64,000 nucleotides of DNA from Microthyrium microscopicum (Eukaryota): assembly GCA_010405405.1 (NCBI GenBank), contig MU004237.1, positions 162,191-226,190 on the forward strand, read 5' to 3'. Positions within the stretch are counted from its first letter, which is position 1; the number at the start of each line of letters is the position of its first letter. Made by a program: the position numbers and the translations under genes. Below are positions 1 through 64,000 of this stretch, piece by piece. Below the pieces are notes generated by a model. The model saw nothing but the letters and a program-made list of their open reading frames with translations, was not told where the DNA came from and did no database searches.

Positions 1-827
1 AAATCAATGTTGAAACTCCTATCACCCACAGCGCGAATGTATCAGGTGTACGGTATGTCGGAAACAGGATGGATCACTTCTCTTTTTTATCCACAAGTAG
101 ACGAGTCAGGAAGTGTTGGGCGGCTTCTCCCGAATGTAGAGTGCAAGTACGTTTGATCGAATCTCGAACATACACAGTACATTAGGCGATGGACTAACGC
201 ATGCGTAGAATTGTAGATGAGAACGGTGCAAAAGTTCTGGAAGGCTGCCACGGCGAGCTTCTCGTCCATGGCCCAGCACTAATGACTGGATACTTAGGTA
301 ATCCTGAGGCAACTAAGCAAGCCTTTGTTGGCAGTTGGTTGAAAACTGGGGACGTTGGCTATATGCAGCAGGGAATGATCTATATTGTTGATCGTGTCAA
401 GGTAAGATTCCTATGCGCACCGGACCTCGGGCATCGTTTGGACTCAACGGTTCCAATACTAACGCAGTTGATTGCATAGGACATGATAAAGGTGCGAGGC
501 TGGCAGGTTGCTCCTTCAGAGCTAGAGGCCCATCTTCGCACTCATCCCGCTGTTGCTGATGTTGGTGTCGTTGGAATCAGCCTTCCAGACAGTCTCGGCG
601 AACTACCTGCAGCTTATGTTGTGCTCAAAGAACCGCAAATTGACCGTCCAGTGACTGCGGATGAATTGATCGAGTATTTGGGAAACCGTTTATCCAAAAT
701 CAAAGCTTTATCTGGTGGGATCCGATTCGTAGACTCAATCCCTCGCAATGTTAGTGGGAAGATCTTGCGCAAGGAGTTGAGACAGCGAGCACAACAAGAC
801 TTCAATATTAGCAAAACTGTCGATTAA
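1..827 (+). CDS. AMP-dependent acyl-CoA ligase (4-coumarate-CoA ligase/firefly luciferase-like ANL family), 3' part; the 5' end lies outside the window
   Basis: Motifs QVYGMSET, GELLVHGP, WLKTGD, DRVK/DMIKVRGWQVAPSELE, HPAV.DVGV and PRNVSGKILRK. Introns at about 147-209 and 402-479 (GT...CTAAC...AG). Stop at 825-827. Confidence 0.9.
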
Positions 828-1263
828 TATCGTCACATTGTGTCGCTATGTGTATGCCAGGGGATATCAATTGACTTGGAATCAAGGTTAAAGCGAAGGC
901 GCGTTTCCTTTGTTGTGCATTAAGATGAAATTCCAAAGACAATAGAAAAGCAACTTATGGTCGTCAGTGGCATTGTTTATCTTTACAGACAGTGATATAA
1001 AGGCAGGTCATACACAAGATAAGGCAGTGAGAATGAGACGCGAGTTCAATGTTGAGTTAAAAAAGATGGCATCGACGCGTCGTTGATTTTCTGTTACAGA
1101 CAATGACTAATACAACATCGATACATTTCGGCTAGCTAGCTGTACACTAGTCCACAACAGGCATTAGATTACCCGTAAATAAATCATAGCTTTGCGTCTT
1201 CCAGAAAGTAGAATAGCTTCGAAACCACCGACAGATTTCATCAACTACATCCCCATCGTCGCA

Positions 1264-1796
1264 ATGACAATCCTCTCATCCACCTTCAATCTCCTCGGAG
1301 TTATCCTTCTAACACATGCGTCAGTAAACCCAAACCGGAACCCATCCAGAAGCTAATCATCCCCAAGCGCCTACTCAGCCTACGAGCATTCCCTCCTGAG
1401 CTCTTCCACCAGCGCGGCCAACAATGCAAAGCCATCCACCAAGGCATCCCCATCTTCTACCTCTCTGCCGCCGGATATCGTAGTTGAAGCGCTCTTAAGC
1501 ACGGCCATCTTACTCATTGGCATCGTGATAGGGGCACCAAAGCTCCGACCGATCGAGTGGGCAGCATGGGCTGGTGAGGCCGAGCAAGACACACGACGAC
1601 CTAGAGGCAAGAAACGATTTGAGGGTGATGGAGGGGCCGAGGGCACGAGTATGGCTTGGCTGGAGGACAGAAAAGGGTTTTGGGACGTGAGAGTAAGACA
1701 AACCCGTAACCATCAGAGCCGAGTATAGATCTAACTGCGTTATAGGGAAAGAAAAAGGCTTTCGCAGATTGGGTGCGCGAAAATGGAAGTAAATAG
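1264..1796 (+). CDS. EMC5: ER membrane complex subunit EMC5 / membrane magnesium transporter (MMgT) family, 3 exons
   Basis: Spliced translation MTILSSTFNLLGVILLTHA-AYSAYEH...LPPDIVVEALLSTAILLIGIVIG..LRPIEW...RKGFWDVR-GKKKAFADW. It has two TM segments plus the HA.YSA.EH and LP.DI..E family signatures. Confidence 0.8.
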
Positions 1797-2072
1797 TAGG
1801 TCAGTCCGAGTCATCGCCCATCATGTCAAACCTCCGCTGATAATGATCCTAGATGCATTTGGTAAACCTGTATAAATAATACCCCCATTTGACGCCTCGC
1901 CAAAGAAGAAATCAGGCCAAAGTGTAATGTAGAGGCCAACAAGCAGTTGCTCCAATAACCCAATGCAATTTAGTATCCCTTGTTTCCATCGCAGAACTCC
2001 AATCCCAAACGCCTTCGTTGCCTTCCTCCACAACATCCATATGTTATTGGCTCGCGATCCGATGTCCTTCAC

Positions 2073-2951
2073 TCACGACATGAGTATCGCCTGCTTCGGT
2101 TCCGGACACGCAGCCCACGTATCATTTCCCAACCCATCAATCTCCCTATCCGCACCAACGCCCTCACCCGCCTCCAGCGTCACTCCGCCCACCCACCACA
2201 CCGCCGCCGTCACAATCTGCATGACCACCGCAACTTCCTCCTCCGTACGCGGCGCATACACCATCACGAAGCCGCCCGGCACAAACCTACTCAGCCAGCC
2301 TCCGCTGCCAAGCGGATGCCGCTCGCCCCAGCCAGCGCGCAGTACAATCGCAGCATCAGCAGGGTGTAGCGTGAGATGCAAGGAGCCGTCAGACGGATGC
2401 GCGTGGCATACTTCGCCATTACAATGAGGCGTCAAATTACGTGCTGTGCGCGCAAATAGACCAGGTCCATGTTTTTCGAAGCAGCTTGTCTTGCTGATTA
2501 GGACTTTTGGATGTGCGTTTGCTAGTGCGGCGATGTTTGTTCTGAGGATGTTGAAGATTCCGCTGGGTGCGTACTGGTCTGTCTGTCTATGTGGGGCGAT
2601 GCCACGCACATTTGGTCGCTCACCAGCTCGACGGGGTAGCTTGATCAAGACACCGGAGCGTTGCTTGAAGTGGGAGGGTACTGGGGCGGGCGTGAAAGGA
2701 TCGCGGAGAGCGAAGATGGAGAGGAACTTGATGCGCAGATATCCGTAGGGACTGGAAGGCGTGCCGCCGGGACCGAGAGATATGAAGGCATGGTAGTCGT
2801 GGAGAATGGCGCGGGTGGTGTTGGTGAGAAGGACGATGATTGTTAGTGGAAGGCTGAGGGTGCTGAACAGAAAGAGGGCGATGCTGAGCTTGGGTGGGAG
2901 GAGCTCCCTGGAATTTTGTCAGTACGAGGTTACGATGTGAAGCTAATACAT
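2073..2951 (-). CDS. Fungal luciferase (Luz)/DUF5519-family protein with an N-terminal TM helix
   Basis: The reading frame is open from 2907 to 2073: ...DYHAFISLGPGGTPSSPYGY...LPRRAGERP...HRQTDQ...TSCFEKH...EVCHAHPSDGSLHLTLHPAD...GWGERHPL...VYAPRTEEEVAVV. These blocks match Luz-family motifs as recalled. The start codon is probably split by an intron (2949-2908). Confidence 0.8.
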
Positions 2952-4808
2952 GCTGGAATAGGTCAATGAGGTTCTCCGCGCAAAAACCTTGACGGCGATA
3001 TAACCGTCAGTGCGGCAGTCATTCCTGGCTATATTGATATGACACAACAACTCGGAGCGTCATAATTCATCAGAGAGATGATGGGATGAAATCAAACGAC
3101 CGGATTCGCCAAGACTGGAATTTCCTGATGTCGTCAAGAATTGAACATGGGATTCTTACCATGGGTGGTCAGCGATGTGAAGCTGAAGCTGTAGCATGTT
3201 GATAGCTTAGAGGATGCTCTCCAATGAGAGAAACGGCTCGTGTAGTAGGATACGGAGGTTGAGGAGACAGGATCGTGTAGACGACAGGGACAGGTGCCAA
3301 AGCCAATTTCAAACTGGTGTATCTTCAGAGTAGAGACCAACCTTGAGGTAACTTGCTCCGTTTAACTTTCTTCCTGGTAATGCTTTGTTGACTTTACGGA
3401 AGGAACAGTGAAGCTCTAGTACTGTGTACCGGTCAGTATGTTCAATGTTGATCAATTGACGTAGTGTGTCTAGTACTAAACTAATATTCACTTACTCAAT
3501 TGGGAAAGTAATCGGAGATTTGCTCTACCTATGTCACCGTATGAGGATGATGTAAAGAATACGTAGCCACTGGTAGGGGCACGAGAAAGAGACTCAAAGA
3601 GGACACGACGTCAGACCACAAGCAGTACGGAGTACAGTACGAAGAGTTGAGGAGATATAGAATACTACTTGGATCAACACATACTTACCCTCTAAAAGAA
3701 TGCTGGGGTAGGTCTCACTTTATACGGAATCATAAATACCAGTCTTCACGTCAATATTATCAGCCTCTCGCTCACCCCGCCTCTATCTTGATCTGGAATC
3801 CTTCACCCATTCAACGCTGTTCAATCTTCATCCGCACACTCCAATTGCGCCAATGCCAATGACTCTAATGCCATCGCGCCTATGCTGCCGTGCACATGCA
3901 CAAAAACATCACGTGTGAAGCGCCTGATGGCTCTGTTTCTCACTGCATCTGCAGCTCTTTGTTCACCTATTCTCTCCTACGTCAAATCGGATCTTGCCCA
4001 CTCAGAGCTCTCGGAGTGTCTCCGCATACCAAGCACCAGAGTATCCAATCACCAAGAATCCAATTACTCTTCAAAGCACTAGTTAATCAGCTGCCCACAA
4101 TGACTGCCGACTGCTGATCTGGTGTCTTTTGCACTGATAGTATGCTCAGTAGTCTTTGCTCTGTTACTTTACTGTGTGACAAGGCTAGGTCAGCCGTATA
4201 GACCGTATAAGGGAGACTCTTGTGGAGTTACTTGTTATGGTGATTGGCTAATGGCATGCAGTTGCAGAAACGGGGTCCTTCAATTTTTTTTCTTCACGTC
4301 CACCTGCTGTGTCTATCGTGCATTGAACCATGTGTGGTGGCGTGGCAAAATTGACGGCACGAGAAAGACGTGGCCGGTTTCTCTAACTTGGCACTTCATG
4401 GAATATAAGTCCACTCTTCCAGAAAAGAATGCTAAGAAGATCGTATCTTAGTACTCTATTTGAATCGAGCTGCGAATGGCAGCGAAGCAACTTCATCGCC
4501 GCCATCGCGAGAGACTGGAGAATATAGGAGCGCGAGATGAGTCAACTTCAGTCTCAACGCCTCTTATCAGCATCGTGACTTGTTTCACACGGCCCAGAGT
4601 AGGCCAACAGATAACTGCAGCTGCAAAGCACAATTTGTCTCACTCCCGCCCGTGGGACACTAGATTCAAAACCTACTGCCTGAACCGCAGTCGTGTCTAA
4701 CCTCATGTTCATGAATTCAATGCTATCTAAATAAAATCAAGGGTATATGCGCGCGTAACGGGTCTTTGCTAGCCGTCCGAAAAACAAAGAGCATCCATAA
4801 CAAGAGAA

Positions 4809-7800
4809 TTACTTCCAGGATCCAGCCTGGTCTTCTAATAAGCCCAATAGTGCCTTGAATTTCAATGGTTTCGTAAGATAATGATCAGCTCCGCTACTGA
4901 TTGCATCCATTCGTGCTGAAGTGCTCGCTAGGCCTGTGACGGCTACGATCATTGCTCGTTTGCGGTCGCTGGTTTGTTCGTAAGTGCGTATTTCGCGGGT
5001 TGCGGTGTTGCCATCCATAATGGGCATTGAGGTATCTATTTGAGTTAGCATGGTAGGTCAAATGTCGAGTGGAGGTGATAGATGGGAAAACAAGTTGGCT
5101 GTTCCCAACAGCCGTAATGAGAGCAAGCCAATTATTTTGGCCTTCCGTTGGATGAAGCTTACCCATGAGGACAACATCGAATGGCCGAGGGGAGTCTTTG
5201 AACTTGTTGAGTGCGTCTTGGCCGTCAAAGGCCTCCATATGGGGATAGCCTTTGTTGTTCATAAGAGCGATAAGGAGCTGCGTATTTTGTTAGTGATGAT
5301 ACATCTTCATGTTGTGCGGACTTACTCGTCGATTGATTTGGTTATCATCTACGACTAGGACATATGGGCCGTTGGTATTCTCTTTCGTCGCGGGCTCTGT
5401 CTTGGTGGGAGGTACAGTTTGTGCCATGCTTTTTCTTTGAGTTGATGATGATCGACTGGCTGATGGCTGATCTGCTTGACGAAGTACAAGAGTGTTTTGT
5501 CTCTCCAGTCCAGGACGATTGAGTTCAGCTGATTGTTGTCGGTCGAGACAGCTCCCCAGAGTCCTTGCGAGTTTGAAAGGTCCACATCTGTTTGTTATGT
5601 TTAGTGTATGTTGCAAGACAGCTGATATGATGACTTACGGTTGAGCTATGATCTCCACGATGCTAGACTGATCCAACACTCGTACATCATTTCGCAGCGC
5701 CGAAGCTTCAATGGCGTCCAGCGCCAGAAAAACGACTACAGGTGTTTTCCGCTCCGGGATACTCCTCGAACGCACGATAGATAGAGTGTCAAAGCTTGGT
5801 TCAACGCAAATCACAAAGTCTGTCGTTACGTCGTTCAAATTTGCCGCAAGAAAAGCATCAATGGAAAGCCATTCTTTCAACTGCTTCACCAGCAATTGGC
5901 CCAGTCCGGCCACCGCTGACTGGCTGCCGGCGGAATGAACAACCTCTTTGGGCTCCAGTATACACACTCGCTGTCCACGCATGCGCTCCGTGGCCTCAGC
6001 TATAGATTGGCGTTCTGCAGTATCGATTACGGGCTTTCGATTTGATGCGAAGAGTGGCAGCTCTACGCGAGTGTCTGTTCCAAAACTTCGTTTGCTCCGA
6101 ACACTAATCGTTCCTCCTATGGACTCGACGAGCTGCTGCACGATGCTCATCCCTAGACCGGTGCCGGCGTAGAACGAGTTTTCTTGGGAAAAAGGCTTGA
6201 ACATTCCATTGGCGAGAAATTCGTCTGACATGCCAATGCCGGAGTCTGATATTGTTAAAATTAGTCTTTTTTCCTGATATACCGTTTCGGTGCTTGTTGC
6301 CGTGTCCGTACTATCCTCATCATCCTTTGAAGGTAGGGATACATCTTGCAATTCCAGAGATAGGCGGATGTATCCAGAATGTGTGAACTTGACAGAGTTA
6401 CCAAATATATTCATGATGATTCGGCGCCAAGCGCCAGGGGCCATCACAAAATCCGTGTTGGTAAGATGCGGCATGTCGAGAAGAATCCAGACGTTTCTTC
6501 GCTCAGCGTCTTGTTGTGATCCCGTTACAGGACCTCCAGATGGTGGGTAAGATTTTAATAGAAAAGCCATGGGCCGTGAATCTTCCATTTGTGTGGACAT
6601 GGTTCTATAAGATGCTCCAGCGAATACGGCTTCGATAACTTCTTCCATACAAAGGGTAATGTCCACGGTTTCTAATGGCTGTAGATCTCCACTAGGAAGC
6701 TTTTTCCGGCGAAGTTTTACGTGACCCTTCCTACTAGGCTTGAGAGGGTACTTTTTGCGATTACCAAACTTGGAGTTCCTTATATCGTTAATTTTGGAGT
6801 AATCCAGCACGTGTTCAACAGTGTCAAGTAGCGTTCGCCCAGACATTTCTATGGAAGAGAGCATGCCTTGCTGAAACGCGCTGAGAGGTGTTTCTTGTAA
6901 AAAGTGAACTACAATTTGTAAGCATTATACAATTATGGCGAAATGCAATGTGATTGGGAGAACTTAGACTTACCGCCGCCCAAGATTCCATGGAGAGGTG
7001 ACCGAAGCTCGTGTGAGATACTTTGAACAAATGTTGCCTTGGAATTACTTGTCGCAATAGCATCTAATCGCGAAACTTCAGTCATTATGGTGTTGCCGAA
7101 TGCCCTCAGGTACATCATGTCAAAATCAGGGAAAAGAGCGCGTTGTGAATCCGTTGTCCATCCAAGACACATGGCAAACCACCTTCCTCGCTCATAATTC
7201 CAAAGTGGAAGAAGAAATACACTTCGTGACCCCGGAGCAAATGATTGAATGGCTTCGCCTATAGTTTTCTTTCTTCGCCTCCTTGGGGTAGCAGGTGGAG
7301 CTGGGTCGGTTAATGCGGCTACAAGAGTAGAGTCGGAATCTTCGGTGGAAGACAAGTTTCCAGCCCCGTCGAAATTGAATATGCCACCCTTAGGATAGAG
7401 CTCAAGCATCTTTTTGAGGTCTGCCTCTGTCAAAGACCCATCGTTCGGCCTATATATGGGCTCATTCTCAGCTGATGCAGTTCTACCCGCAAAGCTGAGT
7501 AAATCACAGAGTTTGCGAAGGTGACTTCTAGGACTGTTAAACCAGTCTTTGGGATTTTGCTCGGATTTTTGATGTGATGGATGGTTACTGCGAAGTTTTG
7601 GGGTTTCGTTTCCGCTGCCCGAATCAGAGTCGCCCAAGTGTGATGATGCTGAGCTATTCTTGTCTAGAGTCTCTGCCTTCCCAGAGGTAGTGCTACGAAT
7701 TCTGCCCGCTACAGCAGAGGCGTCGAAGATCGCAATTCCATCTAGATCACACGAGTCTCGTATAATGCTCGCCGCTCGTGAGAACATGGACTTTGCGCCT

Positions 7801-8905
7801 GGTGATAACAGCTGTTCCTGAAAAGTCGGATGCTTGCTAGTCTTTTCTTCTGCAACGCTAGCTTCCAAATTCGGTTTCTGAGAGACAGTTGCTGCACTGT
7901 TAGGCGTAGGTTGAGGTAATGACTGCTCAGATAATTTCTTGGTGGGAGGGCCTGAGATGCTTGAACCAACAGGCTCTGTAGCTTTAATTTCATCAACAAA
8001 CGAGGTCAGTCCAGTCATCATCTTCTCGCCACGTAAAGTTTCCTGCTTATGGGAATTAGATACTAGGTAATTCATGGTAGTATCCGCCAATTCATGAAGC
8101 GTTTGGTATTCCCCGTGGCTAAGACCAGGACGAGGAGTGTTCGAGTAGACACACAGAGCACCGATTTTGGCTCCATCGGGACTGAGTAGAGGTACTCCAG
8201 CGTAGAATCTGTTTCGAGGTCCTTCATGAACAAACCACTCTCTTTTGTATCTCTCATCTGGGACAAGTTAGTAAACGAGTAGAATATTGAATACAACACG
8301 ATATGAAACCCATCGAGGGTTGAAGTGTTGACGGAAGGACTACGAAATTGGGGTTGTATTACCTTTGAGAAGATCATGGATAACAACATTGCCGGAGGTT
8401 GTTTCTTGATGTATATTGGGAATGGGGTTGATGTCGGGACTGTCCAACAATAATGTGCAAAGTCCTCTATTGCGTGGAATTATTGCGTTGCCTAGCCACA
8501 GACTTTCAACGCCATCGGGGCTAGGAGTACTTCCCAGGGAAAGTCGTGGAGTCGCTTCTGCCAGAATACATTGGCGATGCCCGTCTATCAGGCTTATCAA
8601 AGCTCGAGAGACTCCAAGTTTGATAGCAGCCAATTGAGCCAACGAGGTAAGAACAGAGTCAGTTGCCGCTTTCGGAATGTGATCTCGAGGTGGAAGTGGA
8701 ACGTCTAAGGAACTTAAGGCTTCGGTAAGGTCCACTCCAAGTAGGTTCGGGTCATTGTATCTAGGCGAAAGTCAGACCGAAGTTGAGAAACAAGTGATAA
8801 GTCAGCCTACTACCTATGAACATTTTGCTGCCGTTTGTTTTCCGAAACAGCTTTTTTGGCAGGTTTGTTGGTCGCAGGGACGGCTTCGGAAGCGCTGGAT
8901 GCCAT
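4809..8905 (-). CDS. Hybrid histidine kinase (N-terminal GAF, HisKA, HATPase_c, receiver), multi-exon
   Basis: GAF-type LTSLAQLAAIKLGVSRALISL; H-box SISHELRSPLHGILG; N-box NIFGNSVKFT; G1 DSGIGMS; F-box FKPFSQ; G2 GTGLGMSIV; receiver VLVVDDNQIN...DVVLM/D.SMPIMDG...YLTKP. ATG at 8905 (MASSASEA). Confidence 0.93.
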
Positions 8906-9997
8906 ACTGAGCACGCGGCCACGCTGGAAGTCAAATCGGCTCAGGCCAAGTACAGAATAAGTTTACGACACGAGAGGAGCTGAAGGGACAAGCATCGCAC
9001 ACACGCAATTAGGCAATGCAACAGGAGAGTGTATCCGAGGGGTTTATCGGATAGGGAACGTGATCCGAGAATGTTCGGGAACTGTAGTTGGTAGAGGGGA
9101 AGGAACGAGGTTTTTCGTGGTGAAGAGTCGCTATGCCATGAATATAAGATATTCCGGGAAGGAGTTGGTTAAGATTGCAAAGCCCTTATACATTGAGTCC
9201 AGTAGTAAGCAGGTAGAGAGACGGAAGCATCTGGACCACGGTGTCGCCGTCTGGAACATTGAATTGTTGATGAGAGACAGAAGTTGGTAGTAATTGCTTG
9301 CCGCTAGAGACTTAGTAAAGCCTATTAGACTATTAGCGGTTTAGTGCTGCCATTGCCGACCACCTGGCACCAACCTCGCCAATTGCCCGAATCCCGAGCT
9401 TAAACTTTGCCAGGATCTCTCGATCTCTCAGTCCATACTCTATCCATTTCTGTCCACAGTCCCATTTCGTTTCAATATTCATGTGTACGATGGATGCTCT
9501 AGCACTCACTACTTCCAGACTTCAGACATTGTATCGAGGCAGAGTGGCAAGAGACTAGAGGCAAGAGACAAGCCGAGATAGATCAAAAGGTAGGCTGTAA
9601 ATACTGTTTCTTTTGTGTGTTTTTATGGTTAGAAATTAGAATTTTGCCAATTGTGAGTCTAGAAGATTACCTAGCGTCGGACCCTGCAGGGTACAATGAC
9701 GATCTCCCGGAGTTTATTCCGATGTCGACCTGACTCGCGCAAGAACACTATCCACGTGTATTTTGACATTTTCATCTCTTTACCAAAAGTAACAATATAC
9801 TAATGGCCATCAGATTTGATGAGATTTCGGCAATGTCAGAGCCTCAAGTACTAAACAAGAACCGCGTCAACCATGATCAATTGACAGAGTACGCCCTTGT
9901 CCTATGATGGCCATGTCAGTATCATTGCTTCGCCGCCCTTTGAGTTTTATAACAGATCATACTATCATTATATATCAATCTAAGAATACAACAAAAC

Positions 9998-12010
9998 CTA
10001 CAACCTACCCTCCTCACCCCCAAGCTTTCGCGTAACGAACCCTCCAAAGTACTGGTTCAAGGCCTCCACCGTCCCATTACCCTCCACCAACCGCACCACA
10101 CACCCAACATACCCATCCGGCCTAACCACAACCACCGCACCATCCTCACCAATACCCATCTTCGTGTGTGCCGCGCCAATCGTCACGCCAGGTACACGCA
10201 GATCCGCCACATCATCCGCATATACATGGTCACGGTACCGTGCCAGCAGCGGCGGCAACGCATCCGTAATCTCAATCTCGCCCCGTTGAGCCCGAAAGAT
10301 AGATGCGAAGGTAAAGAAGCGCGAGTGCGGATTATGCTTCTCATGTGTACTCGTTGAGGTGCCATGCGCATACTTGCTCAATACACTGCCCTTGGCCTCT
10401 AGTCCGCGCGCCAGGTCTTGTAGTGCGCCAACTCGTTTGCCTAGCACACCAGCGAATACGTATACGCGGAAAGATCCGTTGAGCGGAATCTCTTGCTCGA
10501 GATGCACGACATTCGCATCGACTACGCGCCGTACTGTCGCCGGTGTTAATATATAACCGGCGCGCAGTTTTGTGCCATTGTTGTCAGGGTGTAGGATGAG
10601 TGGGTGCGTAGATGTGTGAGCGGGTGTCCAGTTAAGGGCGTTGGCCATGTATTTGACGCCATAGCCAGATGTGAATTCGCATGAAGCTTTGAAGGTTTTT
10701 ACGAAATCGTTTTCGACTGTGCCGGTTGAAGCGTTGGCTTCTTTGGAGGCAGCTTGGACTTCACCGGCGGACGGGAGGCGGGTGGAGAAGAGTTTGGCAT
10801 ATTTTGCGTCAAAGTTGAGAAGTTCTTCGGCGACGTGCTTGCGTTCGGGCTCGTAGGTGGAGAGGATGGAGCGGGATGCGAAGCCAGATTCGACGTGGTG
10901 AATCTTCCAGGCTAGATTGGCAGCGTCGAGGAAGGCAGTGTTCATGCCTTGACCAGCTTTGGGCTAATTGGATGGTCAATTGAAAACTGCTAGCTTGAGG
11001 TCGAGAAGACTTACGCTGTGAGTATGGCATGCATCGCCGCCCAGGAAGACTCGTTCGTCTAATGTGTACTTTTCTGATATACCTTGACCGATGGGATAGA
11101 CTGAGAACCACTCTACACGATCGAACTCGAGTGTGTATGGCTTGAATATCGCCTTCGCCTTCTCTATGACCTGCTCCTCTGTTGCCGTTTGCCTTGGATT
11201 GAAATCCGGATCTGTCGAGGACGCTATTTGGATATATAACCTGACCATATTATCCTCTCTCGGTATAACCATAATCGATCCCGCATCAGAGTGTATCGTG
11301 CACTTCATCTAGTAAAAGCATTAGTATCCGCGTTCCACCCAGCAACGAAACCGACTAACCTTGATATCCGGGAAATTCGTATTAACAACCCCATCCATAA
11401 CCCCCCAAACATGCGCAATCGGATCCTTATGCACAACCTTAATCCCCAAAGTCTCCCGAACCATACTCTTCGCCCCCTCACCACTGAACAAATACTTCGC
11501 TCTCACCACCTCCCTCTCCCCCGTCTCCACATGCTTCACCTCCACCTTCACCGGATACAACTCGTCAACCTCATCGTTCTCAAAGCCCTCAATCGTCCAC
11601 GGCCTTTGTACATTGACCCCATGTTCCGTCATATCTTTCAAGAACACACGCTCAATATGCCCCTGATGCAACAACGTCGTAAACGGATACCGAGCATCGA
11701 TGAACGCGGGACAGGACGCCCATGTCCCCGTCCTCTCTATGCCCTTGCCGCTGGGATCCCAGAAAGCAACTTCGTACACCTTCGCCGGCGCATGGTCCAT
11801 GATAGCCCGCTTAAGACCCATATTCCGCAACAAGTCCAGCGAGCGCGGCTGGATGCCATCCGCGCGACCTGTTGCGGTCGGTGTGCGACGATTATCGATG
11901 TGTTTGATGCGATAGCCCCAGCGAGCGAGGCAAGTGGACAGCATAAGGCCGACGGGCCCTGCGCCGATGATGACAATGTCGTAGCGGGGTATGTTATCTG
12001 CAGCCATCAT
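9998..12010 (-). CDS. FAD-dependent phenol 2-monooxygenase-like hydroxylase, 3 exons
   Basis: GAGPVGL Rossmann motif, [18 protein letters not shown] and [21 protein letters not shown], followed by a C-terminal thioredoxin-like domain with VVRPDGYVG. Confidence 0.92.
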
Positions 12011-13038
12011 GATTGGAATCACACAGGGAGGTAAAGTAAGAGAAGTAAGGAAGATTAGATTTGAAAGAGGAAAGGGTAGACTACTTGAAGGCGATATACA
12101 GTGTGAGATCAACACAGCTTAGTTGGTGACGCCGAGCCATGTCCGATATGAGACGGCTTCAATTGTCGGCTTCGATGTGACTTCACGGCTGGAGAAAGCG
12201 GCAGTCCCGAGCAGTGGGATAGCAGCGGATCAGCGAGAGTCCACGGACTAGAGGCAGTCAGCCAGCAAAGGGCAGAGTTAGCTGGGCCCCCGCACCCAGG
12301 GACGAGTAGAGGTCATCAATTGCAGTTGTGGACGAAGTTAAGTGCAGAACGGCTGGTTTGATCGGTAAATATATTGATTGTGCCTCGTTGCCTTGCGGCC
12401 TTACCAAGTCAATGCTTCAATTTAATTTTCCAACAACATTTGAACCGAAGGCGGAATCTTCAAGTCTTAGAGAATTCGATCAGAATTTCGCAGGAGTTTA
12501 GCAAATTGAAGTTGACGAATGATAGAGTTCTATCAAACCAGATCGCGGGAATTGCATAATTGATGAGTCAAAATTGGTTGTAAGGTACGGTATGTTGTTG
12601 GTTCTCGTGCATTTAGTGGTCATGACGATAGAACAAATCAGCAAATGTAAAATTGCACGAATAACGATTGTGGTCTGTAAAATCTTGATATTCTCCTACA
12701 TCTACCTCTGCTCTCTGATGGCTGTTTAAGCCACCTCATCCATTCATATTGCACAGTCGAAGAATCCACTTGATTCAATCCTTTTGATACCATGAAGCTT
12801 TAGTTGAAAAGCCTTACATCCCAGCGCAGAAGCTAGGCTCTACCCAAAGCCATTTTCCAGGTGAGTTGAAACTCCCAGACCCAAATCAATCAAGTGATGG
12901 GCAACAAAAACGCCAATGCCGAATGCCGTTGAAGGACAAGTCGCCTGATATCACATTTTTTCGATCCCAACAAAAGGTATCATCCCAAAGCCATGTAACA
13001 ATGTTGAAAACGCAGCAAAGAAAACACAGTTGCTCCGC

Positions 13039-14584
<1,546 letters not shown>

Positions 14585-14923
14585 ATTGAAGAATAAGTCA
14601 AGACTGGATTTGGAGAAGAAAGTGTAGGGGATTTAGCCAAAAAGCTTCAAGACTCAATGAGCAAGAAGCAGATAATGGGAATTGGAGATTGGATGTAGGA
14701 TATAGGTTGGGAGAGAAAGTGTGTAGTGGGGAAGAAAAAAAAGGTGGTGAGAAAGAAGCGGCGAGAGCCAGCCCTGCAGACTCCAGAGCTCCTGCCCCTC
14801 CACCAATGTCTGACACTCGTGGGCCTGCATTGTTTCTTCACCGATACCGGATCTGTCACATATTGCGCTGTGTTTTTATACAACAGTTTCTCATCGTTTG
14901 AGAACTTCATGACAGAGTGGCAT

Positions 14924-15956
14924 TCATTCAACCAGAGCCCATGCTGCTCCTACCATGGCCACAAGCGACATGCTTCCCGCCATAAGCAGATTCACTGCGT
15001 TATTGTCCAGAATATCATGCCCCACCGCGATCTTGCGACTCTGACTTCCCTTCGTGTCTTTTGTTGGTGTAGACGCAGCAACCAGTACTTTATATCCACC
15101 ATCACCTTCGATGACTTTACCGGTCCGAACATCCACCACGCTTGCTTGCAGGGCTGCTCCAAGGAGAGAGTCCAACAAGGAGCCTCCCAAGCCAACAGCC
15201 GTCAAACCTACCACAAGGTTGACCTTTGATTGTAGAGTCCACCCGGCGCATAGTGGCATCATAACGACAGCTACGGTGCTGATCAGAAATGATCCGAGTA
15301 ATCCGGCTTGTAGCCCTGTCGCACTGACTCCGCCGTTGGTACCAGGAGGAACTACACGCCACGGCGCTGTGATGAGTCGAGGATTTGACTTTGAAAGGAT
15401 GCCTAGTTCGGATGAGAAGGTGTCGGAAGCTACAGCTGCATAGTTGCTGGACGAATGTCAGTCGACTTGCGAGTTGTAAGCTTTAACAAGTACTTACCCA
15501 ATGATGCCGAAAACCAAGACATCCTCGATCTGCAAGCCTTTGCGCGGCAGACAGCTTCCTTTCTTCTCATTCTGCCGTAATACCCACGCATGAAGTAGTA
15601 TAAGCACTGAAGCCACGATGGAGTTTGCGAGCACTTGGATGTGGCCTCGGGGTCCTTCGCCGCCTGGTGATCCGCTAGACGAATGTGTAAGCTTTGCTTT
15701 GATGTCATGCTTGACCTGTTAATTCCATATGTTAGCGGAAGCTCCATCAAAATAGAAAGACCATGAATACCTTTGTGACTGCGGTTCCAGCCAGAAAAAA
15801 GACTACGAGAAGCGTGAAGAAGACGCTCCAAGGATGGATCGCGTGAGCTCCTGCTGTAAGTACTGCCGCGACGATTCCAATCGGAGTGAGAGAGTTGCGT
15901 GAAATGGCTCTATACACCAAGCCCAGTGTAGCCAAAAGTGCGATCCACGGATTCAT
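14924..15956 (-). CDS. DUF92/TMEM19 integral membrane protein, 3 exons
   Basis: SLTPIGIVAA, FFLAGTAVTK, QVLANS, YAAVASDTFSSELGILS, PPGTNGGVSATG, GSLLDSLLGAALQ and LDNNAVNLL. Confidence 0.9.
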
Positions 15957-17002
15957 CTTGAGAAAGTCTCGTTGTTTTTCGCGGTAGACTGATCAGCTTG
16001 TTACGATTGCAGGCCTCCAAGCTTGGAATTACTTGTAATGCGCCACAAAGATGACGACAGGGATCACCCGATGGGACCCACTTTACCTAATGGATGTGTG
16101 GCAGCAGGATGTGGCACAAAATTACCCCTGACAATTGGAACTTTACGACAACAAAAGAAACGGCACCTGCCCAGCGGATGTATTTGGTGCTAGTTTTGGC
16201 AGATTTCGACATATGTCAAGCAAACTTGAAAACTTGACCCTGGAAATCGGTATGTATGACTGAGGACAGTAGGCACGATGTTCAGTATGGCGGGTGCACA
16301 ATTTGACTCCTGAGATTGAGATCGTTGAGTCTGATATCTGCCACTCACTGCTCTTTCCAAACAGTAATCTGTAATATGTAGGCATTGAAGACCGCTTCAC
16401 TTACCAAGCACCATGGCAAGATAAGCACGTTATTGCCATAATGCACAGTGGCACCCATCGATCTCGAAGAGAGCTCGCTCTCAATTCGCTCAAGTATAAT
16501 CCTGCCTTTGGAAGGTGAGGGCTTGTACTTAGCAAGTACGCGAAAACCCGTTCCATGGTAGTTTCCAACTTCAAGAATGGCGAGTCTACTCATCGCCCGT
16601 GAAATCTTTGTCTTCTCTCTCTTCTTCTTCTTTTGGTATGCACAGCATCTTGACTTAAGTGAAAGTTGACTGTGCTCTCCCTGCTATCAACATGACCGTA
16701 CGTACTTCTCACGATCCAACCATTCTCTGCTTCGGCCAGATCTTCCACATTCCTTCCGTGCCCCTTCACTATGACAATATTCAACTCGGAGCATCAATCA
16801 AGACTCTTTCACTCTGTCAAACCCTCATCCTGTCCCTCATCATTCATCACAAGCTCGTCTCTACGCTGGCATGGTTCATCTAAAAGGAGAATCATCAGCA
16901 TCTCATCTTGACCGAGTCTCAGCTATTTGATCTACTCGCTGGCGTACTCACTCACCAGATGTTTTACTCACTATCTCACTGCCTGCGTACTTGCCTCACT
17001 GG

Positions 17003-17066
17003 CTCAAAGTCTCATCGGCTCAACGTCTCATCAGCTCAACGTCTCATCAGCTCAACGTCTCATCAG
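17003..17066 (+). repeat. 16-bp minisatellite (CTCAACGTCTCATCAG), 4 copies
   Basis: Units start at 17003 (degenerate), 17019, 17035 and 17051. Confidence 0.9.
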
Positions 17067-17207
17067 CTCACTCACTCACTCACTCACTCACTCACTCACT
17101 CANNNNNNNNNNTCACTCACTCACTCACTCACTCACTCACTCACTCACTCACTCACTCACTCACTCACTCACTCACTCACTCACTCACTCACTCACTCAC
17201 TCACTCA
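17067..17207 (+). repeat. (CTCA)n microsatellite containing a 10-N assembly gap (17103-17112)
   Basis: Directly visible; the true length is unknown because of the gap. Confidence 0.97.
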
Positions 17208-17237
17208 GTTTTGATATATATACTAACATGTCTTTAG

Positions 17238-17783
17238 GGAATTGCCGAAGGCATTTTAGTAAGCGCGGTGGGCGGCGCGATCGCCTTCGTAGTTGTGGTA
17301 TTACCACTGGAGATCTTGGTGTTCGGGCGTGATTGGCGCGTCCCTTTTTGGGGAAAGAAGAAGAAGGAGGAAGGTGGTGATGTGGAGTTGGGGACGGTGA
17401 AGCCCTCTTTGCAGGAGGAGGTGGAGAGGTTGAAGGAAGATGCTGTTGAACGGGAAGGGGTGGTGGAAAAATTGAAAACGGATATGGAGAAAATGGAAAA
17501 GGAGATTGCGGGATTGAAAGAGAACTTTGGGTCCTTTGGGAAGGATGTTCTGGTGGAGTTGAGGGGGTTGAGGAGTGATCTGGGAGATCGTGAGGTTGGT
17601 AATGGCGGAAAGGGTAGAGGAGGCCCGGGGAGTGGTGCCCCTGACTTGGCCTCCGAACCCAAAGTGGAAGGATTGAGAAAGCGTTCGGGTGGCCATGGGC
17701 CAAAAGAGGCTGGTTTCTCTGCTGGCGCCATGCGCGTGGTGAGTGGTTGTTCTGAGCCACGATCCAAGGATAAGTCAGAATAA
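17238..17783 (+). CDS. Last exon of a hypothetical protein with a TM segment and a coiled-coil; upstream exon(s) unresolved, possibly near 16690-16880
   Basis: Branch point and acceptor TACTAAC...TTTAG end at 17237. The in-frame translation then reads GIAEGILVSAVGGAIAFVVVVLPLEILVF (hydrophobic), followed by E/K heptads. Confidence 0.5.
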   Translation, partial: GIAEGILVSAVGGAIAFVVVVLPLEILVFGRDWRVPFWGKKKKEEGGDVELGTVKPSLQEEVERLKEDAVEREGVVEKLKTDMEKMEKEIAGLKENFGSFGKDVLVELRGLRSDLGDREVGNGGKGRGGPGSGAPDLASEPKVEGLRKRSGGHGPKEAGFSAGAMRVVSGCSEPRSKDKSE

Positions 17784-18543
17784 GTTTTAATATACAGTTT
17801 TTCAGTTCCCATTTCGGCTTCATGGTCTTCATGTCACTTGTGAAAGGCATAAAATAGGTGAAATCCCTGTGGCAGATAACATGTCTTGACGATTTCTCAT
17901 AGAACAAGAACATGGTATCTTTTACTGCACTCGATGGCAACCATATGATGCGTTGTTTATCGAGTGCTATGGATCCCATCGAATACGGGAGGAGTTTTGT
18001 GATCGAACCCCTGAACAACCGAATGGTCTTTTTCAAACGTCATGGCCCTTTCTCAATCTCAGGGTGATTACTCTAGGTAGAGTCCTCTATTTCGAACCAT
18101 AACTCTTGACGACCTTCGATACAGGAAGCACACAGGTGGCTGCCAGTGCGTTTGATAGCTCCCATATAATGCCCTTGTGGACGAGTGCTATGGTGCCCTT
18201 TGGATGCAAAGGTCTCCATGGAGTAAATTATTATCTCGGTACGAAGAGACCATCGGGTGGTTTCAAGGCAATTCTAGGCTTAATCTTAGGCTTAAGATAT
18301 CAAATATAGGTTCACCTAGCCTACCCTTAGGAATCATCTGAAGCCACTTCATAATGAACTTGAGATTCATGGCATGCCAATAGAGTACGTCAGCAAAGCG
18401 GCTGATAAACTCCCATCGAAGTCGATGTCTGCCATCTACTGCGCTTCTGAACCGGCGTTCCAGTTCCTCAGTAGAACGTTTGAATGATAATGATTGTTTG
18501 GGCACGGCGAGTGTCAGAATAAAGTCGATTATATAAGTAACCA

Positions 18544-18645
18544 GCATGGCCAGAGATTCAACATGGCGAGTTATTCAACATGGCGAGTTATTCAACACGG
18601 CGAGAGATCTAGCATGGCGAGAGATTCAGAATGGCAAGCAAGTCA
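18544..18645 (+). repeat. Degenerate 17-bp tandem repeat, 6 copies (consensus approximately RCATGGCGAGWKATTCA)
   Basis: Units start at 18544, 18561, 18578, 18595, 18612 and 18629; the 18561 and 18578 units are identical. Confidence 0.85.
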
Positions 18646-20179
18646 GCGTGGCGTGGTGACACGTAAAATGAGGGTGGTTCGTTTGTCATTGCAAACTTTT
18701 GAGGTATCTGAACCAGTACGCCGACTGGTGGTGCAAATATATAATGGTGTATATCTAAGTGCTAAGCTATGTAAACTGGTCTAGATAATCTAATTTTGAA
18801 GTAAGGTCAGTTGCGAAGCATGGTGGTTTGTTTGGTGGATGTTGATGTGGCAGGCTCCGACTTTGCACGAGTGACTTGACGGTAGCATCGAGAGCTTTCG
18901 TGGTGTGTATGTTGCGGAGCGTAGATTCCGACCAGAGAGAGTTTTGACAAGCATGGTGCTTGGAGTTCGTGGTGAGCGCGAGTTCTCAGATGTACTCGGG
19001 CCAGGATCTTGTCTTGTGTTTGAAATGTAGCTCCGTGATTGTACATGTCCGAAGGGTGGAAGCAGAACAAGATGTAAAGAGCTACGAGCCATTGTCGTGA
19101 AGTCCGCAGAACCTTGAAAGGTGAAACAGCTATCGATCGCCCGCGTGATATTTCGTTGCAGATGAGTTTGAACAAGCGAGAAGGCTGGAAAGCAATGACG
19201 TAAGACAACTGGAAAGCTGATGGCTCCAAAGGGTTCGCGGGATGGTATTATTCACTGCGGTCCAGTAATGCATATGCTTAGATCGCATCGTGGCCAAGGA
19301 AGATCAGTTGTGAGGTTATCGGTGGGTGAAATCCACGTTGAGGTGTATCGGATTCGCTCCATGGGATCTTTTATATCAAATCGGCAAGTGGTGCCGTTCG
19401 GTTGAGGGTTTCGACAAAGTTTGATCGTTCGACAGGAACGTGGCCTCCAAAGCTGCTTGAAGATGAAGAGGAATTCATGGCTGGAGCTATCAGGAGGACT
19501 GAATGGCTGAGGAAATTGAGAGACGATGCCGTACTTTCGAAGGCTAGATGTGGCAGCCAGCTAGTCTGGGTGGATAGGATTTGCATAGAAACGTGATCGT
19601 GCATAGACGAAGAAAATTCGAGGGAGTTGAGAGTGGAATTGTTGAGCAGATTCGAATTGCTCCAGCATGTTGCATTGGGAGTTTCCTGATGAACAATGCC
19701 CTAATGGCGATGAATGGAAGCTGTTTGTGACTGTGGCCCTGTTAGTTGATTCGGACAATAGAGCAAATTGGAGGAGACTGTACCTATAGATTCTGACTGT
19801 GAGGATAGCATGTCTGGCTGTCGGAAAGTGACTACAGACGAATGGTTCAAGGTCTTTGAGTCCAGTAAGGGCTGCAGAAGTGATGGAGACACGCAATGTA
19901 GAAGCAAAAGAGATGGTAACAGTGGTTTTCTTGATGAGAGTATGGTTTAGAAGTGATGGAAGAGAACAGGAGAGAATGGCAGAGGGGAATGAGGCTTGCT
20001 GATCAGGCTGGAAGTCGCATGTCAAATCGTAAAGACGTCCTTGCCCTTCACCTAGGTTGCAGCTTCACATTTCAACACTACCCAGCGTTGCTCCGCGACT
20101 TCTGACACTATATTAGAGTGTTCCTACTTAGCCATCACCGAGATCTTCAAGCTGTCATGTGTAATCATCATAACATACC

Positions 20180-20331
20180 TATTACAAGAATATGAGAAAT
20201 AAAGCGTGGTTGATTACTACGGGAGTCTAAGGGCCTAATATAGTTTTTAGGACACGCTAATTAGGGGATTATGTTATCCCTAATTAGGTCCTATGATTAT
20301 TTAATTTTTTAGTATATTCTTTATTATAATA
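20180..20331 (-). repeat. Left (3') LTR, 152 bp
   Basis: Aligns without gaps to 29630-29781, and all differences are transitions. Its ends TA...TA are RIP products of TG...CA. Confidence 0.95.
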
Positions 20332-20340
20332 TTCTTCCTT
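20332..20340 (-). other. Polypurine tract remnant (AAGGAAGAA on the minus strand)
   Basis: A purine run immediately upstream of the 3' LTR in element orientation. Confidence 0.6.
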
Positions 20341-20974
20341 ACTAGCGTGAACTCTTCTAAGATTATAAATCTTGTAGCTATAGCTTAATAAATGAGTAAA
20401 ATAAAAAGAATATTGTAATAACTAATAAGGAACCTCTACTTAGGAACTAGGTTTATTACCCTAATTATGCTAAATAGTAACCTCTAAGATATTATTCCCT
20501 AAGAACTCTTCCTAAGATCTTAGTTAAACTATTATAAATAGTACTTAGGCGTTTATAGTTCCTTAATCCTTTTAGGAAGGTTTATCTATATAGGAGCTAT
20601 TAGTAGTAATATATTAAGGAATCGTAAGGGGTTTATATAGGTGTACTAAGGCTGCTTAATCTAGCAAGGAATATATATAACCTACGTATTGAGGCCTTAA
20701 AGGGTAAAGTTTATAAGAAGTAACGTGTAGGTAGTAATAAAGAACTAGGTAGTAATTGCTAGTCTAAGTAAATATAGGGATAGGAGCCTAATCTTATGTC
20801 TATAAAGCTTTATGATTTGTTATCTTCTCTTCTTCTTCTTTATTATACTTTTATAATATTTTTAAGCTAGTAGAAGTAGATTCCTTCTTGTACTTTTAAT
20901 ATTATTAAACATAAGTAACTTTATATATTTTCCTTGCTTAAAACTTACTATTTATACTTCCTAAGGCTCTTAAA

Positions 20975-22590
20975 ATGGCTCTTCTAGGTACTTTAAAGAA
21001 GGGTGGCTCTTAGAAGTCTAATAAGGAAAACTCTTCTTGTTTAGGTACTTATTAGAAGATTATTAACGCTCTAAAGGAGGATAAGTAGGAGTAGCCCTTA
21101 CCTTATGTAACTTATTTACGTAAGAAGGTTAAGGCTAAGGTTTTGTCTTCTTTGCTAAGTCGTAAGGAAACTCCTAGGGAATTAGTTTATAACTTGGTTA
21201 AGCGTTATTCTTATTTTATAAGTTTCTAGCTAATTAACTAAATCCTAGAGGCTAATAAGGAGAAGGAAGATCTCTTTAGTAATGCTTCTAGTAACGTCTT
21301 TCGTCCTTATTATAAGTTTTTAGTATCTCTTATAATGCTAAGAATGTCTTGTTAAATAATTTCTATTAATGATACTTCTACTTAGGGATTAGTACGTATA
21401 ATAAGAAGTCTAGACTTGTTAGAAAGTGATTATAAGGCTAAGTATAAAACTCCTATGCTTTTTAACTTATTATAGGTACGTAATTTCTATGCTAAGACTC
21501 TTATAATAATTTTAACTTGTAAGTATAAGGCTGCTAAAAAGGAGTTAATAAACTTAGTAAAGCACTAGGAGTTTATAGAGTAAGAGGTAAAAGGTTATAA
21601 AGATTAACTAGCCTTTACTAATAAGAGCTTAGAAGATACTTATGAGTATATTAAAACTATTAAAGCTACGCGTAATAAACGTAAGTAGGAGTTAAAGTAA
21701 GTAAGACTTTAGAAGTATAAACGTAAGGTAAGCTTAATAGTAATTTTAGAAAAGCTATTTGCTATGCGTAGTCGTGTAAATATAGTAAGACTAACTACTA
21801 AGAAGAGTATAAATTATTAAGAGAAGTAGGTTAAGTTCCTAGACTCTAACTAGTATTTTGCCTTTAAGGACGTTAAACTCTTAAGGGAGAAAGTAACTTA
21901 GGAATTACTCTTCTGGCTCTTAAAATATTACTAGAAGGATAATAGTATTCTAGTAAAGGTTACTAATATCTTAGTGCTTATACCTTAGTGAGAGATTTAT
22001 TAGTATTTAAGTACTTTGCTCTTAATTAGGAATATTCTATTATTATCTTCTTGTTTAAAGACTTTTATAATATATATAACTATAAGAGTAAAGTAAGAAA
22101 AGGCTTATGTGCGTTATTAGGACTTGTTATGAGTCTATGCTTATAATAGGTACGTTATTAGTATGTATAAGGAGAATAAGGCTTTTTTCTTAGATGGTAC
22201 CTATACTAATTATATGTTTAATAGTAAACCTTAAACTTGTTTATTCTATAAGGACTACGTTTTGCTATAGAATTAGAAGAAAGGTCTAAATCCTATCGTT
22301 GTTTAGTTATTTGCTTCTCTTAGTATTTCTAAGTTACTAATTAATAAGGAGTACTTTAGAATGGCTAAAATTGCTATAGGATTAGTAGCCTAAGTAAAGC
22401 TCTTAGAGGATAAGAAGAAGAAGTAGGTATAGGCCTTAAAGAGATAGGACTCTATAGGATTGTAGTAGGATATATAGTAGTAGTTCTTTAATATTTTTAT
22501 GTTTCTTAGTCTTATTTTATTAGTTTATTAAAGGGTAGACTTTAGTGATGGTCTTAGAGATTACTAGGGAGATCTAAAGATAACTTATTA
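20975..22590 (+). pseudogene. RIP-degraded antisense accessory gene of the retrotransposon (coiled-coil plus six-Cys DUF3716-like domain); 3' end approximate
   Basis: AAAATGG start at 20975, with one frame (+2) maintained for about 530 codons of protein-like sequence. The de-RIPed motif C-x2-C-x11-C-x16-C-x2-C-x8-C with G-A-C-A-N-C...C-S-F lies at 22106-22246. Confidence 0.65.
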
Positions 22591-22769
22591 TATTTAAATA
22601 TCCTTAGTGATAGTTTTAAAAATTACTAGGGAGATCTAAGGGTTTAGCTTATTTATTATAGCTTATAATAGTTTACTTAAATTAATAATAAAATAAAAAT
22701 GATTTTTTATAAATAGTTTCTTAAATAAATATAATTAGGAAAGGTTATAAAAGAGATAATAAAAGGTTA

Positions 22770-25700
22770 ATTTTTCTTTTCTTTCTTATAGATACCTTAC
22801 TTATATCTATACGTAGGATAATCTCTTATCTAGGAGTAGCTTTTTACTATCTTTATCTTAATCCTAAATATTATAAGCTAGTACTAGGATGTATAGAACT
22901 ACTAGGCGTTATAGTTAGCCTAAATATATTAGTATCTTATAAGAATTCTTTAGTTATGTCTATCTCTTATAGTAGACTAGGTTTAGGGTAATCTATAGGA
23001 AGAACTTCTACTTTTATAGTATTTAGTAATAAAGGGTTAATACCCTAATAGTTCTCTCTAGGATTAGATACTTATTTATATAGATTTATTACCTTTAGTA
23101 TAGGCGTGTAAGTAATTAGGGTAGTAATCTTATTATGGCTCCTTAGCCTTAATAATTTATCTCTCTGCTCTTATTGTTCTAGTGATATAAAGATTAATTC
23201 TTGTTCTACTATAGCTAGGAGAATTTCCTTCCTTACTAAGCTTTAATTTAGGGAGGTAGGAATATTATTATTCTTTTCTCTTACTAGATCTTATAGCACT
23301 ATAGAATATTCTACCTTCTATATAATTTGCTTTATTTGCTTTAGATTGCCTTGCGCTAAAGCTAGAATTAGGCTAGAAGGAATATATTTTAACGTTATAG
23401 GAGTCTCTAAGTTACTACTTAGGTTATGGATAGTTGCTATAGAGTGTTTCTTTTCTTATCTATAAATGTCTACTTTAGCTTTTTAAACTTTTCTTATGAG
23501 GTTAAGAGGAATAGTAGGTAGACTTAGGTAATATCTCTTAGTATTAGACTTCTTAATATTAATTAACTCTACTAAAAGGTTTCTTAATCTATTAAGCTAG
23601 TCTTTCTTAGTTATAGTAGATATATCTATCTTGCTTCTATGCTCTTTGTTTAGAACGCCTTTAAGGTCGTTTTTACTTAGTTGCTTATACTTAGGATATG
23701 GCTAGTTTTAGTAATAATATTTATTTTTTTTTTGTGTATATGCCTATATAAGGTAATTTCTATAGATAAGGTTTCTAAGTACTCTTTTGTTAAGTATCTT
23801 AAGAGCATATATTCCTAAGGGGTAGGCCTTTAAGACTTTATAAGGGCTAAACTACGCTGCCTAGAACTTAGTTTTATTTAAGTTTTTAAGGAGCATATAA
23901 GAACTTATAGGGAACTTAATAATGGAATTCTCTTTTAAAATTATGTTGCTATTAATAAGGTTTAAGGCTATGGCTTGTTTTAATAAGGTGTTATAATAGA
24001 CTTGCCTAGTAGTTCTAACCTTCTTTAGGTAATCTTTAGTAATTGCGTAGATAGGAGGTATAGTACTAGTTAATTTAGTTTATTTATTTTTTTTTATTTA
24101 GCCTATTTTAAAGTCTTTAGGATCTCTTCTATAGATAAGGAAGAAAGAAGATATTCCTAACGTAGTATAAGCTTGTATCCTAGTAGTATAAACTACCTAA
24201 TCTAGGTATAGATCCTAGCTAGCTATAAGTTTTCCTTTTAGGAACTTAGTTAGGAATATGCTTAGTAGGCTATTAAATCTCTTAATCTTTTTATTAGACT
24301 AGGGGTTATATAGGGCTATTAAGTAGTGCTTAGTCTTTATCTATTATAATAAGGACGAAATTACGTTTAAGATAAATTAAGGTCTATTATCTAAGGTTAA
24401 TGATTAAGGAGGGCTATATTTTAAAATAATTTTCTTATAGATAAATTCTATAACTATAAGAGTAGTAGTATTTAGTATTGCTTTTATAATAGGCTATTCT
24501 ATAGTATAGTTAATTATATAGATAATATACTAGTTCCTAAGGAGACTCTATAGAAGTTTACTAATTAGGTTGATTCCTTAAGCCTTAAATAGCTATAGGT
24601 TTTGTACTTAATAGTAGGACTTATGCTTAGGCCTACTTTAATTTATCTATTAAACTTAATATATAGGATAGAACTAGGTAAATTCTTAAAAGTTGTTTTC
24701 TATTCCTAGCTACTAATCTTCTAGTTTAAGGATACTAGTAAGGCTTATATATAATAGGTGCCTATATTAATTATGTACTTTCTTAATAAGGTCTTAGTAG
24801 TAGAGGGGGTAAATATAGGGTGAATTAGTAAGTATCTTAGCTTTGGTAAAATCTTTCTTTAAGAATAGATGCTTGTATTTTTTCCTAATATCTTTATTAA
24901 GGTTAATTTAAAAACGATTAAGAACGCTTTTTTAGAGCTTCTTTTATACGTTAGTAAGAATAGTATAATTTTTCTTTTTTAACGCTTTCTATAAGCTTTA
25001 TATATAGAGGGCTTCTTATTCTTTTTGCTTTTATAAGAGTTCTAATAGGGTAGCTTGCGCCTTAGAAGATAAGTTATTATTACTATCTTTAGGCTTTATT
25101 TCCTAAATAGTATTAATCTATTCTTCTTAAAAGTTTAGGTAGTGACTAAGAGTATTAGGAACTACTGCTTAGGAACCCTTATAATACGTGAAGATAAGAT
25201 TAAATTCTTGGAACTCTTTAATTTATTAAGTAATATGTTAAGTGTTATTCTTAATTGTATTTATATACTATAAGCTATTATAATTTATAATTACTTTAGT
25301 AGTCTTCCTTAGGAAGTAGTGTTAGTATTTTTTAATTATATTCTTAACTATAAGAAGCTCTTTTTCGTATACTGAATAATTAAGTTTAGCTTTGCTTAGC
25401 TTATGGCTATTAAAAGTAACTAGGTGTTATTTACCTTAGTTATCTTCTTGTGTTAGCTTGTAACTAATTGTATAATTTAAAGTATTTATTTAGAGCTTTA
25501 TAAGCTTTTATAAGTTATATATTGCTAAGATAGGTAATAAGGTTAATAGGGTCTTAATTCTATTAAAGGCTATAGTATATTAATAAGTTTAAGTAATAGG
25601 GTAGTGCTTCTTTTTTTTAATATTTAGGTTAGCTTTCTTTAGGAGGTTAAAGATAAGGGTAGTAATCTTAGTAAAGTTCTTAATATACTACTAATAGTAT

Positions 25701-28700
25701 AAGGTAAGACTAAGGAATTAATGTACTTTATGTATATTCTTAGGTATAGGCTAGGACTTAATTAAGGTAGTCTTTTCGTGTAAGGGTTAGATTTGCTAAC
25801 CTTCTACTTTATAGCTATAGAATTTAATCTTCTTAACCTTAAAGATGTATTTATTAGGATGAGCGTAGAGCTTATTGTCTTAGAGGATCTTTAGAACTTA
25901 GGTAATATGCTTATAATATTCCTTTATAGTATCTAAGTAAATAATAATATTGTCTAGGTAAATAACTATATAGGTTGATAGGAAGGGCTAGAGAAGTATA
26001 TTTATTATACGTTAGAAGAATAATGGTATATTTATTAATTTAAAAGGCATAATAAGGAACTTATACTTTCTAGACTTAGTGTTAAAGGCTATTTTCTTAA
26101 TATCTTTTTCTACTATGTAGACTTGCTAATAGCTTGATAAGAGGTTAAGCTTAGAGAAGAATCTTGCTCTACTAATAGTGTTAAGATACTTATTAATTTG
26201 TAGTAAGGGATAAGTGTTCTTACGCGTAACTATGTTAAGTAGATAGTAGTTAATATATATTCTTTATTTTCCTCCTAGCTTTAGTATAAATAGGATAGAG
26301 AAACTTTAAGGACTTCTTAAGACTTTAATAAGTTCTTTAGTAAGTAGTTCTTAAATTTGCTTTTCTTACTCTTTTAGTTATAGGCTAGATGTTTGATAAT
26401 AAGCCTAGTTATGAGGAGGGGCGTCTTTTATAAGGATTTCGTAATTAAACTTAGAGTGTAGGAGGAGTTTAGGAAGGGTATAATGAAAGGATCTATAGTG
26501 ATTATTTAAAAGTTTCTATATGCCTTTATCTTCTAGAGCAAGTTTGTTAATATTAAGGTTATTAATTATTAAGAGGATGTTAGGCTATTTCTATATTCTA
26601 TGAATTAGCTAAAGAACGCCCTTAACTTTGTCCCCTACTCTTTTTACCTTATTTTAAAGTACTTAGAAGATTGTATAGAGAGAGCTAGCTATAAACTGCT
26701 CTATTTGTTTTAGGTAGCTTCCCTTATTTTGAAGAGGCTCTGCCTAGCGTCTTATAGCAAGCTTGTAAGTGTATAGGCTCCCTAAGCGTTGCTCTATAAG
26801 CTTAATTTGTTTTATTATCTAATTAATCTATGGATTATATAACTAGAACTATGAGAGTCTAAAAATAACGTTAAGATTAGGGATGTTTAGGATATAAGCC
26901 TTAAAGTGGCTATAAAAGGTCTTAATATAATAAGGTAAGTAAATCTTAAAGGAAGTTATAACTATGTAGCTATTTGTAAGAGTAACTTCTTTCTTTAGGA
27001 TAGGTATTATAGGAGCTTTGAGTTTCTTAACGATCTTTTAACTAATATAAATAGAGTTGGCTTCTAAGTCTAGGAGAGCTATAGTCTTAATAGAATAATT
27101 TTTATAATATAAGTAAATAAGTAGATGTAAGAGAGTATCACTATGTCTACTTGTATAGTTAAGGAAAGCTTATTAATTATTATATAGATAAGTAGGGTAT
27201 TCTAGTTTTAAGCTAGAAGATTTTTGTTTATCTTTTAGTGATAGTAGTTTTTTGAACCTTATTATCACTAGTTAGGCTTTTTATAATTTATGGCGTAGTG
27301 GCTAAGTTTACTATAATTCTAGTACTTAAGTTTAGAGTTATTTATAAGAGCTTTCCTGCCTTTAGAGTCCTTTTTATGAGAGGGCTATAACTTCTTGTTG
27401 GAGTTAAATTTCTTAGAGCGTTAAGTATTATGTTATCCTCTAGGATAGTAACTATAGTTATTTATAGTATTAAGCTGCCCTAAATTTTTGTTGTCTAACT
27501 TAAGCTTATTATTAGTATAGCTTTTATTATTAACTTCCTTAAGATATTCCTTAGAACTAGTGTTTAGAGTAGGCTTTTTGTTTTCCTTAAAACTAGAAGA
27601 GATTTTATTAAGCTACCTTAGCCTATAAGCGTTATAAGTATTGCGCGCGTTTTTGTAGGAGTCTATATTATATTTAATAATCTCTTATTTAAAGGCTAAA
27701 ATGTTAACTATAGGGTTAAGAATAGTACTATGTTTATGCTTAGCCTTAAGGGTAACTTGTTCTTTAAGGCTTCCTTAGATTTAGATACCTATTTTGTAAT
27801 TAGTAGGCATAGGATTTATTTAAGTCTATAGGATATAAAGATAATAGATAAATTTCTTAGTGGATGAAACCTATGATGTATAATCTTACTAGATACTAAC
27901 TTTAAGTATGTCTTTTTTGATACTAAACATAGGTTAAAAGTAGGTAAAGAAGTAAGATAAACTTTTAAGTATCTTAAACTCCTTTATAGCCTATTATTAG
28001 GCTAAGTTAGCCTATAGGAGACATTGCTTAATAGAGAGATATTCTCTAACCTTAGTAATTTTCTATTACTTAGGTAGGGTAGAATCTAATAGGAGAATAT
28101 CTTTACTAGCCTTAAAGGTATAAAGGAGGCTCTTAGTCTAGGTATTATACTTGCTTAGTTTCTTAGAGAACAAACTATTAAGAGGCATCTTAAACTTAGT
28201 TAAATGTTGTCTTTGTTCCTAAGGAATATTCCTTGTTATCTTAATAAGTTTTTAGGGACTAAAAGTTTAGAAGAGTAATTTAATAGTCTTATCTAACTTC
28301 TTGCTTAGCTTTCTTATAAGGTTTAGGTAAGTAATACTTATTTATAAAGTTTCTTAGGTTAAAGCCTATGTCTAGGCATAAGCCTTAATTTTATTTATTT
28401 AGTAATCTTAGGTATGTAGGGCAAACTTACTTACGTTAAGGTGAGAGGTTAATTTAGTAATATGATTTATTATCTTTTACTACTAAGTATATTAGACGTC
28501 TTCTATAGGTTTAGGGCTATGATCTTATTTACTTTGCTTATTAGTGGTAGGGTAAAATAATGCTCCCTAGGGAGGAATAGGCCTATTTATAGACTGCTAA
28601 TTTCTATTATTATTACGTTAGAAAGTTTAGTTATGAGCCTAAGGAACGTAGTTAGGTCCTTTAGGAGTATAGTTCTAAGCCTAGGAGGGAGTTTGTAGTT

Positions 28701-28920
28701 TAGTAGGAGGATAGTTAATAGTTTAGGGATTAACTTAATACGTATTAGTAGAATAGTTTAGGGCTTAGGGCCCTAATTGCTAAACGTTAGCAACTTAAGT
28801 TATAAGGTTAGGACTAGGATTTAGTATACTAGGAAGGTTGTTTAGTAATATAGGAGTAAGTTACTCGTCCTAAGGACCTAGGTTAGTAACTTAAGCTTAG
28901 TATTATGTCTGTTAGGTATT
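22770..28920 (-). pseudogene. RIP-degraded gag-pol; boundaries approximate
   Basis: Zinc knuckle Y*NYSKLSHYAINY (from CWNCGKLGHYAMDC) at about 27285-27325. Protease ALLDLEA at about 27060-27080. RT YPLLQI, LIMPFKL and VIYLDNIIIY (about 25940-25970). RNase H NYSVYEKELL at about 25355-25385. Integrase YNP*SNKKIKRFN at about 24275-24312 and *FSPYKV (from WFGPY) at about 23835-23855. Confidence 0.88.
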
Positions 28921-29619
28921 TTATCCTATAGCTTAGGTTATAATGTTATTATGCTAGTTATTTATTTTGGTAAAGAGGGGTAATGATTTTAATAAAGGGT
29001 ATAATCTTAGTAAGGTAGGGGAAGAGTCTTAAAGTCTAGAAGTTTTTATACTAAAGTTAGTTAGATAGAATCTAGAGTTAGGAGATTATTTTAAGGTAGA
29101 TTTTTATACTTTCTTAGTATAGATAAGATCTTAATCTAATTTCTTAAGATGACCTAAGGCTAAGAGTCTACGTTGTTACTTATTAGCTTTAATCTATGTA
29201 GTAAAGTTTCTATAACGTTATCCTAAGGGATTTTCTAAGGAGAAGTTCTTATGTTTTGTCTAATGGCTGCATGATTGACGTAGCAAAGGTTAATAGGGAT
29301 AAGGAGGGTATTATTATAAGAGAGATAATTCTTATAATATATTTAATGATCCTTAAAGTAGTAGTTTAAATTAAAGATAATTTAAGACATTTTTAGGATA
29401 TATTATAGTAGGGAATATTATTGTGTGTAAATCCTAAGAATCGTTTCTTAATATATAGTTGCTAGGTATTAGGCTATAATAAGGCTAGCTAATTAGGGGA
29501 TGATATTCTTAGAGTATATCCTGCTAGATATTAATCCTAAGTAATTATTAATAATAAGGTGAATCTAGGGATTCCTATAAGAGGTCTATCATCTAGAGGT
29601 CTTAATTAAATTAAATTAT

Positions 29620-29629
29620 TGCTACTAGA
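29620..29629 (-). other. Putative primer-binding site (minus strand TC-TAGTAGCA, RIP-derived from TGGTAGC, initiator-tRNA-Met type)
   Basis: It lies 2 nt inside the 5' LTR and needs one G-to-A reversion. Confidence 0.45.
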
Positions 29630-29781
29630 TGTTGTAAGAATATAAGAAATAAAGCGTGGTTAATTACTATGGGAGTCTAAGGGCCTAATATAGTTTTTAG
29701 GACACGCTAATTAGGGGATTATGTTATCCCTAATTAGGTCCTACGATTATCTAATCCCTTGGCATGTTCTTTATCATAACA
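29630..29781 (-). repeat. Right (5') LTR, 152 bp
   Basis: Canonical TGTT...AACA termini are intact and are followed by the TSD ATACC. Confidence 0.95.
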
Positions 29782-30409
29782 ATACCCTTAACGAAAGTGG
29801 AAGCTAGAGTAGGGAAGGTAGCCGAGTTTCGAAAAATCCATTGAACTTGACTATATCTTCTTGATCACACCAAATAGTGCAAAGTAACCTCATTTGACCT
29901 CTTTCTCTTGACCATAGTTGCACTCGCCAGAGCCAAGGATATCTAGTAGCCAGTTTCGGGCTTCAGGATCAGTACCTAAACCGTACGGGAGAAGCTCCCA
30001 TCAGATGCGGTGTCTGCCAGAGCAATCGCCGGAGAAACGCGCCTCTAATTCCCATAGATTTTATGAGGTGCCCTGTGAAACTCTGAGAACGATACATTCG
30101 AAATCCTGCTCCTTTTGAATTTCGCAACAGACAGTATAGTCGAAAATCGTGTATTTCCCCAGCTTAGCAATATGTAAAACGTAAGAAAGACAAAGGACTG
30201 CGACACATTCTGCAAGTGGTCGAATAAGCGTTAAGCATAGCATGACTCTCAGATGACCACACTGGATAGCAATGTCGGTTTCATGGGAACATATCATATA
30301 CATATCTATTTATATTTTCTTGCCTTTGCTAAGAGCCTTGGGTGAACTAAGCCCATGCGTGCCGCGTCTAACTCAATAAGCGGTCCTTATTTCAAAAGTC
30401 CTAGAGGAC

Positions 30410-31645
30410 TTATTTGATCTTTCCAGCCTTTTTGAAAATTTCCGCAGGTCCATAACAGTAGCTCGTGAAGCCCTCGATCGCACTGATATCGTACATCGAG
30501 GTCTTAGTTCGCTTGATTCTTTCCACGACCTCATTACAATGCCTCTCCCATTGGAGCAACGCGGTTTTGAAGAAATCCGTCCCATTTGGGCGAAGTTCAA
30601 CTCCATGTTTCCAACTTCCGTAGAGAAGCTCGAGCTCCAATCTTGTTTTTGAGCATGCGTCAGAAATCGCAATATGTTTGCAGTGGACGTCAATTTTAGC
30701 TTCCATTTCAAAAACCTCCAGAAGCCCAATGATGTTTGATATGGGTTGTAGAATCTCTTCTTCGCGGCTGCGATAAGCAGGAGGCTCGGGGGAGGGGTCG
30801 ATCTCAGGCTGATTGTTTAAAGGTGAGCTGCTATCTATTTGGCTTGGATCCATGTTCGATGGGTCACTGTGTAGCGGAGGCAATTTTCCAAGTGCTTCAG
30901 TTGCCTCTTGAGCGAGATCTGGATGCCATATAGCTGCAGCTTCCCGAATTTCTTGAAGTCCTCTTCTGTATGATGAATCGTTGTTGGTGCTATCCTTGCT
31001 CTTGGAATGCTCCAAAAACACAGCCGGACTATTCTTTGCATATCTACTGACGAAGTCCCGAGCCATCAACGACCTCAGGTATGGTCCAACAGGAGTGAGT
31101 TTTGCCAGCTTTACATTAAAGCTGTAGAACATACTGACAAAGAATGGCAATTTCTTATGGTCGCAACAAGTCCAGAAAACTCGCTTCTTATTGTCCTTGA
31201 CTTTTTGCTCTGTCATTTCGGTTTTCCAGTATCCATACGCCTCATCACTGATCAGCATGCCCGTTCTCGCTATTTGCATCTGTTGTTCGGCGGTATGTTC
31301 ATCAATGGTGGAAATTCCATGTTTCATGAGTTCTGGATTGGTGAGCAGTCGCTTCAATTCCACGAGAGTCTCGGATATGGCCTTTTGTGTCTTTGAAACT
31401 TCAGCCGTGAGGCGGGAATCCAGGATTTTCGATCCCTCAAAGCTGATGAGGCCTGTTCGAATACCCCAGTGGCGGAAGATACACCGTTCTAGTTGGAGCT
31501 TTGCTTGTAAAGATTTGCAGTCCGTGCTGCAGTTCGCATTTGGTATTGAATATGCCCAGTTCTCTAGACAACAGTCAAAGAGGGCAGTGGTGCTATTAGA
31601 GCTTGGAGAAAAAGCGCCACCGAAGATCGATTTGATGGAAGCCAT
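30410..31645 (-). CDS. HeLo (HET-S N-terminal, prion-inhibition/propagation) domain protein with an unknown C-terminal domain; 411 aa, intronless
   Basis: LFDCCLENWAY...DCKSLQAKLQLERCIFRHWG, KKRVFWTCCDHKKL..FV..FN.KL..LTP and LQEIREAAAIWHPDLAQEA parallel the HET-s/HET-S HeLo blocks as recalled (LFNNCVDCFEY...RLSRWG; KKTAWALYDGKSL; LKDAAGGIDAAMSDAA). Confidence 0.8.
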   Translation of the reverse strand: MASIKSIFGGAFSPSSNSTTALFDCCLENWAYSIPNANCSTDCKSLQAKLQLERCIFRHWGIRTGLISFEGSKILDSRLTAEVSKTQKAISETLVELKRLLTNPELMKHGISTIDEHTAEQQMQIARTGMLISDEAYGYWKTEMTEQKVKDNKKRVFWTCCDHKKLPFFVSMFYSFNVKLAKLTPVGPYLRSLMARDFVSRYAKNSPAVFLEHSKSKDSTNNDSSYRRGLQEIREAAAIWHPDLAQEATEALGKLPPLHSDPSNMDPSQIDSSSPLNNQPEIDPSPEPPAYRSREEEILQPISNIIGLLEVFEMEAKIDVHCKHIAISDACSKTRLELELLYGSWKHGVELRPNGTDFFKTALLQWERHCNEVVERIKRTKTSMYDISAIEGFTSYCYGPAEIFKKAGKIK

Positions 31646-32868
31646 CGTATATTGTCGTATCAGAGGGTTCTGGACTTCTGGGAGTTGAGGAGGGATGTGT
31701 GGAAATAGTAGTCCAACAGCTAGCTATAACTCTGCCTTTAATAGCTCTGAAGTTATGGCGATTGGGGCCGAATTGACGATAACCAGAGAATGTTGATATC
31801 TCAACCATGGGTAGATAGCAGTTACGGGACCATAGAGCTTTGTGAAACCTGCTGTGGCGTTGCATAGGTCATTTACTCGGTACTCTAGCGATGGAGTCTT
31901 CTCAATTTGCTTTGAAACTCGAATGCTATTGGTAGATGCTCAGCCTAGCGTATCCAATATTTTGCCGATACAGAAGCAGCAAATTTTCAGATCACATATG
32001 TTACTTAGTATATCATTCTGCTTGGATTTCTAACTATAACTTTCTACCAAAATCGTTTATCACTCGATCTTGGTGGGAGATGTATCAGGCTATTCGTGAA
32101 GTATGCCATCGAATATCGGGGCTACCTCCAAACAAACCACACATCACTGACATCTTATATAATAACTATATCTCCTCTCTGCTTTGAAAAGAGCCTGAGC
32201 AATGTATGAATAATCATTGTACGAAAAGTTGAAAATAAAGCTATCAAAGGAATTAGCCCAGCTGGGCGACATGATATGTCAGGCGCTCCCATCAAACAAT
32301 ACAAGGTCTCTGCCATTGCGCTCTTTCGAAGAATATACTTTGACCTCCAAAAGTATTCGATGCAAAGTCAAACATTTTAGGCATTGGAGATAAAGAACCT
32401 GAAGATTTGCCACTAATTCTGTGCCACGCTTGAGGCCTTCAGAGTCACTACAGGTACATGACTAAACCTTCTAAACTACGGCAATTGCCACTACTCCCAC
32501 TCAATACCCGGTCGCATTATTCGTTAAATTAAACTCTACAAATGATCGTGGAGACAGACCAGACCTCCCAGCAGCAAAAACCCAGGAAACTAGGGTAAAC
32601 TAGTCTCTATACATATACTCTAGATTGATATCGACAGACAGATTAATTACCACCACCCTTAAGATACCCTATCACATTTCGCAACTCAAGCCCTTTCCAC
32701 AACAAACGCCGTACTCCGTCCCCAGTATAGCACTGATAGCACAGTACTTTTTAGCTCCCCCATACCTTGAACTAAAAAGTACAATGCAGACAAACGTTTG
32801 TACATAGATTTATACACACTCTCCTTTAGTCACTCCATTTTCGGTTCGATACAGTTCGATCAATCAAC

Positions 32869-33806
32869 ATGAAGCTCAGCATCTTCGCCTTCGCAGCCAG
32901 CGTCACAGCCCAAGGAACGCACTACCTCTACGGACCCCAATGGGGCTGGTACAGCATGAAAACAAGCGGCTTCATAACCGAGCTGGAAACGACACTTCTC
33001 CCGAATGCGCCGCCCAGTCCAGCGCAGACGAGATTGGCGATTTGGCCAGGCATGAATACGGCGAGGGGATTGATTCAGCCGATTATCGTGTCTTCCGATG
33101 AAGCTTTATTTCAAGGAGCGTAAGTATAGCCTATGATTTTGGGGAGATATCTTGCTGATGTGGAGTGTGTTGTAGGGGATGTGGTGGCGCGACGAAGAGC
33201 CAGTGGTGTGTGTTTGCTAGTATGATTACGAGTACGCAGAAGGCTGGGAAGAGGGTTCCTATGAATGGCAATGATGCGCTGAATATGAGATGTGAGTTGA
33301 CAAGGTGTGAGATGGGGGTTTGAACTGATGGGGAATAGTCAAGTGGAATGAGACGTTGGGCGGGTATAATCAGTGGCTTTCTATCAAGGGAAAGGTCGTT
33401 TCGGAGTTACATATGGGTGAGTACTCCATCCCAAATCTTGACATTGCTCCTAACAGTATGAAGCTACCGGAAAAGCTAAGAGCTTCTACATCGACACCGA
33501 GTGCCAGGCAGCGCATAAAGGAACGGTCAACAACCATAGTAAGCCTCTCTCATATAGACTGAGACCCAATGACTGACACGGCGACCAACAGCATACACCG
33601 ACACCAAATTCACACTCTCCGAACCTGCACCCGGTCTCGATAAACAAATCACAATGCATTACCTTGCCTGCGCCGACTCAGTCACTTCATCAGATGGCGG
33701 CAAGTCATGGACAATCCCCAACATCAAAGTCGAAAAGAGCGAAGCGCCCAAACAATACGCCACTTCCGCCAAAGTCGGAGCAGCAGGTGGAATATGTGGA
33801 AAGTAG
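32869..33806 (+). CDS. Secreted protein, 5 exons; predicted beta-sandwich, distantly G1 glutamic-peptidase/ConA-like
   Basis: Signal peptide MKLSIFAFAASVTA. Four canonical introns keep the frame. Motifs LAIWPGMN, LIQPII, QWCVFAS, DTEC and DGGKSWTIPNI. Confidence 0.8.
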
Positions 33807-34005
33807 ATAACATAGAATTAGCGTAAGCTTCAATACACATATACACATACTACAACGGACGGATGTGACAACTTGTGTGACCCGAGTCGCTTTGCTGGCC
33901 CCAGTACTCTGGTTCCCGTCGATTGCATCGAGAAGATAAGCAGTCTCATTTTGAAAAGTGTGTGATAGTAGCCACCCGAGCTGCCTGGAGCATGCCAAAC
34001 ATCTA

Positions 34006-35191
34006 CTACTTCAACTCTGGGCTATCGCCAAAGCACTTTGCCATCATCTTGGGTGGATATCTCGCGCCCTTTCCACCGCCTGCTTTCTCAATCTCACTCC
34101 TGATCTTCTGCACATCTTCATCAGACAGCTTAACATCCGTCGCCTTGGCATTCTCTTCCAAATACTTCCGTCTCTTCGTGCCAGGAATAGGAATAAAGTC
34201 CTCTCCCTGCGCCAAAATCCACGCAAGCGTAAGCTGACTCGGCGTAACCTTCTTCTCCTCCGCAATGCTAGCCAACGTCTTCACGAGCTCCAAATTCTGC
34301 GGGAAATTCGTCTCGTCGAATCGTGGATGGTTGAGTCGATTGTCGCCCTTATCAAAATCATCCCGCGAATTGATCGTGCCAGACAAGAAGCCCCGTCCAA
34401 GAGGTGAATACGCCACAATCTTAACGCCCAATTCCCTTGCAGCTTTGAGAAGACCGATCTGCTCACTCTCAATTTCCAGCGCAAACGGCGAGTATTCCAT
34501 CTGAATTGCCGCGATCGGATGGACTTTATGTGCCCTTCTCAATGTCCGCTCTGAACACTCACTCAACCCCAAATATCGAATCTTCCCCTCTTTCTTGAGT
34601 TCTGCCATGGCGCCGACGGTCTCTTCGATGGGCACGGTGTCGTCTACGCGGTGCTGGTAGTATAGATCGATGACATCGACACCGAGACGTTCGAGGGACC
34701 CGGCACATGCTTCGTGGACGTAGGCGGCGTCGCCTTTGACGGTGGGATTGCCGTTGGCATCGCGACAGTTGCCGAATTTCGTGGCGAGGAAGATTTCGGA
34801 GCGCTTTCCAGTCTCTTTGAACCATTTACCTAGGAGACGTTCGTTGGTGTGAGGGCCGTATATGTCGCTTGTGTCCCACTGGCGGACTTGAGTTAGTGAG
34901 GGTGATCATGCCAGTGGTACTGCTGGTAGAGTAGAGATGAATCTTGTTGTTGCGGAGCTGACAAAACTCAAAGCCTCGTCCCGAAGCTCGACGACACACG
35001 ACGTGGAGTATTTCAAGTAAACTTACAAATGTTATACCCAAATCCAACGCAGCACTAAGCGTCTTCAGCGATTCTTCGTCATCGTAGCCTCCAAAGCTCG
35101 TGTAAGCCTGGGACATGCCCATGCAGCCCAATCCTTGAGCAGAGACATTATCATCGCCGATTTTACGCTGGGGATAGGTAGCAGGAGCCAT
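34006..35191 (-). CDS. Aldo-keto reductase (yakc/AKR13-like), 2 exons
   Basis: QGLGCMGMS, WDTSDIYG, IFLATKFG, IDLYYQHRVD, YLGLSECS, AYSPLGRG and PIPGTKR. Confidence 0.93.
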
Positions 35192-35977
35192 TTTGGAAAT
35201 AGCAAATAGTGTATTGAATAAGTTTCAGAAACCGGCTCGTCTGTCAGCGGGGAAGTCGTCTTGTATGGAGGACGAGGAGCTCTTAGCGATCTCGGAGTCC
35301 GAATGTCTCTATTACATGACTTCTCGCCGCGAACTGAGGGTCAGCACTCGGGAATAGTGCTTGAAACCGAAGTTTATAGATGAACCAGTTGATCTCTTCC
35401 CGATCTCGCATACATTAGTCTGGCTGTTCTGGACGCGGAACGTGATGTCGTTGATTGTTGCTAACCCTATTGTCTTGATGCATCATCACCAACTTCGCTG
35501 AAACAGCTACCTGGCAAGATTCGCTCAGCAGCGGAATGGCGGGGTAAGCTGATTGAATGTTTGCCCACTGATCGTAAAAGACTTTGACTGCGTGCTTGAA
35601 CTTGCTCAACACTCAACAAGGAGTCATCCATGGATGTTGAACAGTATGGCCCTTGCTTCTGTGTTGAAAACAGTCAGATGTGATTGCAACATGCTCGCCA
35701 TGAGATGTTAAAGTTGACGCGTCTGGAAGCAATAGCTTCATGCTTGCGAAACGCACTGAATTGAAAAAATAGAAAAACATCACGATGAAGAAGAAGAGAT
35801 TTGTGTTTGTCAAGAACTGACAACCTAGGGAGTTACCAATAGGTTTGATGCATTTGAGTATCTAAGAGCTATATCGCCCATCCCGATTCGTAACCCGTCA
35901 AAACGCCGGGTTCCATGAGCTCATTAATTCCCCACCACCCATGTGTAGTCGAGGAAGTTTGTTGGTGGAAGAGGAGT

Positions 35978-36346
35978 TTAGATCGACTCCTTGTTTGCCT
36001 TTGCGGCGGAGTCGTGCTTGGTCTCGTCGATCTTGTGGCCGGCGGCGTTGAGAGCACCAGAGGCACGTCCGGTGAGGGAAGAGTCAGCTCCGTGACCCTT
36101 GGCCTTCTCCTTCTCGGCCTCCTTTTGGGCTTCGGCTGATGAGCCTTGGACCTTTTCGGAGACGTACTTGATGATTTGTTAGCAATGAGTTGATGGTGAA
36201 GGACGATGAACTGAGCTTACCTGAGCAGCGTTGTTGATGCTGTTACCGATCTGGCCGACGATGCCCTCATTTGGCTTCTATATGATGTTAGTTTAGTCTT
36301 CTCTGCGTGCGAAAGGGAGGACAACATCAACGTTTGGTGCAGACAT
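35978..36346 (-). CDS. Small hydrophilic glucose-repressible protein (Grg1/ccg-1-like), 3 exons; absent from the ORF track
   Basis: Spliced translation MSAPN..KPNEGIVGQIGNSINNAAQ-YVSEKVQGSSAEAQKEAEKEKAKG...LTGRASGALNAAGHKIDETKHDSAAKANKESI*, which matches the Grg1 pattern NAA.YVS.KVQG...KEA.K..AK...R......DK..E.KH. Confidence 0.85.
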
Positions 36347-38377
36347 TTTGATGTGTAGGTTGGTTTGGTTTTGGTTGGTAAGTGTTTGTGAAAGTGGATT
36401 GGATTGGAAAATTTGATGGATTGTGGATGATGAAGAAGAAGTGGTTGGAGAGGAAGAGATGCAGAGGCTTTATACCACATGAAAGACGCCAAAAGATGGT
36501 CTGGTGGATGGCGCCTTCTCTTTGGATTGCTTTGACTGACGTCACAGTGTTGATGTCTTGAGCTTTCAAGGGCCCATCAAGGGCTCAAGGAACTCTCCAG
36601 TCTCATGTCGTGAAAGAAGTCGGCGCTATGACAACGGCAGGTCCTATTGGATACCCAGGTAAGCACCCGCCCTCAATTGCCATTATTATTTTGATTATTT
36701 GCACATGACGGTCTCAAACTCCCTGAGAATGCGCTTTGTGGACTAGGCAACAGCTAATTGATCCAATAACAGCTCTCCAGAGCCTCCACAATCAAGACGC
36801 TTGAGCACGTCAGGCTGTGCTCTTCCGATGTTTGAATCTTCATTCCAAACAAACCCTCAGCGGGGTGAGGAAAGCTCAACTTTCAACTGATTTTCTTTGT
36901 TCCAAACGACTGACGTATGAAACTCGTACCTCAATACTACTTGCTTTCTTCACTTGTTGTTTTCCATATCTTTCTTTCCTATCAAACAAAATCGAAAAGA
37001 TCAAAGCCCATCGTGATTGCCATCATCAAAGATTGCACCTTCCGCATGCGGTCCAATGCGGGGCATTCCTTCCCAAACTTTGCCATGACATCATTCTATC
37101 TTCTCTACCCTTGTCAAACGCTCGGTCCAAGAGGGGCCAGAACCCTGGACCCTCGCCGCACGCGCTTTGACCACACCTTAATTGCTCGTTGATGCTTGTA
37201 TGATTGACGTCACTCATCGAGATTTTGTACTTCCATCGAAACTGCAAGCGGATAGAATGCGGTAGCGGCCAACGATCTGTCCACAACATCAGAATCGCAA
37301 TCTACCCGCAAACCCTCAGCCGCACTCGATCCAGCTAACCTACATGGCTTGTCCTCGGTCTTTGGGCAGCAACAAATGGTCTCATCCCAGCGCCAATGAG
37401 GAGCTCCAGGTTCTTGATCACGAGCCCAACCAGAAAAGCTGCAAAGTCTGTCGGCATGACTTGAAAAGGTATAGATCGATTTTGACGGATTGAGCTTTTT
37501 TCTACTCCTAGACTGTGCATATATGCCTCGTCTTGATGCTTCTGCCTTGTTTCAGTTCCATTTCTGGCATTCTAGACTAGCATTGTTGCGGATTATCTCG
37601 GACATGGAGCAGGTCGGATGCAAGTGACGGATCAAGACAATTTCCACTTCTGCCTTGAATCGACGATGCCCTGCTTTGGGCGCATTGTGACCTCTTCTCT
37701 CCCATGGTGAACTCTTCTGTCCTTCAAGTACTGTTTTCCAAAACAGATTTCTCGAGGCATATGAGAACAGATTTGAGGACTCCCACAGAAGGCGAACCTG
37801 TAGATGATGCATTCAGAGCACACGTACCTGAAGATCATTTTCAACTGGCCTGCAATCTGTGAGACATACAGCGAAATCATCCGTTTCCAAGCTTTGACCT
37901 TTATTGATGGGCGTATGGGGTACATACAGTAATGCATCTTCTATTCAGCCACCGCTATATCGGTCCATGGGCTTGCTCGTTTGCTTTTGTCACCCATTTT
38001 GGCGGGCATCTGGTATGCCTCAGTCGTTTCGAAAATATCCTGGACGCATGAAGTCTCAAGACGATCAAATTGATGTGCCTTATTCCAATTCTTCATGTCT
38101 ATAGCGCAAGAGCTCCAGGAAAGGCTTTGGGATACCATGAATAAATACGCTTGGCTTGGCTAACACATCATACGCTGTTGGTAGTGAAGAGCGCCAGCAG
38201 CAACAAGGTGTAGCGGCATTGATAGGTAGTCCGCGATGCTCCATTGGAAGCAACAACCGCAGCAACATGGACAGAACTCGGAAAGCTTGTCTGAATTGCA
38301 TCAGCCAACGCGGGTGTTGGGAACCGCAAAGTTAAATTCCAAAGGCATCTTCGCCTGCTTCTTCTCTTCCGCGTCAA

Positions 38378-39308
38378 TCACTCCCGCTGTACCTGAGCAA
38401 TTGATTGATACCACCAGTTCCCAAGCATCGTATACCCCTCATCAGACGAATATATGCGATCCCTCAGCATCTCCATCGGAAACCCTGTGAAGTCAACAGC
38501 AAGTACACGACTACCTGCTCTCCTCCGCTTCTCGACAATACCATAGTGACTGGTATCGCACCGTGCGTGGCTGTTGAGAAGGATCGCAGGTCCTTATGAT
38601 CATGGCCACGAGAATCATAGCATTAGGACAAATGCTGATCATCTGGTCAATGAGATGTCCCAGTCGCTCAGCTGCCTCCAAGGGATCGCTGCCTTCTGTT
38701 GCTATGGAGAGGTCGAGATTCCTGTCGTTTGTGCTGGCGTGGACCAAAATGATGACGGGGCATTTCTGAAGCGAGGACAGCAAGTGGTTGGAGATATATT
38801 GTATTGTTTTATCGACCCAAGCAGCCTAGTCCAGCGGTTAGCCAAGTCCAAAAGCAAGTGTCGGCTTCCGGAAGACGTACGAAATTACTGCCACTGGAAA
38901 CTGCTAACAGATTTTAGCATAGAGCCGATTTCTGATATTGGTTCACTCACTAGCATTGTGTTCCGTACCCACGAAAATCACCGCGTCTTCTGAATCTCTT
39001 GTCAGTGAGGAAAGCAGACTGCGGTTGAGCACTTACTTGAGAGATCACTCTTGAGCTGTGCTCTATGACCGTCCAGGTCGCCGCTCAGGAATCCTACCGT
39101 GATCGAATCACCGACTCCGAGGATTCGCAGCTTTGTGCAGATTTTGATGGCTTGGCGGCTGGAACATATATAGGTCTTAATACATGATCTGCTAGCCCAT
39201 AGGATACTTGACTCTAGTAGTTCAGAGACTGCCCCGAAGCGGTCGGAAGCAAGCGCCAATAGTGCCAATGGCTATGAGCCAGTTGACTAGCCCTTTTGAC
39301 AATGTCAT
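38378..39308 (-). pseudogene. SGNH/GDSL esterase (CE3-like) pseudogene
   Basis: Block I LRILGVGDSITVG is intact. Block III reads HASTND instead of GTND. A frameshift lies near 38540. Block V reads LRDRIYSSDEGY instead of D.IHP...GY. The upstream ATG (39308) is out of frame with the downstream coding sequence. Confidence 0.7.
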
Positions 39309-39633
39309 GGCATAGTATCTTTGATCTACTTATGTTGCTTCAACCTGTTACTTTTCGCAGGTTGGCACCGCTGTCTTTCATAACGATTAATCAATCTCTA
39401 AACCAACAAATTCGTACACATATCCAAAAACAAATGTCTCAAGACTAATTGTGTAGTACAAAAATCCTACTGACTTGAGAAATCTACCTAAGCCAGTCGC
39501 ATAGGTCAAGGGAGATATATGGTGCAAAGATCGCTTTCTGGAGTTGGACCAGCCGTATCTTGAGGATATCATGCTGAAAACACCAATGAACTGAGAAAGA
39601 GTAGTTCTGGAGAGCATCTCCGGATAAAAGTTC

Positions 39634-40605
39634 TTACTCCCAATCTTCCGCATCCTCCCAGTGAGCATCCTCCTCCCATACATCCCCTTCACCCTCTATC
39701 GAATCCATCAAAGCCCCAACGGTTCGCCAACATTCTTCCTTCCGAAACGCATCGGGCCAGCCATGCTTCCGATAAACTTGTCGAAGATACTGGATGTCCA
39801 AGTCAGTACCAAAATGCCTGTGCTCATTACGGCTTTGAGTGCGCCACTGCTCCTCGGTGATGATCTCATCTACTTCATCAACACGGTCCGTCTCAAGCAT
39901 CTCCCTTCCCGGGCAGTAAAGAAGTCGTAGACTGCGAAAGTCCTCCGCCAAACGACTTAAGAATTGGCTTACATCCACAGGATCGATTATCTGAGCCCGT
40001 ATCATATCTTCGATGATAGTCCCGTTTTTGACGTCCAGGGTAAATTCACGACCATACGATTCAAAGCCTGCGGCAAAACAGAATGCATGCGCTGGATCAA
40101 CTGTGTCGTCGCCATCATAGAATTCAGCTCTCCAGTCGTGGTCGTTATGTCTTGATACAAAGTATTCATGAGATTTCGACGAAAAGTCTATGAGTTTTGA
40201 CTTGTAGTGGATGTTCTTTGAACTGTGGAAATATGGCAAATGTCGCACAACGTCCATGGCTTCTGGCGATTTGAAATTGGCGAGGAATTCATCCGTCATG
40301 TGCGGCCAGCCGCCCGGTGGAGCCAGTCTGAGTTCCGAAGACTCAAAATGCAGTGTTGTGAGTACTTGGTAGAATTCCTCGAACATGGTGGCAAGCTCTT
40401 GAGTTGAGTAGGGGAAATCTTCCGAGTCTGATTCATAGTCGTCCTCCGAGTCTGATTGAGAATTAGCGATTGACGTCGCAGAGGTGGATTGAGATTCCAT
40501 CATTGTCGCAGAAGTGGACTGAGAATCCGAAATTGTCACGAAAGTGGCTTGGGAATCTTCGAGCATCTCTGAGTCCATGGACGAGCTATTATGATGGGCG
40601 GCCAT
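39634..40605 (-). CDS. Uncharacterised acidic fungal protein (PP.GGWP...RHLPY family); about 323 aa, intronless
   Basis: Long ORF containing FYQVLTTLH...APPGGWP...VVRHLPYF...REFTLDVKNGTI...FLSRLAEDFRSL...LRQVYRKHGWP. The N-terminus has 30-bp S/T/Q repeats. Confidence 0.75.
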   Translation of the reverse strand: MAAHHNSSSMDSEMLEDSQATFVTISDSQSTSATMMESQSTSATSIANSQSDSEDDYESDSEDFPYSTQELATMFEEFYQVLTTLHFESSELRLAPPGGWPHMTDEFLANFKSPEAMDVVRHLPYFHSSKNIHYKSKLIDFSSKSHEYFVSRHNDHDWRAEFYDGDDTVDPAHAFCFAAGFESYGREFTLDVKNGTIIEDMIRAQIIDPVDVSQFLSRLAEDFRSLRLLYCPGREMLETDRVDEVDEIITEEQWRTQSRNEHRHFGTDLDIQYLRQVYRKHGWPDAFRKEECWRTVGALMDSIEGEGDVWEEDAHWEDAEDWE

Positions 40606-41365
40606 GGCTGAGGATGTTCCCAAGTATGCTTGCTGGCACAGGCAGAACTCAAGGCTTTGAAAATATGATGATAGCTATCAGAGGCTGATCGGTAGCGGCA
40701 CTTATATGAGACTTGTCCGGGGTTAGAACGCCCAGAACTAGGACGCCTCCAACGTGGTGGTATAGGATCAACCATATGGTGTTGGAAGGAGGATTTATAG
40801 AACGTAGGATAACTTGGATCCTGATTCCTACAAATGCTTGACGGCGATCTCAGGGCTTGTGCGTCGACTTCTCCAGCCATACGCAATGATTTCTCTATAT
40901 TGTTGATCCTACCAATCTACACTTTTGTGAGCAGGTGGCTAAGCATTTAGCCAAGTCCTTAACCGTTGGACAAAATTCGATGGGAACACGCCACTTATTT
41001 TGTCAACCGGTTGGTCCTTTTTATCATATCATCAAGTGGCAAAGTTAAATGTTTCCACGAGCATCGAGAGAAACTCTTTGAGTCAAGCATTCGCAGTAGC
41101 TGAATATTCTCTCGCTATTCAATGACCATAACTCCTACGCCTCGTCTCATATTGCATTGGGAGTCCGCGGCGCACCCTCCAATCATTTCTTGTGGCCTTG
41201 CATATGCAACGCTGCAGGTTGTCATTAACACAGTTAGACAAACGTCACTGCAAGATTTCTTGTGATTTCCAACTAGTAAACTCATCTGAAGAGGTGACAA
41301 GGCCAAAATCACCAATCTCTTGTGTTCTGTAGATGCAATATTATACAGCTTGAAAAGCTCACAGA

Positions 41366-43535
41366 ATGAACAGCTTGCTGGAGCCGTACACTTACTCGCC
41401 TTTACCATCCAATCATATTCGGGTTTTACGCACTGTCAGGTCGACGACCCAAGATCAACAGCTAGTATGGTCTCTTCAACTTCTTTCTCTCGACGATGGT
41501 GCTGAGGATTCTGAACTTGCTTTCGAAGCTCTCTCGTATACATGGGGCAGCTTATCGACCACTTTTCCGCTGATTTGTGATGGTCGAGAACTCCGCATAC
41601 ATCACAATCTCCACAAGGCATTGCCATACCTGGCAAATCGACAGTCTATTCTACCACTTTGGATCGATGCCGTAAGTATCAACCAGTCGGATGAGGACGA
41701 GAAAATGGTACAGATTCGCCTTATGTGTGACATCTATAAGAGGGCTTCATGCGTATGGGTATGGCTCGATATCACTCAGGAATTGGGTATAAGCGAGGCC
41801 ATGGCGAAGATTGTACCACATACGAAACAATGTGGAGAACGCTTGAGAGCCTTAGGAGAAGCTGAAACTTTGTCCACACAGGAGCTTGGACTGCCTCCAC
41901 TGGATTCACCTAGTTGGATTGTGTATGAGCAAATCATCAACAACCCATGGTTCTTACGCTTATGGATCGTACAGGAAGTGGCACTCGCTCGGAAAGTAAA
42001 GGTCATACTGAGGCAGTACGAATTCGACTGGGCTCAACTGTGGCTTATGGTGGACTATGCACACAATCTGAGATGGATAAAGAATGCGAGACAACACATA
42101 CCTGCAATACTTGAAGGGTTCCATGACAAGAACGAGCGGGTATTCTACTGTCGTGACAGGTATCAAAGCCAATCTGGAAGCCAAGACACGAATTCGGATC
42201 AGATCCGTAGCAAAGTGTTGGCCATTTGCTGTCTCACTGAAGAACATGGTTGCTCAAGTCCACGAGATCGAGTTCTGGGACTTGTTGGACTTCTCGGAAC
42301 ACAAGCAGCTGGCCTGGATTTTCTGTCAAGCCGGTCTTTACCTGAGCTCTACTCTGAGTTCTTTCATTTCCTTCTTCACGACTGCGAGCACAATCCGACT
42401 GCCCGCTGGTCCCTGATAAGTGGAGGTGTAAGCCCGCAGAAAAATGCGGACCTCCCATCGTGGTGTTTAGATCTGAGCCGTGTAAGCAATACAAGAGCCA
42501 ACAACAGCATCGTCGCCAGGGCGAAGGATCATATGGTGAGCAAGAAGAAGCAGCAAAGCAGACGAGGCGCGCACTTTCGCGAGCTTATCCTCAAAGGCAT
42601 AATCCTTGACACAGTGGATACGGTCGGAGACGAGTTCGACATTGAAGGTTCAACACCCCAAGCTGCAGTTCTCTCGGGTTTTTCCAAAGTGCATCGACTA
42701 ATGCAGGTTGTAAGCGAGTTCGTCTCCACGATTTGTGAGAGGATTGTAGAACCTTATCAGGACGAAAAGGTCAAACCTTCCGTGGCTCACCCAGCGCCTA
42801 CAATGGAAAACTTTTGGAAAACGATCCTTGGTATTGCCACCAAAACTAACAAAGGTTACGAGTTTGCCTACCAAGATTTCTTGGATTTACAGGTAGCTCT
42901 TGCTGCAATTACAACAGCTTTTGACGAAATTGGCTACGATCGGTCAGTGCTCATCTTTTCGGTCGCCCATTTTATTATTTCCCATCACTTCACAGGCATC
43001 AATCGAGCTTCTCAGATTACTCAAGTTCTGCGTTTACAGCGCATGTCGTTGACCTCGACTTTTTCTAACGCAAATTTAATTACCTATTGGCAGATCCATA
43101 ATCATAACTCCCAACGGCACCTTAGCAGATCTTACTGACAACATTGGTAGCATTCTTGAGCAGTTCGAAGCTACAGACGAGCAACCGGCCATAGGGTCAC
43201 TGACGGAAGCCGAGTCTGAACAAATCAGCAAGGCCTTCCATTTGTATAACGCTAAACAGTCCATCGGGCTTTTGTACCCTGTCCTGATCAACGTACAAAA
43301 AGGTCGCCGGCTATTCATCACAAAATCCAACAGATTTGGATTTCTCTGGGGGGATGTCAAGCCTGGAGATTCGATAGCGCTGTTCAATGGCGCACCCGTA
43401 CCATATTTAATCAGAAAACGGGAAGACGACAAAGAATCGACCTGGCAATTGGTGGGAGAGGCTTGGCTTCACGGTCTCATGGACGCAGAAGCTGATGAAT
43501 TGGGACTTGATAGCCATGATATTGTCCTTATCTAA
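41366..43535 (+). CDS. HET-domain (het-6-like) heterokaryon incompatibility protein, 3 exons
   Basis: FEALSYTWG, LWIDAVSINQSDEDEK..QI.LM.DIYKRA..V.VWL, PWFLRLWIVQEV, PRDRVLGL, LPSW and C-terminal RRLFITKS...GD.I.LF.GAPVPYL.R...WQLVGEAWLHGLMD. Introns at 42943-42995 (GT-AG) and 43041-43093 (GC-AG). Confidence 0.9.
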
Positions 43536-44173
43536 TCATAGACACCAGAAACACTAATGGATTATCGAATGTCAAAAGAATTCTCGGATAAGGGGCAAGG
43601 CTGAATTTCTCCAGCTCTGATTGGCTGTTGCTATAATAAGGCTGACGAATAGTGGCCGGACCGCCCAACTGCATAGCATAACAATAACAGTCGAATCCCC
43701 AGTAAACTAGAGCATTTAAAGACTCCAAAGCCAAAATCCTTGACTAACCTTGAGTCCTTCTAGCTTTCCAGCTTTTAACTTGCATGCAATATGCGGGGAA
43801 CATAACCGGACAAATATAGGGCTTTTTGGCCTCAGTGCTCTTGTGCTCGTACATGATATCGAACCCAAGTCCAGAGCGGGCGAACCAAAACTCGGCCGCA
43901 AATAAATCAAACAGTCCCAGCTACCCTAGCTTCTAAAGGGCCTGTCAGAGATAGGGGCCAATAGGATATACTTTTTGTCAATACGGTGGGAAGGTCTGCT
44001 CGTAAGTAATGCTATCGATGCCTTATTTGAATTTATATTTGCTCGAACTTCAATCGAAAGATTTTGGATCCTTATCTTATCCTTTGGCAGATCTGAATAT
44101 TAGCATAGCTCGTTTCCATATACAATGTAAATTCGATGTTCTTGTTCTTGTTCTTGTGCAACTTTCGCTCATC

Positions 44174-45674
44174 ATGACTTTGACATCGCTGTTTCTAGCT
44201 CTTACTGCCGCGTTAGATATCGTCAATGCTTTCAGTGTGCCAACAATCCTACGCGACCCTGAAGCTCACAAACGGGCACTCACCAACGCGCTCACTAGCA
44301 ATGGATATCTTACATTAGTCAAACGAGACAAAAGTCCGCCGCCAAAGTGGAACTTTGCCAATTCGACAACAGAAGATGCCAAAGCCGATGGTTCCGAGGG
44401 TATAATAATCGAACCGGATTTAATAGAAGGCGCGCCAGGAAAAGATGGTGGACTTGTCAAGAAGATCAAGTTCGGCCCATATGTTGGCACACCAATCATT
44501 CTCTCGATGTTAAGTTGCTAATCGAACCAGACGGTTCCCGCAGGTGCGAAACGGGAATTCCCCATCGGCGCATTCGGACTCACGCCTATTGAGCCTGGAA
44601 GGCCATTACCTTGTACCCAATGCTACATCACAGCTATGCAATTAAACATGGAGTATGAAGATGGGAAAATCGCAAATGCCGACACTGGCGCATGGTCAGT
44701 AGCTTGTGGCGCGCCGAGAATCCAAGCTGACTTAGTCAATAAGGCTTCATCATGTGGATATATCAGTCACTGGAGAAGATTACACATGTCCATCTACGAT
44801 TCTGGGGACAATCATCAATTTTGGCGACCCTTCGATGTGGGGGGCTCGAATTTATGCTGGAGGTAATGAAAGAGTGCCAGTTCGATTGAACACTAACAAG
44901 AAGTATGGTAAGATTTTAACTTTCCGCTTCTGATACAATCTCTTTATTGATGGAATCAGGTATTGATCCTGGAACGGGCACTATGGGAGGTGCTGTAGAA
45001 ATCATGAACCAAGCAGTCAAACCTATCAAGGTTTATGTAACTATGCTTTTCGAATTCGTGCCTAAAGGTACTGCTGGGTACAAAGAAGGTAGGCCAATAT
45101 CCCACCAAATATCACTTAGATCACGAAGAAGGTTTCAGTCGCATATGAATACGCATTTTTACTGACTTTTCCAAGCTCGTCTGGTATGGGTCGATGTCAC
45201 CAACTGCGCGAAAGAAAGCGACTTCAAACCTTCCAACGGTGTTTACAACAAGCAGAGCAAGTCTTTTGCCATGAAACACGACGGAGAACTTATCTTCGCA
45301 AATGGACATCAGCATGATGGTGGAGTGAAAGTCGAACTACTGGTCAACGGAAAACTGTCCTGCACGTCGAAGCAACTATATGCAAATCGCCGTGGACATT
45401 ACATCGAGCCAACCGATGGCACAGTCCAGAAAGACTTGGTCATGCCACCCAATAGTCACATTAGGTATGTGTTTCTAGCCTGCTCTTAGTGACCTACTAC
45501 TCACCGCAACGAAGTGATGTCGGCGTTTGTAAGGATTGGGGGACTGTAAAGAAAGGCGATGTGCTTTCTGTAAAGGCGTATTTCGATGGAGACGCGCATA
45601 TGCAAATGATGAACGGATGGGGCGTACTAGAGGCTCAGATGGGGATCATGTGGACCTTCGTAGGCTTGACTTGA
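44174..45674 (+). CDS. Secreted protein with copper monooxygenase (PHM/DBH-type)-like His/Met motifs, multi-exon
   Basis: Signal peptide MTLTSLFLALTAALDIVNA and KR dibasic sites. Motifs PCTQCYITAM, GAW-LHHV, AGGNER, NGHQHDGG, HI-SDVGVC and AQMGIMW. Confidence 0.75.
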
Positions 45675-47637
45675 TAATAACCGTAACAGGTAGATTGAGT
45701 AATGAATGTATCTATTTTAGATTCATATTTCATGTGTATTGGGCAGCAATGTTCAAGAAAAGCAACCAGCCAATGTATAGTAAGGTATCAATCCCTCTTA
45801 CTCCCTGGCAGTTTGGTACCTTGCTGGCGTGATGAACTATCTCGCTTAGCGTTCATGAACTGACCGACAAGATCATCGACGTGCCCCAATCGGCTTCATG
45901 GCTCCACCAAGGCATTTGAGAAAAGGTTGTTGTAACTTTCATCGCATTTGCGGTAAAGAGCGTCATCATCATGTTCAGCGTATACCACTGGCTCACTGGC
46001 TGATCTTGTGAACTCGTATGCGGCTTTACAAATCGCCATGTATGCAAGTACCAACCCGCTTTCTGGCGAAAGAGATTCGAGGATCGACACTGTAGCGCTA
46101 TAGACTTATGCATCTCTTTTCTCCTGACGAGACTACTGACAACAAAGATCTTAGGCGTCAAGATACCGCCTCTTCGGTACAACCGCTCAAATTCACTTGA
46201 AGGTAGGTTAGAGCATCAGTTTTTGTGGTTGGCATTGTCTGAATGCTCTCGGGTTACAAGACGTATGATCTTTAAATTAGGTCACCATATAGGGCGACAG
46301 GAAGAAGACTTTGGTCACATGTCTTAGCCAAGTTCTATAAAAACGAAATCTTGACTTGGATAGGCCTACACAAAATATTCTGGCATACGATGCATCTCTT
46401 TTGATTTGATGGATATATCTGGTAGAATGAAGTTTCCTCGGAACCTGTACTACCTGTACATGGGATTTCAGAATTCCATAGTTCTAAGACATGAAAATGC
46501 ATCGATCGCGTATGGTATTCAAGAGCTCAACTTGAGAAGTCTGGCGGTGAAGGAGCTAAAGTTACCTACATAAGCGCTATGCCAATCGATTTACGACACA
46601 TGAGATTCATCTTCGTCCAATGAATTTTCAGGAGGAGGTCTTGCGGGCTAATAGTGGAGTTGCACAGCAGGATGTGCCTGGGCCCCTATCTTACGACGTT
46701 CTTTGTTCTATACGGCACTCTCTACAAATTGCTGAGATGGTGCTCAACGGCATGGCAAAATAAATGGCGTACTCCCATCAACTCTGATGGTGCCCAGATG
46801 CTATGATCTGCTATCGAGTGCTTTGTTTGCCATAAAGAGCGTTCCAAATTAGGAGTATTAGTTAGAAACGATGGGAATTGAAGCACCTTTTGGTTAGCAG
46901 CGCTGGTGGTAGCTATCAGAGTTGATAGGAGTACGCCATTTATTTTGCCATGCCGTTGGAGGCTGTCGTCTTGAAGAAGTTTTCTCCGATTCTCATTATG
47001 CAAGAACCACTGCGTTGGCAGACGAGCATCCGATGAAAGCAAATTCTTTCAAGACAGGCAAGACAGGCTTGTGGTCTACCGAAGCGCAGCTCCGGAGCTA
47101 AGGATTTTTGCGATCGCGAAGAATGCGTGAGATATCGTAGAAAGGAACTTTCTGCCGTAAACCCCAATTCTGAGATGTTTTCTTTTTGCGATGAAATAGA
47201 CAACCTCACATGTTCGGCTTGCTCCTTTAAAGAACAAGATATATGGACATAGCTAAGGCAGAAGCGCCAGTAGCTATCAGCATGGGAAAGTTGCTCATCA
47301 TGGCCAAGTCTCACTCCACAAGTTGACTTTACAGACTAAGAGCCACCAGATGCCAGGCAAGCCATAACTGAACGCCATTCGTTTCACTGCATAGCCGAAG
47401 GCTGATCATTGGTCTTTAGTTGTCGATCGTTTGTAAAGCTTGGAACTAATCTTAGGATCGATCTCTAAAACCAAAGTATCGAGATAATGTTCAGCTTCCG
47501 GCATATAAGAAGGCCTTCCACTGCGGTAGATCTCCGATTTGTTCAACTCATTCAATCCAGATCCTTCCTTATAAACACTTCTTTCCTAAGCAACTCCATC
47601 GGACAGAAAAGCTGACTTTCGTCTTCAGCAAGACAGC

Positions 47638-48413
47638 ATGCGATCCTCCACTGTACTCATTGGCCTTGCAAATCTATTCACGGCCACTGCCTACATCTTC
47701 AATCAGAAACTCACTGATAAGGTATGTTGCCGTTCTAACACCTGCCTCTATGGTTCCATCTTCTCAACCGTATCAGTACGATGATCTAGGTCCAGTTCTC
47801 GGCACTGGGATCCAACCGCCAGCCCTGACATCCGACGGCGGTATCGCCTACAATACATTCGGCTACGTTACCTTGGGCCTCGTCGGTGGCGTTGTACCCG
47901 AAGTCTTAGGAATCAAACCTGTATCAGGCTCCAACGTCGCGATTTTGCAAATGCCAGCACAAGGCGCCATGGCCACCACGGGCCGTTGCTTCAAGGTACG
48001 CATGCTATGGGAGCCATCGAGTGCTACATGAGCCAGGAAATCCGGTAGATGCGATGGGCACCAATGCTGACGATATCCAGCTATCCGAGTTTTATGTCGG
48101 CTGCACAACCTTGAACTTTGAGGCTGCAGCGAATATCCCGCTCACCTGTTATATCAATCTGAAGGCCTACAACGCGCAAAACGTGGAGGTTGCCGACAAG
48201 ACTTTCCAGTTCACACCTGACAATCCCCTGTTATCGTCAATGCAAAAAATAGTGGCCAATCTACCAGCTGCCAAGTTGGTATACGTTAGTGCGTCTATCT
48301 TGAAGTCGGGAAGTGTTGGTTCGCAAGCTACGGTAGCTCTGCTCGACAATGTGTCATATACACAGTATGATGGAAGTACCGCGGGAGTTGAAGGCTGTGG
48401 ACCGGGCTTCTGA
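47638..48413 (+). CDS. Small secreted protein (effector-like), 3 exons
   Basis: MRSSTVLIGLANLFTATA signal peptide. Introns after DK (GTATGT...CAG) and after CFK (GTACGC...CTGAC...CAG) join the two ORF-track frames. Four Cys. An upstream TATAAG/TATAAA is present. Confidence 0.75.
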
Positions 48414-48768
48414 GCTGTAGCATTCCGAGGCAGGCGCTGGTCTCAAAATCAGTTGCTCCTAGGTGATTGATTGTCTGGTCAAGATTTTGTCGACTTTGCG
48501 TGATAATCCTCGTTGTTGCACCAGGAAAAAGATTTCGGTTCTGTCTTGAATTTTATGTAGTTGGAACATTTTAAAGCTAAGCTCGTTATGGTAAGGCAAC
48601 AATGGTCAAGGGATTTTGGTAGCTTTAATGTTGAATCTTATCTAATCATTATTTGATCAATCGCCGCAAACTCCAAATCTTGGCATTTTCCCCACTAGAA
48701 TTTATTGCATAACTTTTTTCTGAACCTTCCCCTACTGCATTCACTTGACTATCAGCAGCCTTGCCATC

Positions 48769-50449
48769 ATGAAAGTCGGCAGTGAGTTCATCGCTCCTAA
48801 TCTATATCCGAAAACTAATTTTTGACCCAGAACCCACATCCAAGCGCGTTCCAGTGCGATTACGCCACAAGATCGAGAAAGCTTCTGCTGCAAAGCAGCG
48901 CAAGGCTAGAAAACAGGCAAAAAACGTACGTTCAGATCGAATCAAGGTTTACATTGTGGTTGCTCAACACCAACACTAGGATCCGACATGGCGCACTCGG
49001 TTAAAGAAGGACCCGGGTATTCCCAACCTCTTTCCGTACAAGGAGAAGATACTACAAGAGATCGAAGAGAAGAAGAGACTGAAGGAAGAAGAAGCCGCAC
49101 AACGCAAGGAAGATATGAAAGCTGTCAAGAAGCAACCCGTCGAAGCCGATGCTATGGTAGAGGATGACGAGGAGCTGCTTGATGACATGGAGGAGGATGA
49201 TGACAATGACGTCCCAATGAAAGATTCTGTCAATCCAATGGCAGCTCTTCTCGCATCTGCCAAAGCACGAGCATCGGAATATGATGAAGAATTGGACGAT
49301 GATGCCATGGAAGAAGACGAAGAACAAGAGTGGAATGGCGTCAACGATGATGAACCAGCGCTGAAATCATCGTTAAAGAAAGACACTTCTCGAAAAGCCT
49401 TCGACAAGATTTTCAAGGAGGTTATCGACGCTGCAGATGTCATCTTATATGTGTTGGATGCAAGAGATCCCGAAGGAACACGATCAAAAGAGGTTGAGCG
49501 TTCAGTAATGAGCGCCAAAGAGGGATCAAAACGACTTATCCTCATACTCAACAAGATTGATCTTGTTCCACCACCAGTTGTGAAGGCTTGGACAACACAT
49601 CTCCGCCGTTACTTTCCCACTCTACCTCTCCGCGCTTCTAATGCTGCACCTAACGCAAAGACATTCGATCACAAACAACTGACGGTACAGGGAACTTCAC
49701 AGGCTCTGTTCAAGTCCCTCAAGTCCTACGCACAGTCAAAATCCCTCAAACGCGCCATATCAGTCGGCGTCATCGGCTACCCTAACGTTGGCAAATCTTC
49801 TGTCATTAACGCTCTCACATCACGACTAGGGGGTGGGCGCGGCACAGTCTGCCCAGTCGGTGCCGAAGCTGGTGTCACTACCAGCATGCGCGAAGTCAAA
49901 ATAGACAACAAGCTCAAATTACTTGATTGTCCCGGTATTGTCTTTCCATCAACAGTCGACTCTGTCAAACTTAGCAAAGCCGATCAGCAAGCCCGGCTCA
50001 TCCTCCTCAATGCCGTCCCACCCAAAGAAATCGACGATCCAATGCCTGCCGTCAAGCTCCTAATACAACGCCTCTCGGCATCACCTGGTCTTCTAGAAAA
50101 ACTGTACGAAGGCTATCAGATACCAGCACTCATGCGTACGCATGATGATGACTCCCTGACAGATCTTCTCGTTCAGGTCGCCCGCAAACGGGGTCGTCTA
50201 GGCAAAGGCGGCGTGCCCAACCTCTACAGCGCTGCGCAATGTATCCTCACCGACTGGCGCGATGGTCGAATTCAAGGTTGGCAAGATCCTCCACAGGCTA
50301 TCAGCGAGCCAGGCAAGTTGGCGGAGGCAGCTCCTGAGGGAGACTCGAAGGTTGTGGTCAGTGAGTGGGCAGCAGAGTTCTCCATTGACGGACTATGGGG
50401 CGCAAATGACAAAGATACGGAAGCGGATGCGGATACAGAAGCAGCATGA
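48769..50449 (+). CDS. NUG1: Nucleolar circularly permuted GTPase Nug1/GNL3, 3 exons
   Basis: MKVG-KPTSKRVPVRLRHKI, KKDPGIPNLFPYK, DVILYVLDARDP, LNKIDL, GYPNVGKSS, GVTT, DCPG and RGRLGKGGVP. Confidence 0.95.
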
Positions 50450-53400
50450 TGTACTGCAACGGAAGGCATATGTACCGAATAATTGATCAGGGGCAGAGGA
50501 CGCGGCTCCGGCATATATCGTTCTTCTACCGGTGATGATGATCCCGAACACAATTAAGTCCGGGAGCCCGGATAGAGGAAAGGAAGCCCATAGAAGCGAG
50601 AGAAGCCATAATGGTACTTGGTAGCATCTCAGATATCAGACCGGCCCATATCATTCCGCGCCTGATCGCCGCCTCAGCAGGTAACTTCCGCTTTCTCAGA
50701 GACAATATACTCGGCTCCATGCGAACCACGATCGACATGCAGTATCGTAGTTCTGACCGCCTCACTTTAGTCAGACAACGATACTGCGCGTTTCTTCACC
50801 CTTATCCCATAGCAGTCATCAAATGCGCTGGTTAAAAGGGCCGCGTCATTAGAAGAACAACTCGTTTAGTTTCCAAATCCAAATAAACAAAGCCGTCACA
50901 AATGTCCCTCTGATCATGTCAAAACAGCAAATATCTTCCCGCCCAAGTTGAACATGAACGCCACCTACTGGGGCTTTGGAGATATCCAAGGTCCTCGCGA
51001 AGAAAATATCTGCGACAATGCCTGTGTCTCAGGATACGCAGTCTACTGCATTGCCCAAGAACACTGCGGGCCTAACCCCGCAGAGAGTGAAGAACATTCG
51101 TTTCATGTTAAACCCTCTACAGCTTTGCTTGCGGGTACTGCCGCTGTCTAGTAATGGGTGCAGAATTGTTCGTCGAGTCAACTGCTTGAAGGTAGGCGTC
51201 AGGAGAGGAGGAGTTTGGTGGGTTATACATCCTTTTCACGATATCGTGACGAAATAAGAATTCTGGAATCATATCTATGAAAATTATGAAAGGGTCTAAT
51301 AATAACCAAGTAGAATTGCCATATTATGCTTTGCCACTGGCAGTATCTCGATTGTCATCTGGTTGGTTTCAAACGGAAGAAAAGAGCTCAGAGGGCGAGA
51401 TTAGAAAGGGCCGAATGTCAGCAATCATTTCGGCGGTGCGAAACAATCCTTGCGGCCCATCAGGTACGCTATGGTTATGAGAGGAGGAACGAAATAATGC
51501 CTTCGATCAGGGCTGTCATCTTTTCCAGCCGGACTCGCAAGGGAGAAATTGAAAACGACTTGTGATGTGCACAAATGATAGCGATCAGTTTGTGCTTGTT
51601 TTGCGGGCTCAGATATGGATATCTGGTTATCTCGATACATGATGCTTAACACTTGAGATATTTTTTTGGTAATGTTACTTTGCAGCTAAATGTGATGTTA
51701 GGAATAAATTGCGGTGGCGTTCGATGTGAAGCTGGACTCTGTACTCTATGCAGCTTTTGATTGAATATTGTGAGCATCCGGATTCCGAAATCATTTGACC
51801 AAGAAGCTAGATTTGAGGAGAAATCACACCAAATACGATGAACTAATTCCCTCATTGAGTATGATTTGTATCATACGGCAGGCTATCCGTATGGTCTTTT
51901 GGTCTGTTCTGCCAATGTGACATTCAATGCCCTAAAACATCAGACCAGAATAAATATTTCGAGGTCAAAATAGAGTGTTCTCAGGTCATGACGAACAAAT
52001 AAATGATTAGTTTAGTCAAGATATAGGCAGGTGCCACTTGATCATTGTAGATCTGGCCATGAAATGGTTCATCGTAAGCTTGATCAGACCGACGAATAAT
52101 TGACTATCTTATCTCATGGCAGTCTTCCTGACACGATAGAAATATGCAGGTTGAACGGTGGTGATGCACGACAATGAAGCAACCCATGACTATCACTTAC
52201 TAGCTGATTGATTCTGACCAGTTCCCGGGAAGTGTTGGCAATTTTGCAAAGTGGTTCCAATGTATCACTTTCAAATAAAGCTAGCGGTATGTTAAATCGT
52301 AGAAATATTTCCCTGGTTTGGTTCCGATCTTGGTGGGTTGCAAATCACTAGCCCCGTTTTGTTGGAAAGAAGTTTCGACGACTGTTCGTTGCAGGCTCTG
52401 TTACTTGGTACCTGCAGATCTTGCGTCGCCCTTCCACCACTCACACCTCAAGCTATACGATAATGAGCTCCCATGTACAGCTAACGATCCTCACAGTGCA
52501 AGAGACTTTTTTTCGTCGGCGTCCTGTGTCCTTGCAGCGCAAGATTGAGGCTCATCGGCTGCCAAGCTGTGCCATGAGGCAAAGTGCTAGACAGGCATCC
52601 AACACAGCCTCTATGAGTAGACCAGAAACACTGGCGATTCAATGGTTGGGTTTGGTCAATTGGTGATGTTTGTTCCGAGGCATAGCGAGATGGACTAGGC
52701 ACGACAGGACAAGACAGGTACATGGCTTGATGAAGGCTGCAAGTCCATCGCTAGCCCAACCAGGTACAGCAGGACAGGGTGAGGGACAAGAACCCTTGGA
52801 TTCAGGTACGTATGGTGCATGTTCACAATGTTGAACGGCATCACCAAAGGAGGGCAGCATTGAATGCGTTGGTATTTTTTGGTAGGCCGGGCCAGGCTAC
52901 CAGCCCTCTAACTACCAGGTCGATGAAGCTATCAGCGTACAACAGCAACAGAAAGTTTTGGTGCTCTGGCAAGGGAATGAGAGCTGCAGTTGTTGCGGCT
53001 CTTGCGTTGTGGCAAGTGGAGCGAGTGGTCCGAGTAGTTGGTGAGCATCATTTTCAAACGAGGATTAAGGTGCAATGGTTTGAGGGGATGGTTTGGCGGG
53101 CCAGTGATGGTGGTTTGGGAGGTTTTGGGAAGTTTCAGAATATCAGCTCGCTCCAAGCTCTGGTGCTGTCTTTTTTGTCTTTGCCCGGTTTCAGAGTTTG
53201 GCTGTTCGTTACTCTATTCCTGGCCCCATTAGTGCTTTCTTTTTTAGAGTGCTAAATGCTAACTGGTACTTGTGTTCTACTTGGAAAATGGTACGAATCT
53301 GCCAATTGGCAGTACCAAGAAATAGCAGTACCTATACTGAGAATGGGAAGTGTTGCTTAAGTCAAGCTTCAGTATAGGGTAAAGTAATTGATTGCCTATT

Positions 53401-54346
53401 CAGTCACGAAATGGCTGGGCAAGTTGATGCATCCGCTTGGACGTTTAGATGTTCTGTGGTCTGCTCGCTGCTTGCCTGCATTACTATGATTTCAAGCTGC
53501 TACTTGTTACTTGCTTTGGAGTACCTAGTCTGCATCTCTGATCTGTGATTTGATTCCACTTGCATTTGGTGATTGGCATTCCATGCACTCCATGCACTCG
53601 ACCAACTCTTGACACGAGCCGCCTGCTTCATCTTGCAACCATACCTCATATTAATCACTTTCCCTTACACTACTCCATTTCATCTGCTTCTTTATGCTTG
53701 GCTTACACCTGCTATACCGCCCAGTGCCCACCGTCCTAGTCGTCTTTAAAACTTAACTAGCCCGGCTCTCCCTCTTCATTTATTAAACCCTTCAAACGTC
53801 CACTGTTCACCAGTTCACTGTTCTTCCTTCTCGGTCCATTCCATCTTCACTCGCTTCGTGCTGCTTCCACTCCACTCCTTTGCTTGTACTACACGCCACT
53901 CTCAATTCCCCCCAACAACCTAGGACACCATTCACTACTAGGGAAACCACTTCTTGTTTTGGCTGGCCAATTTTATCTTGCAATTGCCAATTTCTCAACC
54001 CTTAGCATCTGGATGCTAGCTTTCCTCGTGATACGCTCATATTCTTGTGTCTACACTAGTTCTCCTAGGCTCGGTCCACCCCAATATATCTCCAGCACCC
54101 AGAAATAGGCCTGCCTCATCAATTTCCCTCCGCACGCTGCTCCAAAGTTCAGAGCTTGCTCCACCTGTCCAAACGACTATCATTTTACCCCCATCATCAA
54201 TCAACCTTCTATTCAATTTCTACGTCCATCAATATCCTTCACCCTCTATCAAACCCCACCTTCACTCTCTCAATACATCAACAATAACAACCTTCCTCCA
54301 AAACAACCACCAAACCATCATCATCCTTCAAGCATCTATCATCAAA

Positions 54347-54856
54347 ATGCACGCCTCACGCTTCCAATCCTTCGCTCCATCCAACCTGCGGACATCAGGT
54401 CTCCGCCGTCTCAAAACCGCCTTTAGTCCTTCCTCATCCGTCTCCTCAACCCGCTCATTCCGCTTCAACTCTGGCGCCAGCACACCACATCGCAGCCCAT
54501 CATCCAGTTCATCGACCGGTACTGCCTCTCCACTGAGCAGCCACATGGGTTCGCCCGCTCTCAACGGCGATTGCGAGACCATGGAAGGCCTCGTCATCCT
54601 TCCAACCACCAGCTACGCCCTCGACGGCCTCGTCCTCGGTGACACCATCAAACCCGCAGTGCAAACACGATCAGAGTCATCGCGCAATCGTCTACGCACA
54701 CTCTTGATGCGCCGACGACGGCAACAGAGCTCGTGGGACCTACGAGTCGATGAGGAACAGCGAGCGTTTGGTGCTGGAGTCAACGTCTTTGAGCCACGTC
54801 AGAAAGGCACAATTTCTATGGGCAGCATTTTCGAGGTGCTCGACGGCAAATACTGA
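54347..54856 (+). CDS. Hypothetical Ser-rich protein, 169 aa
   Basis: CAAAATG start context after a CT/CA-rich leader, C-ending codon bias, and a conserved-looking C-terminus VFEPR....SMGSIFEVLDG. Confidence 0.65.
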   Translation: MHASRFQSFAPSNLRTSGLRRLKTAFSPSSSVSSTRSFRFNSGASTPHRSPSSSSSTGTASPLSSHMGSPALNGDCETMEGLVILPTTSYALDGLVLGDTIKPAVQTRSESSRNRLRTLLMRRRRQQSSWDLRVDEEQRAFGAGVNVFEPRQKGTISMGSIFEVLDGKY

Positions 54857-55986
54857 ACTTGCCTCGAAGACAATGGTGTAGAAAGCCACAGTGATACGGA
54901 CATGATAGTCTACAGACACTCTGCACGACGACAAGTCCTAGCACCAAAAATAGCGTCAAAATGACTGCTTGCAACAAAGGATGCTTATAGCGCCAACAAT
55001 TCTCTTACAACTCGGTCACCAATCTTGTGGAACCGATTTTGTTTTTTCTTACTGCTCTTTATTCTTTTCGATCGAATTATTCCCCCATGGCACGGAAATC
55101 TCTGGGCGTTTACAAGATACAGCAGCAGCAAAGCAGGCATCCTTGGGCCAACAACATGTTCCAACGAGCCTCGAGCGAGCACTCGAGTATCAGGTGTCTT
55201 TTATTCTTACCGATTTTTGCTCCTGATTAGACGGGATATCACGGGAGACGGCGCTACAGGAATGTTGGGAAATTCAAGGCCTACGACTGGACCATGTACA
55301 TAATGACTACCTTATGGGCAAAATCTCCAACGGAGGTGCAAAAAGTGTAGGGAAATCTAATAATGGAGAAACCTATTCTTACATCATATTTTGACTTTTG
55401 CAAATTTTCTCCTAAAAGTAAACTCGACAAGAGGACGCTTTTTAGTTCATTGGCGATCTTTTCGTCATAATGGGTCTGTGAAAGTGGTTTGACATTTGTC
55501 TCTAATTAAAAGGCTTTGAGCCCTGGTTCCTGATCAGGCATAACGTCGATCGTGCAAATTCGAAGCTACGTTGCCGGCTTTCCGCAGACAGTCTGATAAT
55601 AATTAAAGCCACCGTTGTACGCAAAAGATGCGGTGATATTGACCGGGTGAGCATATTTGCGATAGCTGGTCTGTTGGACGTGGGATGCAAGGCTGAGGAC
55701 AAGGCTGAGGCTGGAAAATACCCCTGAGCAACCAATGGTAGATCAGGCACTGCGTCCCAATGGGGAATGGAGATGCTACGCGTAGTCCCATTGCAGAGGC
55801 CGTTTCGCGTTGGACCCTCAACACCAAATTCTCTATCCCACTTGACATACATCTCCCTCTCAGATCCTTGTTCATTGCCAACACGATAAAACCACACTGA
55901 CTCTATTCTTCTGCTCCCCATAGGCACTCCAAAATATCCTCCACATCCACAAACTCCACCATAACAGCAAACCTACACAACTCCTT

Positions 55987-57104
55987 ATGCCACCCCGCAA
56001 AAGCGTCGGCGCGTCCTCGACCGCCGGCCCAGACGGCGAATCCATCATGGACATCAGCATAGCCAGCGCCAAAGACAAAGACTCTCTCGCCGTCGAAGTA
56101 CCTATCTCCACCCCATTGATCCCCACAATCTAACAAAAACCAGGATCTCGGCCTTCCCAAATCAATGGTCCAACGCCTCGCGAAAGGAGTCCTACCCGCA
56201 AATACCCAGATCCAAAAAGACGCACAAACAGCAATCTGGAAATCCGCTACCGTCTTCGTCTCCCACCTAGCTTCCGCGTAGATACACCCTTACCCACAAA
56301 AGAATCATGAACAGAGCTAAACTGTGTGCAGGGCGAATGAAAACGCGCAACACGCGAACAAGAAAACGATACAGCCAGCAGACGTACTCGATGCGCTAAA
56401 AGATTTGGAATTTCCAGGATTCATACCGCGATTGGAACAAGAGCTTGCTAGTACGTTTTCTTCTCCTCTATTTCCCAAAGCTGGGCTAACAAGTATACCC
56501 AGAGTACAACGCAATCCAATCCAGCAAACGAAACTCCTACCGCAAAAAAATCCGCGACTCCAGCGACGTAAATTCCAAAGCCAAAGAACCCACCGATCTC
56601 GACAACTCCACCACCACACCTCCACGCGCAGCTAGTGAAGTGAATAGCGAGATGGTGCCAGATTCGCCTAATAGTATGGCGTCGGGTATACCATTTGATG
56701 CGTATGGGGGTGCGAGTAGCAGTGGTGGTGGGCTTGCACGTAGTGGCGGTGGACTGGTGAATAGTGGGCTTGCGAATAGTGGGATGGGGCCGGGTGTGCC
56801 GGGCAGTGCGTCTCGGGATGAAGTGCGGGTGGTGATTCCAGCGACGGTGAGTCGTAAAGCGCAGATGGAGGAACCGGCCGCGAAGCGAGCACGGAGGGAT
56901 GGTGAGGATGTTGATATGGATGCGGAAGAGGAGGAGGATGTAGAGGATGATGTTGAAGATGACGTCGAGGAAGAGGAGGACGAGGAAGAAGAACCAGAGG
57001 AAGACGATGAGGAAGCACCGGGTCCATTGATGGAAGATCCGTTGGAGGAGATAGATGATGAAGATGATGAAGATGAAGCTGTAGATGGTGACGAGAGCGA
57101 CTGA
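55987..57104 (+). CDS. DPB4: Histone-fold DNA polymerase epsilon subunit D (Dpb4/CHRAC17, NF-YB-like) with an acidic tail, 4 exons
   Basis: Spliced translation VE-DLGLPKSMVQRLAKGVLPANTQIQKDA.TAI.KSATVFVSHLAS...KKTIQPADVLDALKDLEF, followed by a D/E-rich C-terminus. Confidence 0.9.
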
Positions 57105-57357
57105 AAATGGGGATTTCAAGACTAAGGCAGTTGGCATAAACGATAATGTATCAAGCATCGTAGTAATGATAAACAAGTTGAATACAAAGCATTAATTTGA
57201 TCGCTCTGCTCGCCAACACACTACAAAGGCTAACTATCAACAGCTACCATGACTACACTCAACAAACCCCTTGAAAAATACTTAGCTAGGCCAAGAGATT
57301 CTTCATTTTGTGTCACAACTTTTCCCACACCACCCAATAAGAATAGTTTTAACCAAT

Positions 57358-59151
57358 CTATTCCTCACCCTCAATAGGAGCCTCCTCATCATACTCCTCT
57401 TCGCCCTCGGAGACAGAGGCTTCTTGGTATTGCTGGTACTCGGAAACAAGATCGTTCATGTTGGACTCGGCCTCAGTGAACTCCATCTCGTCCATACCCT
57501 CTCCAGTGTACCAATGCAAGAAAGCCTTGCGTCGGAACATGGCACTGAACTGCTCTCCGACACGCTTGAAGAGCTCCTGGATGGAGGTCGAGTTACCGAC
57601 GAAGGTTGAGGACATCTTGAGTCCACGAGGTGGGATGGAGCAAAGAGCAGTCTGGACGTTGTTGGGAATCCATTCGACAAAGTAGCTGCTGTTCTTGTTC
57701 TGGACGTTTCGCATCTGGTCTTCGACTTCCTTCATCGAGACCTTTCCGCGGCTATTGTTTTGTTAGCAATGAATCTGACGACGAAATCTCAGGAAACTTA
57801 CAAAATAGCAGAGCAAGTGAGATAGCGACCATTTCGGAAGTCGGAAGCAGCCATCATGTTCTTTGGATCAAACATTTGCTGGGTGAGCTCAGGAACGGTA
57901 ACAGCGCGGAAAGAGTGTGCGCCACGGCTGGTGAGAGGAGCAAATCCAACCATGAAGAAATGGAGACGAGGGAAAGGAACCATGTTCACGGCGAGTTTTC
58001 GTAGATCAGAGTTGAGTTGACCAGGGAAACGGAGGCAAGTGGTGACACCAGACATGACAGCGGAGACGAGGTAATTGAGATCACCGTAGGAAGGATTGTT
58101 GAGCTTGAGGGTACGCATGCAGATATCGTACAAAGCCTAAGATTGTTAGATATGCCATGAACTCGTCAATGCTGGTATTTACCTCGTTGTCAATACAGAA
58201 AGTTTCATCGGAGTTTTCGACAAGTTGATGAACGGAGAGAGTGGCGTTGTATGGCTCAACGACAGTGTCGGAAACCTTTGGTGATGGCATGACGGAGAAT
58301 GTAGCCATCATACGATCTGGGAATTCTTCACGGATCTTGGAGATCAATAGCGTTCCCATACCAGCACCAGTACCACCACCTAGAGAGTGGGTGATTTGGA
58401 AACCTTGGAGGCAATCACAGCCCTCGGCTTCACGACGAACAACATCAAGAACTTGATCGACCAATTCAGCGCCTTCAGTATAATGACCCTTGGCCCAGTT
58501 GTTTCCAGCACCAGACTGGCCAAAGACAAAGTTGTCGGGACGGAAAAGTTGACCAAATGGGCTGGCACGGACGGCGTCCATGGTACCTGGCTCGAGATCG
58601 ACAAGGACGGCACGAGGAACATATTTGTTGTTGGAAGCCTACAGTCGAGTCAGATGTATGAATCGATAGGAGGAATTGTGTTTACCTCGTTGAAATAGAC
58701 GTTCAAGCGTTCGAGTTGAAGATCGGAGGTACCGTTGTAGCTAGAGGATGTCAATAGATAATTCCCTACAAACATACGCTTCACTTACACGCCGGATCCA
58801 TCAAGACCATGTTCGCCAGAGATAGTTTGCCTGATTTGGATGGTTAGACCTGTACGCAGAGTTCGAGGCAGTTTTGGCTGGGGCCTTGACGAACCAGAAG
58901 GCAGCACCGATTTGGTTACCCTGGAGAATGTCAGTCTCAATGTCCCAGAAATTTATGTATCAAGAAAACTTACGCATTGGCCGGTTTGGAGATGAACCTA
59001 TAGGTTAAAAAGCGCTGGTTAGCATAATCCTTATAATTGATATGTTGTTGGGGGGGGGGGTCAGTGGAGGGGCAAGGCAAGGCGCGTCCTTTTTCTGGTA
59101 CCGGCGCGCCAGACCATGAGAACAAGAGGAGAGACTCACGATTTCACGCAT
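57358..59151 (-). CDS. TUB2: Beta-tubulin, 8 exons
   Basis: [43 protein letters not shown] and [20 protein letters not shown]. Seven GT-AG introns. Confidence 0.99.
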
Positions 59152-60483
59152 GTTGAGGGATGTTGGGGTATTTGCAAGAGATTTTGATGAGGATTGACAC
59201 GAGAGAAGTGGTCAGTGGAAGGTTTGCGGGAGGATGTGGAGAGAGCAGCAAGAAGAAGTTGTTGTGCTTTGGCCTTGGGCGGTGTGGAAGAGGAAGGGGC
59301 AGCAATGGGCCGTGCACAGTTCTTGCTCCAGTTGGGACTAGTGCTCTAATTCCTTCCAGCCAATCACAAAGCCTAAGCAACCTAATTGTCCAAAATCTCG
59401 AACTCCCCAGTTAGGCAATGGCGACTTTCCTGATTTGTCTACCAACACATTCGTCCAAACATCAACATCTCCGATCGCAAAAAGCAGGCTTTCGGAGCTG
59501 CTGAGAAGCCATCTCAGAATCAAGCGCGGCTTGCATCACCTTTTGGAAAGCTAGCCTTCAGTGTTCAATGATTGATCCCTTGCGGAGTTTACCTTGTTCA
59601 TTGACCAACCTTGATTCCAGACAAGAAAACGTATGCAACACGGTGTTTTTGAGCGTATTGTCTTATCTACAATCAACTGTTTTCAATCCGTTGAAAGCAT
59701 GAGAGTTTCATTTGTTTGTGGACCTTCGCTGCAGATTTTGATCTTCTTATGATTTGCTTATATGTGATCGCACATGGCATGGCTGATTTGAGTATCCTCC
59801 CATTTTCCATTTATTGGGGTACAGATCTCGATAGTCGAGGTTTCTCTGCACTACATCAGCTTGCCTGCAGATGTTTTCATTTTAATCTTGTACAACTGGC
59901 AATGCGCAGGTACCCATAAACTTAGAAGTTGTGTAACCACGCAATGCTTCTTTCAAACCTTAACTGACATATGATATCTGGCGTAATGCCTGACTCATCG
60001 GTGGGCCGCAGGGTCTGAGCCGTCTGATTGTCTCAATAGAACAAACAATACGATAACTTTTCTTTGTCTGGTCACTCATTTGCGGAAATGGACACTACTA
60101 TCAACCACTGGCAAACACCAACACTCCTCCAACTACCGATTGCGACATCATCCGCTGTTTGTTGTTGACGATGCTATAAGTCTAACACTACAATGGGGCC
60201 AGCCTTAGCAATCGCACAAGATCGCAATCCTCAGGAAGGAGACACACCGTACCAAAGTCATTACAACAGAGACAACCCCTCAGCGAGAAATCTTGACGAA
60301 CCCACAACTCCTCCTCTTACCCAAATATATCACCAACTGCAACAAAGAAATACAAAGAGCACGACCGAAATCGACTACTCGAGCGAAAACGAGCATACCG
60401 CAACCCTCCAGGTCCCGGCTCTCACAGCAATCCCACAATATACACAACGACACGTAGAGCACAACCATTTCATATCCCCCAAA

Positions 60484-61196
60484 ATGACAGTCGATCCAAA
60501 CTCTGTACATCCCGTAACGAACCGCACCCCAGTCTACATCGGAGTCGGCTGTCTGGCTGGTGTCGTAAGTTTTTGTCATATAAAATCACCATAGCAGATT
60601 AACATTCTACTTGAGGTCTACTGTAAGGTCACTTCTGTAGACTTCAAGTGCTCTTTCAAATAACGCAATCCTCGCCCGCCACTTTGATATACCCCCACAC
60701 TAACAAATCCTCCTAGATGCTTCTCCTCATCCTGACCCACTACCTCCTAACCGCCCGCTACTTCGCCTGCGGCTCTGCTCGCGCTCTCGGCCCCGATCAT
60801 CCTTTACGCGACGCCTGGTCTTCTGGTTTCGCGCACGCGGACCATCGAGGCGCTGTTCCGGAGAGTGGAGGTACGCATCGAGATCAGAAGACTGGGGCGC
60901 GAGTAATCGAGAGAGCTCTGGGCGGCGACAAGAAGGACGGCTTTGCGAAGGACGGGTTTGAAGAGGATGAGGTGGAGGAATGGGGCGACGGCATTAGAGA
61001 CAGCGGGTTGAGTGGGATTAGCAAAGGTGATTCGAGCAAGAGTGGTGGTATGGTGTATCAAGGACCAGATGCGGATTATTGGGAAGCGGCTGAGAGGGAT
61101 TGGGAGAAGCGCGCTTACGAGCAAGCGGATGTGAGTAGGACGGCGTATTATGCGGGAGATATCAAAGGTCATGAGCAGTATGGCGGAATGTTTTGA
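60484..61196 (+). CDS. Hypothetical single-pass membrane protein, 2 exons
   Basis: AAAATG at 60484. The intron 60565-60716 (GTAAGT...CTAAC...TAG) joins YIGVGCLAGV and MLLLILTHYLL into one TM helix. Confidence 0.7.
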
Positions 61197-61825
61197 TGAA
61201 AAGCTATAGATGGGGAAGGGGAAGGGGCGACTGTTTGGTCAGTGACCAGCATGGCGTTTTGTTTGTCTTTTCATACATTTTGATCTGATACACATACGAT
61301 TGATATTGAAGCGATTGTTGAAAGTGTCGATTGCTCCGCGGTGATTTGATATCCAGACACCATGAGATAGTCTCTTAGTAGAAATCATGCTTGCCATATT
61401 TAAGCAAAGTATTGCTCGTAACAATGTTGAAAGCCTTGAAAGCTCAGCAGCTGATGTTCCTGGAATCACCCTAGATCGCAGGCGAGACTAATATCAAAGA
61501 TAATATGACTAAATTCTTCATGTAGCGACTGCCATCATCAGATGCACAGTGAATCTTAATGTCCTCACTTTTACATACTCTTACAAAGTGACTCCGAGTA
61601 GTCAACATGCGATGAAAAGACCTTTCAGAAGCCCACAATCTCCTCCTATATATATTCCTGACCGCAACTTCAACTCTACAGCACACCATCACATCATACA
61701 AGCACTTCATCTACAAGACAGCCAAGCACAAGAGTTGACGAAAGTATGTTGCCTCAATACATAGTGTTTCCGATCTAACCGGGTATAGTAAATCTACAAC
61801 TTCACAAACCCGCTCGAAATTAGCC

Positions 61826-61999
61826 ATGACGGACCAAACGACCAAGGCCGAATCCATCGGCATCTATGTGGTTTTCGCAGTGGTCATAACCAGCATGCTT
61901 GTTCTCATGATCATACTCTTCATTGTCCTTCGACGAGCTCGCCGCCTTCCGCCTGGCACTCGGCGCGGCACGCTTTTGCATGGCGGCTGGCATCTCTGA
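61826..61999 (+). CDS. 57-aa single-pass membrane microprotein (below the ORF-track cutoff)
   Basis: GCCATGA start. Translation MTDQTTKAESIGIYVVFAVVITSMLVLMIILFIVLRRARRLPPGTRRGTLLHGGWHL*. An upstream TATA-like tract (about 61647) and a putative 5'UTR intron at 61744-61788. Confidence 0.6.
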   Translation: MTDQTTKAESIGIYVVFAVVITSMLVLMIILFIVLRRARRLPPGTRRGTLLHGGWHL

Positions 62000-62227
62000 A
62001 ACTCCATGTGCTGTGACGGATGGGTATTATGCCAGAAGGAAAGATATGAGGCTTTAAAGATGATAACGGTTGCTGAACCTCTGTTGGATCTTGTGATATT
62101 GTGGTGCAGAGCTGCTGCGGGCGTCGTGGGATCGTGCTTCCCAGGTTTGGCATATGTTATCCAGAATAGAGCATACGAGCGGCGAAATCCTTTTCTTTGG
62201 TGGATAGTCGTGTATGATTTGTTTCTT

Positions 62228-63244
62228 TCATCCTTGATCTCGCAGTTTTGAAAGCGCAGCGAGAACTCCCTCATCCATTTCTGGCTCAGCTTGTCGCTTC
62301 CGACCAGCGGCTATATTAGTCGGAAGCTGGGGTTTCGGCGCGTAAAGATCATCATCTTCAATCGCATCGTTAAGGGGAACAAACAGTGGCTCCTCCTCGA
62401 CCATTTGAGGCTTTGTCTGGGCCCGGACTGGTACAACATTACGCGACGCCTCACGAGACAGTATAGCGTGGGAGGTAGTAGTGTTAGCCGAAGTAGCGAT
62501 AGTAGGCGTATTTGAGCCAGTGGTTGGAGTAGCAGCAGCTAGTTTCGACTTGACTTCAAATGCAAGAACCTTCTTGGATGCCCTCTCTGACCTGAAAGGC
62601 TCTCTGACAGCTCCACACCATCGTTGGACCTTCTTCTCTCCCCAGCCAGCAATGAGTGATATCTCCTCGGGTTGCGCATTGATGGCTGTTCTGATTGTTC
62701 CGAAGTTGGATACCAGACCAAGGGCGTCGGTCTTATTAACGCTTCGAGGTACAGTGACGAATTCGACAAGGCGATCGGAGAAGTTGGTACTTTGATGTCC
62801 TTTGATGCTGGTAAATGCGGCGTTTTCATATGTTTTGTATAGTTCCAGATATCTGCCAGCCTCTGGGGCGCTCCAGGCAAGAATTATTGTAACATTGTTG
62901 ATCAGAGAAGTCTTGGAGAGCTCCTTCAAACACTCTTCGTGTGCTTCAACATCTACCATGGTCAAAAGGATGCGTAAATTGTATTTCCCCTGCAAAGCTC
63001 GTATCCGCCCATAGACATATTCAGGATGAAGTTTGTGATACTTGAGAGACAGAAACAAAGCGCAAGTTGTTGCGCCTAGGACATAGTCGGCTGGGATATC
63101 AGCATATTCCCAAGGCATGTTTCGTATGTGATTCAGGATGGGATTTCCTTTCTGTCTTGTTGACACCAGAATGGATGCTGTTGAGGGTCCATTGGCCAAG
63201 GGTTGTGGCTTCGGTTGCTGTACAGCCCGTGAATTCGATGCCAT
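62228..63244 (-). CDS. RAD10: Nucleotide excision repair protein Rad10/ERCC1/Swi10
   Basis: SILVSTRQKGNPILNHI, DYVLG.TTCALFLSLKYHKLHPEY, AWSAPEAGRYLE.YK and the HhH region VNKTDALGL...GWGEKK. Confidence 0.95.
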   Translation of the reverse strand: MASNSRAVQQPKPQPLANGPSTASILVSTRQKGNPILNHIRNMPWEYADIPADYVLGATTCALFLSLKYHKLHPEYVYGRIRALQGKYNLRILLTMVDVEAHEECLKELSKTSLINNVTIILAWSAPEAGRYLELYKTYENAAFTSIKGHQSTNFSDRLVEFVTVPRSVNKTDALGLVSNFGTIRTAINAQPEEISLIAGWGEKKVQRWCGAVREPFRSERASKKVLAFEVKSKLAAATPTTGSNTPTIATSANTTTSHAILSREASRNVVPVRAQTKPQMVEEEPLFVPLNDAIEDDDLYAPKPQLPTNIAAGRKRQAEPEMDEGVLAALSKLRDQG

Positions 63245-63816
63245 GTTGGCAGCCTCAAAGTGTTGTGAAGCGTTTGCTGATATCAGATGCGTGAACCAGT
63301 TTGACAAAGGTGGTGTCGCAAAACAAAGAGTCAGGTTGGTCTCGATTCCAAGTCCTTTCTGTCCGATGTACTCTTTCTTTCATCTTTCCACAATTCTGTC
63401 CTAGCCTCTCCAGCACGTCCGAGCAGCTCGATTACAAGCAAAACAGACCTGACATCAAATGGAGGCGAAAGGTTTGTAGTTGCAAAGAGACTGCTGTAAC
63501 GGGTTAGCCCGCCTTTGTTTGGCGGAGGTGGTACCGACGCTAGCGTGGCTTGACCGGGGTGTTGCGCTTGCCTGCTCTTAGCGGCTGTTCCTGCCAGACC
63601 CAGCCAACGTTGCCTTCCTCAATCTTCAACCTCAACCATCAAACACCAGTGACGGTTCACGCCAACAACCCCGCCTGTCCTTATCCTCCGTCTCCAACAT
63701 ATAATCCTGTACTGCTACAAACCAGCTACACGCCCAAACCACTCAAACAACAAATATTACCACCGTCAATCTCCACTGCGTCTTGCGACTCTTATACCCT
63801 TCGTAGCACCGTCATC

Positions 63817-64000
63817 ATGGACGCGAGCTCTGCAATCCCTAAGACGGATAATAGCCCAATGGAGGGCGTAATCGACGACTCAAACAGCGCCCCACTCGAA
63901 AATAACGTACACGACTATGTCGCTAACCTCGTCGGCGATAGAAACAAAAAGCCCGCCATAGACTTTCAAAACCCAGGCCCTCTCCTACTCTCTTGCAACC
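63817..64000 (+). CDS. 5' start of an unidentified ORF running off the window, divergent from RAD10
   Basis: ATCATGG start after a C/A-rich leader; the frame is open to the window end (MDASSAIPKTDNSPMEG...). Confidence 0.4.
   Translation, partial: MDASSAIPKTDNSPMEGVIDDSNSAPLENNVHDYVANLVGDRNKKPAIDFQNPGPLLLSCN

Follow-up and report, generated by a model that had tools for sequence, protein, structure and literature searches.

The window, a stretch of 64,000 nucleotides from contig MU004237.1 of Microthyrium microscopicum, contains a single complete Ty3/gypsy element on the minus strand at 20180-29781 (9602 bp), which has been destroyed by RIP. The element is bounded by two minus-strand LTRs of 152 bp, the 5' LTR at 29630-29781 and its direct repeat, the 3' LTR, at 20180-20331, the latter being the more heavily RIPped copy. 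It is flanked by a target-site duplication, ATACC, read from the sequence at 20175-20179 and, as the same five bases beyond the other LTR, at 29782-29786. The LTR pair, in direct orientation, is 92% identical over 144 nt, and the differences between the two copies are C>T/G>A changes that affect CpG, CpT and CpC as well as CpA/TpG. A polypurine tract, read directly at 20332-20347 (purine-rich on the minus strand), adjoins the 3' LTR, and it is this position that establishes the minus orientation of the element. The usual thresholds for RIP are a TpA/ApT index above 0.89 and a (CpA+TpG)/(ApC+GpT) index below 1.03; the element lies beyond both, with values of 1.76 and 0.34 respectively, versus 0.69 and 1.27 in the flank. 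The action of RIP on the element is asymmetric between the strands, with 27 CpA versus 269 TpG remaining.

Pol, as delimited by Pfam, alignment and codon signal, occupies 23170-27226 on the minus strand and runs from protease to integrase with a long C-terminal extension, the RT-RNase H region lying at about 26452-25202 and the integrase core at about 24439-24302. Its lower end falls between 22900 and 23400, the codon signal of the pol frame running down to about 23170. Comparison with Pfam identified RNase H (E 4.6e-18) and rve, the integrase core (E 0.19), in one minus-strand frame, with RNase H upstream of the integrase core as in Ty3/gypsy pol, and gave no match to RVT_1 in the RIPped pol. 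The best database matches of the element pol are Ty3/gypsy polyproteins (E 2.4e-57), and it aligns to one gypsy polyprotein (P0004) from RT through integrase with an E of 1e-60. The gag region and leader are placed by position at 27300-29600 on the minus strand, in frames other than that of pol; the codon test described below selects minus-strand frames in 27532-29331, and a Pfam search of the gag region gave no match. About 3 kb separates the integrase core from the 3' LTR.

Within this interval, the first-pass annotation had proposed a gene on the opposite strand, with a reading frame of about 530 codons encoding a coiled coil and a six-Cys cluster. The motifs on which that proposal drew are all present in the sequence: the AAAATGG whose ATG lies at 20975, the TATAAAG at 20801, the TAT GTG CGT TAT at 22106 and the run of codons from GAT GGT ACC TAT to ACT TGT TTA TTC at 22193-22246. 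The maximal extent of the gene remnant is 20975-22702 on the plus strand, from the first ATG past an in-frame TGA at 20813 to an in-frame TGA at 22700, with further in-frame ATGs at 21335, 21344, 21455 and 21764; given that RIP makes TAA and TAG ambiguous, these coordinates are outer limits and do not fix the true start or stop. Between 20975 and 22600 the frame holds 42 stops, made up of 40 TAA/TAG and two TGA, at 21989 and 22130, which require non-CpA RIP or a different mutation. Its stop density is 7.7 per 100 codons and that of the other frames is 8.8-13.3. If TAA and TAG are ignored as stops, every one of the six frames stays open over hundreds to thousands of codons, and for this reason the fact that the frame reads as protein is not evidence of a gene. 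The coding nature of the frame is upheld by the codon tests and the profile discussed below; the openness from which it had been argued carries no weight.

Searches with the frame as it now stands gave no relatives. The claimed frame and all six frames of 20332-23700 yielded nothing credible against Pfam (E up to 5), and the read-through translation misses the gathering score of PF12511 (22 bits), again with no match at E up to 5. With the read-through antisense protein, phmmer returned no matches among 1.84 billion representative proteins, and neither this protein nor the read-through pol found a match in metagenome or viral contigs. BLASTP of the window frame against the antisense products of the relatives described below was not significant, the correctly registered HSP having an E of 8. 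The failure of the window copy against the Pfam DUF3716 model would be due to the replacement of five Cys by RIP. HMMER treats an X in a conserved column approximately as a mismatch, and masking of the Tyr residues for Pfam would have no power.

Coding potential was assessed with a codon test restricted to RIP-immune codons, with dinucleotide shuffles as the null. Over 20975-22600 the claimed frame scores +12.9 bits, a value reached in any frame by one of 1000 shuffles, and the other five frames score between -8.7 and -54.4. The same test in sliding windows gives positive scores between 21233 and about 22730, and the strongest coding stretch, a maximal-scoring segment of 16.8 bits, spans 21413-22739 on the plus strand. 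The claimed region also displays 3-base periodicity (chi2 52, p 1.7e-9), with a constant phase from 20632 to 22400. As a control, the test recovers the true pol frame in five of five windows across 23032-27531. Under simulated RIP with leave-one-out it is correct in 100 of 120 cases, and in 10 of 120 it assigns a minus-strand gene to the aligned plus frame; when the simulated RIP is broader, the strand of a plus-strand gene is called correctly in 67 of 120. The claimed frame and the pol frame are exactly codon-aligned on opposite strands (coordinate modulo 3 of 2 versus 1), and a codon model based on purines and pyrimidines recovers the phase without distinguishing the strand; a codon model trained on pol was too noisy. 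The density of Tyr and Cys in the antisense frame, with a mean of about 4, reaches its maximum of 10 per 50 residues at amino acids 381-430.

Upstream of the ATG, the TATAAAG (20801) and a pyrimidine tract (20816-20844) make up a candidate promoter or 5' leader at 20801-20844 on the plus strand. The tract is the sole run of at least 23 pyrimidines in 25 on the plus strand of the element, and TATAAAG occurs six times in the element; TATAAA is common there, with 19 occurrences on the plus strand and 34 on the minus strand. In L009, the best relative among the metagenome contigs considered below, pyrimidine-rich tracts lie 280-360 nt upstream of the antisense ATG. A putative promoter of the antisense gene of the window is placed near the CT-rich tract at 20816-20844. 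The first 85-145 or so codons of the frame (20975 to about 21230-21410) receive no support from the RIP-immune codon test. The best 42-residue window of the frame, a charged, K/E-rich stretch at 21539-21664 (+), has a charged fraction of 0.33-0.40 and a weak heptad periodicity, its heptad score being reached by 43 of 2000 segment shuffles before any correction for scanning; it may be a coiled coil, on weak support. Given the lack of codon support and that only about 50 residues precede the DUF3716 domain in L009, the long N-terminal part of the frame, including the coiled coil, may lie outside the gene.

The DUF3716-like six-Cys cluster lies at 22106-22249 on the plus strand, where the relatives' profile peaks. 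Five Cys positions are now TAT, a single G>A step from TGT, the candidates for these Cys-to-Tyr changes being the codons at 22106, 22115, either 22142 or 22151 for the third, 22202 and 22211, and the sixth position is retained as TGT at 22238. In the Pfam-validated relatives the Cys pattern is CxxC - about 10 - C[IV] - 10 to 25 - CxNC - 8 - CS[LF], to which the window corresponds as Y-x-x-Y ... Y-V ... Y-T-N-Y - 8 residues - C-L-F; the G-x-C-x-N-C ... C-S-[FL] that the first-pass annotation gave as the hallmark of DUF3716 is indeed found in Pfam-validated sequences. A 28-column codon profile was built from the relatives without the window and scored with CpA/TpG reversal allowed. It peaks on the plus strand at 22175-22258, in the claimed frame, with a score of 52.2 versus a null maximum of 31.5 +/- 4.3 (0 of 1000 shuffles), and 22175 is its top match in the entire window. 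With no reversal allowed, the peak is still at 22175 and its score of 13.0 is reached by 4 of 1000 shuffles. The profile rests on two independent lineages only; when built from L046 and L059 alone its peak is reached by 1 of 1000 shuffles, and when built from L009 and P0024 alone by 75 of 1000, which is marginal. The N-terminal half of the domain, at 22097, ranks tenth of 18,996 positions; taken element-wide, the top score for this half lies elsewhere in the element and is reached by 521 of 1000 ungapped and 80 of 500 gapped shuffles. The hidden cluster first proposed from the letters is supported in its C-terminal block, the support for the CxxC...C half being weak.

Contigs of sister copies, diverged by 10-16%, cover pieces of 20395-23854 in both the source sample and a second organism. 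Absence of the segment from sister copies, which the first-pass annotation had named as a finding that would refute it, is therefore not what is seen, in keeping with a gene that belongs to the family. One contig joins 20842 to 22650 with AAGG between, which hints at a copy without the gene, the shorter side of this joint being 21 letters and below the caution line of 30. Among the 40 best-supported read differences listed, none falls in 22106-22246. One run, presumed to be RNA, covers pieces of the flank and LTR only and has no bearing on expression.

Alignment of pol to metagenome contigs identified 79 loci, the best of which is L009 (E 3e-153). In this relative both gag and pol are intact, pol having about 450 aa past the integrase core, and the stretch from pol to the 3' LTR holds an antisense ORF (7617-8132) that matches PF12511 with an E of 1e-15 and 57.8 bits (gathering score 22). 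A 49-nt GTATGT...TAG intron links this DUF3716 ORF to a second antisense ORF, and 238 nt lie between the end of the antisense gene and the pol stop. For the degraded relatives L046 (E 0.0045, 17.3 bits) and L059 (E 0.074, 13.4 bits), PF12511 is the only Pfam match and occurs in the same place as that of L009, both scores being below the gathering score; L046 retains all six Cys. The RIP-aware top match in a further relative, L036, is antisense and downstream of pol, and is reached by 8 of 500 shuffles. In a tree of RT-RNase H, the window, L009, L046, L059, L036 and three early-ending contigs form one clade with a local support of 100, to be read with the caveat that the RIPped rows are skewed in composition and that long branches meet where the window groups with L036. 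The DUF3716 block is present in five of the five clade members with sufficient downstream sequence, and outside the clade DUF3716 is matched by none of the 69 antisense ORFs (90 aa or longer) drawn from 19 loci. The RT DNA is only about 57% identical across clade members, and the place and orientation of the gene are kept. The tree places the seven IMG/VR loci (L001-L007) outside the clade, and downstream of pol the three longest of them lack any separate antisense ORF.

Several further comparisons of the clade were negative. A purine/pyrimidine DNA alignment of the post-pol region between the window and L036, L046, L059 and L009 was no better than shuffles, and a search for longer DUF3716 relatives of the L009 protein returned none. 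An HMM of the domain built from three sequences is too narrow and misses even L046. AlphaFold2 on P0023, with three sequences, gave a pLDDT of 32, and there was no relative in the PDB (E 0.86).

The antisense gene has a defined strand, frame and position, is present in sister copies, and has relatives of DUF3716 identity at the same place. The core of the original proposal, a family antisense gene with a DUF3716-like product, is supported by three independent lines, namely the statistics of RIP-immune codons, the coverage of the segment by sister-copy contigs and the DUF3716 genes of the relatives. The locus is therefore very probably a RIP-killed gypsy element from a clade that carries an extra antisense DUF3716 gene between pol and the 3' LTR. 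Given that a sequence rich in TAT, TAA and TAG through RIP lets free reversion conjure both an ORF and a Cys motif, it could be argued that the plus strand codes for nothing, and the six open frames, a stop density not far from that of the other frames (7.7 versus 8.8-13.3), a window translation without a Pfam or HMMER match and an N-terminal half of the domain that is not significant alone would all fit such an artefact. However, this is strongly disfavoured and extremely improbable: the RIP-immune codon score arises in only one of 1000 shuffles, a profile made without the window peaks at the very codons claimed (0 of 1000, or 4 of 1000 without reversal), and four relatives have the same gene in the same place and orientation.

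It is also highly unlikely that the signal originates on the sense strand, with the pol frame continuing for 3 kb as a C-terminal extension or env-like ORF and the plus frame as its mirror. The scores over 20975-22600 are +12.9 for the plus frame and -18.0 for its aligned minus partner; in all five true pol windows, by contrast, the minus frame wins. The minus-frame signal ends near 23170, and the DUF3716 block is on the plus strand here and antisense to pol in L009, L046, L059 and L036. These observations outweigh the exact antisense alignment of the claimed frame with that of pol, the inability of the purine/pyrimidine codon model to separate the two, the roughly 450 aa that follow the integrase core in L009 pol and an error rate of 8-25% for the strand classifier in simulations. 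A one-off or recent capture, in which a fragment of a host DUF3716 gene or a nested foreign element entered a single lineage and plays no part in the life cycle, would account for the contig joint between 20842 and 22650, suggestive of a copy lacking exactly this segment, and for an N-terminal region without a counterpart in L009, and DUF3716 is common among fungal host genes and, according to the available text of PMC8232023, is also found in the class II element of REP9. Such a capture is nevertheless improbable, since the segment occurs in sister copies and a second organism, its place and orientation are constant over a clade with RT DNA of such low identity, the L009 gene is intact with a spliceable intron, and the shorter side of the joint falls below the caution line. 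An ancient capture by the ancestor of the clade is compatible with an antisense DUF3716 gene common to it, as it concerns the origin of the gene and not its present role.

In this most probable reading the extra gene of the clade runs opposite to pol, the two meeting tail to tail, and its product has the six-Cys, presumably zinc-binding, DUF3716 domain. In this copy, RIP would have turned about 40 Gln and Trp codons into stops and, through its TpG-to-TpA half, five of the six Cys codons into Tyr. The gene may be transcribed convergently with gag-pol from its own promoter near 20816-20844, and the product could be an accessory factor that binds DNA in the nucleus and aids the element through transcriptional control, integration-site choice or silencing evasion, with the N-terminal charged region possibly permitting dimerisation.

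Plants and Botrytis have for decades furnished examples of antisense extra genes; those of the fungal clade described here fall in DUF3716. The available sections of PMC7264820 describe no extra antisense gene of an LTR retrotransposon with a recognised protein family or function, and a search of the literature gave no published case of a clade whose antisense genes share a DUF3716 identity. This raises a testable idea, that of a zinc-cluster DNA binder serving the element, for which L009 provides an intact example, and suggests that transposons may be the source of some of the many fungal DUF3716 genes. The approach is also of use in itself: RIP-immune codon statistics, taken together with a RIP-aware profile from un-RIPped relatives, can bring back a gene that RIP has erased. 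A broader possibility, at present doubtful, is that DUF3716 is in origin a DNA-binding module of transposons, kept by this whole gypsy clade as a spliced antisense accessory gene and present in IS3EU DNA transposons too, and that many host genes, including a telomere-repeat binder, are domesticated copies. If that were true, the protein would be expected to bind its own LTR or preferred targets, thereby steering integration or resisting silencing, and its gene would be the first antisense gene of an LTR retrotransposon to which a biochemical role could be assigned.

Among known systems, the accessory protein HBZ of HTLV-1 is likewise encoded on the antisense strand close to the 3' LTR, and it has a leucine zipper, the kind of feature proposed in the window for the charged heptad stretch. 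The likeness is one of layout only, with no sequence relation, and the coiled coil of the window is weakly supported; the available part of PMC7264820 refers to antisense accessory ORFs of retroviruses in general. A closer layout is that of the plant aORF-3R elements, which include maize Grande (gene23), rice RIRE2, Silene Retand and Phaseolus PvRetro13 (excerpts of PMC7264820 and PMC11963269). According to the sections of PMC7264820 concerned, the extra gene in these elements is likewise antisense and between pol and the 3' LTR, is found in most copies of a family and is suspected of a nuclear or regulatory role. The element in the window has this position and orientation, with coding sequence opposite gag-pol at 20975/21413-22702, between the end of pol and the LTR (20331). 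The two differ in that the aORF-3R elements belong to plant lineages and in their products, which in the same excerpts of PMC7264820 have no clear likeness to known proteins apart from an SMC-like domain in PvRetro13, whereas the product of the window clade belongs to a defined Pfam family, DUF3716.

Antisense genes are also known in fungal gypsy elements, as the first-pass annotation had stated: Boty-like gypsy elements of Botrytis cinerea and Sclerotinia sclerotiorum carry antisense brtn (Zhao et al. 2011, Virology 417:248, as reported in the available portions of PMC7264820, PMC8365987, PMC4227169 and PMC5987419). As far as those descriptions go, Boty and the window element are alike in having one extra opposite-strand gene between pol and the 3' LTR of a fungal gypsy element. 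No protein named BRTN is among the matches of the window frame or of the L009 product; if BRTN is a DUF3716 protein, the window element would be a further member of the Boty case. With regard to the domain, the DUF3716 proteins named in the available text of PMC10776026 are F. graminearum PSC58 and N. crassa NCU05718, the latter cited as binding telomeric sequence, and the relatives of the window element have the same Pfam-confirmed CxxC ... C ... CxNC ... CS pattern. The carriage of DUF3716 by a mobile element is likewise seen in Zymoseptoria tritici, in which, as described in the accessible part of PMC8232023, the class II transposon IS3EU carries REP9-1 and REP9-2. That element is a DNA transposon with its DUF3716 genes beside a DDE integrase-like gene, whereas here the domain is encoded by an LTR retrotransposon, antisense to gag-pol.

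The window's host is a filamentous ascomycete, with HET and HeLo domain genes, a tubulin, an S-adenosylhomocysteine hydrolase and a histidine kinase among its genes, and amid DNA of 45-55% G+C there lies a 9.6-kb block at 26-32% G+C that is one LTR retrotransposon (20180-29781). Its LTRs of 152 bp each (20180-20331 and 29630-29781) are flanked on both sides by the 5-bp target duplication ATACC and, because a purine-rich tract of the minus strand adjoins the left LTR, the element is read on the minus strand. In one minus-strand frame, read through stops, RNase H (Pfam, 4.6e-18) is followed by the integrase core (0.19), and the match of pol to Ty3/gypsy polyproteins extends from RT through integrase (E 2.4e-57 in a 5.8-billion collection, 1e-60 pairwise). 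RIP is evident in the TpA/ApT index (1.76 in the element vs 0.69 in the flank) and in (CpA+TpG)/(ApC+GpT) (0.34 vs 1.27), and it is lopsided by strand: 27 plus-strand CpA are left in 9.6 kb vs 269 TpG, with a single CpA left on the plus strand of 20975-22600. Comparison of the two LTRs indicates C-to-T change also at CpG, CpT and CpC; the inner left LTR is more heavily mutated than the right, and a G+C skew of +0.2 to +0.3 runs along the whole element. As to the surroundings, genes of the incompatibility or cell-death type stand beside the insertion: about 630 bp separate the 5' LTR from a HeLo-domain gene (30413-31723, minus strand), and a HET-domain gene (41354-43135, plus strand) follows 11 kb further on. 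A run of ten N at 17103-17112 in ordinary sequence is presumably an assembly gap.

On the plus strand between pol and the 3' LTR, the first-pass annotation had placed an antisense gene (20975-22590) opened by ATG 20975 and encoding a coiled coil and a six-Cys, DUF3716-like (PF12511) cluster. Every string that it quoted is present where it was placed. The 530 or so codons over which this frame can be read as protein are no evidence alone: the frame contains 42 stops and, once TAA and TAG are forgiven, each of the six frames stays open over hundreds to thousands of codons. Given that an open frame proves nothing by itself, measures proof against RIP were used. Across the three codon positions base composition shows strong periodicity, its phase constant from about 20632 to 22400 (chi2 52, p 1.7e-9 for 20975-22600), and a purine/pyrimidine codon model, untouched by RIP, confirmed this phase without distinguishing the strand, the claimed frame being the exact mirror of the pol frame. 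Strand was addressed by a RIP-immune codon test, in which only codons neither containing nor touching CA, TG or TA were scored, with log-odds trained on 12 host ORFs of the window. Only the claimed frame was positive (+12.9 bits); scores of the other five ranged from -8.7 to -54.4, with the mirrored pol frame at -18.0. One of 1000 dinucleotide shuffles attained 12.9 bits in any frame. The same test picked the true pol frame in five of five windows across 23032-27531. In leave-one-out trials with simulated RIP, strand and frame were both correct in 100/120 and a minus-strand gene was miscalled as the mirrored plus frame in 10/120, while under broader simulated RIP only 67/120 plus-strand genes were called correctly. 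The highest-scoring coding stretch is 21413-22739, and the pol-frame signal reaches down to about 23170. Two in-frame TGA codons require RIP at sites other than CpA, and the element's LTRs show such RIP. A minus-strand codon signal, weak and not significant (6.3 bits, 20787-21252, coordinate mod 3 = 0), overlaps the unsupported start of the ORF.

The window's pol, aligned with three polyproteins from databases, was used to scan metagenome contigs; this gave 79 loci, whose antisense ORFs 3' of pol were run against Pfam. The best pol relative, locus L009 (E 3e-153), is an intact element in which the last 60 nt of the LTR (1-60) are repeated at 9070-9129, gag occupies 882-2402 and pol, with protease, RT, RNase H and integrase, 2381-6703. 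Its antisense ORF at 7617-8132 matches PF12511 (E 1e-15; 57.8 bits, gathering score 22). The gene starts at ATG 8075, is joined after the DUF3716 domain by a 49-nt GTATGT...TAG intron to a second antisense ORF in which Ser, Pro and Asp are frequent, and ends 238 nt from the pol stop, for a product of about 362 residues. In databases this product is related only to two clusters of unnamed proteins, which are 153-154 residues long and likewise PF12511. In two degraded, AT-rich loci, L046 and L059, PF12511 is the sole Pfam match of the antisense read-through 3' of pol, in both below the gathering score (E 0.0045 and 0.074); all six cysteines are retained in L046. In the RIPped locus L036 the top profile match is likewise antisense, at 14023, about 1.75 kb past the end of the pol match (8/500 shuffles).

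Some further features of these loci were observed. Upstream of its DUF3716 gene L009 holds a short minus-strand ORF (8345-8170; MNMKLL...) whose start is hydrophobic and signal-like and whose tail is rich in Gly, next to a GTAAGC...AG intron-like stretch, from which no in-frame join to the DUF3716 exon was obtained. The L009 pol continues for about 450 residues beyond the integrase core with no Pfam match and no chromodomain match, and the window's pol-frame codon signal also extends about 1.1 kb past its integrase core. L046, L059 and the related L063 have 26-34% G+C, with AT-rich parts lacking long ORFs, and indices that are not RIP-like (TpA/ApT about 0.75, (CA+TG)/(AC+GT) about 1.4-1.65), which points to another mutational process or a dinucleotide preference.

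For the window itself, Pfam gave no match in any frame of 20332-23700, and the antisense read-through protein found none among 1.84 billion representatives or in contig collections. Since pol, RIPped equally, was readily found in the control search, either the accessory protein is too heavily damaged, or it evolves too fast, or databases contain few of its kind. Its identity was therefore sought through the relatives, whose validated sequences display the pattern CxxC, about ten residues, C[IV], a variable linker, CxNC, eight residues and CS[LF], which bears out the six-Cys pattern given in the first-pass annotation. The second half of the domain reads CGNCYWNGQGSLCSL in L009, CANCHWNGQGSLCSL in the relative P0024, CTNCH*DAQNIQCSF in L046, YTNCT*GKIAINYSL in L036 and YTNYMFNSKP*TCLF in the window. 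A 28-column profile, from nine residues before CxNC to fifteen after, was built from L009, P0024, L046 and L059 only and scored at every codon position of six frames, with CpA and TpG admitted as possible ancestors of each TpA and whichever residue scored highest being kept. The top match was plus-strand 22175, in the claimed frame, at 52.2 (null maximum 31.5 +/- 4.3; 0/1000 shuffles), and 22175 was also the highest match in the entire 64 kb. The same position came top with no reversal (13.0; null -0.7 +/- 3.5; 4/1000), with any T or A reversible (62.0; 47.3 +/- 3.9; 3/1000), with L046 and L059 only (62.5; 43.4 +/- 4.7; 1/1000) and with L009 and P0024 only (51.0; 43.2 +/- 5.2; 75/1000). The signal is weaker for the first half of the cluster, where an ungapped profile misses the claimed place (521/1000 shuffles) and a gapped profile ranks it 10 of 18,996 positions, not top. 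A post hoc test of the motif as given in the first-pass annotation gave 3/2000 for the core and 0/2000 for the full pattern, and Tyr/Cys density in the claimed frame peaks at 10/50 in residues 381-430 (mean about 4).

A FastTree phylogeny of the RT-RNase H region (82 rows) placed the window, L036, L009, L008, L013, L046, L059 and L063 in one group with local support of 100; RIPped rows have a biased composition, long branches meet where the window pairs with L036, and the group includes the un-RIPped L008, L009 and L013. The contigs of L008, L013 and L063 stop short of the gene's expected place, and the DUF3716 block is found in all five members with enough sequence, by Pfam in L009, L046 and L059 and by the RIP-aware profile in L036 and the window. 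The analysis also covered 21 loci outside the clade that extend 3 kb or more past the pol match: none has the Cys pattern antisense downstream, and Pfam gave no DUF3716 match for 69 antisense ORFs, each 90 residues or longer, from 19 of these loci. At the DNA level the window resembles its relatives only in pol, mainly the RT region, at about 57%, indicating different families of one clade through whose divergence the gene has kept its place. Closer copies also bear on whether the segment is peculiar to this insertion: when contigs of public runs were compared with 19900-24600, many pieces 10-16% diverged were found in the run of the window's own sample and that of a second organism, and they cover 20395-23854, so the segment is present in sister copies, whereas its absence from them would have refuted the first-pass reading. 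Against this, one contig joint, in two runs of the source sample, connects 20842 with 22650 through AAGG and leaves out 1807 bases (20843-22649) that are almost exactly the gene; with a shorter side of 21 letters, it may reflect a copy that has lost the gene or a misalignment of AT-rich sequence. In a run guessed to be RNA, contigs join LTR pieces to other flanks (loose ends 20178 and 20305), marking solo LTRs or further family insertions elsewhere in that organism.

The antisense gene lies tail-to-tail with pol in both L009, where the last Cys of the domain is about 1.06 kb from the pol stop, and the window, where the last Cys is at 22238 and pol ends somewhere in 22900-23400. Pyrimidine-rich tracts precede both genes: the only one on the element's plus strand is at 20816-20844, and those of L009 are at 8439-8356, 280-360 nt upstream of its ATG. 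They fit a putative promoter of the kind usual in filamentous fungi, and show nothing by themselves. In the long N-terminal part, codon support begins only at about 21413; the RIP-immune test gives none for the first 85-145 codons after ATG 20975, and L009 has nothing that corresponds to this part. In its K/E-rich stretch the heptad pattern is weak (43/2000 shuffles, uncorrected), the fold prediction is of low confidence (pLDDT 32) and a structure database search returned no solved structure related to the product. What function we infer for it comes from the Cys cluster, from the binding of telomeric sequence that passages of PMC10776026 state for one DUF3716 protein of N. crassa, and from analogy with antisense accessory genes.

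In summary, the codon test, the DUF3716 gene of L009 and the profile match bear out the first-pass reading that the antisense gene is real: an antisense DUF3716 gene, conserved in the element's clade, persists here as a remnant killed by RIP. The main interest is that an antisense retrotransposon gene gets a protein family, with L009 as an intact relative on which to test function. In a full-text literature search for DUF3716/PF12511 nothing linked the domain to LTR retrotransposons; its occurrence in a mobile element is described, in passages of PMC8232023, for the class II element REP9 of Z. tritici. Additional ORFs that lie antisense between pol and the 3' LTR are reported for the plant elements Grande, RIRE2, Retand and PvRetro13 (in parts of PMC7264820) and, in fungi, as brtn in Boty-like elements of Botrytis and Sclerotinia (in parts of PMC7264820, PMC8365987, PMC4227169 and PMC5987419). 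The window's element resembles the Boty-like elements in having an antisense gene at this place, brtn being compared by its description in those parts only; the arrangement is of a known kind, and membership of DUF3716 would be the new part unless BRTN, too, is a DUF3716 protein.
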